A stretch of 64,000 nt of DNA from an uncultured Chitinophaga sp. (GTDB lineage Bacteria > Bacteroidota > Bacteroidia > NS11-12g > UBA9320): the NCBI GenBank assembly GCA_964617955.1, contig CAZTXB010000007.1, positions 89,085 through 153,084 of the forward strand, given 5' to 3'. The notes beneath the pieces are model-generated. The model was not told the DNA's origin. It ran no database searches and saw nothing but the letters and a program-made list of their open reading frames with translations. Positions within the stretch are counted from its first letter, which is position 1; every line of letters starts with the position of its first letter. The position numbers and the translations under genes were made by a program. Shown one piece after another: positions 1 to 64,000 of this stretch.

Positions 1-1
1 C

Positions 2-2932
2 AATACTTGCGGTTCGGTTTCCGATCCATTTTACGTTCAAATAAAAAATACAGGCGTGGTGGATTTGGCATCGGGAAGCGCTATCCCCGTTAGAGCTGTG
101 CTTTCAGGAGGTGCCAGCGCCACCTACAATAAAACCTTTAACCGTGAGCTTAAGATAGGGAAAACCGATACCGTTCATATGGCTAATATCAATGCCTTTA
201 ACATCACAGGAAATTTAAACATCAAATCATGGACATCCTTAAGCCTGGATTCAATAAAGAGCAACGACACGAATTTCACAACTAAAACATTTGCCGGACC
301 TTCAAAACCCACTCTGGGTTTCAATATAACCCAAACCTGCGACTCCGTTCGTTTTGCCAATACCACCAAAGACCCCTGCAATAGGATTTTAAGTTATACA
401 TGGTTCTTCGACAATGGCAAAACTTCCAGTCTTGTTTCGCCTGCTCATGCCTATACCTCTCCGGGCACCTACAATGTTAAATTGTTGGTTCTTTGGGGAA
501 CCGGAACCCGAGACTCGCTCCTTAAACAGGTGATAGTATACCCAAAACCTCAGGCTAATTTTTCGGTTTCAAACCACTGTCAGGGTACCAGTATTGACTT
601 CTCTAACTTTTCTTACGGGGCTGTTTCTTACCGATGGTCATTTGGCGATGCAACCACCAGCACTGCTACAAATCCTCCGAAACTTTATGCCACAGCAGGT
701 ACATTCAGTGTTAAACTCGTAGCGACTTCTGGCAGTGGATGTTCAGATTCCATTACCAAATCGGTAACGGTGAATCCCAAGCCGGCGGCTAAATTTACGG
801 TACCTCAGGCCTGCGCCGGGGCAAACCTTAATTTCAACAATACCACCACAGGGGCAGTTTCTTATAGCTGGGATTTGGGTGATGGCACCGCCTCAACCTA
901 TTACAATCCTACCAAGAGTTATCCAACTGCCGGTTTATATGGTATTACACTGACCGTTACTTCAAATAAGGGGTGCACCGACGTAACCAGCAGCAACGTA
1001 ACTATCAATCCAAACCCTGTCGCAGGATTTAGTGTACCAAACAGTTGCAAAGGCGTTACCTCAAGTTTCAGCAATTCTTCAACGGGTGCGGCTTCTTACT
1101 TCTGGGCCTTTGGGGATGGGATAACCTCATTCTCTCCCAGTCCTGCCAATCTGTATAAAGCTACCGGAACCTTTTCAGTAAGCTTGACTGCTACCTCTGC
1201 TTTGGGATGCAGCAATACATTGAGTAAGCAGGTAACCATTCATCCCCTGCCAGCCCCTGGTTTTACTTCTACGGCAGTGTGTGTCGGATTGGCCACCGAT
1301 TTCACCAACAAAACGCCTTCTGTTTCAGGAGGTATAGACTATATATGGAGATTCGGCAATGGAAAACAAAGCATTCAACAAAGTCCTTCGCATACCTATG
1401 ATGCTTCGGGAAATTACAACGTTTACCTCATCGCTACCACCAGTGCAGGTTGCAAAGATTCTACCTTTAATACGATTGAAGTTTATGCTAAACCTGTAGC
1501 TGAATTTGTGGTTTCTGATGTATGCCATGGCCAAAAGGTATATTTTATTAACAACTCGCAAGGCACCGTGAGCCAAACCTGGAGCCTTGGAGATGGTAAC
1601 TCCAGCACAACATTCAGTCCGGTACACACTTATACGCTCCCCGATTTATACAGGGTTACCCTCAATGTATTAAGCGCCAATGGTTGTGCCAGCAGTTTTG
1701 AGAAAAATGTAACTGTAAAGGCTAATCCTGACCTCGCTTTTTCTGCTGAAAATGTGTGTTTTGGAACGGACGCCGTCTTTACGAATTTTAGTTCCGGAGC
1801 CAGCACCTACCGATGGAATTTTGGAGATGGTGATTCTACTGTGATTACACAAACAAACCATACTTATAAAAAAACGGGAACTTTTACTGTTAAACTTACC
1901 GGAATATCACCTAAAGGCTGCACCTCTCAAACAAGTAAGTCCATCACGATTTATCCAAAACCTGTCGCGTCATTTAGCGCGCCTGTTGTTTGTCACGGAT
2001 TGCCAACCCAGTTCTCCAATGCGAGCACAGGGGCTGCTTCGTATGCCTGGGACTTCGGCGATGGCAGCGGAACCAGCGTGCTCAACAACCCCAGTTACAC
2101 TTTTTTCAATTCAGGAAACTTCAATGTTAAGCTCACCTCTGTTTCTACCGACAATTGCAGAACAGAAATAACTAAAACCATCACTGTGGCTTCATTGCCG
2201 GTACCTTCATTTTTAATTCAGGATGTTTGCGCAAATGTTGAATTTACTCCAAAAAATTCTTCCCTTGGAGCTATCACATCTCAGAGATGGAATTTTGGAG
2301 ATGGCAAGGCCGATACTTCCAAGGCACCTACGCACCGCTATCCAAGCCCCGGTATCTATACCATTCGTTTGACGGTGTCCACAGGGTTAGGTTGTACCGA
2401 CTCTACCGCTAAAACCATACTCATATATAACAAACCACTCATTACAAAGAGCCCGGATCTTGTTGTTAGCAAGGGCTATAAGGCTCAACTCTTCGCAAAG
2501 GGCGGAATCGACTATAAGTGGTCGCCTGCTGAAAGCCTCGACGATCCAAACATAGCCAATCCCAATGCTACTCCTAAGCAGAGCACCAAATATCAGGTCA
2601 TCGTAGCCAATGGATTTGGATGCGCCGATACGGCCTGGGTGAATGTAGAACTCAAAGAAGATTTTTCAATCGAGCCACAAAACCTCTTTACCCCTAATGG
2701 CAACCTTCAAAATGATTTTTGGGTAATAAAATCCATAGAGTTTTATCCTGAAGCTCAAGTGCTCGTATTCGACCAATGGGGTAGAATATTGTTAGACCAG
2801 AAGGAGTACAAAAACACATGGGATGGAACACTTAAAGGAAAACCATTGCCTGATGGAACTTATTTTTATGCCATCACCTTGCAAGGAACCGAAAGACAAT
2901 ATAAAGGAACTGTAACCATTTTAAGAAACTAA
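2..2932 (+). CDS. Multi-PKD-domain surface protein with T9SS type-B (gliding motility-associated, CHU_C-like) C-terminal domain; 5'-truncated by the window edge
   Basis: Frame is open from base 2 (NTCGSVSDPFYVQIKNTG...), so the GTG at 56 is probably not the start. Nine PKD-like repeats (YxWxFGDG...P.HTY...G.Y.V.L). C-terminus PQNLFTPNGNLQNDFW...DGTYFY...KGTVTILRN. Followed by a PorP/SprF gene, as is typical of type-B cargo. Confidence 0.9.
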   Translation, partial: NTCGSVSDPFYVQIKNTGVVDLASGSAIPVRAVLSGGASATYNKTFNRELKIGKTDTVHMANINAFNITGNLNIKSWTSLSLDSIKSNDTNFTTKTFAGPSKPTLGFNITQTCDSVRFANTTKDPCNRILSYTWFFDNGKTSSLVSPAHAYTSPGTYNVKLLVLWGTGTRDSLLKQVIVYPKPQANFSVSNHCQGTSIDFSNFSYGAVSYRWSFGDATTSTATNPPKLYATAGTFSVKLVATSGSGCSDSITKSVTVNPKPAAKFTVPQACAGANLNFNNTTTGAVSYSWDLGDGTASTYYNPTKSYPTAGLYGITLTVTSNKGCTDVTSSNVTINPNPVAGFSVPNSCKGVTSSFSNSSTGAASYFWAFGDGITSFSPSPANLYKATGTFSVSLTATSALGCSNTLSKQVTIHPLPAPGFTSTAVCVGLATDFTNKTPSVSGGIDYIWRFGNGKQSIQQSPSHTYDASGNYNVYLIATTSAGCKDSTFNTIEVYAKPVAEFVVSDVCHGQKVYFINNSQGTVSQTWSLGDGNSSTTFSPVHTYTLPDLYRVTLNVLSANGCASSFEKNVTVKANPDLAFSAENVCFGTDAVFTNFSSGASTYRWNFGDGDSTVITQTNHTYKKTGTFTVKLTGISPKGCTSQTSKSITIYPKPVASFSAPVVCHGLPTQFSNASTGAASYAWDFGDGSGTSVLNNPSYTFFNSGNFNVKLTSVSTDNCRTEITKTITVASLPVPSFLIQDVCANVEFTPKNSSLGAITSQRWNFGDGKADTSKAPTHRYPSPGIYTIRLTVSTGLGCTDSTAKTILIYNKPLITKSPDLVVSKGYKAQLFAKGGIDYKWSPAESLDDPNIANPNATPKQSTKYQVIVANGFGCADTAWVNVELKEDFSIEPQNLFTPNGNLQNDFWVIKSIEFYPEAQVLVFDQWGRILLDQKEYKNTWDGTLKGKPLPDGTYFYAITLQGTERQYKGTVTILRN

Positions 2933-2950
2933 ACCCATCACATCAGCACC

Positions 2951-4927
2951 ATGAAAAAAATAATAATTTCATCCTACATATTTTTATTGACCGGGTTTAC
3001 TCAATTGCAAGCCCAACAAATCCCTATGTTCAATTCTTATATATTGAACAAATTTCTAATCAACCCTTCATATGCGGGCATTTCAGGTAATACAAACATT
3101 TATGGCTTAAACCGTATTCATTTTGTAGGATTTGATGGGGCACCGGTAACCTATATGATTGCAGGTGATGCCAGCATTAAAAACAAAAAAATTGGCTTAG
3201 GCGGAGTTATGTTTTCCGACAGAAACCATATCATTGCCCAAACCGGGCTACAATTTGCCTATTCTTATGGCCTTAAACTCAATGATCAATGGAAACTTGG
3301 ATTGGGTTTAAATGTAGGAATGGTGCAATGGGCACTTAATTTTGACCGTTTAAGAGTGGAAGATTACTCTGAGAGTATTTTATCGACTGCCCCTTCTAAC
3401 GCGACCACCTTTCGCTCTGACTTTGGATTAAATCTAAGTTCTGACAAAATTGAATTTGGTCTTGCACTTCCTCAAATAGTGAGCAGCAAGGTAAAATACT
3501 CTGATTATACAAACAACAGCAAAGGAAATTACAGTTCGATCCCGCATTACCTTGTAAATCTTGGTTACTGGATTGATATAAAGGAAGACATTAAAGTTAA
3601 GCCTATGGCTGTAGTAAGAGGCGCTAAAAACGTTAAAACCCAATTCGATGTCATCGGATTGTTAGATTGGAAAAACAAAGCCTACGCTTCCCTTGGCTAC
3701 CGCTCTAATTTCGCCTTCTCCATAGGAGGTGGTGTCAACTTGCCAATGGGGCTTAAAGTTGGTTACAATTACGACCGACCCCTTAATGCCATCAGTACTT
3801 TTTCAGCTGGAGGACATGAGTTTGTAGTTGGAATCACTTTAGGAGGAAGTTCTAAATCTGCAGTTTCTGAAAAAGCCAACGGATTGAACAAAGAGGCGGA
3901 AGACAAATTAAAAGCCGATTTAGAAAAACAAATCTCATCGAAGCTTTCCATTGAATTTGAGAACAAACTCAACATGGAAATTGACTCGAAGGTTAAAAAG
4001 ATAGTCGATGATAAAATTGCCAAAGCTTTACAAGATAAATCTGTTCCATCCTCTTCAGGTGATGGAAACAAAACACCCAGCACGGGTGCAAGTTTGAGCA
4101 AAGAAGACATTGACAAACTGAAGAAAGACATAGAGGATTTGGTTAAAAAGCAAATGAATGAGGGAATCAGTGCTCTCATTGATGATAAGGTAAAAAAGGC
4201 CATGGAAGGAAAGCCTGGCTCAGGATCCACCACCCCTACGGTGAGTAAGGAAGAAACAGAAAAATTGAGAAAGGAAAGTGAGGCAAGAATTAAAAAAGAG
4301 CTCGAAGAAAACCTTAAAAAAGAATTGGCTGAAAAAGTAAATAAAGTGGTTGAAGAACGACTAGCTATAGAAGCACAGAAAGCCAAGGAGGCCGCCTTAA
4401 AAACTCCGCCTGAATATAAGATGACTCCAAAAGACAAGGCCATGCTTGATTCATTAAAGCAAAGGGATTTGGACAACGAAAAAAGAATTGCTGAACTTGA
4501 AAAACAGCTTAAAGCTTTCCCTGAATATGCACGTGTTGAAAATGTGGAACTTATAAATATCAGAATGGCAGCCAAGCAAAATGATATCGATCTTAAGAAA
4601 TTTAAAACCGAGCAAAAAGCACTTTTTGACGCAGCCCCCGATGCCCCAAAAAAATCGAAGAAAACCGAAGCGGATGAGTCCGGAGAATACGTGATTATTC
4701 TGGCTGCATTTAAAACACTTAAGGATGCGCAGGGATTTCAGAAAATTGCTTCCCAAACTTTTGAGTTTCCAGATACCAAGGTTCTGAAGCCTGCCGAAAT
4801 GGACGGGTGGTTCTTCGTATACCAGAAATCATATGCCGACAAGAAAGAAGCACAACGTGTGTACTTTAAGCTACTCGAAACGGATACCAATACGCCAAAA
4901 TATCCCTGGATTTATTTGCTTAAATAA
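2951..4927 (+). CDS. PorP/SprF-family T9SS outer-membrane barrel with long K/E-rich helical extension and SPOR-like C-terminal domain
   Basis: Signal peptide, then QQIPMFNSY...INPSYAG...GFDGAP and GYNYD...GGHEFVVG barrel motifs; ~270 aa K/E-rich linker; terminal YVIILAAFKTLKDA...WFFVY...A...WIY pattern resembling SPOR. Confidence 0.8.
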   Translation: MKKIIISSYIFLLTGFTQLQAQQIPMFNSYILNKFLINPSYAGISGNTNIYGLNRIHFVGFDGAPVTYMIAGDASIKNKKIGLGGVMFSDRNHIIAQTGLQFAYSYGLKLNDQWKLGLGLNVGMVQWALNFDRLRVEDYSESILSTAPSNATTFRSDFGLNLSSDKIEFGLALPQIVSSKVKYSDYTNNSKGNYSSIPHYLVNLGYWIDIKEDIKVKPMAVVRGAKNVKTQFDVIGLLDWKNKAYASLGYRSNFAFSIGGGVNLPMGLKVGYNYDRPLNAISTFSAGGHEFVVGITLGGSSKSAVSEKANGLNKEAEDKLKADLEKQISSKLSIEFENKLNMEIDSKVKKIVDDKIAKALQDKSVPSSSGDGNKTPSTGASLSKEDIDKLKKDIEDLVKKQMNEGISALIDDKVKKAMEGKPGSGSTTPTVSKEETEKLRKESEARIKKELEENLKKELAEKVNKVVEERLAIEAQKAKEAALKTPPEYKMTPKDKAMLDSLKQRDLDNEKRIAELEKQLKAFPEYARVENVELINIRMAAKQNDIDLKKFKTEQKALFDAAPDAPKKSKKTEADESGEYVIILAAFKTLKDAQGFQKIASQTFEFPDTKVLKPAEMDGWFFVYQKSYADKKEAQRVYFKLLETDTNTPKYPWIYLLK

Positions 4928-4978
4928 GCTTGTCTGTAATTAATTTCGCCTAAAATCAAGCCTAAACTTTGATAACGT

Positions 4979-5013
4979 ATGGGGCTAGTTTCGACTGGCC
5001 CCATCTTTTTTTT
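4979..5013 (+). terminator. Intrinsic terminator between convergent genes
   Basis: ATGGGGCTAGT-TTCG-ACTGGCCCCAT hairpin followed by C and T8. Confidence 0.85.
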
Positions 5014-5027
5014 ATTAGGAAATGCGC

Positions 5028-6206
5028 TCAGCGTGCTTTATGCTTCCGCCTTTTGATTTCCTGAACGATCAGCGACAACTCCCTTCCCATCTGCCCAGCC
5101 ATACTGCTATTTTCTTTTGCCCTCCTGCTCAAATAAGGCATGACCGATTTTATAGGTCCATACGGAAGATATTTGGCGACATTGTATCCACCTTCGGCCA
5201 GGTTAAAGCTGATGTTGTCACTCATGCCGTACAATTGTGAAAACCAAAACCTTTGATCATTTCTGGCAATGTTTCTTTCTTCCATCAGCCTTGTTAACAA
5301 CAAGCAGGAATGTTCGTTGTGAGTACCTGCACAGATTGAAATTCGATCGATATTTTCCAAGGAAATAACCAGGGCTTTGTCGTATTCGGTATCGGTAGCC
5401 TCCTTGCTGTCATGAATGGGATTTGGGTACCCCAATTCATTGGAGCGCGCTGCTTCTTTTTCCATATAGGCTCCTCTCACCAGCTTAAAACCTAAATAAC
5501 AACCGGTGTAAGTTTTTATGGCCTTCTCCATGTAGTCCACACTGCCCTTGCGGTAACATTGGATGGTGTTAAAAATTAAGGCTTTGTGAGTGGAATACTT
5601 GGTCATCAAGTCGTAGGCTATCTCATCCACAGGATCCTGGATCCAAGATTCCTCTGCATCAATAAATAATCTCACATCGTTATCAAAGGCGGCCTTCCCA
5701 ATGGTATCAAAGCGCTTCTTTATTCTGTAAAACTCCTCCAATTCGTCCATGTCGAGCTTTTTGCCTGAACCCATTCTTTCTAGTAAGGAATACCTCCCAA
5801 CCGCCGTAGGTTTAAACACACAAAAAGGGTAACGCTCTTTACCTTTGGCCTTCACAATGGTGCGCACAATTTCTTCGACATTCAGATCAAAACCAATCTC
5901 TGTTTCATCGCCTTCTACCGAATAATCTAAAATGGAGCCTACTCTATTTTGCCACAGCCTTTTAACGGCTTCGTCACAATCGTCAATGGTTTCTCCGCCA
6001 CAAAACTGTCCGAAAACAGTCTTTTTTAGTATGCCTTTTACCGGTAAACCTAATTTTAAGGCCATCATGGTCAAGGGTGGACCATATTTTACAAGCAAGG
6101 GATATTTAAAAATACTGAATACAAATTTGGACTTCATCAAGTCGCTGTCATTCTTATGTTTGAACGCCAATTCCGTATTCATTAAATTCAGTGCTGTATT
6201 TTGCAT
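5028..6206 (-). CDS. Proline dehydrogenase (monofunctional PRODH)
   Basis: Motifs QFCGGET, IDAEESWIQD, KLVRGAYME, GTHN, QLYGMSD, KYLPYGP, YLSRRAKEN. ATG at 6206 preferred over TTG at 6218 because the TTG lies inside a promoter -7 motif. Confidence 0.92.
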   Translation of the reverse strand: MQNTALNLMNTELAFKHKNDSDLMKSKFVFSIFKYPLLVKYGPPLTMMALKLGLPVKGILKKTVFGQFCGGETIDDCDEAVKRLWQNRVGSILDYSVEGDETEIGFDLNVEEIVRTIVKAKGKERYPFCVFKPTAVGRYSLLERMGSGKKLDMDELEEFYRIKKRFDTIGKAAFDNDVRLFIDAEESWIQDPVDEIAYDLMTKYSTHKALIFNTIQCYRKGSVDYMEKAIKTYTGCYLGFKLVRGAYMEKEAARSNELGYPNPIHDSKEATDTEYDKALVISLENIDRISICAGTHNEHSCLLLTRLMEERNIARNDQRFWFSQLYGMSDNISFNLAEGGYNVAKYLPYGPIKSVMPYLSRRAKENSSMAGQMGRELSLIVQEIKRRKHKAR

Positions 6207-6215
6207 AATATGCTG

Positions 6216-6223
6216 CAAAATTA
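6216..6223 (-). promoter_or_regulatory. Bacteroidota -7 promoter element for proline dehydrogenase
   Basis: Minus strand reads TAATTTTG (consensus TAnnTTTG) just upstream of ATG 6206; no clear -33 TTG. Confidence 0.5.
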
Positions 6224-6463
6224 CCCGAATCGAACAAAGTTAAAAATTAAAAAAATACCGCCCTATGACATGTTAAGGCCAGTCCATTTGGACCTGCAAT
6301 TATGCTTCGCATCGGACTTGTATAAATCCAATCAAAAACCTTATGAATGTTTATGTGGGAAGGCGCGTTTGTTTTAAGATAAACGTTTAATAAATTCTAT
6401 AAACATCACCTAAAATCCTTTAACCCTCATTCCAATTCTTAATAAAATATGTAATATTGAATC

Positions 6464-8650
6464 ATGATTCAAAGGTATACTCTCAGTATAATTTTTATTG
6501 CTACTTGCTTTACTCTGACGGCTCAAAAGAGCATAGGTCTGGAGGATGTTTGGAAAACAGGAACTTTCGCTCCAAAAGGCATCTCAGGTTTCGTGCCTTT
6601 AAATGATGGAAAAAGCTACTGCCGAAAAATAAGTTCACGAAATAACGGGCCATCTGTTGTGAGATACAGTTACGAAAGCGGCGAAGCTTTGGACACTCTC
6701 ATCAGCAGTACCAAAATTGCCAGAATGAATGGCCTCAAATCCTTTTCTTTCGACGGATTTCAATTTAATGCAAATGAAACCGAGGCTATACTCTCTACAG
6801 AAACAGAACAAATTTACCGACACAGTTCTGCGTCCAGGGCCTATGTTCTAAATCTATCTTCGGCTAAAATAACCCCTATTGCTTCGCAAAAAATAAGGTA
6901 TGCCACTTTTAGCCCAAGTGGCCAAGCTTTAGCCTATGTGTATGAAAACAATCTTTACATCAAGGATCTAAAAAAGAACAAAATTAAAAAGGTGACCAAT
7001 GACGGAAAGCGAAATCAAATCATTAACGGAGCCGTGGATTGGGTATACGAGGAAGAATTTAGCATGAGCAAAGGATACGAGTGGAATGAAGATGGAAGTG
7101 CCATCGCTTTCTACCGATTCGATGAATCGAAGGTGAAGGAATTCTCAATGACTCTTTACGATAGCCTCTACCCCACCGACTACCAATTCAAATATCCAAA
7201 AGCTGGTGAAATAAATTCGACGGTGGACGTGATGGTATATCACCTGAAAAAAGGCAAAGCAAAAAAAATGCAAACCGGCTCAGAAAACGACCAATACCTC
7301 CCTCGTATACTTTTTACTAAAACGCCAAATATATTATCCATCCAACGGTTAAACCGTCTACAAAACCGATGGGAGATTCTTCTGGCCGACATCAGCACCG
7401 GACAAACGCGCATTTCACATTCCGAAACAGATGCCTGTTATGTCGATATCACAGATGACCTCACCTACCTTCCCGGAGGTGAATTGATGATTCTCTCCAG
7501 CGAAAGGGATGGATACCGTCACCTTTATTTACATAAGACAGAAGGTCCCGAGGTGATGCAAATCACCAAAGGAGCGTGGGATGTAGCCGATTTCATTGGT
7601 TTTAACGAAAAAACAAAACACTTATATTATCTTGGGTTTGAAGCCTCATCCCTTGAAAAACATTTGTACAGAATTGATCTTGATGGAAAAAATAAAATCG
7701 AGCTCACAGCACAAGAGGGGATGCACTCAGCTGCTTTCAGTAAAGATTTTTCATATTTCCTCCACCAAAGTTCTTCCATTAATTCGGTACCGGTTTACAG
7801 TATTTGCAAATCAGATGGTGCGGTGTTAAGGATTATCGAAGACAACAAAGCCCTTCAGCAGAAAATAGAGGAGTACAAAGTTTCAAAAGCTGAATTTGGC
7901 ATACTTCCAACTGAAAATAACGTTTTGTTGAATTACTACTTCATTAAACCAAAAGACTTCGATCCTGCAAAAAAATATCCGCTGCTAATGTTTGTTTATG
8001 GAGGCCCTGGTTCACAACAAGTTTTAAACAGTTGGCTGGGCTCTAATTTTTGGTGGCATCAAATGCTTGCCAATGAAAAAGGATACATCATTGCTTGTGT
8101 AGACAACCGAGGAACAGGAGGCAGAGGTGCCCAGTTTAAGAAAATGACCTATAAACAATTGGGAAAGTATGAAAGTGACGATCAAATTGCTGCTGCCAAA
8201 TACTTCGGGACCTTGCCCTTTATCGATGGAACAAGAATCGGTATTTGGGGATGGAGCTACGGTGGCTTTATGAGCAGTACCTGTATTACAAAAGGTGCAG
8301 ATGTGTTTAAAACTGCCATAGCAGTAGCACCCGTAACTAACTGGCGCTACTATGACAATATTTACACTGAGCGCTACATGCAGCGCCCGATAGAAAATGC
8401 TGAAGGTTATGACACCAATTCACCCATTAACATGTTAGACCAACTCAAAGGAAATTACTTAATTGTTCACGGAACGGGTGACGACAATGTTCATTTTCAA
8501 AATTCTGCCGAAATGGTTGAGAAAATGGTGGAATTGAATAAGCATTTTGAATCAGCTTATTACCCCAATAAGAATCATGGAATTGGGGGTGGAAATACCC
8601 GATTGCATTTGTATAGTCTCATGACCAAATTTTTATTGGAGAATCTGTAA
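6464..8650 (+). CDS. dpp4: Dipeptidyl peptidase IV (S9B), secreted/periplasmic
   Basis: Signal peptide; DWVYEEE, YPKAG, GWSYGG (Ser), DDNVH (Asp), NHGI (His). Confidence 0.93.
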   Translation: MIQRYTLSIIFIATCFTLTAQKSIGLEDVWKTGTFAPKGISGFVPLNDGKSYCRKISSRNNGPSVVRYSYESGEALDTLISSTKIARMNGLKSFSFDGFQFNANETEAILSTETEQIYRHSSASRAYVLNLSSAKITPIASQKIRYATFSPSGQALAYVYENNLYIKDLKKNKIKKVTNDGKRNQIINGAVDWVYEEEFSMSKGYEWNEDGSAIAFYRFDESKVKEFSMTLYDSLYPTDYQFKYPKAGEINSTVDVMVYHLKKGKAKKMQTGSENDQYLPRILFTKTPNILSIQRLNRLQNRWEILLADISTGQTRISHSETDACYVDITDDLTYLPGGELMILSSERDGYRHLYLHKTEGPEVMQITKGAWDVADFIGFNEKTKHLYYLGFEASSLEKHLYRIDLDGKNKIELTAQEGMHSAAFSKDFSYFLHQSSSINSVPVYSICKSDGAVLRIIEDNKALQQKIEEYKVSKAEFGILPTENNVLLNYYFIKPKDFDPAKKYPLLMFVYGGPGSQQVLNSWLGSNFWWHQMLANEKGYIIACVDNRGTGGRGAQFKKMTYKQLGKYESDDQIAAAKYFGTLPFIDGTRIGIWGWSYGGFMSSTCITKGADVFKTAIAVAPVTNWRYYDNIYTERYMQRPIENAEGYDTNSPINMLDQLKGNYLIVHGTGDDNVHFQNSAEMVEKMVELNKHFESAYYPNKNHGIGGGNTRLHLYSLMTKFLLENL

Positions 8651-8682
8651 TGGAATTAAATTGGTTTCATGAAATCTGGCAT

Positions 8683-9399
8683 CCGTCGGTTAAAACCGAC
8701 GGCAATGGATGTTTCAAGCATAAAGCATTTATTGTCGTTCAGCCAGTCGCCATTACTTACAAAAATTAATCTCTATAAAATCTACTCCTCCTCCATTGCC
8801 GTCGGTTTTAACCGACGGTAAGAATTTAATTCAAAAAAACTCCAGCTGGAAAATTTCCTATCACTAAAGGATATTGAGTAAAAATGATTTTTACTTAGTT
8901 TGACGCTTTCCGTCGGTTAAAACCGACGGCAATGGATAGAATTTTAAACCGACGGCAAGGGATAGAATTTGAAACTGAAGGCAAGGGATGTTGCAAGCAT
9001 GAGGAATTTATTGTCGTTCAGGCAGATGTCTTTACATACAAAAATTAATATCTTTAAAATCCACCTCTCCTCCATTGCCGTCGGTTTTAACCGACGGTAA
9101 GAATTTAATTCAAAAAAACTCCAGCTGGAAATTTCCTATCACTAAAGGATATTGACTAGAAACAGCTTTTACTTATTTTGACGCTTTCCGTCGGTTAAAA
9201 CCGACGGCAATGGATAGAATTTAAAACCAACGGCAAGGGATACTTCAAGCATAAGGAATTTCTTGGTGTTCAGGCAGTCGCCATTTTCAACAAAAATTAG
9301 TCTCTACAAAATCCACCCCTCTCCATTGCCGTCGGTTTTAACCGACGGTAAGAATTTAATTCAAAAAAACTCCAGCCGGAAAATTTCCTATCACTAAAG
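8683..9399. repeat. BIME-like array: six 27-bp palindromic REP-like units in alternating orientation, forming three tandem modules
   Basis: CCGTCGGTTAAAACCGACGGCAATGGA at 8683, 8910, 9188; its exact reverse complement at 8792, 9071, 9322; homologous linkers between them. Confidence 0.9.
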
Positions 9400-9606
9400 A
9401 ATCATGAGAAGTGAATTTGCGAGAACTTTATGAATAGCCGGTTTAATTAATCATCGGCTTAATAATAAAGAAGGTTTGGCCCTCAAGCTTTTTTTATTTT
9501 ACCTGTATTGGGTCCAAACCTATTTTGTTGCTCAATTTATTTTTTTTATGATGGGTATTTCAGAAAATAGTTATTAATTGCCGCAAATTTTAAAAATAAA
9601 AAGACT

Positions 9607-11319
9607 ATGACTGAAAACAAAGCAAAACATCCAAAAGGACTCTGGGTATTGTTTGGCACTGAAATGTGGGAACGATTCGGCTATTATTTAATGCTTGGTA
9701 TCTTTTCCCTTTACATGCTCGATGGTTGGAATAATGGCGGAATGGGATTTGATCCACAAAAGAAATCTGATATTTACGGTACTTACCTGGGCTTGGTTTA
9801 CCTCACCCCATTCATCGGTGGTTTGCTGGCCGACAGAATATTCGGCTATCGAAAATCAATAATCACCGGTGGGCTAATGATGTCGGCGGGCTACTTTTTA
9901 CTGGCCGTGCACAACGATACCAGCTTTTACTTGGCTTTGCTTCTCATCATTTTAGGAAATGGCTTTTTTAAGCCCAATATCTCTACCCTTGTTGGAAATC
10001 TTTACAGTGGAGATGACATGAAAGATAAAAAGGATTCAGGATACAATATTTTTTACATGGGTATTAACATCGGTGCCTTTGTCTGCAATTTCGTAGCCGC
10101 CTACATGCGTATTAATTACGGGTGGGGGCACGCTTTTGCTGCGGCGGGTGTGGGCATGCTCGTTGGGGTTGCCATATTTTTGTTAGGAACCAAACACATA
10201 CGTCACGTGGATGTGGTGAGACCATTGCAGGATGGCGATATGAAAACCACTAAGATATTGGGACTTACCGTTTTGCCGATGTTCATTTTTGGAACGCTTG
10301 GTTATCTTATCCCCGGTAATTTTTTAGGTTCTGATACCAACGATGCCTTTATCATCGGTTGCTTGCCTGTTATTGCCTTCTTTATTTATCTTGCTTTTAC
10401 TTCCGAAGCCAAAGAGAGAAGAGCCATTAAAGCTCTGTTAGCAGTTTTTACATGCGTAATTCTGTTTTTTGCCATCTTTCATCAAAACGGGGACGCACTC
10501 ACCGTTTGGGCCGAAGACCATACCGAACGCAAAATGCCTGAAAGCGTAGCCAACCTCGCCGAACCTATTGGAATGGCACAAATAGTCGTAAACAACGACA
10601 TAGTAGCCTCCGATCAAAAAACCTTTGATGCCACCGTCGACTCAATGAGAACGGTTGAAAAAAACATGCCTGCCGTGACAAGAGAAGAACTCAAAGCGAA
10701 AGGTGATTACTCAAATGGAATAGGTCAACTCGAAAAATCCAGAAAGTATTTTGCTACCCTTCCGGGCGACCAAATTCCGGAAAAAGGCAAAAGCCTGAAA
10801 CTTTACTCTACTGAATTGTATCAGTCAATAAACCCTTTCTGGGTTGTAGTGCTTACGCCTCTGATTGTTGGAATTTTCGGATTCTTGCGTCGACGCAAGA
10901 AGGAACCCAGCACCCCAACCAAAATTGCCATTGGCTTGGTTATTACCGCACTTTCAGCCCTCGTTATGGTTGGAGCGGTATTGTCAACCAATGAGCTCTC
11001 TGCAAAAGCCGGCTCCTTTTGGCTCATCGCCTCCTATGGCGTAATTACAATAGGTGAGCTCTGCCTATCCCCAATGGGATTGTCGCTTGTGTCGAAGCTT
11101 TCTCCACCGCGAATCACTGCCCTGATGATGGGAGGATTTTTCCTTGCCATTTCGGTTGGGAATAAATTGTCTGGTATGCTTTCCAGCCTTTGGGAAAACA
11201 CCGCACATAAAGAAAATTTCTTTTATTTGAACTTTGCCCTCGTTTCAGGCGCTGCCATTTTATTATTTTTAATGCTCAAATGGTTGAATGGGGTGATGAG
11301 AGAGAATAACGTTCAATAA
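9607..11319 (+). CDS. POT/PTR2 proton-dependent oligopeptide MFS transporter
   Basis: EMWERFGYY motif, GGLLADRIFG, GFFKPNIS, FYMGINIG, ELCLSPMGLS. Confidence 0.93.
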   Translation: MTENKAKHPKGLWVLFGTEMWERFGYYLMLGIFSLYMLDGWNNGGMGFDPQKKSDIYGTYLGLVYLTPFIGGLLADRIFGYRKSIITGGLMMSAGYFLLAVHNDTSFYLALLLIILGNGFFKPNISTLVGNLYSGDDMKDKKDSGYNIFYMGINIGAFVCNFVAAYMRINYGWGHAFAAAGVGMLVGVAIFLLGTKHIRHVDVVRPLQDGDMKTTKILGLTVLPMFIFGTLGYLIPGNFLGSDTNDAFIIGCLPVIAFFIYLAFTSEAKERRAIKALLAVFTCVILFFAIFHQNGDALTVWAEDHTERKMPESVANLAEPIGMAQIVVNNDIVASDQKTFDATVDSMRTVEKNMPAVTREELKAKGDYSNGIGQLEKSRKYFATLPGDQIPEKGKSLKLYSTELYQSINPFWVVVLTPLIVGIFGFLRRRKKEPSTPTKIAIGLVITALSALVMVGAVLSTNELSAKAGSFWLIASYGVITIGELCLSPMGLSLVSKLSPPRITALMMGGFFLAISVGNKLSGMLSSLWENTAHKENFFYLNFALVSGAAILLFLMLKWLNGVMRENNVQ

Positions 11320-11335
11320 ACATAGTTTTTTATAA

Positions 11336-11367
11336 AAAATAGCCTTTGAAATTTCAAGGGCTATTTT
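11336..11367 (+). terminator. Hairpin, probable intrinsic terminator or attenuator between the two POT genes
   Basis: AAAATAGCCTTTGAA-AT-TTCAAGGGCTATTTT followed by CATTTT. Confidence 0.65.
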
Positions 11368-11389
11368 CATTTTAAAGAAAAAAAGAAAA

Positions 11390-12874
11390 ATGGAATCAAA
11401 AATAACAATCGAGGAAATCCAGAATTTTAAAGGCAAATACCCAAAGCAGCTTTGGCCACTCTTTATGGTGGAGATGTGGGAAAGGTTTTGCTTTTATGGC
11501 ATGCGTGGCGTTTTGGCCTTCTTTATGGTGGATCAACTCTTGCTCCAAGACGAAGCCGCTAACCTGCAATATGGTGCCATTCAGGCTTTCGTTTACGCGT
11601 TTACGTTTATCGGAGGAATTTTCGCCGATAAGATTCTTGGTTTCAGGCGCTCATTATTCTTTGGTGGCACGGTGATGATTTTAGGAAATTTACTCATTGC
11701 CTTTGCCCCTACTGAGATGTTTTACTACGGCATTGCATTTTCAATTATAGGTACCGGTTTTTTCAAGCCAAATATTTCTTCCATGGTGGGTGAACTCTAC
11801 CATGAGAAAGACCCTCGAAGGGATGCAGGTTATGGTATGTTTTATGCGGGCATCAATGTTGGAGGGCTTTTGGGAGGTGCTTTGTGCATTTATCTCGGAA
11901 AGTACCACTCCTGGAGCTATTGTTTTTTAGCTGCGGCTTTCGTTATGTTGATAGGCTTATTGACCTTTTTGTTTACCTATAAGCAATTGGGCAGCATTGG
12001 CGATTCGCCCTTGGCAAAACAAAGTTCAGGGCAGCGGATAAGCAAAGAAATCATGGTGTATGTAGGCTCACTTTTAAGCATTCCCTTGATTTTTATCATG
12101 GTAAAAAACACCCAATACACCGATTATTTCATGTACAGCATTGGACTTATTGCCCTGGTTTATTTTATTTATGAAGTTATCCGGCTAAAATTAATCGGAC
12201 TTCAAGAGAAAATGATGGCGGCCTTTACCTTTATTTTCTTTTATTTTTTATTCAACGCCATCTTCGAACAAAGCGGGGGTTCTTTGTCCTTGTTTGCGAA
12301 AGACAATTTAAGCTCCACCCTCTTGTTTTTCAATATCGACCCCAATGTGGTGAACAACAGCTCCAATTCATTGTTCGTTATCATATTTAGTCCTTTGATA
12401 GGCTTGCTTTGGCTTTGGTTGGCAAAGAAAAAAATTGAGCCCAACACCCTCATCAAGTTCGGAATTGGTTTCCTGCTCTTATCAGCTTCCTTTTATCTGT
12501 TTTACTACACCAGATTCTTTGCCTCGGCTGAAGGTATAGCCTCTTTGAATGTCTTTACACTTGCCTATCTTGTGACCACTTTAGGTGAACTTTGTTTAGG
12601 CCCCATTGGCATGTCCATCATCACGAAACTTTCACCTAAAAAACTTTTTGGCATGATGATGGGTCTTTGGTTTTTGGCTTCTGCTTTTGGGCAGTTTGCG
12701 GCCGGAAAACTGGGTGCTGAAATTTCAAAGTCCAATACAGGAACTACCTTAGCCTCTAAGTTACAATCCTATACCGATGGTTACTATCAATTGGCCATTT
12801 ATGCTCTTATAGCGGGAGTTTCCCTTATCGCGGTTTCACCATTGATAAGGAAATGGATGCAGGATGTGAAATAG
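11390..12874 (+). CDS. POT/PTR2 proton-dependent oligopeptide MFS transporter (second paralog)
   Basis: EMWERFCFYGM, GGIFADKILG, GFFKPNIS, FYAGINVG, ELCLGPIG. Confidence 0.93.
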   Translation: MESKITIEEIQNFKGKYPKQLWPLFMVEMWERFCFYGMRGVLAFFMVDQLLLQDEAANLQYGAIQAFVYAFTFIGGIFADKILGFRRSLFFGGTVMILGNLLIAFAPTEMFYYGIAFSIIGTGFFKPNISSMVGELYHEKDPRRDAGYGMFYAGINVGGLLGGALCIYLGKYHSWSYCFLAAAFVMLIGLLTFLFTYKQLGSIGDSPLAKQSSGQRISKEIMVYVGSLLSIPLIFIMVKNTQYTDYFMYSIGLIALVYFIYEVIRLKLIGLQEKMMAAFTFIFFYFLFNAIFEQSGGSLSLFAKDNLSSTLLFFNIDPNVVNNSSNSLFVIIFSPLIGLLWLWLAKKKIEPNTLIKFGIGFLLLSASFYLFYYTRFFASAEGIASLNVFTLAYLVTTLGELCLGPIGMSIITKLSPKKLFGMMMGLWFLASAFGQFAAGKLGAEISKSNTGTTLASKLQSYTDGYYQLAIYALIAGVSLIAVSPLIRKWMQDVK

Positions 12875-12876
12875 TC

Positions 12877-13020
12877 GCTGAAGACCGGGGGGATTGTAAT
12901 TTAGGTAAATTGAAGAACAAAAATTTCGACTATTGCTTCTGTCCAATTGGTATGACATCACCAGCGAAATTTTGAAGTATGCCTTACGGTTGCATTCTGG
13001 GTTGGTCCCCGGCTTCTGGC
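12877..13020 (+). ncRNA. Candidate rod-shaped structured RNA or hairpin element (unassigned)
   Basis: Nested stems: GAAG(A)CCGGGG/CCCCGGCTTC, GATTGTAAT/GTTGCATTC, AGGTA/TGCCT, AAAATTTCG/CGAAATTTT, TGTC/GACA. G-U pairs favour the + strand. Confidence 0.25.
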
Positions 13021-13160
13021 AATCTCCTATTCTGCCTGTCATAATTTTGAGTTTAAGACAGTATGATTATGGTTGAAACTCAAAAGTTCAAAAATTAATC
13101 CTCTAAATCAGATACTTCATTTATTAAACCAAAAAATTTCTCATTTTATGTTAGAAAAAC

Positions 13161-13204
13161 TTGACGAATTGCGTCTAATGAGTAAATTTGCTACTCAATA
13201 CTCA
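13161..13204 (+). promoter_or_regulatory. Bacteroidota promoter (-33 TTG, -7 TAAATTTG) overlapped by inverted repeat TGAGTA-N7-TACTCA (putative operator)
   Basis: TTG 13161-63, 19-nt spacer, TAAATTTG 13183-90; TGAGTA 13179-84 / TACTCA 13192-97, with a further TACTCA at 13199-204. Confidence 0.7.
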
Positions 13205-13206
13205 CG

Positions 13207-13737
13207 ATGCTCGATTCTCTCGTTTCTTCTAAAACAAAAATCAAACTTCTCTTGAAGTTCTTTTTGAATGCGAGTAACACCGGATACCTTCGAAACCTCG
13301 AATCAGAATTTGGCGAAAGCACCAATGCTATCCGACTGGAACTCAACAAATTCGAAGATTCCGGATTGCTCAACTCCTACTTTGAGAGCAATAAAAAAAT
13401 CTTTAAAGCCAATCCGAAACATCCGCTTTTTCCCGAAATAAGTTCCATCATACGAAAGTATGTAGGCATCGACCACATCATCGACCATGTGGTATCGCAG
13501 CTTGGAGAGCCCGACAAAGTTTGGTTGGTAGGCAATTTGGCCAAAGGACTCGACTCGGAAATCATTGATCTTAAAATCAGCGGACAGGTGAACCAAAATT
13601 ACCTTAAAGAATTGATTACCAAAGTTGAAAAGAACATCCACCGAAAATTAAATATTATTTTACTCAATGTGGATGAAACGTGTATAATGGAGCAAAGCAG
13701 AGAACCATCTTTGTTGCTCTGGAGTAAGGGCCTGTAA
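13207..13737 (+). CDS. Winged-HTH (ArsR-like) regulator fused to a degenerate minimal nucleotidyltransferase-like domain
   Basis: SKTKIKLLLKFF...GYLRNLESEFGESTNAIRLELNKFE...GLL...N..HPLFPEI; C-terminal VWLVGNLAKGLDSEIIDLKISG resembles the MNT GS...DxD region. Confidence 0.75.
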   Translation: MLDSLVSSKTKIKLLLKFFLNASNTGYLRNLESEFGESTNAIRLELNKFEDSGLLNSYFESNKKIFKANPKHPLFPEISSIIRKYVGIDHIIDHVVSQLGEPDKVWLVGNLAKGLDSEIIDLKISGQVNQNYLKELITKVEKNIHRKLNIILLNVDETCIMEQSREPSLLLWSKGL

Positions 13738-13827
13738 AGGCAGTGTAATGCGTGATAATTAGAACTTGGGGATGGGACTGAGGTGGCGAAGCTTTGGAGA
13801 AATATGAAATCTTATAGCTGTCGAAAT

Positions 13828-13870
13828 AAGGGTAAGGTAAAAAGGTTAAAAGAGAAAGGTTAAAGGTTAA
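13828..13870 (+). repeat. Purine-rich 7-mer arm (AAGGTTA/AAAGAGA) upstream of four-helix gene 1
   Basis: AAGGGTA AGGTAAA AAGGTTA AAAGAGA AAGGTTA AAGGTTA; complementary to the 14303-14365 array. Confidence 0.7.
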
Positions 13871-13904
13871 TGTAGAATTCGGATAGCCATCACAAAAAGG
13901 AGAA

Positions 13905-14265
13905 ATGAGTGGTTTTGATAAAAATGAACTGCAAAAAAGATTGTTTCAATTTGCCCTGAATGTCATCATGTTAATTCGAAAGTTACCAAAAGGAAAAGAA
14001 TACGATGTGATGAGTTACCAATTGATTAAGTCGTCAACCTCTGCCGGCGCAAATTATGAAGAAGCCCAGGGGGGCGATTTCAAAGGCAGAATTCTCAGCT
14101 AAAGTAGGAATATCCCTTAAAGAGATGAGAGAATCTAATTACTGGATTAAATTAATAATTGAAATCACCAAAAACCCTCACGATTGGCTTTCTCTTAAAC
14201 AAGAATCCTTCGAACTGATGAATATCTTAGGAAGCATCTATTCAAAAACTTCCATAAAAAGATAA
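13905..14265 (+). pseudogene. Four-helix-bundle protein (23S rRNA IVP/TIGR02436/Avd-like), frameshifted at a G6 run
   Basis: ORFs 13905-14102 and 14056-14265 join into one protein (...QLIKSSTSAGANYEEAQGAISKAEFSAKVGISLKEMRESNYWIKLI...) if one G is removed from 14069-14074. Confidence 0.85.
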
Positions 14266-14302
14266 TTTATTTTTACACCCTTTTTCCAATAGCAATAGAA
14301 AT

Positions 14303-14365
14303 TACCCTTTAACCTTTCTCCTTTAACCTTTAACCTTTCTCCTTTAACCTTTCTCCTTTCTCCTT
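14303..14365 (+). repeat. Pyrimidine-rich 7-mer array (TAACCTT/TCTCCTT, 9 units) abutting the upxY start
   Basis: TACCCTT TAACCTT TCTCCTT TAACCTT TAACCTT TCTCCTT TAACCTT TCTCCTT TCTCCTT; TTG start at 14370. Confidence 0.95.
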
Positions 14366-14369
14366 TCCC

Positions 14370-14858
14370 TTGAAACACTGGTATGCCGTATATACCCACT
14401 CCCGACACGAAAAAAAGGTAGCCGGACTTTTCGGGACGAAAGGATTGGAGCACTATCTCCCTTTACACAAGGTGCGCAAGCAGTGGAGCGACCGTAAAAA
14501 AACCGTCGAAGAACCCCTCTTTCGATCCTATGTCTTTGTGAGAGTGGATGAAATGGAAAAAGAAACCGTACGGCGGACCACAGGCGTTTTGAACTTCGTT
14601 TACTGGTTAGGACAACCGGCCGTTATTCAGGATAATGAAATTGAGGTTATTCGAAGGTTCACAGGTGAATATGAAAACCTTGTGGTACAGAATATTAGTG
14701 TAGAACTTCATTCCCAGATAAAAATAGATTCCGGCCCTCTCATGAATCAAGTTGGGAAAGTGGTGAAGGTAAGCAAGAACAAGGTCAAAGTACTCATCGA
14801 ATCGCTCGGCTGCTATTTAATAGCCGAACTGCCAACAGATAAAATAGTACATTTGTGA
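14370..14858 (+). CDS. upxY: UpxY-family (NusG paralog) transcription antiterminator
   Basis: WYAVYT..RHEKKV, QWSDRKKTVEEPLFRSYVFV, PAVI...EI..I, KOW-like IDSGPL; sits at the head of a polysaccharide operon. Confidence 0.92.
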   Translation: MKHWYAVYTHSRHEKKVAGLFGTKGLEHYLPLHKVRKQWSDRKKTVEEPLFRSYVFVRVDEMEKETVRRTTGVLNFVYWLGQPAVIQDNEIEVIRRFTGEYENLVVQNISVELHSQIKIDSGPLMNQVGKVVKVSKNKVKVLIESLGCYLIAELPTDKIVHL

Positions 14859-14873
14859 CCCAGAAAACACATC

Positions 14874-15620
14874 ATGAAAACAGTTAAGGGCAAGTTGCTC
14901 CTCATTTTGATTCCGCTGCTAGCAGCCTCCTGCGGAAAAAAACTGATTTACTTTCAGGAGAAGGAGGATTCAAAAAACAAATACAGCCATATTGAAGTTG
15001 CCAAACCCGAAAACCCCAGGGATCATATTATTGAAGCGGGGGACGTTTTGGGGTTGAAGATTAACAGCCTGAACAAAGAGATAAGCGAGAGTTTTTCAAA
15101 GTATTTGTCAAATACCTCCAACATTCCTGGCTTGTTGGTGCAAGAAAACGGGACCATATTTCTTCCTTACGTTGGAAGTCTTAGTATTTCAGGTCAGTCC
15201 ATTGGCAACGCCGAAAGTCTCATTTTATCTGAATTACAAAAATCGGTGAATAACCTCTCTCTTGAGTTAAGCTTAAATTCATTCAGGGTGACCTTGCTTG
15301 GAGAAGTAAAATCTCCTGGCATCAAAAACTCTCCGGGTGATAGAATGACCATTTTGGATGCCCTTAGCCTTGGAGGCGATCTAGGGAATGACGCGAAAAG
15401 AAGCAACATTAAAGTAATCAGACAAACAGGGGTAACGAAAACCACCTACTTTATCGACCTTTCAAATTTGGATGCGTTCAAATCAGAGGTTTATTATCTA
15501 AAATCCAATGATATTCTTTATGTAGAAACCTTGCCAAGGCGATTCTTTAGAGAAAATCTTACATATGTGAGTATATTGCTTACCGTAGTTAACACCCTTG
15601 TGATCTTTATTAGGCTTTGA
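14874..15620 (+). CDS. wza: Wza-like polysaccharide export lipoprotein
   Basis: Lipobox LAASC; IEAGDVL, GTIFLPYVG, VTLLGEVKSPG, TILDALSLGGD, LKSNDILYV. Confidence 0.9.
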   Translation: MKTVKGKLLLILIPLLAASCGKKLIYFQEKEDSKNKYSHIEVAKPENPRDHIIEAGDVLGLKINSLNKEISESFSKYLSNTSNIPGLLVQENGTIFLPYVGSLSISGQSIGNAESLILSELQKSVNNLSLELSLNSFRVTLLGEVKSPGIKNSPGDRMTILDALSLGGDLGNDAKRSNIKVIRQTGVTKTTYFIDLSNLDAFKSEVYYLKSNDILYVETLPRRFFRENLTYVSILLTVVNTLVIFIRL

Positions 15621-15637
15621 CATTTTGAAGACAAAAC

Positions 15638-18094
15638 ATGGAAAATAATACCCCAATAGAGGAAATTAAACCTGTCAGAGGGATAAACATTAAACTAATC
15701 TTGGGCCTAGCCAAAGCCTACTGGGTATTGTTCACCATATGTCTTGTTATCGCCGTTTTTGATGCCTATCTCGCCATCAGATACTCCACTCCGGTTTATA
15801 AGGTAGAAGGTGACATTTTACTGAGCAACCAAAGCAAGGGCAAAGAGGGTGCTGAAATTCTAGGTACACAGGGGCTTTCTGAGGCTTTTAATCCTTACGA
15901 CCCAACCTTGATCAATGATAAAATTGAAGTCATAAAATCAAAAAAATTCATTCTTGATGTCGTAAAAACCCTAAGATTTGACCATACCTTTTACATGAAA
16001 GGCAACGTAAAAACATCAGAGCTCTACGCGAAGGAGTTGCCAATTGAATTTTATTACCGCACTTTGAATAGATTGGCTTATGGTTATCAATTTGAAATTA
16101 AGCCAAATCAAACTGATTTCGCACTCAAAGTTTCGTTGGACAATGCTGTACTTTTTTCAAAGCAGAAGCTCGCTTATGCCGATTCTATAGTTTTGGAAAA
16201 TTGTGTCGTAATCATTCATAATAAAAATAATCAAAATCTATGGGCCAATATTCCATCATCTAATTTTACAATTGTTTTAAACGATATCGAAGCCATTGCG
16301 CTTGGGTATGCCGGGCAACTCAACGTCAAAAGGAAACCTCAAACCAAAATATTAACTCTTTCCATGGAAGCCAGTCAGGCCAATCAAGCCAGGGACTTTA
16401 TAGCTGAAGTGTCCAATAGTTTTCTCCTTAAAGGATTGGTTGAAAAAAACGAGAAATACAATTCCACTTTAAAATTCATTAACGAACAATTAGAAAAAGT
16501 GGAACAGGTTCTAGGTGACCATGAGTTTAATTTGGAAAATTTCAAAAAAAATAGCGGTATCATGGATTGGCCAGCCGAAAGTTCAATTTTAGTGGAGGAA
16601 AAATCAGGTCTTGAAAATAAGCTAGCCGAGCAGGAAATATTACTAAAAAAAGTGATCGCACTTAGAGAATACGTTGAATTGCATCAAAACCTTTCCAGTT
16701 TGGCCCCTGCCACTTTCGGAATATCTGACCCATTACTGCTGCCCCTGATTCTGGAGGTGAGCAAAGCCAGCTCTGAATTAAACGAATTTGGATATGATTT
16801 TAATCAAAATTCTCCTCTCTATAAAAAAGCAAAACAAAACCTGATAGAAGCTAAAAAATTATTGCTTGAGAACATTAACAGTATTGTTTCAAGCACCACC
16901 GAACTATTAAAGGTTTATCAAGCTGCTTTGTCAAAACTCGAGTCGAGGGTGAATCAATTGCCAAGAATTGAGCGTCAAGGGCTGGGAATGATGCGTAAGT
17001 CATCTATACAAGAAAAACTCTATCTTTTGCTTTTGGAAAAGAAATTCGAATATGAAATTGCCCGATCTGGCAATAAAAGTGATTATTCAATCTTAAATCA
17101 AGCTGAGATAAAAGGTCAAACCAGACCAAATAAGAAAAACATTTATATAGTCGCTATATTCTTAGGGTTATTGATTCCATCACTTTATATCTTCCTGAAA
17201 ATATTTTTTGACAATAAAATCAGAAGTAGAGAGCAAATTGAGAAAATGACCAAAATTCCATTTTTAGCGGCCATCCCTCATAATTCGGGCGAAGGACAAC
17301 TGGTTTTCAAAGAAAACTCCAAATCCATGATGGCCGAATCCTTCCGAAACCTTCGCACCAATATTTTGTTTATGCTCAAGGCTAAACAAGACTCGCAGGT
17401 AATTTTGGTCACTTCATCCATCAGTGGTGAGGGCAAAACCTTTTGCACGCTTAACATTGCTCAAGCCATCTCTATCTCAGGTGCCTCGGTTGTGATTATA
17501 GGACTCGATTTAAGGAAGCCACGTCTTCACTTGAGTTTCGATATCAAAAACGATATAGGGGTGAGTAATTACCTCACTCATTTGGCCACCCTGGATCAAA
17601 TCATACAAAAAACCAACTTGCCCAACATCGATATCATTCCTTCCGGCCCGGTGCCTCCAAATCCATCAGAATTGATTTTGAGCCAACAGATGAAAGACCT
17701 AATGGCTGAGCTCCGCCGTCGTTACCAATATATTTTACTCGACACAGCCCCGCTGGGATTGGTAACCGATGCGGTAGAACTCATGAAAGATACCGACCTT
17801 AATATTTTTGTGATGCGTGAGGCCTATACCATGAACAGCGCAGTGCCTTTTGTGAACGAGTTCTATGAAATCCAAAAAATCAAGAACCTTGGCATCGTTC
17901 TCAATGACTCACACAATGCCGGGGCTAAATATGGATACGGTTATGGCTATGGATATGGTTATGGATATGGATATGGATATGGTTACGGGTATGGTTATGG
18001 ATATGGATACGGGTATGGATACTACGATGACGAAAGTAGAAGCAAAAAAAGCAGTTCACTTTTATCCAAAATTATAAATGTGTTGAGGAAATAG
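15638..18094 (+). CDS. wzc: Wzc-like polysaccharide co-polymerase / BY tyrosine kinase
   Basis: Two TM segments; ESFRNLRTN; Walker A SGEGKT; DLRKP; GPVPPNPSELI; DTAP; C-terminal Tyr cluster. Confidence 0.95.
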   Translation: MENNTPIEEIKPVRGINIKLILGLAKAYWVLFTICLVIAVFDAYLAIRYSTPVYKVEGDILLSNQSKGKEGAEILGTQGLSEAFNPYDPTLINDKIEVIKSKKFILDVVKTLRFDHTFYMKGNVKTSELYAKELPIEFYYRTLNRLAYGYQFEIKPNQTDFALKVSLDNAVLFSKQKLAYADSIVLENCVVIIHNKNNQNLWANIPSSNFTIVLNDIEAIALGYAGQLNVKRKPQTKILTLSMEASQANQARDFIAEVSNSFLLKGLVEKNEKYNSTLKFINEQLEKVEQVLGDHEFNLENFKKNSGIMDWPAESSILVEEKSGLENKLAEQEILLKKVIALREYVELHQNLSSLAPATFGISDPLLLPLILEVSKASSELNEFGYDFNQNSPLYKKAKQNLIEAKKLLLENINSIVSSTTELLKVYQAALSKLESRVNQLPRIERQGLGMMRKSSIQEKLYLLLLEKKFEYEIARSGNKSDYSILNQAEIKGQTRPNKKNIYIVAIFLGLLIPSLYIFLKIFFDNKIRSREQIEKMTKIPFLAAIPHNSGEGQLVFKENSKSMMAESFRNLRTNILFMLKAKQDSQVILVTSSISGEGKTFCTLNIAQAISISGASVVIIGLDLRKPRLHLSFDIKNDIGVSNYLTHLATLDQIIQKTNLPNIDIIPSGPVPPNPSELILSQQMKDLMAELRRRYQYILLDTAPLGLVTDAVELMKDTDLNIFVMREAYTMNSAVPFVNEFYEIQKIKNLGIVLNDSHNAGAKYGYGYGYGYGYGYGYGYGYGYGYGYGYGYGYYDDESRSKKSSSLLSKIINVLRK
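17930..18025 (+). repeat. (TAY GGN)15 TAC TAC coding repeat = (YG)15YY
   Basis: Direct codon count; third positions vary synonymously. Confidence 0.95.
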
Positions 18095-18098
18095 GGAT

Positions 18099-18140
18099 AA
18101 GGTTGAGGTTAAGGTTGAGGTTGAGGTTAAGGCTAAGATA
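18099..18140 (+). repeat. Purine-rich 6-mer arm (AAGGTT/GAGGTT) upstream of four-helix gene 2
   Basis: AAGGTT GAGGTT AAGGTT GAGGTT GAGGTT AAGGCT AAGATA, starting 4 nt after the wzc stop. Confidence 0.9.
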
Positions 18141-18145
18141 AGAGA

Positions 18146-18502
18146 GTGACCTATTTAAGCTTTGAAGATATGCCTGTGTGGAAGTTAGCAATGGAAATAG
18201 CAGTAGAAGTATTTAACCTTACGGTTCCGCTTCCAAAAAGTGAAGATTACGCATTGACAAGTCAAATTCGCCGCTCTGCAGAATCGATTTCGTCTAATAT
18301 ATCTGAAGGTTTTGGAAGAAGTACATCACCTGATAAAAAGAAATTCTATGTAATTTCAAGAGGGAGTTTATATGAAACAAAAAATCACCTCATTTATGGC
18401 CATAAAGTTAATTATTTTGATACAGCCGAAATAGAACCCATTTATAAAAAAATAGAGACTGTTATTCACGAATTAAATAAATTAATAAAATCGCTTAATT
18501 AA
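18146..18502 (+). CDS. Four-helix-bundle protein (23S rRNA IVP/TIGR02436/Avd-like)
   Basis: SFEDMPVWK.AME, LPKSEDYALTSQIRRSAESISSNISEGFGR, F.VISRGSLYET. Confidence 0.92.
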   Translation: MTYLSFEDMPVWKLAMEIAVEVFNLTVPLPKSEDYALTSQIRRSAESISSNISEGFGRSTSPDKKKFYVISRGSLYETKNHLIYGHKVNYFDTAEIEPIYKKIETVIHELNKLIKSLN

Positions 18503-18651
18503 GGTTAAGGCTAAGGTTAAGGTTAAGGCTAAGGTTAAGGCGAAGGTTAAGGCGAAGGTTAAGACTAAGGCTGCTTATTGACGCAAACCTCAACCTCAAC
18601 CTCAACCTCAATCTCAACCTCAACCTCAACCTCAACCTCAACCTCATCCTC
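18501..18651 (+). repeat. Inverted 6-mer arrays: (AAGGYT-like)12 - GCTTATTGACGCA - (AACCTC-like)11
   Basis: Left array 18501-18572, spacer 18573-18585, right array 18586-18651; next ATG at 18669. Confidence 0.95.
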
Positions 18652-18668
18652 AAGCACATCCACAATAA

Positions 18669-19919
18669 ATGACTAAAAAAATCGCCATCATCGGTTTAGG
18701 TTACGTTGGCTTGCCATTGGCCGTTGAGTTTGGAAAAAAATTCTCAACCCTGGGATTCGATATCGATAAAAGGCGGATAGAAGATTTAAATCACGGGCTC
18801 GACAAAACCTTGGAAATGACCCAAGCTCAAATTTCAGAATCGACTTTTCTCACCTTTTCTTCCGATAGCCTTAGCCTCAAGGATTGTCAAATTTTTGTTG
18901 TTACAGTACCTACACCGGTGGATGCCAACAACCGCCCCAACCTCAACCCCTTGTATAAGGCCAGCGAAACCGTTGGAAAAGCCTTAAAAAAAGGCGATAT
19001 TGTGATTTATGAATCAACGGTTTACCCGGGAGTTACCGAAGACGAATGTGTCCCCGTTTTAGAAAAAACATCCGGATTAAAATTCAATGTCGATTTTTTC
19101 TGCGGATATTCACCGGAAAGAATTAACCCCGGGGATAAAGAACATACGGTGACTAAGATACTAAAGGTTACTTCGGGTTCTACTGATGAAATTGCTGAAG
19201 AGGTAGATCAACTCTATCAATCCATCATTACAGCCGGTACCCATAAGGCGCCTAGCATTAAAGTGGCCGAAGCAGCCAAGGTCATCGAAAATTCTCAGCG
19301 CGACATCAACATCGCCTTTGTGAATGAGCTGGCCAAAATATTTAACCTCATGGGCATTGATACACATCAGGTTTTGGAAGCAGCAGGCACCAAATGGAAT
19401 TTTCTAAAGTTTAAACCGGGCTTGGTCGGTGGCCATTGCATTGGCGTTGACCCCTTTTACCTGGCCCAAAAATCACAGGAATTGGGCTATCATCCCGAAA
19501 TTATATTGGGTGGTCGAAGGCTCAACGACAGCATGGGCTCCTATGTAGCGGAGCAAGTGGTCAAACTCATGGTAAAAAAAGACATTGCCGTAAAAGACGC
19601 CAAATGCCTCATCCTTGGGTTTACCTTTAAAGAAAACTGCCCCGATGTAAGAAACACCAGGGTGATTGACATCATAAACGAGCTTAAATCCTATTCGGTA
19701 CAACCCATCATTTACGACCCCTGGGCCAGCATCGAGGAAGTTAAACACGAATATGGTATTGAAATTCACAATACCTTACCACAAGGCAAATTTGAAGCAA
19801 CAATATTGGCCGTTGCACATAATGAATTCAAAGAACTACCTCTTAATAAATCAAAAGATAATGTGCTTTATGATGTTAAGGGAATATTGCCTTTGGATCT
19901 GGTGGATGCGCGGCTTTAA
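18669..19919 (+). CDS. UDP-N-acetylhexosamine 6-dehydrogenase (TviB/WbpO/WbpA-like)
   Basis: [57 protein letters not shown]. Confidence 0.93.
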
Positions 19920-19979
19920 GGTAGAAGAGTTAAAAGTAGAGAAGGAGAATAGCTTTTCTACTTTTTACTCCTCTATCCT
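19919..19979 (+). repeat. Imperfect inverted repeat built from AAGTAGA-like / TCTACTT-like units upstream of four-helix gene 3
   Basis: AGGTAGAAGAGTTAAAAGTAGAG ... TTCTACTTTTTACTCCTCTATCCT. Confidence 0.75.
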
Positions 19980-20009
19980 GAAGAACTTATAAAAACAAAT
20001 TAACAAACC

Positions 20010-20426
20010 ATGACTTACAGAATTTATTCCTTTGAAAAACTAGAGGTTTATAAGAAGGCAAGAGAATTGAGAAAAGAATTCAACGTTTTAACTAAAACTT
20101 ATCCCAAAGATGAACTTTATGGGTTAATTAGCCAGATTCGGAGAGTAGCTTGCAGCCTGACAGCAAATTTAGCGGAAGGGTCGGGAAGGGAGACTAATAT
20201 TGACAAAGCTAAATTTACAAATATTAGTTATTCCAGTTGTTTAGAATTAATAGATCATTTAAACGCTTCACTTGATCTGGATTATATCAACGAAAAACTA
20301 CATGAAGAGTTTAGATTAAAAATCGACCCAATGGTTTCGGGATTAAACGCTCTTTATAAGTATCAATTAAATGAAGAAGTGAGTTTGAAAAACAAAATGG
20401 AGAACGGAATAAAAGCAGTAAAGTAG
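20010..20426 (+). CDS. Four-helix-bundle protein (23S rRNA IVP/TIGR02436/Avd-like)
   Basis: YSFEKLEVYK, YPKDELYGLISQIRRVACSLTANLAEGSGR, F..ISYSS..E. Confidence 0.92.
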   Translation: MTYRIYSFEKLEVYKKARELRKEFNVLTKTYPKDELYGLISQIRRVACSLTANLAEGSGRETNIDKAKFTNISYSSCLELIDHLNASLDLDYINEKLHEEFRLKIDPMVSGLNALYKYQLNEEVSLKNKMENGIKAVK

Positions 20427-20446
20427 AATCTCTCTACTTTTCTACC
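20420..20446 (+). repeat. AAAGTAGA-ATCTC-TCTACTTT-TCTACC hairpin downstream of four-helix gene 3
   Basis: Same unit as the 19919-19979 element; includes the TAG stop. Confidence 0.65.
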
Positions 20447-20474
20447 AAAATTACTGGTCTACCTAATAACACAA

Positions 20475-21425
20475 ATGAAAATTCTAGTAACCGGCGGCGC
20501 AGGATTCATAGGCTCCAACCTCACAGAGGGATTACTTGCAGATGAGAGGGTTACTTTCGTCAGGGTATTGGATAACTTGGCAACGGGGCATTTAAGAAAT
20601 CTGGAGACTTTCACCTCACATCCAAAATTTGAATTTCAGCAAGGAGACATACGAAATCCGGACGATTGTGCTAAAGCTTGTCGAGGGATTACGGCAATCA
20701 GTCATCAGGCTGCTTTGGGAAGTGTACCCCGAAGCATCAACGACCCTCATACAACCCACAAGGTGAATGTCGACGGTTTTTTTAACATGTTGGATGCTGC
20801 AAGACTCAATGGAATCAAACGCTTCGTTTATGCCTCCTCTTCCAGTGTATATGGCGATGCCGATTACTCGCCTAAAGTGGAAGACAGATTGGGAAGCCCT
20901 CTATCCCCTTATGCTGTTACAAAAAAAACGAATGAGTTGTATGCCAATGTCTTTTACACAACCTATGGCATGGAAGTGATTGGTTTAAGGTACTTTAATG
21001 TGTTTGGTCCCAAACAGGATCCAAACGGGGCTTATGCAGCCGTTATTCCTTTATTTTTTAAAGCCGCATTAAATAATGAATCTCCTGTTATTAATGGAGA
21101 TGGAACCATAACCCGTGACTTTACTTTTATTGACAATGTGGTAAACATAAATATTTCTGCCCTGACGCTATCTAACCCGGAAGCCTATGGAAAAGCCTAT
21201 AATGTGGCATGCGGAGAAACCACTACCTTAACCCAAATTTGGGAAACCATAAAAAGAATATCCCAAAGCAATGCCGATGCCATCTATGGCGAGCAGCGAA
21301 AGGGAGACATCCTGCAAAGCTTAGCAGATATAAGGCTGGCCATAAAATATTTAAACTATTCCCACTCTGTTGATGTAATACACGGATTGGAAAAAAGCTT
21401 GGAGTGGTATAAGAAAATAGGTTAA
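20475..21425 (+). CDS. UDP-GlcNAc(A) C4-epimerase, WbpP/TviC-like SDR
   Basis: TGGAGFIGS, HQAALGSVPRS, YASSSSVYGD, SPYAVTK, LRYFNVFGP..DPNGAYAAVIP. Confidence 0.92.
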   Translation: MKILVTGGAGFIGSNLTEGLLADERVTFVRVLDNLATGHLRNLETFTSHPKFEFQQGDIRNPDDCAKACRGITAISHQAALGSVPRSINDPHTTHKVNVDGFFNMLDAARLNGIKRFVYASSSSVYGDADYSPKVEDRLGSPLSPYAVTKKTNELYANVFYTTYGMEVIGLRYFNVFGPKQDPNGAYAAVIPLFFKAALNNESPVINGDGTITRDFTFIDNVVNINISALTLSNPEAYGKAYNVACGETTTLTQIWETIKRISQSNADAIYGEQRKGDILQSLADIRLAIKYLNYSHSVDVIHGLEKSLEWYKKIG

Positions 21426-21543
21426 GGCTGAGGCTAAGGTTGCCTTCGGACGTGAGCATTGAATATTGAACATTGCTTATTGAACATTAAAAAAGGTTAA
21501 GGCTTAGATTAAGATTGCCTTCGGACGACAAAACCTCAATCTC
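21419..21543 (+). repeat. Composite repeat region: AAGGYT 6-mers, ATTGAAC 7-mers, duplicated TTGCCTTCGGACG, AACCTC 6-mers
   Basis: 13-mer at 21440 and 21515; 7-mers 21458-21488; 6-mers 21419-21441, 21493-21516 and 21532-21543. Confidence 0.85.
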
Positions 21544-21566
21544 ATTAAAACTAATAATTTTTGCAC

Positions 21567-21574
21567 TATCTTTG
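21567..21574 (+). promoter_or_regulatory. Candidate -7 promoter element for the TA pair
   Basis: TATCTTTG matches TAnnTTTG, 17 nt before ATG 21592; no clear -33 element. Confidence 0.45.
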
Positions 21575-21591
21575 ATTAAAATTATACTCCA

Positions 21592-21831
21592 ATGTTAACA
21601 TTAAATACTATACTTAAAGAGATTAAAGATGTTCCGGTTAACAGGCTGGAAGAACTTTATCAATTTATACATTCGATGACCCCCCCAATAAAACAAACCG
21701 AAGGTTTACGAAAAAAAATTCTTTCGTATGGAGGTGCTTTTAGCGACATGAGTAACCAAGACTATTCTGATTATATCGGTCAAACAAAAAAAACAAGGTC
21801 AAACCTCTTTGACCGTAATATTGACCTATAA
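21592..21831 (+). CDS. Putative antitoxin (small protein upstream of PIN toxin)
   Basis: 79 aa, directly upstream of VapC; IKDVP..RLEELYQFI...GAFSDM pattern typical of small VapC partners. Confidence 0.65.
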   Translation: MLTLNTILKEIKDVPVNRLEELYQFIHSMTPPIKQTEGLRKKILSYGGAFSDMSNQDYSDYIGQTKKTRSNLFDRNIDL

Positions 21832-21869
21832 ATACTCCTTTTCTGAATAAACCTTAATCATTAAAATAA

Positions 21870-22277
21870 GTGATTAAACAATCCATACTTGACACTGATA
21901 TTCTGTCCGAATTTTTGCGGGGCAATCCCAAGGTTATTGCTAAAGTTGACGAACATCTAAAAGAGTATGGCTTTATTAATCTTAGCATCATCACATATTA
22001 TGAAATTCTCAACGGTCTACTATTTAAAGACGCTGGAAAACAGTTAATAAAATTTGAAGAATTTACAGAACTAAACAAAGTCATTCCACTTACATTACCA
22101 ATGGCTAAAACCGCAGCTTTAATACAGGCGGAATTAAGAAAGAAAGGAACAGAAATAGGACATACAGATACGCTGATAGCTGGAATTGCAATTACAAGTG
22201 AACTGCAATTGGTAACAAATAATACGAAACATTTCAAACGTATCAAAGGACTTGAAATTGATAATTGGACTAAGTAA
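21870..22277 (+). CDS. vapC: VapC-family PIN-domain toxin
   Basis: ILDTDILS, SIITYYEI..G, IGHTDTLIAGIA, LVTNNTKHFKRIKGLEIDNW. Confidence 0.93.
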   Translation: MIKQSILDTDILSEFLRGNPKVIAKVDEHLKEYGFINLSIITYYEILNGLLFKDAGKQLIKFEEFTELNKVIPLTLPMAKTAALIQAELRKKGTEIGHTDTLIAGIAITSELQLVTNNTKHFKRIKGLEIDNWTK

Positions 22278-22297
22278 ACTTATTTCTGAAAGGCCAA

Positions 22298-22328
22298 ATT
22301 GAACATTGAAAATTGAGGATTGAACATT
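22298..22328 (+). repeat. ATTGAAC-type 7-mer array downstream of vapC
   Basis: ATTGAAC ATTGAAA ATTGAGG ATTGAAC ATT; same orientation as 21458-21488. Confidence 0.8.
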
Positions 22329-22436
22329 TTTTTATAACCATCCTTTGGTTCCTTTAACCTTTCTTAATGACCACCGCAATAAAAACCGAAAAAACCTCCA
22401 AAATATATCACCTTGGAGAGATAGGCACATCAACAT

Positions 22437-22768
22437 TAACCCGTGACTTTACTTTTATTGACAATGTGGTAAACATAAACATTTCTGCCCTGACGCTATC
22501 TAACCTGGAAGCCTATGGAAAAGCCTATAATGTGGCATGCGGAGAAACCACTACCTTAACCCAAATTTGGGAAACCATAAAAAGAATATCCCAAAGCAAT
22601 GCCGATGCCATCTATGGCGAGCAGCGAAAGGGAGACATCCTGCAAAGCTTAGCAGATATAACGCTTGCCATAAAATATTTAAACTATTCCCCCTCTGTTG
22701 ATGTAACTCACGGATTGGAAAAAAGTTTGGAATGGTATAAGGAAAAACGGCTAAGGTGGAAAGGTTAA
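22437..22768 (+). pseudogene. Duplicated 3' fragment of the upstream epimerase gene
   Basis: 22437-22741 matches 21109-21413 with 9 mismatches in 305 bp (manual count); lacks the NAD-binding N-terminus. Confidence 0.92.
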
Positions 22769-22922
22769 AAAAGCAGCTGAAATTATCAAAAAAATAGCCA
22801 CGAGTAATTTACAAATTTATTAGAATAACCAATTTATTAGCCTTACTCTATTGCACACTTTAACCTTTTATGGAAGCAGTTGGCTAACCACTTAACCTTA
22901 ATATTTTAACCCTTTCACCTTA
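22752..22922 (+). repeat. 19-bp imperfect inverted repeat with degenerate TAACCTT units bracketing a gene-less spacer
   Basis: TAAGGTGGAAAGGTTAAAA (22752-70) vs TTTTAACCCTTTCACCTTA (22904-22): 17/19 complementary. Confidence 0.65.
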
Positions 22923-22953
22923 CTCTTTCACAATTTCAGCACTAACCTAACAT

Positions 22954-24381
22954 TTGGATTCATCGTTTAAAAGCAACCTGGCATGGGACTATTTGAGTAA
23001 GTTTGGGAATATTATTTTCAGCCTCATTACCACTTCCATTCTAGCTCGCTTACTGAGACCTGAGGATTACGGTTTGGTTGGCATTTCGGCGGCAGTAAAT
23101 GGCATAGCCGGTATATTTTTTAATTTTGGCTTATCAAGTGCTATTATACAGTCTGACAATTTAAATAAACAAACTCTTTCAACCGTTTTTTATTTTAATC
23201 AGATTATTGCGGTTTCGCTATGGTTAGTCATACTATTTACATCTGGCCTAATAGAAAATTTTTATTCGATTGCCAACTTATCAGAAGTATTGGTATTTAC
23301 CTCATTAAGCTTTATCATCAATGGAGCAAGCATGGTGCCCAATGCATTGCTGGTAAAAGCTATGAAATTCAAGAACGTAACAATTATCAGTTTATGCTCG
23401 AATTTTATGAGTGGAATTTTAGGTATCACCCTTGCCTTGAATAATTATGGCGTTTGGAGTTTAGTTTTTCAGCAATTATTTAATTCCCTTCTCATTCTTT
23501 TAGGGAGCTATATTGTTACAAAATGGTATCCAATTTTTTACTTCAAGATAAAATCAATCCAGTCTATGTTGAGATTTGGTGTGTATATGTTTTTATCTGG
23601 TTTTTTGGATGGAATATTTACCCGGATTGATATTTTTTTAATTGGTAAAGTATTTAGTCCTTCAACTCTGGGATTATACACCAGAGCGCAAGGATTAGAT
23701 GCACAAGTGAGAATTCTGTCAGCCAATAGTTTAATGGGCGTGCTTTTTCCGGCTTTTATTAAAATTAAAAATAATTTAGAAGAATTAAAACAATTATACT
23801 ACAGATTTTTTGAGCTGGTCAGTTTCAGTTTTTGTTTATTAGGCGGGGTATTTTACATAGGCGCACATCAAATTTTCTTTTTGCTATTTGGGCCACAATG
23901 GGGTGTATCTGCTGATTATTTTCAAATATTAATCTTGGCCGGCTTTGCCTACCCTTTAAGCAGCCTTTCTCTTTCAATTATTGAAGCGCGGGGAAACAGC
24001 AAAAACTTTTTTAAACTAGAAGTGATAAAAAAAATATTAGTTCTCCCTACCTATTTTATTGCCTATCAATATGGCATCAAAGCTTATCTGGTTAGTTACC
24101 TGGCTTTTTGCATTATTGGGACCTTTATGAATGTTCTTTTTCTCACATTCGAAATACCAATAACGGTTTTAGAAACGATCAAACAATTAGGAAGATATTT
24201 TTTCAGTTCAATATTAATTGTATTGGTGTTGAATATATTTAAAGATAATTTTAGAGACAACTTGTTGAATACTTTTTTCATAACAATTACTTTCACTTTA
24301 ATATATTTTATCACACATCATTTATTTAAAAGTAAGGGTCTAATCTACGCTTTCGAGTTGGTCAAGCATAAAAAGATATGA
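22954..24381 (+). CDS. wzx: Wzx flippase (WzxC-like)
   Basis: ILARLLRPEDYGLVG, GLSSAIIQ, GVWSLVFQ, LGLYTRA, LFGPQW; multiple TM segments. Confidence 0.92.
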   Translation: MDSSFKSNLAWDYLSKFGNIIFSLITTSILARLLRPEDYGLVGISAAVNGIAGIFFNFGLSSAIIQSDNLNKQTLSTVFYFNQIIAVSLWLVILFTSGLIENFYSIANLSEVLVFTSLSFIINGASMVPNALLVKAMKFKNVTIISLCSNFMSGILGITLALNNYGVWSLVFQQLFNSLLILLGSYIVTKWYPIFYFKIKSIQSMLRFGVYMFLSGFLDGIFTRIDIFLIGKVFSPSTLGLYTRAQGLDAQVRILSANSLMGVLFPAFIKIKNNLEELKQLYYRFFELVSFSFCLLGGVFYIGAHQIFFLLFGPQWGVSADYFQILILAGFAYPLSSLSLSIIEARGNSKNFFKLEVIKKILVLPTYFIAYQYGIKAYLVSYLAFCIIGTFMNVLFLTFEIPITVLETIKQLGRYFFSSILIVLVLNIFKDNFRDNLLNTFFITITFTLIYFITHHLFKSKGLIYAFELVKHKKI

Positions 24382-25451
24382 TTACCGTCACAAAACCTTT
24401 TTTACCACCCTTTGAAGATTATCAAAAGTATCTGGAAGGAATTTGGCAACGCAATTGGTTGACAAATCATGGCCCTCTTGTACAGGAACTAGAAACTAAG
24501 TTAAAAGCCTACCTTGAGGTAGATTATTTACAGTTTACAGTTAATGGAACTATTCCATTACAAATAGCGCTTAAGGTATTGGAAATTGAAGGTGATGTAA
24601 TTACAACTCCTTTTTCTTATGTAGCAACCACAGGTGCCATTTTGTGGGAGAATTGCCAACCTGTTTTTGTAGATATTGAGCCGGATACATTTTGCATTGA
24701 CACAGATAAAATAGAGGCGGCTATCACCAACAAAACTTCAGCTATATTGGCAACGCATGTTTACGGATTTCCGTGCGATGTAATTAAAATAGAAGAGCTA
24801 GCTAAAAAACACCAGCTCAAAGTCATCTATGATGGGGCACATGCCTTTGGAGTTAAAATTAATGGAAAGAGTTTATTAGCTTATGGGGACATAAGTACCT
24901 CTAGTTTTCATGCAACAAAACTTTTTCATACCGTTGAGGGTGGTGCCATTATCTGCAATAACCTTGAGCTTAACCATAAGATTTTTCTCTACAAATCTTT
25001 TGGTCATATAGGCGATGATTATCGAAGTATAGGTATAAACGGTAAAAATTCTGAGTTTCATGCTGCTATGGGATTATGCAATTTACCGAGAGTAGGAGAA
25101 TTCATAGAACAACGTCGAGAAATTGCAAATTTATATCGATTTGAGCTTTTTGGATTACCAATAAGTTTCCCAAATATTTCAAAGAGTATTGAGTACAATT
25201 ATTCATATTTTCCAGTTTTATTTGGAAGTGAGGATCAATTATTAAAGGTTCAAAGTCATCTTCAATTGAATAATATAAATACAAGAAGGTATTTTTTTCC
25301 ATCATTGAATAAATTACCATATTTAGTTAGTACATCACATTGCCCTGTTTCAGAAAATATTTCTGAAAGGATATTATGTCTTCCTTTTTATCAGCAGCTT
25401 AGTCAAGAAGAGGTAATTTCTGTTTGTTCATTCATAAAAGAAATTTTATAA
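24378..25451 (+). CDS. DegT/DnrJ aminotransferase, VioA-like (NDP-4-amino-4,6-dideoxyglucose)
   Basis: VTKPFLPP, WLTNHGP, TTPFSYVAT, YDGAHAFG, SFHATKLFHTVEGG, GINGKNSEFHAAMGL. Confidence 0.88.
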   Translation: MITVTKPFLPPFEDYQKYLEGIWQRNWLTNHGPLVQELETKLKAYLEVDYLQFTVNGTIPLQIALKVLEIEGDVITTPFSYVATTGAILWENCQPVFVDIEPDTFCIDTDKIEAAITNKTSAILATHVYGFPCDVIKIEELAKKHQLKVIYDGAHAFGVKINGKSLLAYGDISTSSFHATKLFHTVEGGAIICNNLELNHKIFLYKSFGHIGDDYRSIGINGKNSEFHAAMGLCNLPRVGEFIEQRREIANLYRFELFGLPISFPNISKSIEYNYSYFPVLFGSEDQLLKVQSHLQLNNINTRRYFFPSLNKLPYLVSTSHCPVSENISERILCLPFYQQLSQEEVISVCSFIKEIL

Positions 25452-25452
25452 A

Positions 25453-26157
25453 ATGAAAATTGCCATTATGCAACCCTATTTCTTTCCATATATTGGATAT
25501 TTTCAGTTGATGCATGCTGTCGACGAATTTGTGGTTTATGACAATATTGAATACACAAAAAAAGGTTGGATTAATAGAAATAGAATATTACTAAATGGTA
25601 GCGATGCTTATATCACTTTACCTCTAAAAAAAGATTCAGATTATTTGCATATCAAAGACAGATATCTTTCTGAAAATTGGGATTTGGAAAGAAATAAAAT
25701 GATAAATAGAATTCATGAATCCTATCACAAGGCACCCTACTTTCAAAATATTTTTCCATTATTGCAAAGCTGCATTTTGAATGAAGAGAGAAATTTATTT
25801 CAGTTTATTTTTTATTCACTTAAGAGGATAAAGGAGTATTTGAATATCTCAGCAAAATTAATTATTTCCTCAAATGTTCAAATAAATCACAATTTAAAAG
25901 GAACGGACAAAGTGTTGAGTATATGTAAAAAACAAGCTGCCAAAACCTATATAAATCCTATAGGTGGAACAGTTTTATATGATTCAGATATCTTTAAATC
26001 ACACGGATTGGAGCTTTTTTTTTTAAAAACCAATAACTTTAAATATCTGCAATATAAAAATGATTTTATTCCGTGCTTATCAATTATAGATATTCTAATG
26101 TTTAACAGCATTGAAGAAACTCAGAATTTCTTAAAAAGTGATTACACATTGAATTAA
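25453..26157 (+). CDS. wbqC: WbqC-family protein (putative glycyl transferase)
   Basis: AIMQPYFFPYIGYFQL, GWINRNRI, YHKAPYF, YINPIGG, LSIIDILMFN. Confidence 0.9.
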   Translation: MKIAIMQPYFFPYIGYFQLMHAVDEFVVYDNIEYTKKGWINRNRILLNGSDAYITLPLKKDSDYLHIKDRYLSENWDLERNKMINRIHESYHKAPYFQNIFPLLQSCILNEERNLFQFIFYSLKRIKEYLNISAKLIISSNVQINHNLKGTDKVLSICKKQAAKTYINPIGGTVLYDSDIFKSHGLELFFLKTNNFKYLQYKNDFIPCLSIIDILMFNSIEETQNFLKSDYTLN

Positions 26158-26168
26158 AACTTAAGAAG

Positions 26169-27140
26169 ATGTTTACTTGGAAAAAAATGGGAAGAGTTTT
26201 TGATCCTATGAAGGTTGAAGGAAGGTCATGGTTAAAGGAATTTGCACAAGCTCCGGCAACATTAGAGTTTGAAAATTTTCTTAGAATTTATTTCGCTTGT
26301 CGACCTCCAAGAGACACTAAAACAGGGCAATACGTGAGCCATACTGCCTTTGTGGATGTGCGGAAGGAAAATTTTTTGGATATTATTGAATTTGCTGAAA
26401 AACCCATTTTTGTTTTAGGCGAACCAGGTACTTTTGATGAGTTTGGAACCTATCCGACATCGGTGCTAAGATATAATGGAGAATTGGTTGCATATTTTGG
26501 TGGGTGGACCAGATGTAGTTCGGTCCCATTTACAGTAGGTATTGGAAAAGCGTATAGTTATGATGAAGGAAAAACCTTTCAAAAAGTTGGCAAAGGTGGT
26601 CCTATTATTCCGTATACTCCTGATGAGCCATTCATTATCAGTGGTCCAAAAATTCGCAGATTCAATGATATGTGGTACCTATTCTACATTGCTGGAAAAA
26701 AATGGGTAGTCGATAATGGAGTACCTGAACCAGTTTACAGAGTGAGATTAGCTATTTCTCCTGATGGAGTTAAATGGACAAAAATTGGGAAAGATTTAAT
26801 CGATACAAAAATTGAAGCTGATGAAGCACAAGCAAGTCCTGATGTGATTTTTTGGAATGGAATGTATCACATGTTTTTTTGTTACAGATATAGCACCAAT
26901 TATAGGGAAAATGACCGTGGTTACAAAATTGGCTATGCTTATTCGAATGACTTAATTAATTGGACCAGAGATGATGAAAGAGCAGGAATCGATATTTCTC
27001 CGAATGGAGATTTTGACAATGAATCTATTGCATACCCACATGTATTTGAGATGAATGGCAATTTACACATGTTTTATTTAGGAAACCAGGTCGGGAGATT
27101 TGGATTTGGATGGGCAAAATTAGAAAATTATAAATTTTAA
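26169..27140 (+). CDS. Five-bladed beta-propeller protein (GH43/32/130-like fold), function unknown
   Basis: WKKMG..FDP, AQAP, GTFDEFG, IGKAYS.D.G.TF, SPDGVKW, IGYAYSNDLINWTR, AYPHV; no signal peptide. Confidence 0.65.
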   Translation: MFTWKKMGRVFDPMKVEGRSWLKEFAQAPATLEFENFLRIYFACRPPRDTKTGQYVSHTAFVDVRKENFLDIIEFAEKPIFVLGEPGTFDEFGTYPTSVLRYNGELVAYFGGWTRCSSVPFTVGIGKAYSYDEGKTFQKVGKGGPIIPYTPDEPFIISGPKIRRFNDMWYLFYIAGKKWVVDNGVPEPVYRVRLAISPDGVKWTKIGKDLIDTKIEADEAQASPDVIFWNGMYHMFFCYRYSTNYRENDRGYKIGYAYSNDLINWTRDDERAGIDISPNGDFDNESIAYPHVFEMNGNLHMFYLGNQVGRFGFGWAKLENYKF

Positions 27141-27149
27141 ACCCGTTTC

Positions 27150-28106
27150 ATGAAGTGGAAAAAGTTAGGTAAAATATTCGACCCTACAGATTATAAGTTA
27201 GCTAATAATTGTGTTAATTACGCACAATCTCCGCAAGTATTGGAGTTTGAAAATTACGTTCGCATTTATTTCTCTACTAGAGAAAGGGACTCCACTGGAA
27301 AATTCATAAGCCATGTCTCTTTTGTCGAAATGGATAAAGAATTTAAAAGCATTAAAAAAATATCAAACCATAACATAATTAAAATGGGAGCTTTAGGTTG
27401 CTATGATGAGCATGGAATTTTCCCATTTAATGTAATAAGAGATGGCAATAGAATGCTAGGTTTTATAGGCGGCTGGAACAGAAGGGTAAGTGTTGATATT
27501 GAAACATCAATTGGTTTATCAATAAGTTTAGATGATGGACTGACTTTTACAAGAATTGGAGATGGGCCTGTATTATCTTCCACCCTAGATGAACCTTTTT
27601 TAGTTGGAGACCCATTTGTTTTAAAAATAGGTGATGCTTTCCATATGTGGTATATTTATGGTGTAAGGTGGATACAAAATCCGGAGAAAGATGTCAAAGA
27701 AAGGGTTTATAAAATCGGGCATGCAACTTCTTATGATGCCATAAGTTGGGTAAAAACCAATCGACAAATAATTGAAGATAAGCTAAATCATGATGAATGC
27801 CAGGCATTGCCAAGTGTTATTTTTCATAATGGAAAATACCATATGGTCTTTTGTTACCGACAAGCAATCGGCTTTAGAGAAAATAGCCGGGCTGCATACA
27901 GGATAGGATATGCATATTCTAAAGATGGAATAACCTGGGAAAGGGATGATTTAAATATTGGTATTCAAACCACCCCGGGAGATTGGGATTCAGATATGAT
28001 GTGTTATCCTCATATATGTTCTGTAGATGGCAAAATATATTTACTATACAACGGAAATAATTTTGGAAAAGCAGGTTTTGGCCTAGCTTTATTGGAAGAA
28101 AATTAA
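27150..28106 (+). CDS. Five-bladed beta-propeller protein, paralog of the preceding gene
   Basis: WKKLGKIFDP, AQSP, GCYDEHG, SLDDGLTF, IGYAYSKDGITWER, WDSDMMCYP, YNGNNFG. Confidence 0.65.
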   Translation: MKWKKLGKIFDPTDYKLANNCVNYAQSPQVLEFENYVRIYFSTRERDSTGKFISHVSFVEMDKEFKSIKKISNHNIIKMGALGCYDEHGIFPFNVIRDGNRMLGFIGGWNRRVSVDIETSIGLSISLDDGLTFTRIGDGPVLSSTLDEPFLVGDPFVLKIGDAFHMWYIYGVRWIQNPEKDVKERVYKIGHATSYDAISWVKTNRQIIEDKLNHDECQALPSVIFHNGKYHMVFCYRQAIGFRENSRAAYRIGYAYSKDGITWERDDLNIGIQTTPGDWDSDMMCYPHICSVDGKIYLLYNGNNFGKAGFGLALLEEN

Positions 28107-28108
28107 TT

Positions 28109-28798
28109 ATGAGAATGAGCGTCAAAAACCTCCGCTTTGCTTTCTATGTTTCTGGATCTGCTACTCGATTGCTAAAAATAATCGAAAACTATCCAGAAAT
28201 AATTACAAATACATTTTTAGTTATTAATGATGATGGCCCAAATCAAAAGTTAAGCAGCTTGCTTAAAAAGTTAAAAATTTATTACATCGAATATTGCTAT
28301 AAGGACAAAGGCTTAATAGGAAGTCAAGGAAATATTTATACCTCAGATTTACTGCTGGAAAAATTTACAGAATTTAAAATTGATTTTTCATTTTGTTTTG
28401 GGGGAAGATTATTAAAGGGTGAATTGCTCGATTCATTTAAGAATAAAATTATTAATTTTCATCCTGCCATATTACCAATGTTCCCAGGAATTAAATCCAT
28501 TGATCAAGCATTGGATGCCGATACATTCCTATTAGGCAATACCGCTCATTTTGTGGATGCTGGAAAAGATACTGGCCCCGTTATTATGCAAAGCATTATG
28601 CATAGTAAAAGTTTTTCAAACCATGAAGACGTATTGGGCATGCAATTACCTATGGTTTATCAAATTTTTTGCTGGCTTAATGAAAACAGAATCCAAGTTG
28701 TTAATAATAAAGTAATTATAGAAAAAGCGCATTACGATCAAAACGTTTTTTATCCTCAAATAGAAAGAGTCCATTCACCTAAAATTATTACGCAATGA
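28109..28798 (+). CDS. Formyltransferase (PurN-like fold)
   Basis: FYVSGSAT, INFHPAILPMFPG, GNTAHFVDAGKDTGPVIMQ. Confidence 0.85.
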   Translation: MRMSVKNLRFAFYVSGSATRLLKIIENYPEIITNTFLVINDDGPNQKLSSLLKKLKIYYIEYCYKDKGLIGSQGNIYTSDLLLEKFTEFKIDFSFCFGGRLLKGELLDSFKNKIINFHPAILPMFPGIKSIDQALDADTFLLGNTAHFVDAGKDTGPVIMQSIMHSKSFSNHEDVLGMQLPMVYQIFCWLNENRIQVVNNKVIIEKAHYDQNVFYPQIERVHSPKIITQ

Positions 28799-29547
28799 CT
28801 ACAAACAGAGATTACAACAAAGAATACAAAGACAATGACCGAAAATATTTTTATGGCTTTGACATTGATGTAATGCATCCTTATATGCTAAAGGCCTTTT
28901 CTCCCTTCTTTAAGGAAGGGAACCTATTAGAGCTTGGTAGCTTTAAAGGAGAGTTTACTAAAAGGTTGCTTAGTCTTTTTCATGACATCACCTGTGTTGA
29001 AGCATCAGACGAGGCTGTGATAGAAGCCAGAACTATGTTGGGAGCAAGTGTGAAAATTCACAACTGCCTTTTTGAAGACTTAACACTTTCGGAGAAGTAT
29101 AGCAACATTATTTTAACCCATGTACTGGAGCATATTGATAATCCGGTTGCCTTACTAAAAAAAATAAATGATGAGTGGCTAAGCGATAATGGGCGTTTCT
29201 TTTTGGTGTGCCCAAATGCAAATGCCCCATCCCGTCAAATAGCTGTTAAGATGGGTCTTATAACTCATAATTCTGCGGTCACTCCGGCAGAAAAAGAACA
29301 CGGACATGTAATTACCTATACTCTGGATACGCTTGAGAGAGATGCAAAAGCTGCAGGACTTAAGGTAATTCACAGGTCAGGCATTTTCTTTAAAGCGTTA
29401 GCCAATTTTCAGTGGGACCGCTTATTGCAAACAGATATCATTTCTCAACCATATTTGGACGGTTGTTACGAATTAGGACAACAATATCCAGATTTATGTT
29501 CAAGTATATTCTTAATGTGTGAAAAAGGAATAAACCATAACAATTAG
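28795..29547 (+). CDS. Class I SAM-dependent methyltransferase
   Basis: LLELGSFKG, THVLEHIDNP, CPNANAPSRQIAVKMG. Confidence 0.88.
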   Translation: MTTNRDYNKEYKDNDRKYFYGFDIDVMHPYMLKAFSPFFKEGNLLELGSFKGEFTKRLLSLFHDITCVEASDEAVIEARTMLGASVKIHNCLFEDLTLSEKYSNIILTHVLEHIDNPVALLKKINDEWLSDNGRFFLVCPNANAPSRQIAVKMGLITHNSAVTPAEKEHGHVITYTLDTLERDAKAAGLKVIHRSGIFFKALANFQWDRLLQTDIISQPYLDGCYELGQQYPDLCSSIFLMCEKGINHNN

Positions 29548-30302
29548 TGCAAACCAACGAAATAAATTCAGAAAAGGAGTTTCTCGATAGCTTAGTCGAT
29601 GATTATATTACATCAGATGATTCAAGTCAACTGCGCTTGATGAGAAATCTAATGATGAAAACCTATAATCCATTTATAAAAAAGGGCATTTCCTTAGAAC
29701 TGGGTTGTGAAATAGGTTACATGTCAGAGAGAATTGCTGCCCTTAGTACTAAAGTAGACATTGTGGATGGCTCGAAAAAATTTTTAAATGAGGTTAGAAA
29801 AAGAAACATTAATAATGTGACTCTTCATTGTAAATTATTTGAAGAATTTAGTCCTGAACCGATTTATGATAATGTGTTTGCATCTCATATATTGGAACAT
29901 TTAATCGATGTCCCTATAGTTTTAGAAATGGTGAAAAAGGCTCTAAAACCCGATGGATTATTTTTTGTAGCTGTTCCTAATGCCAGGGCTTTGTCTAGGC
30001 AATTGGCCCGTCATATGGGTTTGATTGACAGCCTCTTTGATTTAACACCTAACGACATAAGAGGTGGCCACAGAAGGGTTTATGACCGCGTAACACTTAC
30101 TAGAGAATTAGAGAATTCAGGATTTCAAATAGTTTCACAGGGTGGGATACTTTTTAAACCTTTTGCCGATTTTCAAATGGATAAACTACTTGATTTGGAA
30201 CTGATAGGTCCATCCCAAATTGAGGGATTGGTAAAATTGGGAAACGAGTACCCAGATATGTGTGCCAACATATTTATGATTTGCCGAGCGAAAGAAAATT
30301 AG
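29547..30302 (+). CDS. Class I SAM-dependent methyltransferase, paralog of the preceding gene
   Basis: SLELGCEIG, SHILEHL, VPNARALSRQLARHMG, GHRRVYD. Confidence 0.88.
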   Translation: MQTNEINSEKEFLDSLVDDYITSDDSSQLRLMRNLMMKTYNPFIKKGISLELGCEIGYMSERIAALSTKVDIVDGSKKFLNEVRKRNINNVTLHCKLFEEFSPEPIYDNVFASHILEHLIDVPIVLEMVKKALKPDGLFFVAVPNARALSRQLARHMGLIDSLFDLTPNDIRGGHRRVYDRVTLTRELENSGFQIVSQGGILFKPFADFQMDKLLDLELIGPSQIEGLVKLGNEYPDMCANIFMICRAKEN

Positions 30303-30303
30303 G

Positions 30304-31260
30304 ATGGGGCCTTCAAGCAACCTTCTTGTTTCAGTTTGCCTAATAACATATAAACACGAAAGCTATATACGCCAAGCTCTTGATAGTGTTGTTATGCAAA
30401 ATGTTAACTTCTCGTGGGAAGTAATCATTGCCGATGATTGTTCTCCGGATAATACTCGTCAAATAATACTGGAATACAAGAGTAAATATCCTGATTTAAT
30501 AAAACTACTTTTTCAGGTTAAAAATGTAGGTGGTGGGAAAAATTTTGTTGATTTAATAAATTCAGCTCAAGGAAAATATATAGCCTACCTAGAAGGTGAC
30601 GATTACTGGACAGATCCCAATAAATTGCAAAAGCAATTTGATTTTATGGAAACTCATTTAGACTATTCTCTAAGTTATCATAAAATCAAAAAGATTCATA
30701 CATATGCTATTGATTTTGAACCAGAACCGATTTCAAATATAGGAAATCTCAAAACAATAACTATCGATTATATCCTTAAGAGAGGTTGGTTTATACATAG
30801 TTGTTCAATGTTTTTTGTTAACTTTAGATTACCCGAAGGTTTTGAAGGATTATTTGTAGGCGATTATCCTCTACATGTGTTATTGGCAGATAAAGGCAAA
30901 GTAGGGTTTTTAGATGAATGCATGGGGGTATATAGAATAAGTAAAGAAGGCTATTCTGAAAAAAATATTCATGGAAATAATTACAAAAAAAGAAAAAAGA
31001 ATTTCATTAGTACAATTTTTCTTCAAAATTATTTAGATAAAAACACATCTTATAAATATCATAATCACTTTATGCAAAATAATTTTGGCTCAATATATTC
31101 ACATCTCCATTATATTTTCCTTAATCATAAAAAGTTGTTTTTAAAAGAATTATTTGAAATAATAAAATCATTTAATTTGTTTTTTTTAATCTATCAAATG
31201 TTATTAAAGACTGTAAGATTTTGTAGATCTAAAAAATATCTGAGGTCGTTTAATAAATGA
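30304..31260 (+). CDS. GT2 glycosyltransferase
   Basis: VSVCLITYKH, IADDCSPD, YIAYLEGDDYWTDPNKLQKQ. Confidence 0.92.
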   Translation: MGPSSNLLVSVCLITYKHESYIRQALDSVVMQNVNFSWEVIIADDCSPDNTRQIILEYKSKYPDLIKLLFQVKNVGGGKNFVDLINSAQGKYIAYLEGDDYWTDPNKLQKQFDFMETHLDYSLSYHKIKKIHTYAIDFEPEPISNIGNLKTITIDYILKRGWFIHSCSMFFVNFRLPEGFEGLFVGDYPLHVLLADKGKVGFLDECMGVYRISKEGYSEKNIHGNNYKKRKKNFISTIFLQNYLDKNTSYKYHNHFMQNNFGSIYSHLHYIFLNHKKLFLKELFEIIKSFNLFFLIYQMLLKTVRFCRSKKYLRSFNK

Positions 31261-32357
31261 AAATAGTAACTATTTTAGGGGCTCGCCCACAATTTATTAA
31301 AGCCTCTGCCATAAGTAGAGTTATACGTACTGAAAATGCAACTATTAAAACAATTAATAGACATATTAAGGAAATAATTATTCATACGGGGCAGCATTTT
31401 GATTCAAATATGTCGGAAGTATTTTTTAAGGAACTAGAAATTCCAGAACCCGATATTAATTTGGGAATATCTGGATTATCCCATGGTGCTATGACAGGTC
31501 GTATGTTGGAGGCTATTGAAATGGTACTAGATAATGAGAAACCAGATTTGGTGCTCGTTTATGGCGATACCAACTCAACACTTGCCGGTTCATTGGCAGC
31601 AAGTAAATTACACATCCCAATTGCACATGTAGAAGCAGGTCTCAGATCTTTTAATAGGATTATGCCTGAAGAAATTAACCGTATCATAACTGACCATATT
31701 TCAAAACATTTGTTCTGCCCCACACAAACAGCAGTAGATCATTTAGCCGAAGAAGGCATCAATGTAGGTGTTCACTTGGTTGGAGATGTGATGTTTGATT
31801 GTACACAATTCTATAGTGAAAAAGCCTTACAAAAAGTGAAACTAGGGAAATGGGGAATTACTGAAGGTAAATATGTTTTATGCACAATACACCGCGAAGA
31901 AAATACAAATATCCTACACAGACTGGAATCTATACTATCGGCATTGCAGCTTATTTCAAAATCTACGCCAGTTTTATTACCAATACATCCACGTACAAGA
32001 CAATTAATTAATTCAAAAAATATAAGCCATTTACTTGATGGTTTAATTATTATTGATCCTGTGCCATATTTAGAGATGACAAGGTTGCAAATGACGGCCA
32101 AAGCAATATTAACAGATTCAGGTGGTATGCAGAAAGAGGCTTTTTTTCACAAAGTACCTTGCATTACATTGAGAGATGAAACAGAATGGGTGGAAACTGT
32201 TCAAATGGGCTGGAACAAAATTGCAGGTGCAGATAAAAATTTAATCCTTGAAGCATATGAATCCTGTGCAGCAGGAGCCCCTTGTCAAATTAATCCGTAT
32301 GGTGACGGCCAGGCTGCTAAAAAAATATTGGAAATCCTTAAAGCAAATTTTATATGA
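31257..32357 (+). CDS. wecB: Non-hydrolysing UDP-GlcNAc 2-epimerase (WecB/WbpI-like)
   Basis: GARPQFIK, HTGQHFD, GDTNSTLAG, HVEAGLRS, MPEEINR, TDSGGMQKEA. Confidence 0.92.
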   Translation: MKIVTILGARPQFIKASAISRVIRTENATIKTINRHIKEIIIHTGQHFDSNMSEVFFKELEIPEPDINLGISGLSHGAMTGRMLEAIEMVLDNEKPDLVLVYGDTNSTLAGSLAASKLHIPIAHVEAGLRSFNRIMPEEINRIITDHISKHLFCPTQTAVDHLAEEGINVGVHLVGDVMFDCTQFYSEKALQKVKLGKWGITEGKYVLCTIHREENTNILHRLESILSALQLISKSTPVLLPIHPRTRQLINSKNISHLLDGLIIIDPVPYLEMTRLQMTAKAILTDSGGMQKEAFFHKVPCITLRDETEWVETVQMGWNKIAGADKNLILEAYESCAAGAPCQINPYGDGQAAKKILEILKANFI

Positions 32358-33151
32358 TAATTATTTTATTACCCGCATACAATGAAGAAGATTCATTGCC
32401 AAACCTAATGCCAAAGATAAAAGCAACAATGGAGGGTTTTGGAGAGGATTACAGAGTTATTGTATGTAATGATGGAAGCAAAGACAAAACCAAAGCTATG
32501 CTTATGGAATACCAGGCTACTATTCCGTTAGAGCTGATTGAACACAAAATTAACAGGGGGCTTGGAGAATCTTCGCGAGACCTATTTGAACGTGCAGCAG
32601 AAATTGTGAATGCAGGTGATGTAATAGTAAGGCTTGATTGTGATGACACTCATGAACCAGAATTTATTCCCCACCTGATAGAAAAAGTGCGTTCGGGATA
32701 TGATGTTGTGATTGCATCAAGGTTTGCCCCCGGTGGTGGACAATTGGGTGTAAACAGGTACAGGGCTTTTATCAGTTCTGGCGCAAACCTTTTTATGAAA
32801 GTGTTTTTCCCGATTTCAGGATTAAGAGAATATTCCTGCGGATTCCGTGCTTACAGGGGAGAAAAAATAAAAGAAGCAATCCTGTTTTATGGAAACAATT
32901 TCATCCAGTTAAAAGGATTAGGTTTTACCTGTACACTTGAGAAAATTATAAAATTAAAATTAATAGGTGCACGTTTTGCCGAGGTACCATTCATTTTACG
33001 ATATGACCAGAAACAAAGCAGCAGTAAAATGATTGGTAGCCTTACTACCCTAGGATACTTAATGATGACCATATTGTATCATTGGCCATGGGGCGGGTGG
33101 CGAACAGGAATACGAAACAAACATGTAGATTGGCGGAAAGCAAATGGGTGA
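32354..33151 (+). CDS. DPM1/ArnC-like GT2 (polyprenyl-phosphate glycosyltransferase family)
   Basis: LLPAYNEE, NDGSKD, NRGLG, LDCDDTH.P, DVVIASRF, SCGFRAY. Confidence 0.85.
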   Translation: MIIILLPAYNEEDSLPNLMPKIKATMEGFGEDYRVIVCNDGSKDKTKAMLMEYQATIPLELIEHKINRGLGESSRDLFERAAEIVNAGDVIVRLDCDDTHEPEFIPHLIEKVRSGYDVVIASRFAPGGGQLGVNRYRAFISSGANLFMKVFFPISGLREYSCGFRAYRGEKIKEAILFYGNNFIQLKGLGFTCTLEKIIKLKLIGARFAEVPFILRYDQKQSSSKMIGSLTTLGYLMMTILYHWPWGGWRTGIRNKHVDWRKANG

Positions 33152-33986
33152 AATTAAAGAGGTAAAAGAATTCTGGGATGCAAATCCCTTATGGTCAGGT
33201 GAATCAAAATTCACACCGGGCAGTGAAGATTTTTTTAAAGAACACCGCGATGTTTATATGAGTGATTGTTTTGGCGGGGAATTCGACATCAGATTCCTGC
33301 CACCCCCGCGTAAGAGCGGACAAAGTATGCATGTTCTTGACTTAGGTTGTGGTGTTGGTTTCTGGACTACTGAATTTGGTATGCGTGGAATTGGCAAACT
33401 GACTGCTGCCGATCTGACACCTAATGCTCTGAAGATAACCCAAAAAAGACTTGATATTTATGGTTTAAAAGCAACCCTAAGCGAGGAGAATGCAGAAGCC
33501 CTTTCTTTTAAGGATAATACATTTGACCACGTAAACTGCCAGGGAGTAATACATCATACACCGGATACAGCTAAAGCAGTAAGTGAAATTGCAAGGGTAT
33601 TAATGCCTGATGGTACAGCGAGTATTTCAGTGTATTACAGAAACTCTGTGTTAAGGTTATGGCCATTTCTCCGTTGGTTTGCATATCCATTGGTATGGCT
33701 GGGAGGAGGCTTAAAAGGAAGGGGACGTGAAAACATTTTTAAAAAATCTGATGTGGAGGAAATTGTCAGGTTATATGATGGTGTAGGAAATCCAATAGGA
33801 AAAAGCTACAGTACAAAACAATTTGAGGCCCTACTTAAAAAACATTTTATAATTGATGAAATATATTTCCATTTTTTTCCGGCACGGTCTCTCCCAATTA
33901 GAATACCACGCGGTTTACATCGTTGGCTTGATAAAAAATTACCATTTATGATTTACGCAAATATCCATAAACCATGTGTGGAATAG
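33144..33986 (+). CDS. Class I SAM-dependent methyltransferase
   Basis: VLDLGCGVG, ENAEALSF.DNTFD, GVIHHTPD...EIARVL.P.G. Confidence 0.88.
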   Translation: MGEIKEVKEFWDANPLWSGESKFTPGSEDFFKEHRDVYMSDCFGGEFDIRFLPPPRKSGQSMHVLDLGCGVGFWTTEFGMRGIGKLTAADLTPNALKITQKRLDIYGLKATLSEENAEALSFKDNTFDHVNCQGVIHHTPDTAKAVSEIARVLMPDGTASISVYYRNSVLRLWPFLRWFAYPLVWLGGGLKGRGRENIFKKSDVEEIVRLYDGVGNPIGKSYSTKQFEALLKKHFIIDEIYFHFFPARSLPIRIPRGLHRWLDKKLPFMIYANIHKPCVE

Positions 33987-35872
33987 CTGGAATTATTTCT
34001 GACGGTCAATCCCTTATTGAAAGCAAGGGGCACCTGGAAAGAATGCTTGATTGTCTGTTGCACCGTGGTCCTGATGGGTCTGGAATAGTGCTTCGCGATA
34101 ACCAGATTTTATTCGGGCATAGGAGACTTGCTATTATTGATATTGAACATGGTGCTCAACCTATGTGTTCAGTTGATAACCGTTACACATTAACCTTTAA
34201 TGGAGAAATCTATAATTATTTGGAATTAAGGCAATCATTAATACAAAATGGTATTCACTTTGATACTTTTTCTGATACAGAAGTACTCTTACAATTATTA
34301 ATTTTAGAAGGTTCAAATGCTTTAAAAAAGTTAAATGGAATGTTTGCTTTTATGTTTCATGATAAAGAAGATAATTCATGGATTGCTGCACGTGATCATT
34401 TCGGTATTAAACCATTTTACTATTCATGCCTGGATAGTGAAATTATTTTTGCTTCGGAAATTAAAGCCCTTTTGGTTTATCCTAAAATTAAATCCACCAG
34501 GGATGAAAAAGCACTACAGCAATACCTGACATTTCAATTTTGTCTTGGGGAAAGAACCCTCTTCTATGGAATTAGAAAATTAAAACCCGGCTATTTTATT
34601 AAAGGAAGAGGAACTCACATTACTCATGAAGAATGTTATTGGGATACAAAATATCAAATTGACTACAATCATACAGAAGAGTTTTTTATCGAAAAATTAA
34701 AGTATTTACTTAATGACAGTATCAGGTTACAATTAAGGTCGGACGTACCTCTTGGTGGATACCTCTCTGGTGGAATTGATTCAAGTTTAGTTTGTTCTCT
34801 TGCCTCTAATCATCTCGAAACTCCTTTTGCAATGTTTCATGGCCGCTTTGAAGAAAGCCCTGAATATGATGAATCGGTTTATGCAAAAGCCCTAGTTGAT
34901 AGCATCGGAGGCAACTATTTTGAAGTAGTGCCTTCTGCACAGGATTTTGTAGATGATTTACCCAAGCTCATATATGCACTAGATGAACCACTGGCAGGTC
35001 CAGGCCTTTTTCCGCAATATAGAGTAAGTAAACTTGCCCGCGAACATGTTACAGTAGTTCTCGGAGGCCAGGGAGGAGATGAAATTTTTGGTGGCTATGC
35101 TCGCTACCTTGTTGGTTATCTTGAACAGGCATTGAAGGGTGCCATTTTTGAGACACAGGAAGAAGGAAGGCATCTTGTTTCTTTAGAATCAATCGTTCCA
35201 CAACTCCCAATTCTAAAACAATATAAACCCCTATTATCACAGTTTTTTGCAGAAGGATTATTTCAGCCGATGGACGAACGCTATTTCAGGTTGATTGACC
35301 GCAGCCAGGGCTTAAATAGCATTTTAAATAAGGACTTGTTAAATTCCTTTGATAATGAACGACTGTTTATTGATTACCAATCAGTATTTAATCACCCGGA
35401 CACTAAATCATACATTAATAAAATGACACACTTTGACCAGAAAACACTTCTTCCATCACTTTTACAGATTGAAGACCGTATGAGTATGGCTGTATCCCTT
35501 GAATCACGTGTACCCTTGCTTGATACAAGAATTGTTGATTTGGTAACTTCGATGCCACCACCCATGAAATTTCAGGAAGGAAGAACCAAGCATATATTAA
35601 AAAAAACAATTGGAACGTTATTGCCTAAAAGCATTTTGGAAAGAAAAGACAAAATGGGTTTTCCTGTACCCTTAAAGGAATGGATTCAGAATGGTCCTGT
35701 TAAAGATTTTGTGAGTGACATCCTCCTGAGCAAAAGAAGTAAAGACCGGGGAATATACACGACAGATGCAATGGAAAAAATGCTGTCCAAACCTGGTGTT
35801 GGCGGACGGCAATTATGGGGTGCACTATGTCTTGAATTGTGGCACCAGAAATTTATAGATAGAAATGCATAG
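33974..35872 (+). CDS. asnB: Asparagine synthase (glutamine-hydrolysing)-like amidotransferase
   Basis: MCGIAG, HRGPD, GHRRLAIID, FNGEIYNY, LSGGIDSS, GGDEIFGGY, DRMSMAVSLESRVP. Confidence 0.93.
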   Translation: MCGIAGIISDGQSLIESKGHLERMLDCLLHRGPDGSGIVLRDNQILFGHRRLAIIDIEHGAQPMCSVDNRYTLTFNGEIYNYLELRQSLIQNGIHFDTFSDTEVLLQLLILEGSNALKKLNGMFAFMFHDKEDNSWIAARDHFGIKPFYYSCLDSEIIFASEIKALLVYPKIKSTRDEKALQQYLTFQFCLGERTLFYGIRKLKPGYFIKGRGTHITHEECYWDTKYQIDYNHTEEFFIEKLKYLLNDSIRLQLRSDVPLGGYLSGGIDSSLVCSLASNHLETPFAMFHGRFEESPEYDESVYAKALVDSIGGNYFEVVPSAQDFVDDLPKLIYALDEPLAGPGLFPQYRVSKLAREHVTVVLGGQGGDEIFGGYARYLVGYLEQALKGAIFETQEEGRHLVSLESIVPQLPILKQYKPLLSQFFAEGLFQPMDERYFRLIDRSQGLNSILNKDLLNSFDNERLFIDYQSVFNHPDTKSYINKMTHFDQKTLLPSLLQIEDRMSMAVSLESRVPLLDTRIVDLVTSMPPPMKFQEGRTKHILKKTIGTLLPKSILERKDKMGFPVPLKEWIQNGPVKDFVSDILLSKRSKDRGIYTTDAMEKMLSKPGVGGRQLWGALCLELWHQKFIDRNA

Positions 35873-37181
35873 CCCTTTACTGCCTGAGCGGGGGTCTTGT
35901 AAAGAACATATCTTAAATGCATTGTCACTTTACTGGCCAACCCAACCAGAATATATTGCAGGCTTACCTGTTTTTGAGAAAAAAAATATTACCATTAAAA
36001 TGCCCTTAAAACTTGCTGAAATAACCTTACCGGATTGGGGAAGCCATTGCGGGGTAAATGGCATTATAATGGTACCCCTTGAAGTATGTAATGACCCCAA
36101 TGAAAAAAACTGGCAAAAAGTTGATTGGTGGATGGGTGCATTTATACTTTTGGAAGCATGGCATGAAAGGGTTTATGAAATGATAAATGGTCCAATTCAC
36201 TCATATAGTTTCCGGCTTAAAAGATGGGACACTCGGGCATGGGATTATGCATGGGTCAATAGAATTGGCATGTTCCTCAGAAGCTGGGCAGCCCAGATAA
36301 AAAAAGAAAGTGAAACAACATTGTTTGGGGAAATTCCTGAATGTGAAGTAATCATTACACACGATGTGGATGCTGTAGCAAAAACCCTCCCTATCAGATT
36401 AAAGCAATCGGCATTTAATTTTTTTAATTTTCTAAGATCCATTTATAACCGTGAATGGAAAAACACACTGCCATCTTTTAAAAAATCACTGACACTTTTA
36501 TTAGGAACAGACAATTGGTGGAAATTAGATGAGGTTTTGCAAATAGAAAAAGAATCAGGGATAAAAAGCCATTTTAATTTTTATGCCGACTCCCGCAAAA
36601 AAACATTGAAACGCTGGTTATTTGACCCCAGCTATGATATTGCAGATGAAAAGCTTGGAATATTTATAATGAATGCGTTAAAAGATGATTTTATAATTGG
36701 TCTTCACCCTACATATGATGCATGGGAAAGTGAAGGAGAAATATATAGGCAACTACATTTACTTGAAGAAAAGACAAAAAATAAAATAACAACTTGTAGG
36801 CAACATTGGTTAAGATTTTCATGGAACAAAACATGGGAAGCACAGGAAAAGTCAGGTATAAAGCTGGATACCACAATTATGTTTAATGACAGACCCGGGT
36901 TCAGGCTAAGCATAGCCATCCCCTATCAACCATGGAATGCAATTAAAAATTCGGAACATTCCCTTTATTCATTACCTACTGTTTTAATGGACTCCCATCT
37001 GTACGATTATAAATCATTCACAGATAAGGAAAGGGAAATTCAAATGAATAGATGGATAAATGAGATTAAAAATGTACATGGAATAGCTGCTGTTCTTTGG
37101 CATCCGCATACATTGTCCAGAGATTATGGATGGCAAAAAGGTTTTACATATCTTGTAAACCTGATTGCACCTGATAAATAA
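35865..37181 (+). CDS. Polysaccharide deacetylase/deformylase-like (NodB/CE4 fold) protein
   Basis: ITHDVD, IGLHP, RQHWLRF, DTT...PGFR, LPTVLMD, VLWHPH. Confidence 0.75.
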   Translation: MHSPLLPERGSCKEHILNALSLYWPTQPEYIAGLPVFEKKNITIKMPLKLAEITLPDWGSHCGVNGIIMVPLEVCNDPNEKNWQKVDWWMGAFILLEAWHERVYEMINGPIHSYSFRLKRWDTRAWDYAWVNRIGMFLRSWAAQIKKESETTLFGEIPECEVIITHDVDAVAKTLPIRLKQSAFNFFNFLRSIYNREWKNTLPSFKKSLTLLLGTDNWWKLDEVLQIEKESGIKSHFNFYADSRKKTLKRWLFDPSYDIADEKLGIFIMNALKDDFIIGLHPTYDAWESEGEIYRQLHLLEEKTKNKITTCRQHWLRFSWNKTWEAQEKSGIKLDTTIMFNDRPGFRLSIAIPYQPWNAIKNSEHSLYSLPTVLMDSHLYDYKSFTDKEREIQMNRWINEIKNVHGIAAVLWHPHTLSRDYGWQKGFTYLVNLIAPDK

Positions 37182-37239
37182 AAAAAGTGAGTTTTACATA
37201 AAAACCTTTATAACAATATCAGATTTCTAAAAATAGTTA

Positions 37240-38796
37240 ATGACAGATAATCCGTATCATATTCAAATTACACAAAATTTACCGCGGGTATTATCGCTTT
37301 TTGATTTTGACAGGAGTAGCAAAAGCTATGGCATGGGTGATCGCTATCATTGGGCATGGGGATTAATAGATTTTGGCAATGGTAGCTTTCAAGGTGCTGC
37401 TAATGGGATGGCCTATCTTTGGAAGAATAGCTTGTGGCCTTATAAAACTGAAAAGGCAAAATTCCTTGACAGAATTGATGCCATGTTTATAGCGGCCGGA
37501 TTTTTAACACGTAAAGACGGCAGCCTTGAAGAAGCATTTCCGAGAGAAGGTTCTTATTGTGTTACTGCGCTTGTAGCATTTGACCTGCTCTGTGCATTCG
37601 AGCAGCTTGAATCTGAAATAACTAAGCAATTAAAATCAGGTTGGTTGAATATCATAAAGCCAATGATTGATTACCTGGTAAAGGCAGATGAAACACATGC
37701 AATTATATCCAATCATTTGGCAACCGCGGTAGCTGCACTTATCAGGTGGAAAGAAATCACTAATGATAACGAGGCTGAAAAAAAAGCGCATTTATTACTG
37801 AACCGGATAATAAAATATCAGTCTGCCGAAGGGTGGTTTAAAGAATATGACGGGGCCGACCCCGGTTACCAAAGCCTTTGTACCTATTACTTGGCTGATG
37901 TGCACCATAAAAGACCTGATCTTAAATTATCAGAGCCTTTGCAAAAATCGGTAAAGTTCATCTGGCATTTTGCCCACCCCGATGGTTCTTTCGGAGGCAT
38001 TTACGGAAGCCGTTATACAAGATTCTATTACCCTGCCGGTTTTGAACTACTGGCTGAAGAAATACCTGAGGCGGCAGCACTGGCTGATTTTATGTCTGAG
38101 AGCATAAAAAATACAACTGTCGCTACCCTGAGTTCAATTGACGAGCCTAATATTATACCCATGTTTAATGCCTATTGCCGTGCTGCTGTAGCTAGCAATA
38201 AGTTGGGCAGGAATCAGGCTTTGCCAGAACTACCATGTAAGGTATTAAACAGCCGCATCGACTTTAATGAGGCCGGCCTTATTGTTGAAGGAGGAGCAAA
38301 ATACTATTCCATTATTGGTACTTTTAAGGGCGGTGTTGTCATGCATTTTCAAAATCAGGCATTGGCTGTCTACAATGCCGGGGTAGTAGTAAAAAACCCT
38401 TCGGGTCAATTAGGCAGCAGCCAATCTTATAATACAAATAATGATATTAAAATTACAGGGGACAATATTATAATTCAATCCCCGATTGTGCTAATGCCAA
38501 AACAATTACCTGGTCCGTTAGATTTTTTAATCCTTCGTTTTCTCAGTTTAACTTTTTTCAGGATACCTTCATTCAGGGAATGGATTAAGAAATTACTCGT
38601 CCGCCTACTTATTACCCGTAAAAAGACCTGGCCGGCCCATAATACAAGAGAAATACGTTTTGGCTACGACCTCAATGTTTCTGATAAGTTACAGGGACCG
38701 GCAGGTTATAATATATTGGATAATATCAAAAACTTTGTTGCCATACACATGGCAAGCCAGGGTTATTGGCAAATACAGGATGAAATAAAAGAATGA
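37240..38796 (+). CDS. Hypothetical protein, possible alpha/alpha-toroid enzyme
   Basis: 518-aa ORF in the operon; GMGDRYHWAW, QSAEGWFKEYDGADPGYQSL, HPDGSFGGIYGSR; family not recognised with confidence. Confidence 0.55.
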   Translation: MTDNPYHIQITQNLPRVLSLFDFDRSSKSYGMGDRYHWAWGLIDFGNGSFQGAANGMAYLWKNSLWPYKTEKAKFLDRIDAMFIAAGFLTRKDGSLEEAFPREGSYCVTALVAFDLLCAFEQLESEITKQLKSGWLNIIKPMIDYLVKADETHAIISNHLATAVAALIRWKEITNDNEAEKKAHLLLNRIIKYQSAEGWFKEYDGADPGYQSLCTYYLADVHHKRPDLKLSEPLQKSVKFIWHFAHPDGSFGGIYGSRYTRFYYPAGFELLAEEIPEAAALADFMSESIKNTTVATLSSIDEPNIIPMFNAYCRAAVASNKLGRNQALPELPCKVLNSRIDFNEAGLIVEGGAKYYSIIGTFKGGVVMHFQNQALAVYNAGVVVKNPSGQLGSSQSYNTNNDIKITGDNIIIQSPIVLMPKQLPGPLDFLILRFLSLTFFRIPSFREWIKKLLVRLLITRKKTWPAHNTREIRFGYDLNVSDKLQGPAGYNILDNIKNFVAIHMASQGYWQIQDEIKE

Positions 38797-39986
38797 TTCC
38801 CCGTTTTAAACCATGGCTCGGGTGGCATGAACTCTTTTCAATCATCTCACCTCCAAAAAATGCTGTAGAACGTTTTGAAAAAGAATTTGCAGAAGCCTTT
38901 TCTGCAAATGAAGCAGTAGCCTTTCCTTATGGACGATCTGCACAATGGGCTTTTTTCAAAGCTCTTGGGATTGAAAATTCCGAGGTTATAATGCCGGCCT
39001 ATACCTGCTCTGTGGTGGCACATGCAGTAACCCTTAGCGGAAACCGTCCAAGATTTGTGGATATCAGCCCAGTTGATTACAATATGAACCTTGATTTAAT
39101 TCCAGCTCTAATAAATGTAAAAACCAGTGCTATAATTGCCACACATACTTTTGGTTATCCTCAGAATATTGACAGGCTTGAAGCAATTGTTAAAGAAGCT
39201 GAATTACGATATGGGAATAAAATTTGGCTCATGCAGGATTGCTGTCATGCATTTGGTGCTACATGGGAGGGCCGGATGATTGGTACATCGGGTGATGTTG
39301 CCGTTTATGCATTTAACATTAGCAAGCTGATGACTTCCATATTTGGTGGTATGTTAACATTTCAGGACAAAGCACTTGCAGAAAAAATTCGCCTATGGCG
39401 TGACAAAAACTACAAAAAAGCAGGTTCCTACAAAACGATTAAAAGAATATTTTATCTTTTTGCCGTTTGGATAGCATTTAACGAAACAATTTATGGATTT
39501 ACCTGGTGGCTGCAGGAAAAAACACCCTTACTCAACTGGCTGACGAAGTCTTATCACCTCGACAATAAAATTCATTTCCCACCCGACTACCTTGATAAAA
39601 TGCTAAATTCGGAGGCAGCAGTTGGCTTGGTTCAATTAAAAAAATATCCTGAGATTATAAGTAGACGGCGCGAAAATGCTGCTTGGTATCATAAAAATTT
39701 ACAAAGAAGAGAAGGATGGATTTCTCCTCCAATTGTTGAGGGTGCTACCTACTCTCACTATGTTATCAGGGTTCCTGAAAGAAAAAAGGTAATAGATGAA
39801 ATGGCAAGTAAAGGTATACATTTGGGAGAATTAATTCAGTACAGTATCCCCAATTTATGCGTTTACAATAATTTTGGAGAAGAATGCCCCACTTCACTGC
39901 ATTGCAGTGAAGCCACTATTAATATGCCAACTGGTTTAGGCAGTGAAACTAGAAAGAAAAAAATACTTACCAAAATAAATTTATAA
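38793..39986 (+). CDS. DegT/DnrJ/EryC1/StrS (ArnB-like) PLP aminotransferase
   Basis: VIMPAYTC, ATHTFG, QDCCHAFG, FNISK..TSIFGG. Confidence 0.85.
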   Translation: MIPRFKPWLGWHELFSIISPPKNAVERFEKEFAEAFSANEAVAFPYGRSAQWAFFKALGIENSEVIMPAYTCSVVAHAVTLSGNRPRFVDISPVDYNMNLDLIPALINVKTSAIIATHTFGYPQNIDRLEAIVKEAELRYGNKIWLMQDCCHAFGATWEGRMIGTSGDVAVYAFNISKLMTSIFGGMLTFQDKALAEKIRLWRDKNYKKAGSYKTIKRIFYLFAVWIAFNETIYGFTWWLQEKTPLLNWLTKSYHLDNKIHFPPDYLDKMLNSEAAVGLVQLKKYPEIISRRRENAAWYHKNLQRREGWISPPIVEGATYSHYVIRVPERKKVIDEMASKGIHLGELIQYSIPNLCVYNNFGEECPTSLHCSEATINMPTGLGSETRKKKILTKINL

Positions 39987-39988
39987 AG

Positions 39989-40597
39989 TTGAAAACTCTA
40001 CTCATCCTGGGTGATGATAACATCACGGCCCCAATAAAAAATAATTCTGCTCTGGATAACCCTGATATTTTAGTTTCGATTGATAAATCAACAAATTTAT
40101 ATCGTGTTATCAAATTAGTTCTTAGTAAAAGTATCAGTCCTGCACTGATAGTAAAAATGATCATTTGTAATTTAAGGCGAGGTTCGGTGCCTTCTAAAAG
40201 AAACAACTTTATACAAATAAAAAGTAACAAAGAGCTACTTGATGTTATTGAAGAGCATAAACCATCAAGAATTGTTCTTTTCCGTGCCGGTCTGATTATT
40301 TCTAAAAAGGTGATTTCAAGTAATATTCCCTTACTTAATATTCATTGTGCCAAAATTCCAGAGTATGGGGGAATAGGTTCTATTCAGAGGGCACTAAATG
40401 ATAAGGCTGTGAACCAATTCGCAACTCTCCATCAGGTAACAACCACTATTGACAAAGGAAAAGTATTTGATGAGGAACCCTTTACATTGAATCTTAAGAA
40501 AAGTTATTGTTATAACGAAAATGAAGCTTATTCCGCAGGAACAACTCTTTTATACAGGACTCTGTCTTCCAAAACAGGTTTTGCTCACAATTTATAG
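39989..40597 (+). CDS. Formyltransferase-like protein
   Basis: LNIHCAKIPEYGG, TLHQVTTTIDKGKV. Confidence 0.75.
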   Translation: MKTLLILGDDNITAPIKNNSALDNPDILVSIDKSTNLYRVIKLVLSKSISPALIVKMIICNLRRGSVPSKRNNFIQIKSNKELLDVIEEHKPSRIVLFRAGLIISKKVISSNIPLLNIHCAKIPEYGGIGSIQRALNDKAVNQFATLHQVTTTIDKGKVFDEEPFTLNLKKSYCYNENEAYSAGTTLLYRTLSSKTGFAHNL

Positions 40598-40616
40598 ATA
40601 ATATTTTCTTTAGTTC

Positions 40617-42203
40617 GTGATTTCCATGCAACAAATACTTTTTTCGAATCGGAGAATCCGTTTAGTGCTGCAAACTGTGGTTTATATTCTCACCTCTCCT
40701 GTAACAAATCTTATGTCTCTTGTAAAAACGATTAGCGCATGTGGGGTTCTAAACCTTAAAAATGCATCTAATTATGCAGGTTTTTCAGAACACTCCGCCG
40801 GCACCTGGCCTTTTTATTTCCGTTTTTCACTTGAGCTTTCCAGGTTAGGTAGGAAGGGCGTTTCACCATTCTTGGGCTTTGGAAACCATAATTTAAATAA
40901 ATTCTTTTATTATACTGAATCATTATTTTTTTTCAGGAAATTCAGTAACCTCTTGGTGATTTTCAGTTTAGTGGCCTGGCTTTTGTTTCACTTCATATGG
41001 TTAAGCAAAATCCACATTATATGGATTTTAATACCCCTTTTTATTGCACTCATAAGTACATCATTTACTGGCATATTATCAATAATAAATTATAATGCTT
41101 CGGGATGGATGTTTTTCCCACTTGCTTTATATGCAATACTATCTCAAAATTGGGTATTAGCAGGAATTTCATGGTTCCTTATAAGCTTTGGTTCTTTTAC
41201 CTGTTGCTTTGTAGGGGGTATTTTTACTTTCCTGGCAGTATTAACAACTCAGAGTCTTTTGCCGGTGTATGCATTTTTACCTGCCTTAATAAAATTGTCT
41301 TTTAATTTTCTGCCACTTGTTTCAATGGGTAATCCAAAAGAGGCATTCCTAAATATTGCCAAGGCAATTGGCCTTGTAAAAACCAGTAATATAAGATATA
41401 AAAGAGCTGAAAATTCTAAAAAATTACTTACAGAAAACAACCTGTATTATGCATTTGCCATTATTCAATTCATCTTTGTTTTTTACCATCTTAACAGTAG
41501 CATGAACATATACCTTATAACAGGGTTTACACTTTTTATTTTAAATACTTCTTTCCTGCGATTTGCAGACGAAGAAACAATCTGGATACTTACATTGAGC
41601 TTATCAACAGCTGCAGTTATACAAACCATTAATGAAAACAATTTCATAGGACTTCTTTTTTCATACTGGATATTGATTTCTCCTTTACCAAGGATATTTT
41701 TTCTACCGGAAAAACATCTGAACAAATTTGTAATAGCTATTCGGCCATTTAAGCCTGTTAACATCAAAAGTGAAATGGACAGATACTATGATTTATTTAA
41801 AAATGTTAAGCCTGGCCAAAGAATACTGATGGCATTTAAAGAACCATTTGAATATGATGATGTATTTGATGGTTTAAGGTTTCATATTGAATTTCCTCTT
41901 TACGCTGCAACCCTAAAAAAAATCCATCTCTTCCCCGACTGGCTGGCTGTTTATCAGACCAATTATATAGGTGCCCTTAATTGCTGGGGGAATGAACCGA
42001 AAGAAATAATTCAAAATTTAAGCAGTTGGAAAGCTGATTACACTATGATTTACCAAACTGATTCTGATAAAATTGATACCAAATGGGGCAAAAATGGTTT
42101 TACACCAATATCTTCCAAATTATTTAATGGCAACTTTATGAGTAAACAGCCTGTAAATTGGTGGCTGCTGGAATATTCTGCCCTTAAAAATAATAAAATC
42201 TGA
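40617..42203 (+). CDS. Multi-pass membrane protein with soluble C-terminal domain, possible GT-C-type transferase
   Basis: Roughly 9-10 hydrophobic segments followed by a ~160-aa hydrophilic tail; alternative ATG at 40626. Confidence 0.55.
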   Translation: MISMQQILFSNRRIRLVLQTVVYILTSPVTNLMSLVKTISACGVLNLKNASNYAGFSEHSAGTWPFYFRFSLELSRLGRKGVSPFLGFGNHNLNKFFYYTESLFFFRKFSNLLVIFSLVAWLLFHFIWLSKIHIIWILIPLFIALISTSFTGILSIINYNASGWMFFPLALYAILSQNWVLAGISWFLISFGSFTCCFVGGIFTFLAVLTTQSLLPVYAFLPALIKLSFNFLPLVSMGNPKEAFLNIAKAIGLVKTSNIRYKRAENSKKLLTENNLYYAFAIIQFIFVFYHLNSSMNIYLITGFTLFILNTSFLRFADEETIWILTLSLSTAAVIQTINENNFIGLLFSYWILISPLPRIFFLPEKHLNKFVIAIRPFKPVNIKSEMDRYYDLFKNVKPGQRILMAFKEPFEYDDVFDGLRFHIEFPLYAATLKKIHLFPDWLAVYQTNYIGALNCWGNEPKEIIQNLSSWKADYTMIYQTDSDKIDTKWGKNGFTPISSKLFNGNFMSKQPVNWWLLEYSALKNNKI

Positions 42204-42204
42204 C

Positions 42205-42822
42205 ATGGTAACCATTATCGATTATAATATAGGTAATTTGCTTTCTATACAAAACATGTTAAGCAGAATTGGAATTAAAAGTATAATCAGCGATAAAGAA
42301 AGCGAGATCAAAGTAGCTGATAAATTAATTTTACCAGGTGTAGGGAGTTATGACTACGGAATGGAACAATTGTATAAATCAGGTTTGATTAATTTACTAA
42401 ATGAAAAGGTTAGAATACGAAAAACACCTATTCTTGGTATTTGTCTGGGTGCACAAATGCTTACAGAAGGAAGCGATGAAGGAAAACTTAAAGGATTAGG
42501 ATGGATAAAAGGAAAAACAATAAACTTTGATAAAAGCAAATTGGAATCAAATCAAAAAATACCCAACATGGGATGGAGAGACGTAACAGATTATAATCTA
42601 TCAAAGTTATTTAATAATATGCCTGAAAATCCGAGGTTTTATTTTGTTCATTCGTATCATTTCTGCATCGAAAATGAAGAAGAGGTAATTGTAAAGGCTA
42701 ATTATGGATATGATTTTGCAGCGGGCATTGAAAAAGATAATATACTAGGGGTTCAATTCCACCCTGAAAAGAGCCATAAATATGGTATGAAAATCTTAGA
42801 AAACTTTGTTAAATATTATTAA
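42205..42822 (+). CDS. hisH: HisH-like glutamine amidotransferase (polysaccharide-locus paralog)
   Basis: IDYNIGN, ILPGVG, LGICLGAQ, FYFVHSY, GVQFHPEKS. Confidence 0.92.
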   Translation: MVTIIDYNIGNLLSIQNMLSRIGIKSIISDKESEIKVADKLILPGVGSYDYGMEQLYKSGLINLLNEKVRIRKTPILGICLGAQMLTEGSDEGKLKGLGWIKGKTINFDKSKLESNQKIPNMGWRDVTDYNLSKLFNNMPENPRFYFVHSYHFCIENEEEVIVKANYGYDFAAGIEKDNILGVQFHPEKSHKYGMKILENFVKYY

Positions 42823-43621
42823 TTTGATTAAAGGAACTCTAAAAAACTTGGCTTACGGTAAAACAATCCCTGTGTTGTGGGGAAATTTGATGGGTTTAAA
42901 ACTCAAGCTAAATCACCTATTAAAAGGTTCGGTTCTTCTAAAGAATTATGAACCGGATAAACAACTGGCATTTAAACTTTTTTTAGAAGAAAATGACGTA
43001 TTTTTTGATGTGGGTGCAAACGTTGGTTTACACAGCTACTATGTTGCCATGCATATTCCTTCTGCTAAAATATATGCATTTGAACCGCTAACTGAAAATG
43101 TTGAATATATTAGGCAAACCATAAAAAATAATAATTTATTGGCAATAGAATTAATTGAATCTGCCGTGAGTGATAAAAACGGTGAAACGTCTTTTGACGT
43201 AAACACTGACAATTCAAGAGGCAATATCACAAACACCCCTACTGGCTTAAAAGTAAGCTTAATAACTTTAGATCAATTCTGCAAGGAGAACCGTGTAAAT
43301 CCAAGCCTCTTAAAAATTGATGTTGAAGGTGCCGAAGGCGATGTGCTGAAAGGCTCGGAAAACCTAATAGCTTCATGCAGACCTACCTTTATTGTAGAAC
43401 TACATAGTCCTGAGCAGGATTTATTTGTTGCAAACTTTTTTCTTAACCGTGAGTATCAAATTTATAGATTAAATGAAGCGGCAAATAAGGAATCGGACAA
43501 ACTGCTAATTAAAATAAAAAAGCCAGAAAAATCGTGGCCAGATCCTGATGGCGTATTTGGCAGTATTGCGGCAATACCTAATGAAAAATTTCTTTCTAGA
43601 TATGACGCCTATATTCAATAA
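42806..43621 (+). CDS. FkbM-family methyltransferase
   Basis: FFDVGANVG, YAFEP, ITLD, LKIDVEGAE. Confidence 0.9.
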   Translation: MLNIINLIKGTLKNLAYGKTIPVLWGNLMGLKLKLNHLLKGSVLLKNYEPDKQLAFKLFLEENDVFFDVGANVGLHSYYVAMHIPSAKIYAFEPLTENVEYIRQTIKNNNLLAIELIESAVSDKNGETSFDVNTDNSRGNITNTPTGLKVSLITLDQFCKENRVNPSLLKIDVEGAEGDVLKGSENLIASCRPTFIVELHSPEQDLFVANFFLNREYQIYRLNEAANKESDKLLIKIKKPEKSWPDPDGVFGSIAAIPNEKFLSRYDAYIQ

Positions 43622-43634
43622 TCAAATCTATTAG

Positions 43635-44396
43635 ATGCAAGCCAGAGTCATCCCGGTGTTGCTACTAAGTCAAGGAGGATTGGTAAAGTCAGTTCATTTT
43701 AAAAATCATAAATATGTTGGGGACCCAATAAATGCGGTTAAAATCTTTAATGAAAAAGAAGTAGATGAAATTGCAATTTTAGATATTAGCGCTACCTCAG
43801 AAAATCGAAAACCTAATATAGCCCAAATTGCTGAATTAGCATCGGAGACATTCATGCCAATGGCCTATGGTGGAGGCATCAGTACCTTAGATCAAATCAA
43901 AGAAATATTTTACAATGGCGTCGAAAAAGTAATTTTAAATACCAATGCTTTTAAAACCCCGGAATTAGTCACTGATGCCGCACGTTTATTTGGGAATCAG
44001 AGTATAGTGGTATCGGTTGATGTAAAAAAAACTTTTCTCGGAGGCTATAAAGTATTTACACATAATGGTACGAACAATACTGGCTTATCGCCTGTGGAAT
44101 ATTCAAAAATGATGCAGAACAATGGAGCAGGTGAAATCATCCTCAACAGCATTGACAGGGATGGAACTTTAATGGGTTATGACAATACATTAATTGAGCA
44201 AGTGGCATCTTCAGTAGATATTCCGGTGATAGCGCTTGGAGGGGCCGCATCACTTACCCATTTTAAGGAGGCGATTAAGTATGGCGCTTCGGCTGTTGCT
44301 GCAGGCAGTATGTTTGTTTTCCAGGGACCCCACCGAGCTGTATTAATCAGTTATCCTTCTCAATCGGAATTGAAAGAAATCGTTTACCAAAAATAA
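43635..44396 (+). CDS. hisF: HisF-like cyclase subunit (HisF2/AglZ-type, acetamidino modification)
   Basis: RVIPVLL, YVGDPINAVKIFNEKEVDE, AYGGGI, SIDRDGT, AVAAGSMFVFQG. Confidence 0.9.
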   Translation: MQARVIPVLLLSQGGLVKSVHFKNHKYVGDPINAVKIFNEKEVDEIAILDISATSENRKPNIAQIAELASETFMPMAYGGGISTLDQIKEIFYNGVEKVILNTNAFKTPELVTDAARLFGNQSIVVSVDVKKTFLGGYKVFTHNGTNNTGLSPVEYSKMMQNNGAGEIILNSIDRDGTLMGYDNTLIEQVASSVDIPVIALGGAASLTHFKEAIKYGASAVAAGSMFVFQGPHRAVLISYPSQSELKEIVYQK

Positions 44397-44403
44397 AACT
44401 GAA

Positions 44404-45549
44404 ATGGTTTTAAGTGAAAAAGATCCCAATTACAGACAATGCTCATTGAGCGTGATGGATAATATCGCCGATCCTGATATAAGATTTGATGAGAATGGAA
44501 TTTGCAACTATTATGAGGAATACTTGGAAGCTGAAAAATTATACACTCTTAGAAATGAAGCAGCTGAAGAGCGTGTAAGTAACCTGATTTCTGAAATGAA
44601 ACAGGCCGGAAAAGGAAAAAAATACGATTGTATGCTTGGAGTGAGTGGAGGTGTTGACAGTACTTATTTGGCATTAAAAGCGAAAGAATATGGTTTAAGG
44701 GTTTTATGTGTGCACTTCGACAATGGCTGGAACAGTGAGCTGGCCGTTAAAAATATTGAAAACATAATTTCTAAATGTGGATTTGATCTTTATACATATG
44801 TCATTGATTGGCCTGAATTTCGAGATATTCAATTGGCTTACTTTAAAGCCAATGTAATAGACCTTGAAGCAGTTACAGATATTGCCATTTTTTCTTCGTT
44901 AGATAAAATTTGCAAGGAAAATAAATTAAAGTACATAATTGATGGTCGAAATGTTTGGACAGAAGAAACATTACCCAAGGCCTGGATATTTAAAGATCCA
45001 GAAAATCTGATAGATATTCATCATAAATTTGGCTCTCTTACGCTTAAAAGCTACCCTTTATTGCATAAATTCAGGCGTGCCTATAATCAATTTCAAAAGC
45101 CTTTTCATAGTATTAAATTGTTAAATTATTTGCCATACCATAAAAAGAGTGCCAAAGAAGAAATATCAAATAAGCTAGCATGGAGAGATTATGGAGGTAA
45201 ACACTATGAGTCAGTTTTTACGCGTTTCTATCAAGGGTATATATTACCTGAAAAATTCAAAGTAGATAAACGTAAAGCCCACCTGTCAAACTTAATTTTT
45301 GCGGGGCAAATCACCAAAGCACAAGCTTTGGAAGAGCTTTTAGATCCTATTTATCCGGAGCAACAAATGAAGATTGACAAAGAATTTATCTTGAAAAAAC
45401 TGGGATTTAGTGAAAAAGAATTCGAAGATTATATCCAAACGCCGGGAATCCCGCATACCACTTATAAGGTAACTGGATCCTTAGCGGATGAATACTCTAT
45501 CATCAGGCTTATCAAACCTGTTTTTAAAAAATTAAAAGGTTTCAAATGA
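44404..45549 (+). CDS. N-acetyl sugar amidotransferase (WbuX/WbpG-like)
   Basis: FDENGICNY, YDC..GVSGGVDS, HFDNGWNSELA..NI, WRDYGGKHYES, DKRKAHLS. Confidence 0.9.
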   Translation: MVLSEKDPNYRQCSLSVMDNIADPDIRFDENGICNYYEEYLEAEKLYTLRNEAAEERVSNLISEMKQAGKGKKYDCMLGVSGGVDSTYLALKAKEYGLRVLCVHFDNGWNSELAVKNIENIISKCGFDLYTYVIDWPEFRDIQLAYFKANVIDLEAVTDIAIFSSLDKICKENKLKYIIDGRNVWTEETLPKAWIFKDPENLIDIHHKFGSLTLKSYPLLHKFRRAYNQFQKPFHSIKLLNYLPYHKKSAKEEISNKLAWRDYGGKHYESVFTRFYQGYILPEKFKVDKRKAHLSNLIFAGQITKAQALEELLDPIYPEQQMKIDKEFILKKLGFSEKEFEDYIQTPGIPHTTYKVTGSLADEYSIIRLIKPVFKKLKGFK

Positions 45550-46547
45550 TAACTTTTGCTATTATAGGCTGTGGTAGAATCGCCCAGCGCCATGCAGAAC
45601 ATATTAATACAGTTGGGAAACTTGTCGCGGTTTGTGATGTTGTTGAAGAACGGGCTGATGAACTTGCCACTAAGTATAATGTAAAGGCATACTACGGTAT
45701 TGATGAACTGTTAAAAAATGAATCCATGGATGTCGTAACCATTTGCAGCCCAAATGGCCTCCATGCTGAACATACAATCAAATCATTAAACGCAGGCTTT
45801 CATGTGCTTTGTGAAAAACCTTTGGCGATTGATGTAAATGATTGTGGTGAGATGATAAAGGCAGCTGAAAGGGCCAACAAACGCCTTTTTGCCATAAAGC
45901 AAAACCGATTCAATCCACCTGTGGTCGCGGTAAAAAAAGCTATAGATGATGGTAAATTGGGGAAATTACTAAGTGTACAATTAAGTTGTTTTTGGAACAG
46001 AGACCAGGAATACTATGCCAATTCATGGAAGGGCACCAATGACCTTGATGGCGGGACTTTATTTACCCAATTCAGTCATTTTATAGATCTTTTATACTGG
46101 ATGGTCGGAGATGTTAAAAATGTGGAAGCTTTTATTGGCAATTACGCCCATAAGGACATTATTGAATTTGAAGATACTGGGGTGGTTATTCTTGAGTTTT
46201 ATAATGGGGTTATAGGGAGCATTAATTATTCAGTTAACGCCTATCAAAAAAACATGGAAGGTTCCCTAACCCTATTTGGTGAAAATGGAACTGTGAAAAT
46301 AGGTGGACAATATTTAAATGAACTGGAATACCAGAATATTAAAGATTTCAAAATTGAAAACCTGCCTTTGGGAAATAAGCCTAATAACTATGGTAATTAT
46401 CTAGGCTCAATGAGCAACCACGATAAGGTTTACGAGAACCTTATTGATGTGTTGACTAACAATGCAAGCATATCGACCAATGCCTTTGAAGGGTTAAAAA
46501 CAGTTGAAATTATTACCAAAATTTATACTAAATCTAAGACCATATGA
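45546..46547 (+). CDS. Gfo/Idh/MocA oxidoreductase (WbpB/WlbA-like)
   Basis: IGCGRIA.RH, SPNGLH, LCEKP, KQNRFNPP, DGGTLFTQFSHFID. Confidence 0.88.
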   Translation: MITFAIIGCGRIAQRHAEHINTVGKLVAVCDVVEERADELATKYNVKAYYGIDELLKNESMDVVTICSPNGLHAEHTIKSLNAGFHVLCEKPLAIDVNDCGEMIKAAERANKRLFAIKQNRFNPPVVAVKKAIDDGKLGKLLSVQLSCFWNRDQEYYANSWKGTNDLDGGTLFTQFSHFIDLLYWMVGDVKNVEAFIGNYAHKDIIEFEDTGVVILEFYNGVIGSINYSVNAYQKNMEGSLTLFGENGTVKIGGQYLNELEYQNIKDFKIENLPLGNKPNNYGNYLGSMSNHDKVYENLIDVLTNNASISTNAFEGLKTVEIITKIYTKSKTI

Positions 46548-47011
46548 ATAAACCTACAATCTACGAATCAAAAATTACAGATGTAATTTTCGGTCGAAAT
46601 GTAAAAGTTGTGGGGCCTGTAAACTTGTATGGTTGCACAATTGGAGACGACAGTTTTATAGGTCCTTTTACCGAAATTCAAAAAGATGTGGCAATAGGCA
46701 GAATGGTCAAAATTCAATCTCATTCCTTTATTTGTGAGCTAGTAACCATTGGTGACAATAGCTTCATTGGACACGGTGTTATGTTTATTAATGACCTTTT
46801 CTCCTCAGGTGGTCCGGCTGCAGGAGATATATCCAAATGGAAATCAACGCAAATTGGAAAAAATGTTTCTATAGGCTCCAATGCTACTATACTTCCTGTA
46901 AAAATATGTGATCATACGGTTATAGGGGCAGGAGCGGTCATTACAAAAGATATCCTTACACCGGGAATTTACGCCGGGAATCCCGCAAAACTGATTCGTA
47001 CAATTCTTTAA
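46544..47011 (+). CDS. Hexapeptide-repeat N-acetyltransferase (WbpD/WlbB-like)
   Basis: NLYGCTIG, IQSHSFICE, FINDL, IGSNATILP, GAGAVITKD, AGNPA. Confidence 0.88.
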   Translation: MNKPTIYESKITDVIFGRNVKVVGPVNLYGCTIGDDSFIGPFTEIQKDVAIGRMVKIQSHSFICELVTIGDNSFIGHGVMFINDLFSSGGPAAGDISKWKSTQIGKNVSIGSNATILPVKICDHTVIGAGAVITKDILTPGIYAGNPAKLIRTIL

Positions 47012-47019
47012 AACAAAAA

Positions 47020-48126
47020 ATGTTTGTTCCATTCGTAGATTTAAAAGCCCAATACCAAACTATAAAACTGGATATTGACAATGCAATTAAAAATGTGGTC
47101 GTTGAAACGGCCTTCATTGGAGGTAAATATGTCAAAGAATTCGAAGACAAATTTGCAGCATTATATGGGGTAAAACATGTAATCTCCTGTGCTAATGGCA
47201 CAGATTCCTTATACATCATCATGAAAATGCTCGGTATTGGAGTAGGGGATGAAGTAATTACCGTCGCCAATAGCTGGATTAGCAGTTCAGAGACGATTAG
47301 TCAAGCGGGAGCAAGACCTGTTTTTGTTGACGTTCATTCTGACTACTTCAGTAGCATGGATGAAAATCTGATTGAGCCAGCAATTACTTCAAAAACCAGA
47401 GCTGTAATTGCGGTTCATTTACATGGTCAAATGTTACAAATAGAAACACTTAATAAAATTTGCAAAAAACACAATATTTTCCTGATTGAAGATTGTGCCC
47501 AATCCCATTTTTCAAATTTGGGTGGAAAGCGTGCCGGAACATTTGGTATAGCAGGGTCGTTCAGTTTTTATCCCGGTAAAAATTTAGGAGCTTATGGTGA
47601 CGCAGGATGTATTGTTACAAATGATGATGGCCTTGCATCGCAATGCCGAATGTTTGCTAATCATGGAGCCTTAAAAAAACATCAACACCAAATCGAAGGA
47701 ATTAACAGCAGATTGGACGGAATGCAAGCTGCAATACTCTCTGCAAAACTTCCATATATTTTAAAGTGGACGGAAGCACGAAAAAATGTTGCTAAAAAAT
47801 ACGATAAATTATTTGAGAATAACTCAAAAGTTGAAGTGGCAAGAGTTCGTCCAAACTCAGCACATACCTATCATTTGTATATAATATTAGTGAAGAATAG
47901 AGATGCATTAAAAGAGCATCTTACAAGCAAAGGAATTGAAACAGCAATTCATTATCCAACCGTGTTGCCTTTGCTCCCAGCCTATAATTATTTGGGTTAT
48001 AAGGCAAAAGATTTCCCCAATGCCTACCTATACCAGAGGACATGTCTTTCGCTCCCCATTTATCCTGAAATAACCATTGAACAGATAAATCATGTGGTAT
48101 CAAGTGTTAACCAATTTACCGCATAG
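47020..48126 (+). CDS. DegT/DnrJ aminotransferase (WbpE/WlbC-like)
   Basis: VPFVDLKAQY, ANGTD, EDCAQSH, SFYPGKNLGAYGDAG, NSRLD, LSLPIYP. Confidence 0.9.
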   Translation: MFVPFVDLKAQYQTIKLDIDNAIKNVVVETAFIGGKYVKEFEDKFAALYGVKHVISCANGTDSLYIIMKMLGIGVGDEVITVANSWISSSETISQAGARPVFVDVHSDYFSSMDENLIEPAITSKTRAVIAVHLHGQMLQIETLNKICKKHNIFLIEDCAQSHFSNLGGKRAGTFGIAGSFSFYPGKNLGAYGDAGCIVTNDDGLASQCRMFANHGALKKHQHQIEGINSRLDGMQAAILSAKLPYILKWTEARKNVAKKYDKLFENNSKVEVARVRPNSAHTYHLYIILVKNRDALKEHLTSKGIETAIHYPTVLPLLPAYNYLGYKAKDFPNAYLYQRTCLSLPIYPEITIEQINHVVSSVNQFTA

Positions 48127-48143
48127 CTAGTCAGATAACATAT

Positions 48144-49316
48144 TTGGAATTTAGAAATAAAAAAATATTGATCATTTCACCCAGCAAATGGGGAAATATT
48201 TACCTCTCAAAACATCATTATAGCATAGAATTGGCACAATTAGGTAATGAGGTTTATTACCTTGAACCTGTCATTAGTAGTAATAACAAAGAGATCAAAA
48301 TTTGGCAGCCCCTTACAGACTTGCCCAACCTCAAAATTATTACTGCTCATATGCCAAAACTCTATGAAATGTTGCGTTTTAAATTGCGTAGTGTGTATGA
48401 TATATTAATGCCTTTCTTTATACAAGGTCTCTTAAAAAAAATAACCAAAAATCTTGATATTGCTTGGTGTTTCGAAACCAATTTATACTCCAATCTTAAA
48501 AACTTCGAGGCCCTGCTTACAATCTATCACCCCGTAGATTTGGCTGCCTATCGCTTTCAGAGAAAAATTGCAGCCTCTGCTGACATAACTATATCTATCT
48601 CAGAAAGTATTGCTGAAGGGTTTAAACATTATAGTAAAAAAGTTCTTTTTGTTAACCATGGCTTGAGTAAACCTTTCACCGAAGTGGCAGAACAGACCCT
48701 ACAGTATCTAAAAAAGGGCGAAAATAAAAAATATAGTGCAAGACGAATTAGTGTCGGATTCGTAGGGAATTTATGCAGAAGCGATTTAAACAGGGATTTC
48801 ATTATTGCAGTAATCAAAGAACACCCAAACATTACATTTCATATTTGGGGACCAAAGAGGATTTCAAATGTTGATGGTGAACTTACTGAAAGAACAATTG
48901 AATTTATTTCTTTTTTGAAGACCAATTCAAATGTTTTTTTACATGGAGTCAAATCCGGTACCGAACTCGCGCTTGAAATAAAAAATTGCGACATACTTTT
49001 ACTTGCTTTAAATAACTCAAAGATGTATGATGGCTCCAATTCTCATAAAATAATTGAATACCTGAGTACTGGTAAGGCGATCGTCTCACATTTCGTAAAC
49101 ACCTATGCTAATGAAGAATTGCTAGTAATGGCAAGCGATGATAGTTCGAAGCAACTAATGATAGAATTTAATAAAGTGGTCCATGATCTGGAAAAATACA
49201 ATTCAAAAGAAAGACAAATTAAACGCATTGAATTTGCCTTAAACAATACTTACAGCAAACACATTCAAGAGATTGAATCCTATGTGAATTCGTATTATGG
49301 CAGATATTCAGCATGA
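48144..49316 (+). CDS. GT-B (GT4-like, TuaH-type) glycosyltransferase
   Basis: SP..W...SKHHY, NHGL, GFVGN, SHKIIEYLSTGK.IVS. Confidence 0.75.
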   Translation: MEFRNKKILIISPSKWGNIYLSKHHYSIELAQLGNEVYYLEPVISSNNKEIKIWQPLTDLPNLKIITAHMPKLYEMLRFKLRSVYDILMPFFIQGLLKKITKNLDIAWCFETNLYSNLKNFEALLTIYHPVDLAAYRFQRKIAASADITISISESIAEGFKHYSKKVLFVNHGLSKPFTEVAEQTLQYLKKGENKKYSARRISVGFVGNLCRSDLNRDFIIAVIKEHPNITFHIWGPKRISNVDGELTERTIEFISFLKTNSNVFLHGVKSGTELALEIKNCDILLLALNNSKMYDGSNSHKIIEYLSTGKAIVSHFVNTYANEELLVMASDDSSKQLMIEFNKVVHDLEKYNSKERQIKRIEFALNNTYSKHIQEIESYVNSYYGRYSA

Positions 49317-49334
49317 AATAAAAAGAAAAGCAAA

Positions 49335-50018
49335 ATGAAATTAAACTCTAAATATCAAAACCCTAAAGGCCAACTTTGGTTAAACGTTGCATCCTCAATA
49401 TATGTTCTTAAAGATTTCGTAAACCTAGATAATCATATTTTCATTCGGTTTTTATTTTCTTACGGATTGATAAAAAATTTACTCCCCAAGAAGTATAGGG
49501 AATGGTTTCATGCATATCATGAAGCAAAACAAAAGGCAGTATTAATCAAACATGATTGCCGCAATCCGTTACCTTTCCCCGGTCAATCGGTAGATCATAT
49601 CCTTTGCTCGCATTTTCTTGAACATGTTTTTCCAGAAGACTGTAGTAATATTTTAGATGATTTTAAGAAAGTACTTAAGGATGGTGCAACCCTGCATATT
49701 ATCCTACCTGATTTAGAAGATTTGATTAAAAAATATTTAATAAACAAAAAGAACAATTTACCAGACGCTGCAGATAAACTAATAAAAGACTCTCTGTTAA
49801 GCAAGGAATCAAAGGGAACATTAAAATACCGTCTTTTAGAACTGAATGGAGGATTTGGTTTGCAACATCGATGGATGTACGACCATGAATCCATTTCTAA
49901 AATATTAAGAGATAAGGGCTTTGAAATCATACAACAAGATGAGAGTAATCCCAGTTATCATTTTCGCCTAAATGATGATTCCGTCCATGTACTGTGCAGG
50001 AAATCTACTGGAAAATAG
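49335..50018 (+). CDS. Methyltransferase-domain protein
   Basis: HDCRNPLPFP..SVD.I..SHFLEH, LKDGA.L.I.LPDL, HRWMYD. Confidence 0.8.
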   Translation: MKLNSKYQNPKGQLWLNVASSIYVLKDFVNLDNHIFIRFLFSYGLIKNLLPKKYREWFHAYHEAKQKAVLIKHDCRNPLPFPGQSVDHILCSHFLEHVFPEDCSNILDDFKKVLKDGATLHIILPDLEDLIKKYLINKKNNLPDAADKLIKDSLLSKESKGTLKYRLLELNGGFGLQHRWMYDHESISKILRDKGFEIIQQDESNPSYHFRLNDDSVHVLCRKSTGK

Positions 50019-50023
50019 AGTTT

Positions 50024-51184
50024 ATGCCGGAATCAATTGCCCTCATAATTCTTTCAGATCCACAAATATATCCACCTACCATTAATGCTGCGAATATTTT
50101 AGCTGATAAGGGTTTTAATGTCTATTTGTATGGCTTAAAATATAATAATTCTGATAAGGTTAATATTGATTTAAGGGTAAAAGTCAAATATCTTGGCCAA
50201 CAGAAACGAGGGATCAAAAATGTTCTTCAATATATTGGGAGCATTTTTAGATTTTACCGTGATGCATATAGACATAAGTTTAAATGGATTATAGCCTATG
50301 ACGCTTTTGCGGTGGTACCGGTTTATCTTTCGACTAAACTTTTAGGAATCAAATGGGTTTATCACCAACATGATTTTTGGGAAGAACCCATAGGTATTTT
50401 TCAAAAAATCATATTCAAACAAGAATACAATTGGGGAAAAAGGGCAACAATCGTTAGCTTTCCACAATCAGAACGCGCAAAAATATTTTTTGAAAGGAGT
50501 GGGATGAAAAAAAACATTGTGATCGTACATAATGGTCCAAGAAAAAATTGGATTAATGATGGCCTTGTCCCAAATCCCATAGTGAACTCTCTAAAAAAGG
50601 AGTTTGATCATTTGCTTGTTTACCAGGGAGGTCTCTCGAAATACTTTTGTCTTGATAATCTAATTAAGTCGGTAAAATTATGCAAAAGCAAATTTGCAAT
50701 TATTTTTCTTGGCAAAGAGTTAGACAAGGGAATCATAGATAAATTGAAGGACTTAGCCCAATTGGAAGAAATAGAAAATAGAATAGTTTTTTGGAAAGAA
50801 TATGTGGCCTATGATGATTTACCACAAATAACTTCATTTTGCGACATTGGCATCACAAAACTTACACATGAAGATATGTATGCTCCTATAAATGATCGCT
50901 ATATTGCTGGAGCCAGTAATAAAATTGCGGAGTATATGGGCTCGGGGTTGCCCATTATTTCTGCGGATACGAAAGATAACCGGCTATATTATTCAGAGGA
51001 TAATATTGGCCTGCTATGCGATGCCACCGAACCTGCATCTATAGCTGAAGCCATTGACGAATTATTATTAAATAAGGAATTGCGAACCAGTATGTCCGTT
51101 AGAAATAAAACCAATTTTATTAGAAAATATAATTTCGACTCTCAATTTGAGGGTCTTTATCAACTTATGTTCCCAAATAATTAA
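50024..51184 (+). CDS. GT4 glycosyltransferase
   Basis: YPPTINA, YHQHD, VYQGG, ASNKIAEYMGSGLPII; ATG 50024 preferred over the overlapping GTG at 49994. Confidence 0.82.
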   Translation: MPESIALIILSDPQIYPPTINAANILADKGFNVYLYGLKYNNSDKVNIDLRVKVKYLGQQKRGIKNVLQYIGSIFRFYRDAYRHKFKWIIAYDAFAVVPVYLSTKLLGIKWVYHQHDFWEEPIGIFQKIIFKQEYNWGKRATIVSFPQSERAKIFFERSGMKKNIVIVHNGPRKNWINDGLVPNPIVNSLKKEFDHLLVYQGGLSKYFCLDNLIKSVKLCKSKFAIIFLGKELDKGIIDKLKDLAQLEEIENRIVFWKEYVAYDDLPQITSFCDIGITKLTHEDMYAPINDRYIAGASNKIAEYMGSGLPIISADTKDNRLYYSEDNIGLLCDATEPASIAEAIDELLLNKELRTSMSVRNKTNFIRKYNFDSQFEGLYQLMFPNN

Positions 51185-51187
51185 TTA

Positions 51188-51961
51188 ATGAAAGTTTTAA
51201 TATTGGCAGGAGGTTATGGTACACGCTTAAGCGAAGAAACCACTCTAAAACCTAAACCTATGGCAGAAATTGGTGACTATCCAATTTTATGGCATATCAT
51301 GAAAATATATTCTCATTATGGATTCAATGATTTTGTCATATTATTAGGATACAAGGGATATTATATTAAAGAATATTTTGCCAACTATTTTCTTCATCAG
51401 AGCAGTGTAACCATTGATTTGTCTGATAATTCAATGGAGTTAATTGAAAAAAATAGCGAACCGTGGAAAGTGACCTTATTGGATACCGGATTAGAAACTA
51501 TGACAGGCGGTAGAATAAACCGTGCCAAAGAAATTATAGGCGACAATAGATTTTTATTGACTTATGGTGACGGGGTTTCGGATGTAAATATCCATGAATT
51601 AATTTCCTTTCATAATAATCATAAAAATATCCTTACTATGACATCTATTCAACCTGAAGGAAGGTTTGGAGCACTGGAAATAAAGGAAAATAATAAGGTG
51701 GCAAGCTTTCTTGAAAAACCAAAAGGAGACGGTCAATGGGTTAATGGTGGTTTTTTTGTTTGTGAACCAAAAGTCTTTGAATATATAAAGAATGGTGATT
51801 CCACAATATTTGAAAGAGAACCACTTGAAATGTTGGCTAGGGACAATGAACTATTTACTTATAAACACGATGGCTTTTGGAAGTGCATGGATACCTTGAG
51901 CGATAAAAATGCTTTAAATTCACTTTGGGCCAATAATGAAGCAAAATGGAAGGTTTGGTAG
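51188..51961 (+). CDS. rfbF: Glucose-1-phosphate cytidylyltransferase
   Basis: ILAGGYGTRLSEET..KPKPM, DTGLETMTGGR, LTYGDGVSD, FWKCMDT. Confidence 0.95.
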   Translation: MKVLILAGGYGTRLSEETTLKPKPMAEIGDYPILWHIMKIYSHYGFNDFVILLGYKGYYIKEYFANYFLHQSSVTIDLSDNSMELIEKNSEPWKVTLLDTGLETMTGGRINRAKEIIGDNRFLLTYGDGVSDVNIHELISFHNNHKNILTMTSIQPEGRFGALEIKENNKVASFLEKPKGDGQWVNGGFFVCEPKVFEYIKNGDSTIFEREPLEMLARDNELFTYKHDGFWKCMDTLSDKNALNSLWANNEAKWKVW

Positions 51962-53037
51962 AAATATTGTACAATACCTTTAGAGGAAAAAAAATTATAG
52001 TGACGGGGCATACAGGTTTTAAAGGCACCTGGCTTTGCCAGTGGCTAATTAAAATGGATGCACAGGTTTATGGTATTTCAAAGGATATTCCCAGTAGTCC
52101 TTCTATGTACGAGGATAATAGGATTTCTGAAAAAATCACCCAAGATATTCGTTTAGATATTTTGAAGGAAATTGAACTTCAAAAAACCATAAATGAAATC
52201 CAACCTGATTTTATTTTCCATTTAGCAGCTCAAGCAATTGTGAGTGTTTCTTATGATGAACCTGTTGACACATTTTTGAATAATACCATTGGATATGCGT
52301 GCATTTTAAATGCAGTGCGCAAATACAATGCAAAGGTGGTGGCCGTTTTAGTCTCATCCGATAAATGTTATCAAAATAAAGAATGGATATGGGGGTATAG
52401 AGAAAATGATGAATTAGGCGGTTACGACCCCTATAGCGCTTCAAAAGGAGCCTCAGAAATTGTATTTAAGTCTTTTTTTCATTCCTATTTTATGAATGAT
52501 TTGGGTAAAAGAGTATCTTCCGCAAGAGCAGGAAATGTGATTGGTGGGGGTGATTGGAGCAAAGACAGAATTATTCCTGATGCCATCAAATCTTGGAATA
52601 AGGAAGAAGAACTTATTTTAAGACGACCTGAATCTGTAAGGCCATGGCAATTTGTTCTTGAACCTATATTAGGTTATCTGGTTATAGCTCACCATCTTAT
52701 TCTTGATGAAAACCTGAATGGGGAGTGTTTTAATTTCGGACCCGACAATGTTAACAATGTTCCGGTTGAATCTCTGATTGGTAATTTACAATCAAAATTG
52801 AAATATGGCGAATATAAAATTTCAGAAAATAAACAAAAATTTTATGAAACCTCATTGCTAAAATTAAACTCGGATAAGGCCAAATCGATGCTGGGTTGGA
52901 AACCTACCCTCGAAACCAATCAAACCATAAGTTTAATTGCTGATTGGTATAAAGAACATAGAAAAAATTCTAATCTATTTGATTTCACTCAACAACAAAT
53001 ACAATATTTTGAAGATCGCGTAAGGGAAAAAGACTGA
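51946..53037 (+). CDS. rfbG: CDP-glucose 4,6-dehydratase
   Basis: VTGHTGFKG.WL, HLAAQ, SDKCY, DPYSASKG, RAGNVIGGGDW, RPWQ.VLEP. Confidence 0.95.
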   Translation: MEGLVEILYNTFRGKKIIVTGHTGFKGTWLCQWLIKMDAQVYGISKDIPSSPSMYEDNRISEKITQDIRLDILKEIELQKTINEIQPDFIFHLAAQAIVSVSYDEPVDTFLNNTIGYACILNAVRKYNAKVVAVLVSSDKCYQNKEWIWGYRENDELGGYDPYSASKGASEIVFKSFFHSYFMNDLGKRVSSARAGNVIGGGDWSKDRIIPDAIKSWNKEEELILRRPESVRPWQFVLEPILGYLVIAHHLILDENLNGECFNFGPDNVNNVPVESLIGNLQSKLKYGEYKISENKQKFYETSLLKLNSDKAKSMLGWKPTLETNQTISLIADWYKEHRKNSNLFDFTQQQIQYFEDRVREKD

Positions 53038-53038
53038 C

Positions 53039-54235
53039 ATGAAGCAACATGATACAGATTACTTAATAATTTCCATAGGAGCATTTTCTGAAATTAATAG
53101 GAAAGTATTCTATGAAATGGCTGATATGGGTAAAAAAATCGTATTGGTCTTTCCCAGATATCTGACATTCAGCAGTGGAGTTAAAGAATGTGAAGAGCCA
53201 AAATCAAATAAGGTTATCGCAGTTGCTCTTAATAAAGTATTTGATAATCCTAGAATCACCTATTATAAAGGACTGAAAGAGTTAATTAAGCAGCATAATC
53301 CACAATTCGTTTATACAGAGTATGATCCTGCCAGTTTGTTAGCAGTCATTCTTTCAATCTGGTCAAAAAAACTAGATTTCAAACTTATATGCCATTCATG
53401 TGAAAACATGGAATTAGGGATGTTTGATATTTACAACCGAGAAGGAATTAGAGGCCTATTGCCAGGTGCCATGAAAAATCTATTTTTATTGCTTGTAAAA
53501 AATAGGATATTTCACGTATTCACTCTTGGGCTTGATGGCCAGAGGATTTTTAAGAATCTAGGTTTTAAAAGTGTTTCATTGAATCATTTAGGTTTTGATG
53601 AAACTATTTTTAAACCAGACAATCAACAAAGAATTGGCATAAGATCAAAATTAAATTTGAATAAACCTGTGATAGCATACTTTGGTCGAATGATACCAGA
53701 GAAAGGGGTACATATTTTAATTAATGCGCTTTCAAAAATCAAGGATAGGAATTGGATTTTTTTATTAGATTCATTTGGAAGATATAAAAATCCTTATCAG
53801 GAAAAGTTAGAAGCTCTGATAAGTATAAATGAGCTTCAGGATCGCACTGTTTTTTTTGATGCAGATCATTTCGAAATTGCTTCTTACATGAATGCCGCCG
53901 ATATTGTCGTCATTCCTTCCATTACTTCAAAAAAATGGAAAGAGCAGATGGGGCGTGTAGCACCGGAGGCAATGGCCTGCGGGAAAACCATCATAGTTTC
54001 AGATAGTGGAACTCTTAAGGAGTTGGTACCAAACCCTAATCAAATAACAAAAGAGCAGAATGTTGAAGAGTTGGCAAATAAAATTATTTATTTTCTGGAC
54101 AATCCTTTTGAAAATGAAAAACTTGCTAATCTATGCTTGAAACATACCTATCAACGCTTCACAATTAAGCATCAGGCTAGAAATATACTTGAATTGGAAA
54201 AAAGTAATCCGAATTTAATAGATTCATGGGAATAG
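53039..54235 (+). CDS. GT4 glycosyltransferase
   Basis: YFGRMIPEKG, IPS....WKEQMGRVAPEAMACG. Confidence 0.88.
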   Translation: MKQHDTDYLIISIGAFSEINRKVFYEMADMGKKIVLVFPRYLTFSSGVKECEEPKSNKVIAVALNKVFDNPRITYYKGLKELIKQHNPQFVYTEYDPASLLAVILSIWSKKLDFKLICHSCENMELGMFDIYNREGIRGLLPGAMKNLFLLLVKNRIFHVFTLGLDGQRIFKNLGFKSVSLNHLGFDETIFKPDNQQRIGIRSKLNLNKPVIAYFGRMIPEKGVHILINALSKIKDRNWIFLLDSFGRYKNPYQEKLEALISINELQDRTVFFDADHFEIASYMNAADIVVIPSITSKKWKEQMGRVAPEAMACGKTIIVSDSGTLKELVPNPNQITKEQNVEELANKIIYFLDNPFENEKLANLCLKHTYQRFTIKHQARNILELEKSNPNLIDSWE

Positions 54236-54236
54236 C

Positions 54237-55280
54237 ATGGACGTTAGACAAAAATTACTATTTTTTTGTAATGAAGATAAGGCCACAAGTTGGCAACGTT
54301 CCGAAGCATTCAAAAATTTAGGGTACGAAATAACCATACTGTATCACACACAGTTAAACATTAAAACCAGTTTATTCAAACGAATAGTCAAAGGTATTTT
54401 TCATAGGATAGGCATTCCTTTTGAGCAAAGTAATGAAAATGAAAAGCTGCTTTCAGCTCTAGACAAAAAACCATTTGAAATTCTTTTCATTGAAAAGTGT
54501 TTGACACTCAAACCAAAAACTTTAAAAAAATTAAAAGTAAAATTTCCAGCTCTAAAGTTAATTTGCTATTCTCTAGATGACTTTAATGGCAAAGGGAATA
54601 TTTCAAACTATTTCAATCACTGTATTCCGATGTATGACTTAATTGCTACAAATAAGGAGCACAATGTTGGAGAATACTATAATTTGAAGGCCAAAAAAGT
54701 TTACTATTTTAAAAACGCCTATTCAAGGCAGGTTCACAAACCAGTTCAGGTTTCAGATGAAGATAGAGAGAAATTCGGTGCTGATGTGACATTTATAGGA
54801 AATCATGAAAAAGTACGGGCGGAATATTTAATGTATCTTGCTCAAAATAATATCAAAATAAAAGTTTGGGGCTGGAATAAAGCTTCGTCCTTTTCCGGGA
54901 TCAATCATCCTAATATTTACAACATGAATAGACATCTTTATTTTGAAGAATATTCCAAGGCAATTTGTAGTTCAAAAATTAATCTTAATTTTTTAAGAAC
55001 CGCTAACAGAGATACCGAAACAACAAGAAGTATAGAAATTCCGGCCTGCGGAGGATTTATGATGGCACAATTTTCAACACAGCATCTGGAACTTTTTAAG
55101 GAAAACGAGGAAGCTGTATTCTTCAATAACAAAGAAGAATTATTACAAAAAGTTAAATTTTATCTTACTAATGAAAATGAAAGAATAAAAATATCATTGC
55201 TTGGTTATAATCGATGCATTAAAAGTGATTACAGCTATGAGAAACAGATTGATAACATTATTGCTCAACTGCCCAATTAG
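54237..55280 (+). CDS. CgeB-like GT-B glycosyltransferase
   Basis: DVTFIG, SKINLNFLR..NRD..TTRSIEIPACGGF, F....EAVFF. Confidence 0.82.
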   Translation: MDVRQKLLFFCNEDKATSWQRSEAFKNLGYEITILYHTQLNIKTSLFKRIVKGIFHRIGIPFEQSNENEKLLSALDKKPFEILFIEKCLTLKPKTLKKLKVKFPALKLICYSLDDFNGKGNISNYFNHCIPMYDLIATNKEHNVGEYYNLKAKKVYYFKNAYSRQVHKPVQVSDEDREKFGADVTFIGNHEKVRAEYLMYLAQNNIKIKVWGWNKASSFSGINHPNIYNMNRHLYFEEYSKAICSSKINLNFLRTANRDTETTRSIEIPACGGFMMAQFSTQHLELFKENEEAVFFNNKEELLQKVKFYLTNENERIKISLLGYNRCIKSDYSYEKQIDNIIAQLPN

Positions 55281-55312
55281 CCTCCTTTATTATTTGACTA
55301 TCTAGCTTCCTC

Positions 55313-56659
55313 TTGAATATAGCAAAAGCATACCTTTTAACTTTAGCAGTATTTTTCGTATATGTTAATTATTATCTCGAGGCGCTGAATCCTGATGAGT
55401 ATATATATTGGGCCAATTTGAATTTTTGGCTTTTCTCCTTACCTCTTTATTTTTCATTACGAAATAATAATAAGACAGAGACCTTTCCATTTATTGGTTT
55501 AACCGGCTTATTTCTTCTTTTTTCTTTTTCCTTACCTATTTATTTTGTAAGCGCCAGAAATTATCAGACTGGATTTTTAAATCCTTTAGCAGTGAAAGTT
55601 GCTTTTTTCTCTTATTTAATATTCTTCATAGCATATTATATTTTTTATAAAACATTCTGGGTTAAAAATAGAACAGCATTTGTATGGATTGAAGATAATC
55701 CAGTGAAGATAAAACTTACCGCTTATATTTTTCTATTAGTTTATTTCTTATCATTAATAGCTCCTCTTTCCTTCTTGATACATCTTGGCGATTTAGGAAG
55801 TTATATATATATGGGATTGATCCTGTTGTTAATTAGAAAGAAATATAACATTCAACCGATCGAAAAAGTTGCATTTTATTTTATCATATTTTGGCAGTTT
55901 CTGATTCGGTTTACAGGTGGACTGATTTCAACTGTAGCCTTATTTTCTGTATTTTTTTTCATCGTTGATTCATTAGTCTCCAGAAATAAAATTAGAGCTT
56001 CGCTTTGGTTAATTCCTTTTTTTATCTCCTATATAATCTTTAGCCCTTTAAAACACGCCTACAGGGCAGAGGTCTGGTATTCAGGTGAGTCATATTCTTT
56101 AAGGCAACAACTTGAAATTATTTATGATTTATACGCTAACAATAAGGATCAAATTGAACCATCAACAGATACAAAAGAAAAGGAGAATTTCCTTTGGCGA
56201 TATTCTTATCAAATGAGTGCTTTATCTACAGTACTGGAGAATACTCCTCAAAATGTTCCTTATTGGAGAGGGGAATCGTATAGTTTTTTTTCGAAATTTA
56301 TACCGCGGTTTCTTTGGCCGGATAAACCACAAGAGAATATGGGCTATAGGTTTGGGGTTGCATATGGAATCATGAGTGCCGACAACCTCTCAACATCTAT
56401 GAATACTCCAATTTTAGCAGAGATGTATATGAACTATGGGAATATTGGAATTTTTTGGGGAATGATACTCTTCGCATTAATTTATTTTGTTCTTAATTAT
56501 TTTTTTAATAACTCTAGGGCTAATCCCTATTCTTCGGTAATTTCAATCGGCCTACTTTTTAAATTGATGGTTCATGAATCCAATTTTACGTTGGTATTTG
56601 GCAATATTCCACTTATTTTAATCACAGTTTACGTCATACTAAAACTTATCAAAGCCTAA
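55313..56659 (+). CDS. wzy: Wzy-like O-antigen/EPS polymerase
   Basis: About 11 TM segments, large periplasmic loop, FIPRFLWPDKP and EMYMNYG motifs; locus context. Confidence 0.7.
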   Translation: MNIAKAYLLTLAVFFVYVNYYLEALNPDEYIYWANLNFWLFSLPLYFSLRNNNKTETFPFIGLTGLFLLFSFSLPIYFVSARNYQTGFLNPLAVKVAFFSYLIFFIAYYIFYKTFWVKNRTAFVWIEDNPVKIKLTAYIFLLVYFLSLIAPLSFLIHLGDLGSYIYMGLILLLIRKKYNIQPIEKVAFYFIIFWQFLIRFTGGLISTVALFSVFFFIVDSLVSRNKIRASLWLIPFFISYIIFSPLKHAYRAEVWYSGESYSLRQQLEIIYDLYANNKDQIEPSTDTKEKENFLWRYSYQMSALSTVLENTPQNVPYWRGESYSFFSKFIPRFLWPDKPQENMGYRFGVAYGIMSADNLSTSMNTPILAEMYMNYGNIGIFWGMILFALIYFVLNYFFNNSRANPYSSVISIGLLFKLMVHESNFTLVFGNIPLILITVYVILKLIKA

Positions 56660-56661
56660 AA

Positions 56662-57648
56662 TTGCTCATTCATTTTCAAAGAAAATCCCGAACCAGTCAA
56701 AACTACTCCATTGAGCAAGTTTTTGAATCCATTAGGAAGCAACTGAATCGAAAAATTGCAGTACAGGTAAGAGTATGCCCTTTTGAAAGCGATGGATTGT
56801 TGAGGAGGATTTTAAATGCGTTAGATGCGCTTTTAAATCAGGGCACTATCAATCATATTACCGGTGACGTGCACTACATTGGAATTCCTTTAAAGAAGAA
56901 CAGAACTATACACACCTTTCATGACATTGGTTTCTTAAATATAAAACCGGGAGTTAAGCGATGGATATTAAAGAAATTTTGGCTAGAATGGCCAATAGCC
57001 AATTGCGGATTTGTGACCACCGTTTCTTATACCACGCGCAATGCCATCATGAAGGAAGTCCATGTTCCATCTGAAAAAATTAAAGTCATCTACAATCCAA
57101 TATTTGACGGCTTTAGATATACGCCTAAGGAATTTAATGTTAAGAAACCGAGAATCTTGCATTTTGGAACGGCCCCAAACAAAAATACGAGCCGTCTGAT
57201 ATACGCCCTTACTTACTTGCCTTGTAAGTTGGTTCTAATCGGAAAACAACGCCCTGAAATTTTATCTCAATTGGAGCGCTCCGGAATGGATTACATTTAC
57301 ACTTGGAACTTGAGCAAAGAGCAGATTATCGAAGAATACATGCTTTGCGATATTGTGTCAATGATTTCTACTTTAGAAGGTTTTGGATTGCCTATCATCG
57401 AAGGGCAAAAAACCGGAAGGGTAATCATAACTTCAAGTCTGTCGTCAATGCCCGAAACAGCAGGGGAAGGAGCTTGCTACGTAAATCCATATTCCCTGGA
57501 ATCCATTCGTGAAGGATTTTGGAAAATAGTGAGGGACGCTTCATATAGAGAATATTTAATAGCCCAAGGTTCAAAAAATGTTGAGCGCTTCGAGCCGCAT
57601 ACTATTGCCGAGCAATACCTAGAGCTCTACTCGGAAATTTTAACCTAA
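56662..57648 (+). CDS. GT4 glycosyltransferase
   Basis: SIEQVF, HITGDVHY, GTAPNKN, EGFGLPIIEGQ. Confidence 0.88.
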   Translation: MLIHFQRKSRTSQNYSIEQVFESIRKQLNRKIAVQVRVCPFESDGLLRRILNALDALLNQGTINHITGDVHYIGIPLKKNRTIHTFHDIGFLNIKPGVKRWILKKFWLEWPIANCGFVTTVSYTTRNAIMKEVHVPSEKIKVIYNPIFDGFRYTPKEFNVKKPRILHFGTAPNKNTSRLIYALTYLPCKLVLIGKQRPEILSQLERSGMDYIYTWNLSKEQIIEEYMLCDIVSMISTLEGFGLPIIEGQKTGRVIITSSLSSMPETAGEGACYVNPYSLESIREGFWKIVRDASYREYLIAQGSKNVERFEPHTIAEQYLELYSEILT

Positions 57649-57780
57649 TAAAATGGTCTCTTTTAATTCGTAGGTGTCCGAATCATTATCCTTTCAAATA
57701 AATGCTTGTGCTTGAAAGACGCTGTGTATTGCTTGCAGAAATGAGACTGGATTTTAGCATACTACTTTTTTGTTTTTTTT

Positions 57781-59628
57781 ATGTGTGGAATAGCTGGTCT
57801 TATTAATTTTGATTCGAATGAGGCGAGTTTGATCATTCAAGACATGGTCGCCGTGCAGGAACATAGAGGTCCTGATGCTAAGGCTATTTGGGCTGATGAT
57901 TTGGCAGCCTTGGGGCACAACCGATTAGCCATTATAGACCTGGACGAAAGAGCCGGTCAGCCAATGCATTCCAGTGATGGTAGGTACATCATGGTTTTTA
58001 ACGGCGAAATCTATAACTACGTCAAGTTAAGAAATGAATTCGGGCCATTTAGCTGGAGAACAAGCTCTGATTCGGAGGTGTTATTGGAAGGCTATGCCAA
58101 ATATGGGCCTTCGTACCTTCATCGGCTGAATGGTATGTTTTCTCTTGCAATTTGGGATAAGCAGAACATGAAATTGTTTGTAGCCAGAGACCGCATGGGA
58201 AAGAAACCATTCTATTATGCAATCAGCAAAGGTAGATTTCTCTTCGCGTCCGAACTCAGGACTATTTTAAAAACAAAGACCCTTCCAATTAAAATTAATC
58301 TGCAAAGCGCTCATGATTTTCTTAGATTTCAGTGGGTACAGAGTCCATTTACAATAATTGAAGACATTTACTGTTTACCGGCAGGACATTATGGAACTTG
58401 GGAAACTGGCAATTTCGCCACCCACTCTTGGTGGGACCTCCATCGGTTTGAAGCCGTTGAAGGCATAGTGGATGGAGATTTATCCCCATCGAGTCAAAAT
58501 GAAATTAAGCGCCTTTTTTTTAATGCGGTTGAAGAAAGATTAGTGAGTGATGTTCCAATTGGAGCTTTTCTTTCAGGCGGCATAGATTCGGGGATGGTGG
58601 TGGCGGCCATGTCAAAATTAAGTCGTGATAAGATCAATACCTTTACGCTTGGATTTGAGGAAAAACAGTATGATGAATCGGGATTTGCGGAACAAGTTGC
58701 AAAACGCTATGGTACCAATCATCAAACCTTGGTTTACTCGGCAGAAACCTTAAAAAACGAAATTCCCGAAATACTTGATACATTTGATACGCCAAGCGCC
58801 GATGGTATTAACTCCTACGTCATTTCAAGACTTGTTAGAAAGGCAGGAATGACTGTCGCTTTATCAGGCCTTGGAGGCGATGAACTTTTTTGCGGATATC
58901 CTGTATTTAAACAAATACCTGTTTTACAAAATTATGCCGCATTTTGGCGCCTGCCACATACCACAAGGATTTCCATTTCGAAAGCGTTAATGAAAACCGG
59001 GGGCAGATGGGAAAAATTATCAAGAATAATAGCAGCCAAAGATGGGTCAAAGGAAAGCCTTTACCCTTTTTTTAGGGAAATTAATGGGAAACAACATACG
59101 GATAATTACATAACCGAGGCCTTTAACACTTCGTTATTTGAAGAGTATCTTTCTAAAGAAAGAAAAAGTTCGCTGATGAGTTGGCTCTCTGTTTCTGAAA
59201 TAAGCGGGTATACACAAAATGTGCTCCTAAAAGATACCGATATGTGCAGCATGGCAAATTCACTTGAAGTCAGGGTGCCTTTTTTCGATTATCGACTGGT
59301 TGAGTATGTCTTAGGATTGGCGGACAATATCAAAAATCCTCAGACTCCAAAAAAATTGCTCATTGATGCGATGAAAGGTGAATTGCCTGATGAGATAATA
59401 AATCGTCCAAAAATGGGGTTTGCCTTTCCATGGGATTTATGGATTAAAAAAGATTTAAAGCCATTTGTAGAAACTATTCTGGGGCAATCCAAAAATTATG
59501 ATTTTCTCAATTCAACAGCAATCCTAAAAGATTGGGATAATTATCTTAAAGGCGATAACTCAATAAGATGGTACAGAATTTGGAATTTGGTTTGTTTAAT
59601 TCACTGGATGGAATCTAATACTTCATAA
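57781..59628 (+). CDS. asnB: Second asparagine synthase-like amidotransferase
   Basis: MCGIAG, HRGPD, GHNRLAIID, LSGGIDS, GGDELFCGY, MANSLEVRVPF. Confidence 0.93.
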   Translation: MCGIAGLINFDSNEASLIIQDMVAVQEHRGPDAKAIWADDLAALGHNRLAIIDLDERAGQPMHSSDGRYIMVFNGEIYNYVKLRNEFGPFSWRTSSDSEVLLEGYAKYGPSYLHRLNGMFSLAIWDKQNMKLFVARDRMGKKPFYYAISKGRFLFASELRTILKTKTLPIKINLQSAHDFLRFQWVQSPFTIIEDIYCLPAGHYGTWETGNFATHSWWDLHRFEAVEGIVDGDLSPSSQNEIKRLFFNAVEERLVSDVPIGAFLSGGIDSGMVVAAMSKLSRDKINTFTLGFEEKQYDESGFAEQVAKRYGTNHQTLVYSAETLKNEIPEILDTFDTPSADGINSYVISRLVRKAGMTVALSGLGGDELFCGYPVFKQIPVLQNYAAFWRLPHTTRISISKALMKTGGRWEKLSRIIAAKDGSKESLYPFFREINGKQHTDNYITEAFNTSLFEEYLSKERKSSLMSWLSVSEISGYTQNVLLKDTDMCSMANSLEVRVPFFDYRLVEYVLGLADNIKNPQTPKKLLIDAMKGELPDEIINRPKMGFAFPWDLWIKKDLKPFVETILGQSKNYDFLNSTAILKDWDNYLKGDNSIRWYRIWNLVCLIHWMESNTS

Positions 59629-59685
59629 AAATAAATATGAACTGACTATAAGGTAAAATCAGTTTTAGTGATTTAAGAATACATT

Positions 59686-60846
59686 TTGAAAAGAATAATT
59701 ATCCTTTACGACTACTTTGACCCAGCTTTTATGGCTGGTGGAATCATTAAATCACTTAAGGATATTGTAGATAGTTTAAATAAATTTTTCCAATTCAAAG
59801 TGATGACCTCTGCATATGACTTAAAAGAAGCTCAACCTTTAAAAAATATAGAAATTAATACCTGGAAGAAGGAGAATAATTTTGAAATAATTTACCTTAC
59901 CAATAGCTTAAAGAATTACTTTACGCTTTGCAAAACAATTTTTTATCTAAGAAAAGAAACCTTTTACCTCAATGGAATTTATTCGTTCAAGTTTTTTATC
60001 TCACCTATACTCATTTTTCAAATTTTTAAAAAAAAGTCGGGTCTGATCATCGCGCCCAGAGGCATGGTTCAAATAGGGGCTCTGACATTGAAACGAAGAA
60101 AAAAAGAATTATACATCTCCTTTTTAAAAAAGTTGCCATTATTAAAACATGTCACCTGGCATGCTACCTCTGAGCAAGAAAAGAAGGATCTGATTGCAAC
60201 CTTTGGCTCAAGAATTATGAATAATATAGTGGTTGCTAAAAATATATCAAACATCGCTATCAAGGACTCTGCAACACCTTTAAAAAAACTTAACCACACA
60301 AATTTTATAACCATTTCATTAATTGTGGAAATGAAAAACCACATTCAGTTTCTTAAACAATTATTAAAATCAAACCCTGAATGGAACATCACCTATAATA
60401 TTTATGGCCCAATCAAGGATATAGCCTATTGGGATACCTGCTTAGAACTCATAAAACAGTTACCCGACAACATACAAGCAAAATACCATGGATTTTTAAA
60501 TCCAAAAGATCTCGACAAAGCGTTTGAACTCAACCACTTCTTCGTTTTACCCACCCTCGGAGAAAATTTCGGGCATGCCATACTCGAAGCTTTGAGCTAT
60601 GGTAAACCGGTAATTTTGAGCGATAAAACACCTTGGTCAGACATCAAAACCCGTGAATCGGGTTGGATTTGCAGTGACGATAAAGCCTTTTTTGATGCAC
60701 TCAAGGAAGCCGCGGAAATGGGAAACGAGGCTTACCAAATCATGAGTCGGAATGCACGCAATCATGCACGAGCCTTTATGGATAATTCGGATGGGATTGA
60801 AGCTTATACCAGACTATTTAACGAAAAAAATCTTTTTTCGGCATGA
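59686..60846 (+). CDS. GT4 glycosyltransferase
   Basis: AGG, APRG, HATS..E, LPTLGENFGHAILEALSYG.PV. Confidence 0.88.
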   Translation: MKRIIILYDYFDPAFMAGGIIKSLKDIVDSLNKFFQFKVMTSAYDLKEAQPLKNIEINTWKKENNFEIIYLTNSLKNYFTLCKTIFYLRKETFYLNGIYSFKFFISPILIFQIFKKKSGLIIAPRGMVQIGALTLKRRKKELYISFLKKLPLLKHVTWHATSEQEKKDLIATFGSRIMNNIVVAKNISNIAIKDSATPLKKLNHTNFITISLIVEMKNHIQFLKQLLKSNPEWNITYNIYGPIKDIAYWDTCLELIKQLPDNIQAKYHGFLNPKDLDKAFELNHFFVLPTLGENFGHAILEALSYGKPVILSDKTPWSDIKTRESGWICSDDKAFFDALKEAAEMGNEAYQIMSRNARNHARAFMDNSDGIEAYTRLFNEKNLFSA

Positions 60847-61910
60847 GGTGGATGGTGGTAGGCGCCTTTTCTAAATCCTTAAAAGGAGGAACCTCAAAAT
60901 TCTGTAACCTGCTCTTTGATGACTCTGTTCTCCATACTCATACCTTTTATCGCATTGATTCAACGCTGGATGTCATACCCAAAGACCTACCATTTATCAG
61001 AATGCTGAAATCTTTCATAAAATTCAGGAAATTTTTCTACGGCCTGTTTAGATTTCGAGCAGAAGGCGTTATGCTGTTTACAGGACATGGCATGGGTCTG
61101 ATGGAGAAATGCCTTATGCTATGCATAGCTAAATTGGCCGGTAAAAGAACCCTATTTTTTCCCCGATCCGGTTTGGTTATGGATTCCAATGTAGATAGGT
61201 GGATTTTGCGACGAGCGATGAGAATGGCTGATAAACTGGTCTGCCAGTCGGTATTTTGGCAGGATTATATGCACTCCCTGCATCCATCACTGGCCTATAA
61301 AACAGCGCTCATCTACAACGGAATCGATACGAGCGGTATCAATCTCTCTTCCCAAGAAACAATTGCTCACAGCCCTTTTCGCCTGCTTTTTGTAGGATGG
61401 CTCGAGCAGTATAAAGGATTGGGGGATTTGATGGAAGTAGTTAAAAAATTGAACGACTTAAGCCCTGGAGCCTTTGAATTGAATATTCTCGGAAAAGGAA
61501 GCATGGAAAATGAAATTTATCATTACAAACGACAATTTCCTCAAGCCAATATTCATTTGTTAGGATGGTTGAACGATGCGTCGAAAGACCAATATTTCAA
61601 AAGTGCCAATGTCTTGGTGCTCCCCTCCCATTTCGAAGGTTTTCCTAATGTCATACTCGAGGCCATGTACCATGGGCTCCCGGTGATTGCCTCTGATATC
61701 AGCTCCATGCCAGAGATACTGGATAACGGAAACTGCGGCCTCCTCTTCGAGGCAGGGAATCGGGAACAATTAAAAGCGGCTATTCTTAAGGTAAAAAACT
61801 CACCCGAAGATGCCCAAAAAAGAGCCCTGGCCGGCAAAATTCATGTAGCTCATAAATTTAACATCGATCAGTCACGCGAGCAATTACTAACCTTGCTCCA
61901 AACCCTTTAA
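60843..61910 (+). CDS. GT4 glycosyltransferase
   Basis: LFVGWL...KG, LPSHFEGFPNVILEAM..GLPVIAS. Confidence 0.9.
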   Translation: MRWMVVGAFSKSLKGGTSKFCNLLFDDSVLHTHTFYRIDSTLDVIPKDLPFIRMLKSFIKFRKFFYGLFRFRAEGVMLFTGHGMGLMEKCLMLCIAKLAGKRTLFFPRSGLVMDSNVDRWILRRAMRMADKLVCQSVFWQDYMHSLHPSLAYKTALIYNGIDTSGINLSSQETIAHSPFRLLFVGWLEQYKGLGDLMEVVKKLNDLSPGAFELNILGKGSMENEIYHYKRQFPQANIHLLGWLNDASKDQYFKSANVLVLPSHFEGFPNVILEAMYHGLPVIASDISSMPEILDNGNCGLLFEAGNREQLKAAILKVKNSPEDAQKRALAGKIHVAHKFNIDQSREQLLTLLQTL

Positions 61911-61939
61911 TATGTTTATTTAAATGTGAATACATTCCT

Positions 61940-61965
61940 TTGGCTAAAGCCAACGGCAATGGATG
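61940..61965. repeat. Degenerate solo REP-like unit related to the 8.7-9.4 kb array
   Basis: TTGGCTAAAGCCAACGGCAATGGATG vs TCGGTTAAAACCGACGGCAATGGATG; the stem changes are compensatory. Confidence 0.65.
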
Positions 61966-62063
61966 AGGCCATAACGATATATCCTTCTTCATTTCGCTAT
62001 CCAATACATTCATATTTTAAGACTTTCAATCCATGAAAATAAACCATTAAATGTTTATCGGCC

Positions 62064-62128
62064 AACCTTAACCTTAACCTTAACCTCAACCTCAACCTCA
62101 ACCTTAACCTCAACCTCAACCTCAACCT
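62064..62128 (+). repeat. (AACCTY)10 AACCT array abutting the carbamoyltransferase ATG
   Basis: AACCTT x3, AACCTC x3, AACCTT, AACCTC x3, AACCT, then ATG. Confidence 0.95.
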
Positions 62129-63853
62129 ATGTACATACTTGGCCTTAACGCCTACCATGCCGACTCCTCAGCTGCCATATTTAAAGATGGGGTACTCATA
62201 GCCGCTACCGAAGAAGAACGCTTCCGTAGGATAAAACATTGGGCCGGTTTTCCTTCCATGGCCATTGAATTTTGTCTGGGAGAAGCCGGCATTTCATTAG
62301 ATCAGGTTGATCACATTTGTATAGGGCGCAACCCTAGGGCCAAACTGTGGAACAAGTTTAAGTTTGTCGCCTCCAACGTCTTTGACATCCAAGACCTTCT
62401 TAAACAGCGGCTTCTCAATTCAAGAAAAGTTGCCAGTCTGGAACAAGAATTTGCCCTGCTGAGTGGCCTTGATGAAGTGTTCATCAAATCAAAGATAAGG
62501 CCTATAGAACACCATCGTAGCCATTTGGCCTCAGCTTTTTATGCCTCTCCCTTTGAACAATCTGCAATTTTATCCATCGACGGCTCCGGCGATTTCAGCA
62601 CCACCATGTTGGCGGTTGGAAATGGAAGCCATATAGAGGTACTCGACTCCCTTGATTTTCCGGTCAGTGCCGGTTTATTTTACACTGCATTTACTCAGTT
62701 TCTAGGATTTCCGCACTACGGCGATGAATATAAGGTGATGGGATTGGCACCTTATGGTGAACCGATATTCACAGAGGACATCAAAAAAATGATTCACTTT
62801 GAGCCCAATGGGCTATTCAGTTGGAACTCCACTTTTTTTGCCAAGCCTAACCACATCAAACTGGATTACTCTACCCATGTACCCCAAATATCTCAATTGT
62901 TCTCATCTCGCTTCGAAGAATTCTTTGGCCCTGCCAGGCAAGCCTCTGCACCTCTGGAACAAAAACATAAGGATTTGGCGGCAAGCGTTCAAAAGGTGTG
63001 TGAGGAGCTCATTTTACATATTTTAAAGCATTTGCATCAACGTACAGGTCTCACCAATATATGTGTTGCAGGTGGAGTGGCTCAGAACTCGGTAGCGAAT
63101 GGCAAAATATTGGAACATACGCCTTTCGAAAACCTGTATATCCCTTCAGCCGGTCATGATGCAGGTATAAGTATGGGTTCAGCCATGTACCATTACCATC
63201 ACAACCTGGGCAATGCTAGGGTTGAGCCTATCTTTTCGGCTTACACGGGCAGCCAGTTTGATAACGATGGCATAGAGCATTTCTTAAAAGAAAAAGGGGT
63301 GAAATACGAAAAGCTTGGTGACGAAGAACTGTTCGATCGCATAAGCGACAAACTCATGGAGCCAGGGGTCGTGGGATGGTTTTCGGGGAGAGCCGAATTT
63401 GGACCACGGGCCCTTGGCGGAAGAAGTATATTGGCTGACCCCAGAAATGGACAAGCCAAAGAGCTGCTCAATTCCAAAATTAAAAGAAGAGAAAGTTTCA
63501 GGCCTTTTGCCCCAAGTATCTTAAAAGAATATGTCTCGGAATATTTTACCAAGGTAGAGGAGGTGCCATTTATGGAAAAGGTTTTCCCGATTAAGCCGGA
63601 GAAATACGCTGAAATACCTGCCGTTACCCATGTGGATGGCACTGGCAGACTTCAAACAGTCGACAAGAAAGTATCTCCTCGCTATCACGCCTTAATCGAA
63701 TGTTTTCGAAAAAAAACCGGAGTTCCCATTTTATTGAATACCTCGTTCAACGAAAATGAACCCATTGTAAACACCCCTGCAGAGGCCCTGGATTGTTTTT
63801 TAAGGACCCAAATGGACATGTTGGTACTGGAAAATTGTTTGATCGTTAGATAA
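62129..63853 (+). CDS. Carbamoyltransferase (NodU/CmcH family)
   Basis: ILGLNAYHADSSAA, EEERF.R.KH, EHHRSH, DGSGD, EYKVMGLAPYG, EFGPRALGGRSIL, LNTSFNENEPIV. Confidence 0.95.
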   Translation: MYILGLNAYHADSSAAIFKDGVLIAATEEERFRRIKHWAGFPSMAIEFCLGEAGISLDQVDHICIGRNPRAKLWNKFKFVASNVFDIQDLLKQRLLNSRKVASLEQEFALLSGLDEVFIKSKIRPIEHHRSHLASAFYASPFEQSAILSIDGSGDFSTTMLAVGNGSHIEVLDSLDFPVSAGLFYTAFTQFLGFPHYGDEYKVMGLAPYGEPIFTEDIKKMIHFEPNGLFSWNSTFFAKPNHIKLDYSTHVPQISQLFSSRFEEFFGPARQASAPLEQKHKDLAASVQKVCEELILHILKHLHQRTGLTNICVAGGVAQNSVANGKILEHTPFENLYIPSAGHDAGISMGSAMYHYHHNLGNARVEPIFSAYTGSQFDNDGIEHFLKEKGVKYEKLGDEELFDRISDKLMEPGVVGWFSGRAEFGPRALGGRSILADPRNGQAKELLNSKIKRRESFRPFAPSILKEYVSEYFTKVEEVPFMEKVFPIKPEKYAEIPAVTHVDGTGRLQTVDKKVSPRYHALIECFRKKTGVPILLNTSFNENEPIVNTPAEALDCFLRTQMDMLVLENCLIVR

Positions 63854-64000
63854 AATTGTGTCTCTAATATTTTAAGCAGCAATATATTAGGGTACCATCA
63901 TTTTTCAACTTTTTTAAGTCTATGCTCTTAAACCTATGCAAAATATTACTCCCAGTTCATTTAAGGTTCTATACAAGATTAAAAGAGTTTTTGCGAATTG

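Follow-up and report, generated by a model that had tools for sequence, protein, structure and literature searches.

Complementary tandem-repeat arms around PF05635 four-helix-bundle genes in operons of an uncultured Chitinophaga sp. and in many bacterial phyla

PF05635 genes located outside rRNA are flanked by paired tandem-repeat arms that are complementary to each other, and this architecture is a family-wide, cross-phylum property. We observed it in a 64,000-nucleotide stretch of DNA from an uncultured Chitinophaga sp. (the window), in which three PF05635/TIGR02436 genes lie between operon genes. We refer to each gene with its arms as a cassette. We found no publication describing an association of PF05635 genes with such arms.

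A sequence-only reading of the window had proposed three four-helix-bundle genes, starting at 13905, 18146, and 20010, together with a toxin-antitoxin pair. PF05635 matches bore out the three genes, the first of which is split. The cargo genes of the window are as follows.

13905..14265, + strand: cassette 1 PF05635 gene, split by a +1 frameshift at a G run (approximately 14066-14072)
18146..18502, + strand: cassette 2 PF05635/TIGR02436 gene, 118 aa; Pfam 113.8 bits, TIGR02436 110.4 bits
20010..20426, + strand: cassette 3 PF05635/TIGR02436 gene, 138 aa; Pfam 94.5 bits, TIGR02436 81.8 bits
21592..22277, + strand: two-gene cargo, a 79-aa ORF followed by a PIN/VapC toxin

The family cut-offs are 33.8 bits for PF05635 and 24 bits for TIGR02436. 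The halves of the cassette 1 gene (13905-14102 and 14056-14265) match PF05635 profile positions 3-53 and 51-104 with 25.3 and 19.3 bits; each is below 33.8 alone, and jointly they cover profile positions 3-104. This gene is probably intact in other strains, because contigs from metagenome runs X6 and X8 have one letter fewer at 14069 than the assembly. An alignment of 16 proteins revealed that Q40, S47, N51, E54, and E77 are invariant and that an SQIRR..S...N..EG block is conserved; the motif GxxRxxxSxxxNxxE, given for the PF05635 family in PMC3936711, is present. The proposed toxin-antitoxin pair was supported in one half: 21870-22277 encodes a PIN/VapC protein (PF01850, 42.7 bits, with matches also to VapC models), but profile searches returned no family match for its 79-aa partner, 21592-21831.

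The arms of the three cassettes, detected as TRF arrays and inverted pairs or read from the sequence, are as follows.

13828..13877, + strand: cassette 1 upstream G/A-rich arm (AAGGTTA-type heptamers); TRF period 7; inverted pair I2
14301..14366, + strand: cassette 1 downstream C-rich arm (CCTTTAA/CCTTTCT units); TRF periods 7/14/21; pairs I1-I3
18095..18139, + strand: cassette 2 upstream arm A1 (RAGGTT x7); TRF period 6; pairs I4-I11, at most 92% complementary
18499..18570, + strand: cassette 2 second G-rich arm A2 (TAAGGY x12); TRF periods 6/12/18
18586..18653, + strand: cassette 2 C-rich arm B (AACCTC x11); TRF period 6, 93% matches
19914..19983, + strand: cassette 3 arm hairpin (AAAGTAGA-type versus TCTACTTT-type, 8-nt loop); pair I16
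~20423..20445, + strand: short C-rich piece of cassette 3, 3' of the stop codon (TCTCTACTTTTCTAC); read from sequence

The claim that these genes have G-rich upstream arms and complementary C-rich arms proved real, and the pattern is far from chance. Complementarity is 84% over 50 nt in cassette 1 (13828-13877 versus 14316-14365), 84-92% over 37-43 nt with period 6 in cassette 2 (18095-18139 versus 18586-18650), and 81% over 31 nt in cassette 3 (19914-19944 versus 19953-19983). Minimum-free-energy (MFE) folds of the whole-cassette RNA contain a long-range arm-arm stem in cassettes 1 (z -2.77) and 2 (A1 with B, z -4.73), and 0 of 100 shuffles were as good in either case. The arms bracket the gene, as had been proposed, in cassettes 1 and 2 but not in cassette 3, where both lie upstream and only the short TCTCTACTTTTCTAC piece, a direct repeat of the 19953-19983 arm, follows the stop codon. 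With this arrangement, the arms of cassette 3 do not loop out its gene, which counts against the IVS-type reading given below. Placement of the upstream arm at the previous stop codon was similarly seen in two cassettes: A1 begins directly 3' of the stop codon of a Wzc-like gene and the cassette 3 hairpin begins in the ugd stop codon, but in cassette 1 a gap of 90 nt separates the arm from the end of the preceding ORF. In cassettes 1 and 2, the C-rich arm reaches to within 4-16 nt of the following start codon; it stops just before a NusG/UpxY-like gene in the former and, as arm B, 15 nt before the ugd start codon in the latter. Cassette 2 also has a third arm, A2, which is a direct repeat of A1 on the same strand and starts in the stop codon of the cassette gene. 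Strain variation occurs in whole units, with run X6 having 18 nt (3 units) more in A1 and 6 nt less in A2.

Arms are also present in the window without a four-helix-bundle gene.

21420..21546, + strand: arms after the epimerase gene; read from sequence
21453..21488, + strand: TGAACAT heptamer array, the left direct repeat flanking the VapBC-like pair; TRF periods 7/14
22298..22366, + strand: ATTGAAC array, the right direct repeat, followed by a CCTTTAACCTTTCTTA piece; TRF period 7 and sequence
62063..62128, + strand: orphan C-rich arm (CAACCT x11); TRF, sequence and ORFs

The region at 21420-21546 is composed of a GGTTAAGG-type arm containing the TAA stop codon of the epimerase gene, a pair of GCCTTCGGAC loops, and a small hairpin of the A-loop-B form (21493-21546). 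In X5 and X8 contigs, position 21452 is joined directly to the AACCTC arm at 18585. The CCTTTAACCTTTCTTA piece precedes the ATG at which a truncated copy of the epimerase begins (22367-22768, matching TviC positions 222-341). Two orphan arms had been proposed, and one was recovered: 62063-62128 ends at the ATG (62129) of a carbamoyltransferase gene (identified with Pfam), with no complementary arm in the 150-nt spacer. The other, 22752-22922, is weak, with just scattered TTAACCTT-like words and no TRF array. Solo arrays built from the same kinds of unit are numerous elsewhere in the genome; they are unexplained by any cassette, a point against reading the arms as parts of a module.

Enrichment of inverted arms at the flanks of PF05635 genes had been suggested as a test, and the outcome was strongly positive. 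Complementary arrays are present at 6 of the 7 PF05635 matches in this genome, each with a different unit. Within the same taxonomic family, 24 of 30 loci surpassed the 95th-percentile score of 870 mismatched upstream/downstream pairs; across many phyla, 52/73 loci exceeded the 95th percentile, compared with 18/270 control ORFs (neighbors in the same loci), and 26/73 versus 6/270 exceeded the 99th, although related genomes are not independent samples and these counts therefore overstate significance. Arm-bearing phyla include Chlorobi, Chloroflexi, Acidobacteriota, Omnitrophota, Actinomycetota, and others. In the pooled set, inverted arms were found at 79 of 101 cassettes and direct repeats at 22, 21 of which had both; no arms above the threshold were found for 22 of the 101. 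Genes encoding GxxExxY proteins, which have another fold, constitute a second cargo family with similar arms (16/30 above the 95th percentile).

The arms have a period of 7 in 55 of 72 cases and of 8 in 12. They are polarized along the direction of transcription: of 75 upstream arms, 61 contain more G than C, 8 more C than G, and 6 equal numbers of the two, and both neighbors are codirectional with the cassette in 82/93 cases. Median spacers are 64 and 49.5 nt. The arms of one cassette match each other and not those of other cassettes. At one orthologous site with diverged arms (L058/L062), own-partner scores were 34 and 31 and crossed scores were 17 and 16; in one of the three such pairs (L022/L026), the crossed score exceeded the own scores. 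An AG dinucleotide is fixed in phase in 27 of 41 clear heptamer arms, and mismatches between arms fall mainly at spacer positions rich in A, A opposite A being the commonest (68 cases in 76 cassettes). An RNA-level signature was sought in two sequence tests, both with negative outcomes: the sense strand showed no enrichment of G.U wobbles (58 wobble-type versus 89 A.C/C.A-type mismatches in the 76 cassettes) or of cUNCGg loops (16 sense versus 30 antisense).

The PF05635 cassette protein is under purifying selection, with dN/dS values of 0.03-0.21 in 11 of 12 computable pairs. Broken copies also occur, including an in-frame TGA in the C4 copy and internal stops in several relatives. A presence/absence series bounded by arms, another proposed observation, exists at the carA-eno junction. 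Among 11 genomes of one genus, 3 are filled, 3 are cargo-less with arms, 4 have no clear arms (one with possible remnants), and 1 contains a HEPN/nucleotidyltransferase pair. Loss of the cargo can leave arm remnants behind. The arm units may start within the final codons of carA and run on from there. Between G042 and G039, the arm sequence is nearly unchanged while the intervening gene has a dS of 1.10. The evidence for mobility, which had also been proposed, is divided. The L050 cassette encodes a protein 81-86% identical to those of L052, L065, and L072 and has the same TGTATAA-type arms at an unrelated site, with no shared flanking genes, but every other pair whose proteins are 80% or more identical has flanking genes in common. 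Some sites are common to distant orders with flanks 62-72% identical, indicating long residence.

The explanation that we consider best, and to which we give about an even chance, is that the cassettes are IVS-type modules residing in mRNA. A cassette would consist of a promoterless PF05635 (S23p/Avd-like) ORF of approximately 120 aa between codirectional host-operon genes, with a G-rich, C-poor tandem array of 6- to 8-nt units (usually heptamers) on its 5' side, a complementary C-rich array on its 3' side, and sometimes a third arm that repeats either of them in direct orientation. During synthesis of the polycistronic mRNA, the G-rich arm would be the first to appear and would pair with the C-rich arm upon the emergence of the latter, giving an imperfect 30- to 60-bp duplex that loops out the ORF. 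By analogy with the IVS of 23S rRNA, this duplex may be a substrate of RNase III, which the genome encodes. Cleavage would free the cassette from the cistrons on either side and define the 5' terminus of the downstream mRNA. Having the G-rich arm first might also keep the C-rich, G-poor array, which resembles a Rho-loading site, unexposed, so that polarity on the downstream gene would be avoided. The sequence-only reading had likewise envisaged an IVS-like module of mRNA; the anatomy (PF05635 ORF, complementary arms, 5' tandem heptamers, and variable copy number) agrees with it, but the RNA-signature tests do not.

These negative tests would be expected if RNA pairing were incidental and the cassette were a DNA-level mobile element, with arms serving as terminal inverted repeats of reiterated binding sites, a reading we regard as unlikely. 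Its agent could be the encoded protein, whether PF05635 or the PD-(D/E)XK-type GxxExxY, or else a recombination function of the host; we know of no nuclease activity for PF05635. The site states at carA-eno, the L050 group with its unshared flanks, and the contigs of other strains that join different genes at arms are consistent with such an element, as are the three-armed forms (21/101), in which the gene lies between direct repeats and recombination would allow clean deletion or insertion. Published occurrences of PF05635-family genes also include cas operons and, in a CPR preprint, rRNA insertions in CPR bacteria. However, near-identical cassettes are mostly at orthologous sites, the sites common to distant orders point to long residence, a family scan found no transposase or recombinase gene in the window cassettes, and no target-site duplications were noticed in an unsystematic reading. 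In addition, symmetric terminal repeats leave the polarity of the arms and their co-orientation with transcription unexplained. The arms could instead be a neutral by-product, slippage-prone microsatellites beside a long-resident small gene, free of function for either the host or the element and kept complementary by hairpin-templated repair or conversion. The unit-number polymorphism between strains, the many solo arrays, the units extending from the carA codons, and the broken cassette genes fit this idea, which we nevertheless find improbable: the architecture recurs with unrelated units in many phyla and with two cargo families, its G-first polarity is consistent, arm sequences persist at divergences that have nearly saturated synonymous sites, and no known neutral process makes the flanks of a gene mutual reverse complements.

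A further possibility is that the units are RNA or single-stranded DNA sites for a ring oligomer encoded between them, as in TRAP, with protein binding competing with arm pairing and tuning the cassette or the next gene. The periodic arms with a conserved core and variable spacers, the phase-fixed AG, the concentration of mismatches at A-rich spacer positions, and the persistence of the G042/G039 arms despite the divergence of the gene all suit this model. Moreover, PDB 2GSC, a Xanthomonas homolog described as a homopentameric ring (PMC4990558), matches the 18146-18502 protein (E value, 2.4e-16). Binding of each protein to its cognate repeat and covariation of the repeat unit with protein clade had both been put forward, but neither idea found support: covariation is almost absent once close kin sharing a site are set aside (Mantel r 0.083, reached by 40 of 999 permutations), proteins 74-75% identical have unrelated units, GxxExxY genes of a different fold carry similar arms, and cargo-less arms exist. 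Furthermore, nucleic acid binding by bAvd is reportedly independent of sequence. We consider the TRAP-like reading improbable.

Several known systems resemble the cassettes in part. TRAP at the trp leader of Bacillus is a ring oligomer that recognizes reiterated (G/U)AG-type triplets with spacers, to which the phase-fixed AG can be compared; unlike TRAP, the unit sequence here does not track protein clade, and TRAP has no complementary second arm. Integron cassettes are small, promoterless, co-oriented ORFs in a row behind an upstream promoter, each with an imperfect inverted-repeat site. The cassettes here are likewise promoterless and co-oriented, but no integrase or attI was seen, repeats occur both 5' and 3' of the ORF, and housekeeping operons contain the cassettes at scattered positions. 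REP/BIME elements with RAYT and MITEs, both kinds of which the genome holds, similarly place inverted repeats around a small gene or a spacer. In contrast to the identical dispersed palindromes and Y1 transposase of REP systems, each cassette has a unit sequence of its own, microsatellite-like arms, and no transposase. Cyanobacterial STRR, an intergenic heptamer array type, and long simple sequence repeats are likewise comparators as intergenic arrays. TAACTGA heptamer repeats in spacers of Beggiatoaceae, Cyanobacteria, and Bacteroidetes are described as direct repeats with one inverted case (PMC4679880); the terms S23, "four helix," and "intervening" are absent from that paper. These are also gene-oriented spacer heptamers in the same phyla, and many stop just a few bases short of a start codon, but the arrays here form complementary pairs around a specific gene family.

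Avd of DGRs shares a homologous four-helix-bundle fold with the cassette proteins, and PF05635 is the commonest family beside DGR reverse transcriptases (PMC10053308). No reverse-transcriptase family matched any of 18 ORFs (11390-25451 and 60843-63853), however, so this neighbor is missing there, and the cassette repeats are tandem arrays on either side of the gene. The rRNA IVS differs in its host transcript, which is 23S or 16S rRNA rather than an mRNA operon: Rfam found no rRNA match in the window at 13000-23500 or in 40 related loci, the flanks are protein coding, and the window cassettes are thus not inserted in an rRNA helix. As described in PMC4990558, the Coxiella 23S IVS has two or three tandem GACAGAT heptamers, differing in number between strains, before the S23p start; RNase III makes its 5' cut at the first heptamer, the ORF is reported as decaying and probably untranslated, and ORF-bearing rRNA IVS are also named in Leptospira, Brucella, and Xanthomonas. 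The ORF here, in contrast, is under purifying selection, and the arms are longer arrays. The two nevertheless have in common an S23p/PF05635 ORF, complementary termini that form a stem, and 5' tandem heptamers of variable number. In the cassettes, the stem enclosing the ORF is seen in silico, in inverted pairs and MFE folds, with an upstream hairpin in its place in cassette 3, and the variable heptamers are seen in the prevailing period of 7 and the unit changes in X6, the cassette 2 unit being 6 nt.

The part of the window from 13.8 to 22.9 kb forms the head end of a polysaccharide locus, which has further genes beyond it. The sequence-only reading had placed three four-helix-bundle genes among these polysaccharide genes, each between inverted repeat arms. 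The genes were borne out by matches to PF05635/TIGR02436, the family of the S23p protein of 23S rRNA intervening sequences (IVSs). The arms were recovered by Tandem Repeats Finder and an inverted-repeat search, the exception being cassette 3, whose arms form a hairpin upstream of the gene; a short direct copy of the hairpin's C-rich part follows the gene's stop. The features are as follows.

Features of the polysaccharide locus head (window positions)
13828-13877, upstream arm of cassette 1, AAGGTTA-type heptamers (Tandem Repeats Finder and inverted-repeat search)
13905-14265, PF05635/TIGR02436 gene of cassette 1, interrupted by a frameshift at a run of G
14301-14366, facing arm of cassette 1, CCTTTAA/CCTTTCT arrays
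14370-14858, NusG/UpxY-like gene
14874-15620, Wza-like exporter
15638-18094, Wzc-like protein
18095-18139, upstream arm of cassette 2, (RAGGTT)x7
18146-18502, PF05635/TIGR02436 gene of cassette 2
18499-18570, additional array of cassette 2, (TAAGGY)x12, immediately 3' of the stop
18586-18653, facing arm of cassette 2, (AACCTC)x11
18669-19919, UDP-glucose dehydrogenase (ugd)
19914-19983, hairpin of cassette 3, AAAGTAGA / TCTACTTT, upstream of the third gene
20010-20426, PF05635/TIGR02436 gene of cassette 3
20475-21425, NAD-dependent epimerase
21592-22277, 79-aa ORF and VapC-like PIN protein, 3' of the epimerase
22367-22768, truncated second copy of the epimerase 3' end, 3' of the VapBC-like pair, matching TviC positions 222-341
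22954-24381, flippase

When each whole cassette was folded as RNA, cassette 1 reached -131.7 kcal/mol (z -2.77) and cassette 2 reached -152.4 kcal/mol (z -4.73); none of 100 shuffles was as good in either case, and both minimum-energy structures hold a long-range arm-arm stem. Rfam searches of the arms gave only miRNA-hairpin matches at chance level (E 0.22-0.5, far under gathering scores). PADLOC matched none of four cassette proteins to a defence-system model.

Two other repeats were seen among these genes. Direct TTGAACA-type heptamer arrays at 21453-21488 and 22298-22328 lie on both sides of the VapBC-like pair, suggesting insertion or recombination at these arrays. At 17929-18021, a coding microsatellite, (ATATGG)x15.5, encodes a Gly-Tyr repeat close to the C-terminal end of the Wzc-like protein (GNVR and AAA_31 domains), probably the tyrosine cluster of that protein; the microsatellite attracts alignments of many foreign metagenome contigs.

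The window's genome, G000 (3.04 Mb, 34 contigs), contains seven PF05635 matches; the accompanying control search also gave a match in Bacteroides thetaiotaomicron. Complementary flanking arrays were found at six of them, with a different unit in each; the seventh, a 23-bit match on contig C13, had no arms. The armed copies include one at carA/eno, one at thiolase/acyl-CoA dehydrogenase and one in a rearranged array just past the window end. In this last case (G000:C7:156059-157025; L032 1560-2540), the PF05635 gene lies inside an array whose 168-nt unit runs from a C-rich arm through the final ~45 nt of the gene to a G-rich arm. The unit occurs about twice downstream of the gene, with a similar piece upstream, and the array looks like the product of recombination between arms.

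Of the 61 genomes scanned in the same taxonomic family, 51 carry a PF05635 gene, often in several copies. For each family locus, the 300 nt upstream were aligned to the reverse complement of the 300 nt downstream, and the scores were compared with those of 870 mismatched pairs that combined one locus's upstream flank with another's downstream flank. Among the best 30 of at least 185 matches, 24 loci exceeded the 95th percentile of the mismatched pairs. A broader scan with one genome per species covered Bacteroidota and many other phyla; 73 of the best 80 of 588 loci had full flanks, and the other seven were left out (flanks below 150 nt). The 95th percentile was exceeded by 52 of these 73 loci against 18 of 270 other ORFs of the same loci, and the 99th by 26 of 73 against 6 of 270, three of the six adjoining a cassette. 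The predicted enrichment of inverted arms around PF05635 genes was thus found in both sets, which lean towards query-like proteins. The mismatched-pair and control-ORF comparisons rule out chance or generic AT-rich spacers as the source of the arms. Arms are visible in records labelled Prosthecochloris, Anaerolineae, Acidobacteriota, Omnitrophota, Actinomycetota, Micavibrio, Desulfosarcina and Peribacteria, labels that are fallible for metagenome-assembled genomes (MAGs). One contig labelled as a Limnohabitans MAG (L072) is probably mis-binned, since the proteins encoded beside its cassette share 80-87% identity with their counterparts at Flavobacterium loci L052 and L065.

The pooled cassettes share a common anatomy. 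Inverted arms occur in 79 of 101 and direct repeats in 22, of which 21 also have inverted arms and so are three-armed forms like cassette 2. Heptamer arrays account for 55 of 72 arms and octamers for 12. Of 41 clear heptamer arms, 27 keep an AG fixed in phase; these period and AG counts leave out arms of less than 18 or 21 nt. In the upstream arm, G outnumbers C in 61 of 75 cassettes and is the rarer of the two in 8. Both neighbouring genes are co-directional with the cassette in 82 of 93 cases, and the median spacers, 64 and 49.5 nt, are mostly taken up by the arms. One locus (L038) was excluded as a duplicate of another (L010) from the pooled, orientation, period, AG and polarity counts. An Rfam scan of 40 related loci found no family, and none of these loci lay within an rRNA gene.

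The carA-eno junction, compared in 11 genomes of one genus, was found in every state.

States of the carA-eno junction (G numbers are genomes)
G016, G003, G033: short armless spacers
G045: 142-nt spacer with possible arm remnants
G027, G030, G023: two complementary arrays as the whole spacer (122-158 nt), no gene
G000, G042, G039: PF05635 cassette, arms starting in the last carA codons
G036 (L119, G036:C155): HEPN and nucleotidyltransferase pair, assigned by eye

Filled, cargo-less-with-arms and armless states thus coexist at one site, as expected from the earlier proposal of a presence/absence polymorphism bounded by arms. Between G042 and G039 the arms are nearly unchanged, while the enclosed gene has a dS of 1.10. 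In a check for horizontal transfer at this junction, this dS was set beside those of eno (2.08) and the 3' part of carA (1.73), values affected by saturation and codon bias.

Judged from substitution patterns, the cassette proteins are constrained; dN/dS was 0.03-0.21 in 11 of 12 computable orthologous pairs. Cassettes with at least 80% protein identity nearly always share their flanking genes. Only L050 departs from this: its protein is 81-86% identical to those of L052, L065 and L072 and its arm type is the same, but it has none of their flanking genes. In a Cyclobacteriaceae locus (L058) and a Bacteroidia MAG locus (L062), the cassette lies just upstream of a thiolase-like gene, and the flanks are 62-72% identical. 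The arms of the two are unrelated, each scoring higher with its own partner (34 and 31) than when crossed (17 and 16). This site is old, and its two arms have changed in concert. A second pair of loci (L010/L014) behaves likewise; a third (L022/L026) does not. Metagenome contigs of other strains have one letter fewer than the window at the cassette 1 frameshift and differ in the cassette 2 arms by whole units (+18 and -6 nt). Contigs were also found in which the arm after the epimerase is joined directly to the AACCTC arm before ugd.

Arms of this type are not confined to PF05635 genes. A genome-wide inverted-repeat scan showed that both GxxExxY (TIGR04256) genes of G000 have them, and in the taxonomic family 16 of 30 GxxExxY loci exceeded the 95th percentile of mismatched pairs and 11 the 99th. 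G000 also contains about 15 solo or hairpin arrays with cassette-type units, G-rich after stop codons and C-rich before start codons. Examples are an array before rpsT and a solo C-rich-type array at 62063-62128, which confirms an orphan arm reported from the sequence. The series of states at carA-eno suggests that at least some solo arrays are relics of lost cassettes. In several genomes (G042:C147, G021:C12 and G036:C155), no more than 1-2 kb separates GxxExxY genes from PF05635 genes or from the carA-eno site, and cassette-type genes may cluster.

Repeats of other kinds were also observed in G000. Two IS200/RAYT-like genes (family assigned by eye) are flanked by inverted REP-type palindromes at C12:67987-68851 and C8:148952-150052, and a REP-like copy lies at window ~61940-61965. 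MITE-like pairs with 17- to 18-nt inverted repeats occur in about 25 places on many contigs (e.g., C1:150189-150429 and C15:3835-4076), spaced ~222 nt start to start, a few ~353 nt. A dispersed ~290-nt repeat starting GGGCCTGCTGAAAAA was found at C9:56823-57889, C10:~50700-50870 and C13:~140-400; on C9, two inverted copies bracket a minus-strand gene. Window positions 8920-9399 (G000:C7:97737-98446) hold 1.8 copies of a 252-nt unit with an internal 26-nt repeat and several inverted segments.

We read the cassettes as IVS-type modules in mRNA. This reading is built on their architecture, polarity and embedding in operons, on arms that match within and not between cassettes, on protein constraint, and on the states of gain and loss. 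The G-rich and C-rich arms would pair in the transcript and could then be cut by RNase III, an enzyme encoded in G000. As the G-rich arm is made first, the Rho-attracting C-rich arm would stay covered. Two tests of sense-strand pairing were negative. Arm mismatches showed no wobble excess (58 G.U-type against 89 A.C-type), a comparison that strand-biased mutation could confound, and tetraloops of the UNCG type were not enriched on the sense strand (cUUCGg, 3 sense and 8 antisense; cUNCGg, 16 and 30). Loops of the cGNRAg type numbered 52 sense and 33 antisense, a count confounded by purine richness. GCCTTCGGAC, a C-UUCG-G loop motif, occurs twice in the window at the distal end of G-rich arms (21442-21451 and 21518-21527); given the lack of UNCG enrichment, these two loops are anecdotal. 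Because both tests were negative, a DNA-level mobile or homing element remains a serious rival.

The sequence-only reading had also suggested, as one possibility, that each protein recognizes its cognate repeat, with co-variation of unit and protein as a check. Such recognition is unlikely, as the Mantel correlation was low (r 0.083), a cargo of another family has arms of similar type, and arms persist where there is no cargo. Taken to its full extent, the mRNA-module reading is that PF05635 and GxxExxY cassettes are a pan-bacterial class of mRNA intervening sequences. Their heptamer-arm stems would be cleaved by RNase III, excising the cassette from operon transcripts and setting the fate of the downstream message, and the encoded ring protein would act on the arms, either to control processing or to maintain and spread the element. 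On this view the IVSs of rRNA would be the special case in which the same element landed in rRNA, and arms or relics of such cassettes would account for many unexplained intergenic heptamer arrays in Bacteroidota, Cyanobacteria and other groups. We regard this full statement as doubtful.

The rule that holds across phyla is a promoterless ORF inside an operon, with a G-rich array first and a complementary C-rich array second. PF05635/TIGR02436 is widespread, and the rule gives a handle on the family's role and on the origin and purpose of rRNA IVSs. It predicts the positions of RNA ends and indicates which mutations should have an effect and between which alleles (empty, relic or filled) comparisons are worth making. 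It also suggests where some of the intergenic heptamer repeats reported from several phyla with no explanation may have come from. For annotation, arrays beside small genes should not be taken for CRISPR-like repeats or assembly artefacts. The arrays also mark points where polysaccharide-locus genes rejoin between strains.

Among known systems, diversity-generating retroelements (DGRs), whose Avd protein is related to this family, do not include the cassettes, since no reverse transcriptase was found among the ORFs scanned nearby. The likeness to rRNA IVSs is close. According to a report on the Coxiella 23S rRNA IVS (PMC4990558), a stem holds an S23p (PF05635) ORF in its loop, the start codon comes after two or three tandem GACAGAT heptamers in strain-dependent copy number, and RNase III makes its 5' cut at the first repeat; the same report calls the origin and purpose of rRNA IVSs unexplained for decades. 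In the openly readable main texts searched, there was no description of PF05635 genes outside rRNA that are flanked by complementary tandem-repeat arms; prior notice elsewhere is possible. The accessible parts of work on intergenic heptamer repeats (including PMC4679880) draw no link to PF05635 genes, nor do those of a paper on the family inside cas loci draw one to repeat arms. The window cassettes have the architecture of the Coxiella IVS in another host transcript, and they differ from rRNA IVSs in the defining rRNA location. We rate the rRNA IVS as already known and, as apparently new, an IVS-type element resident in messenger operons and general across phyla.
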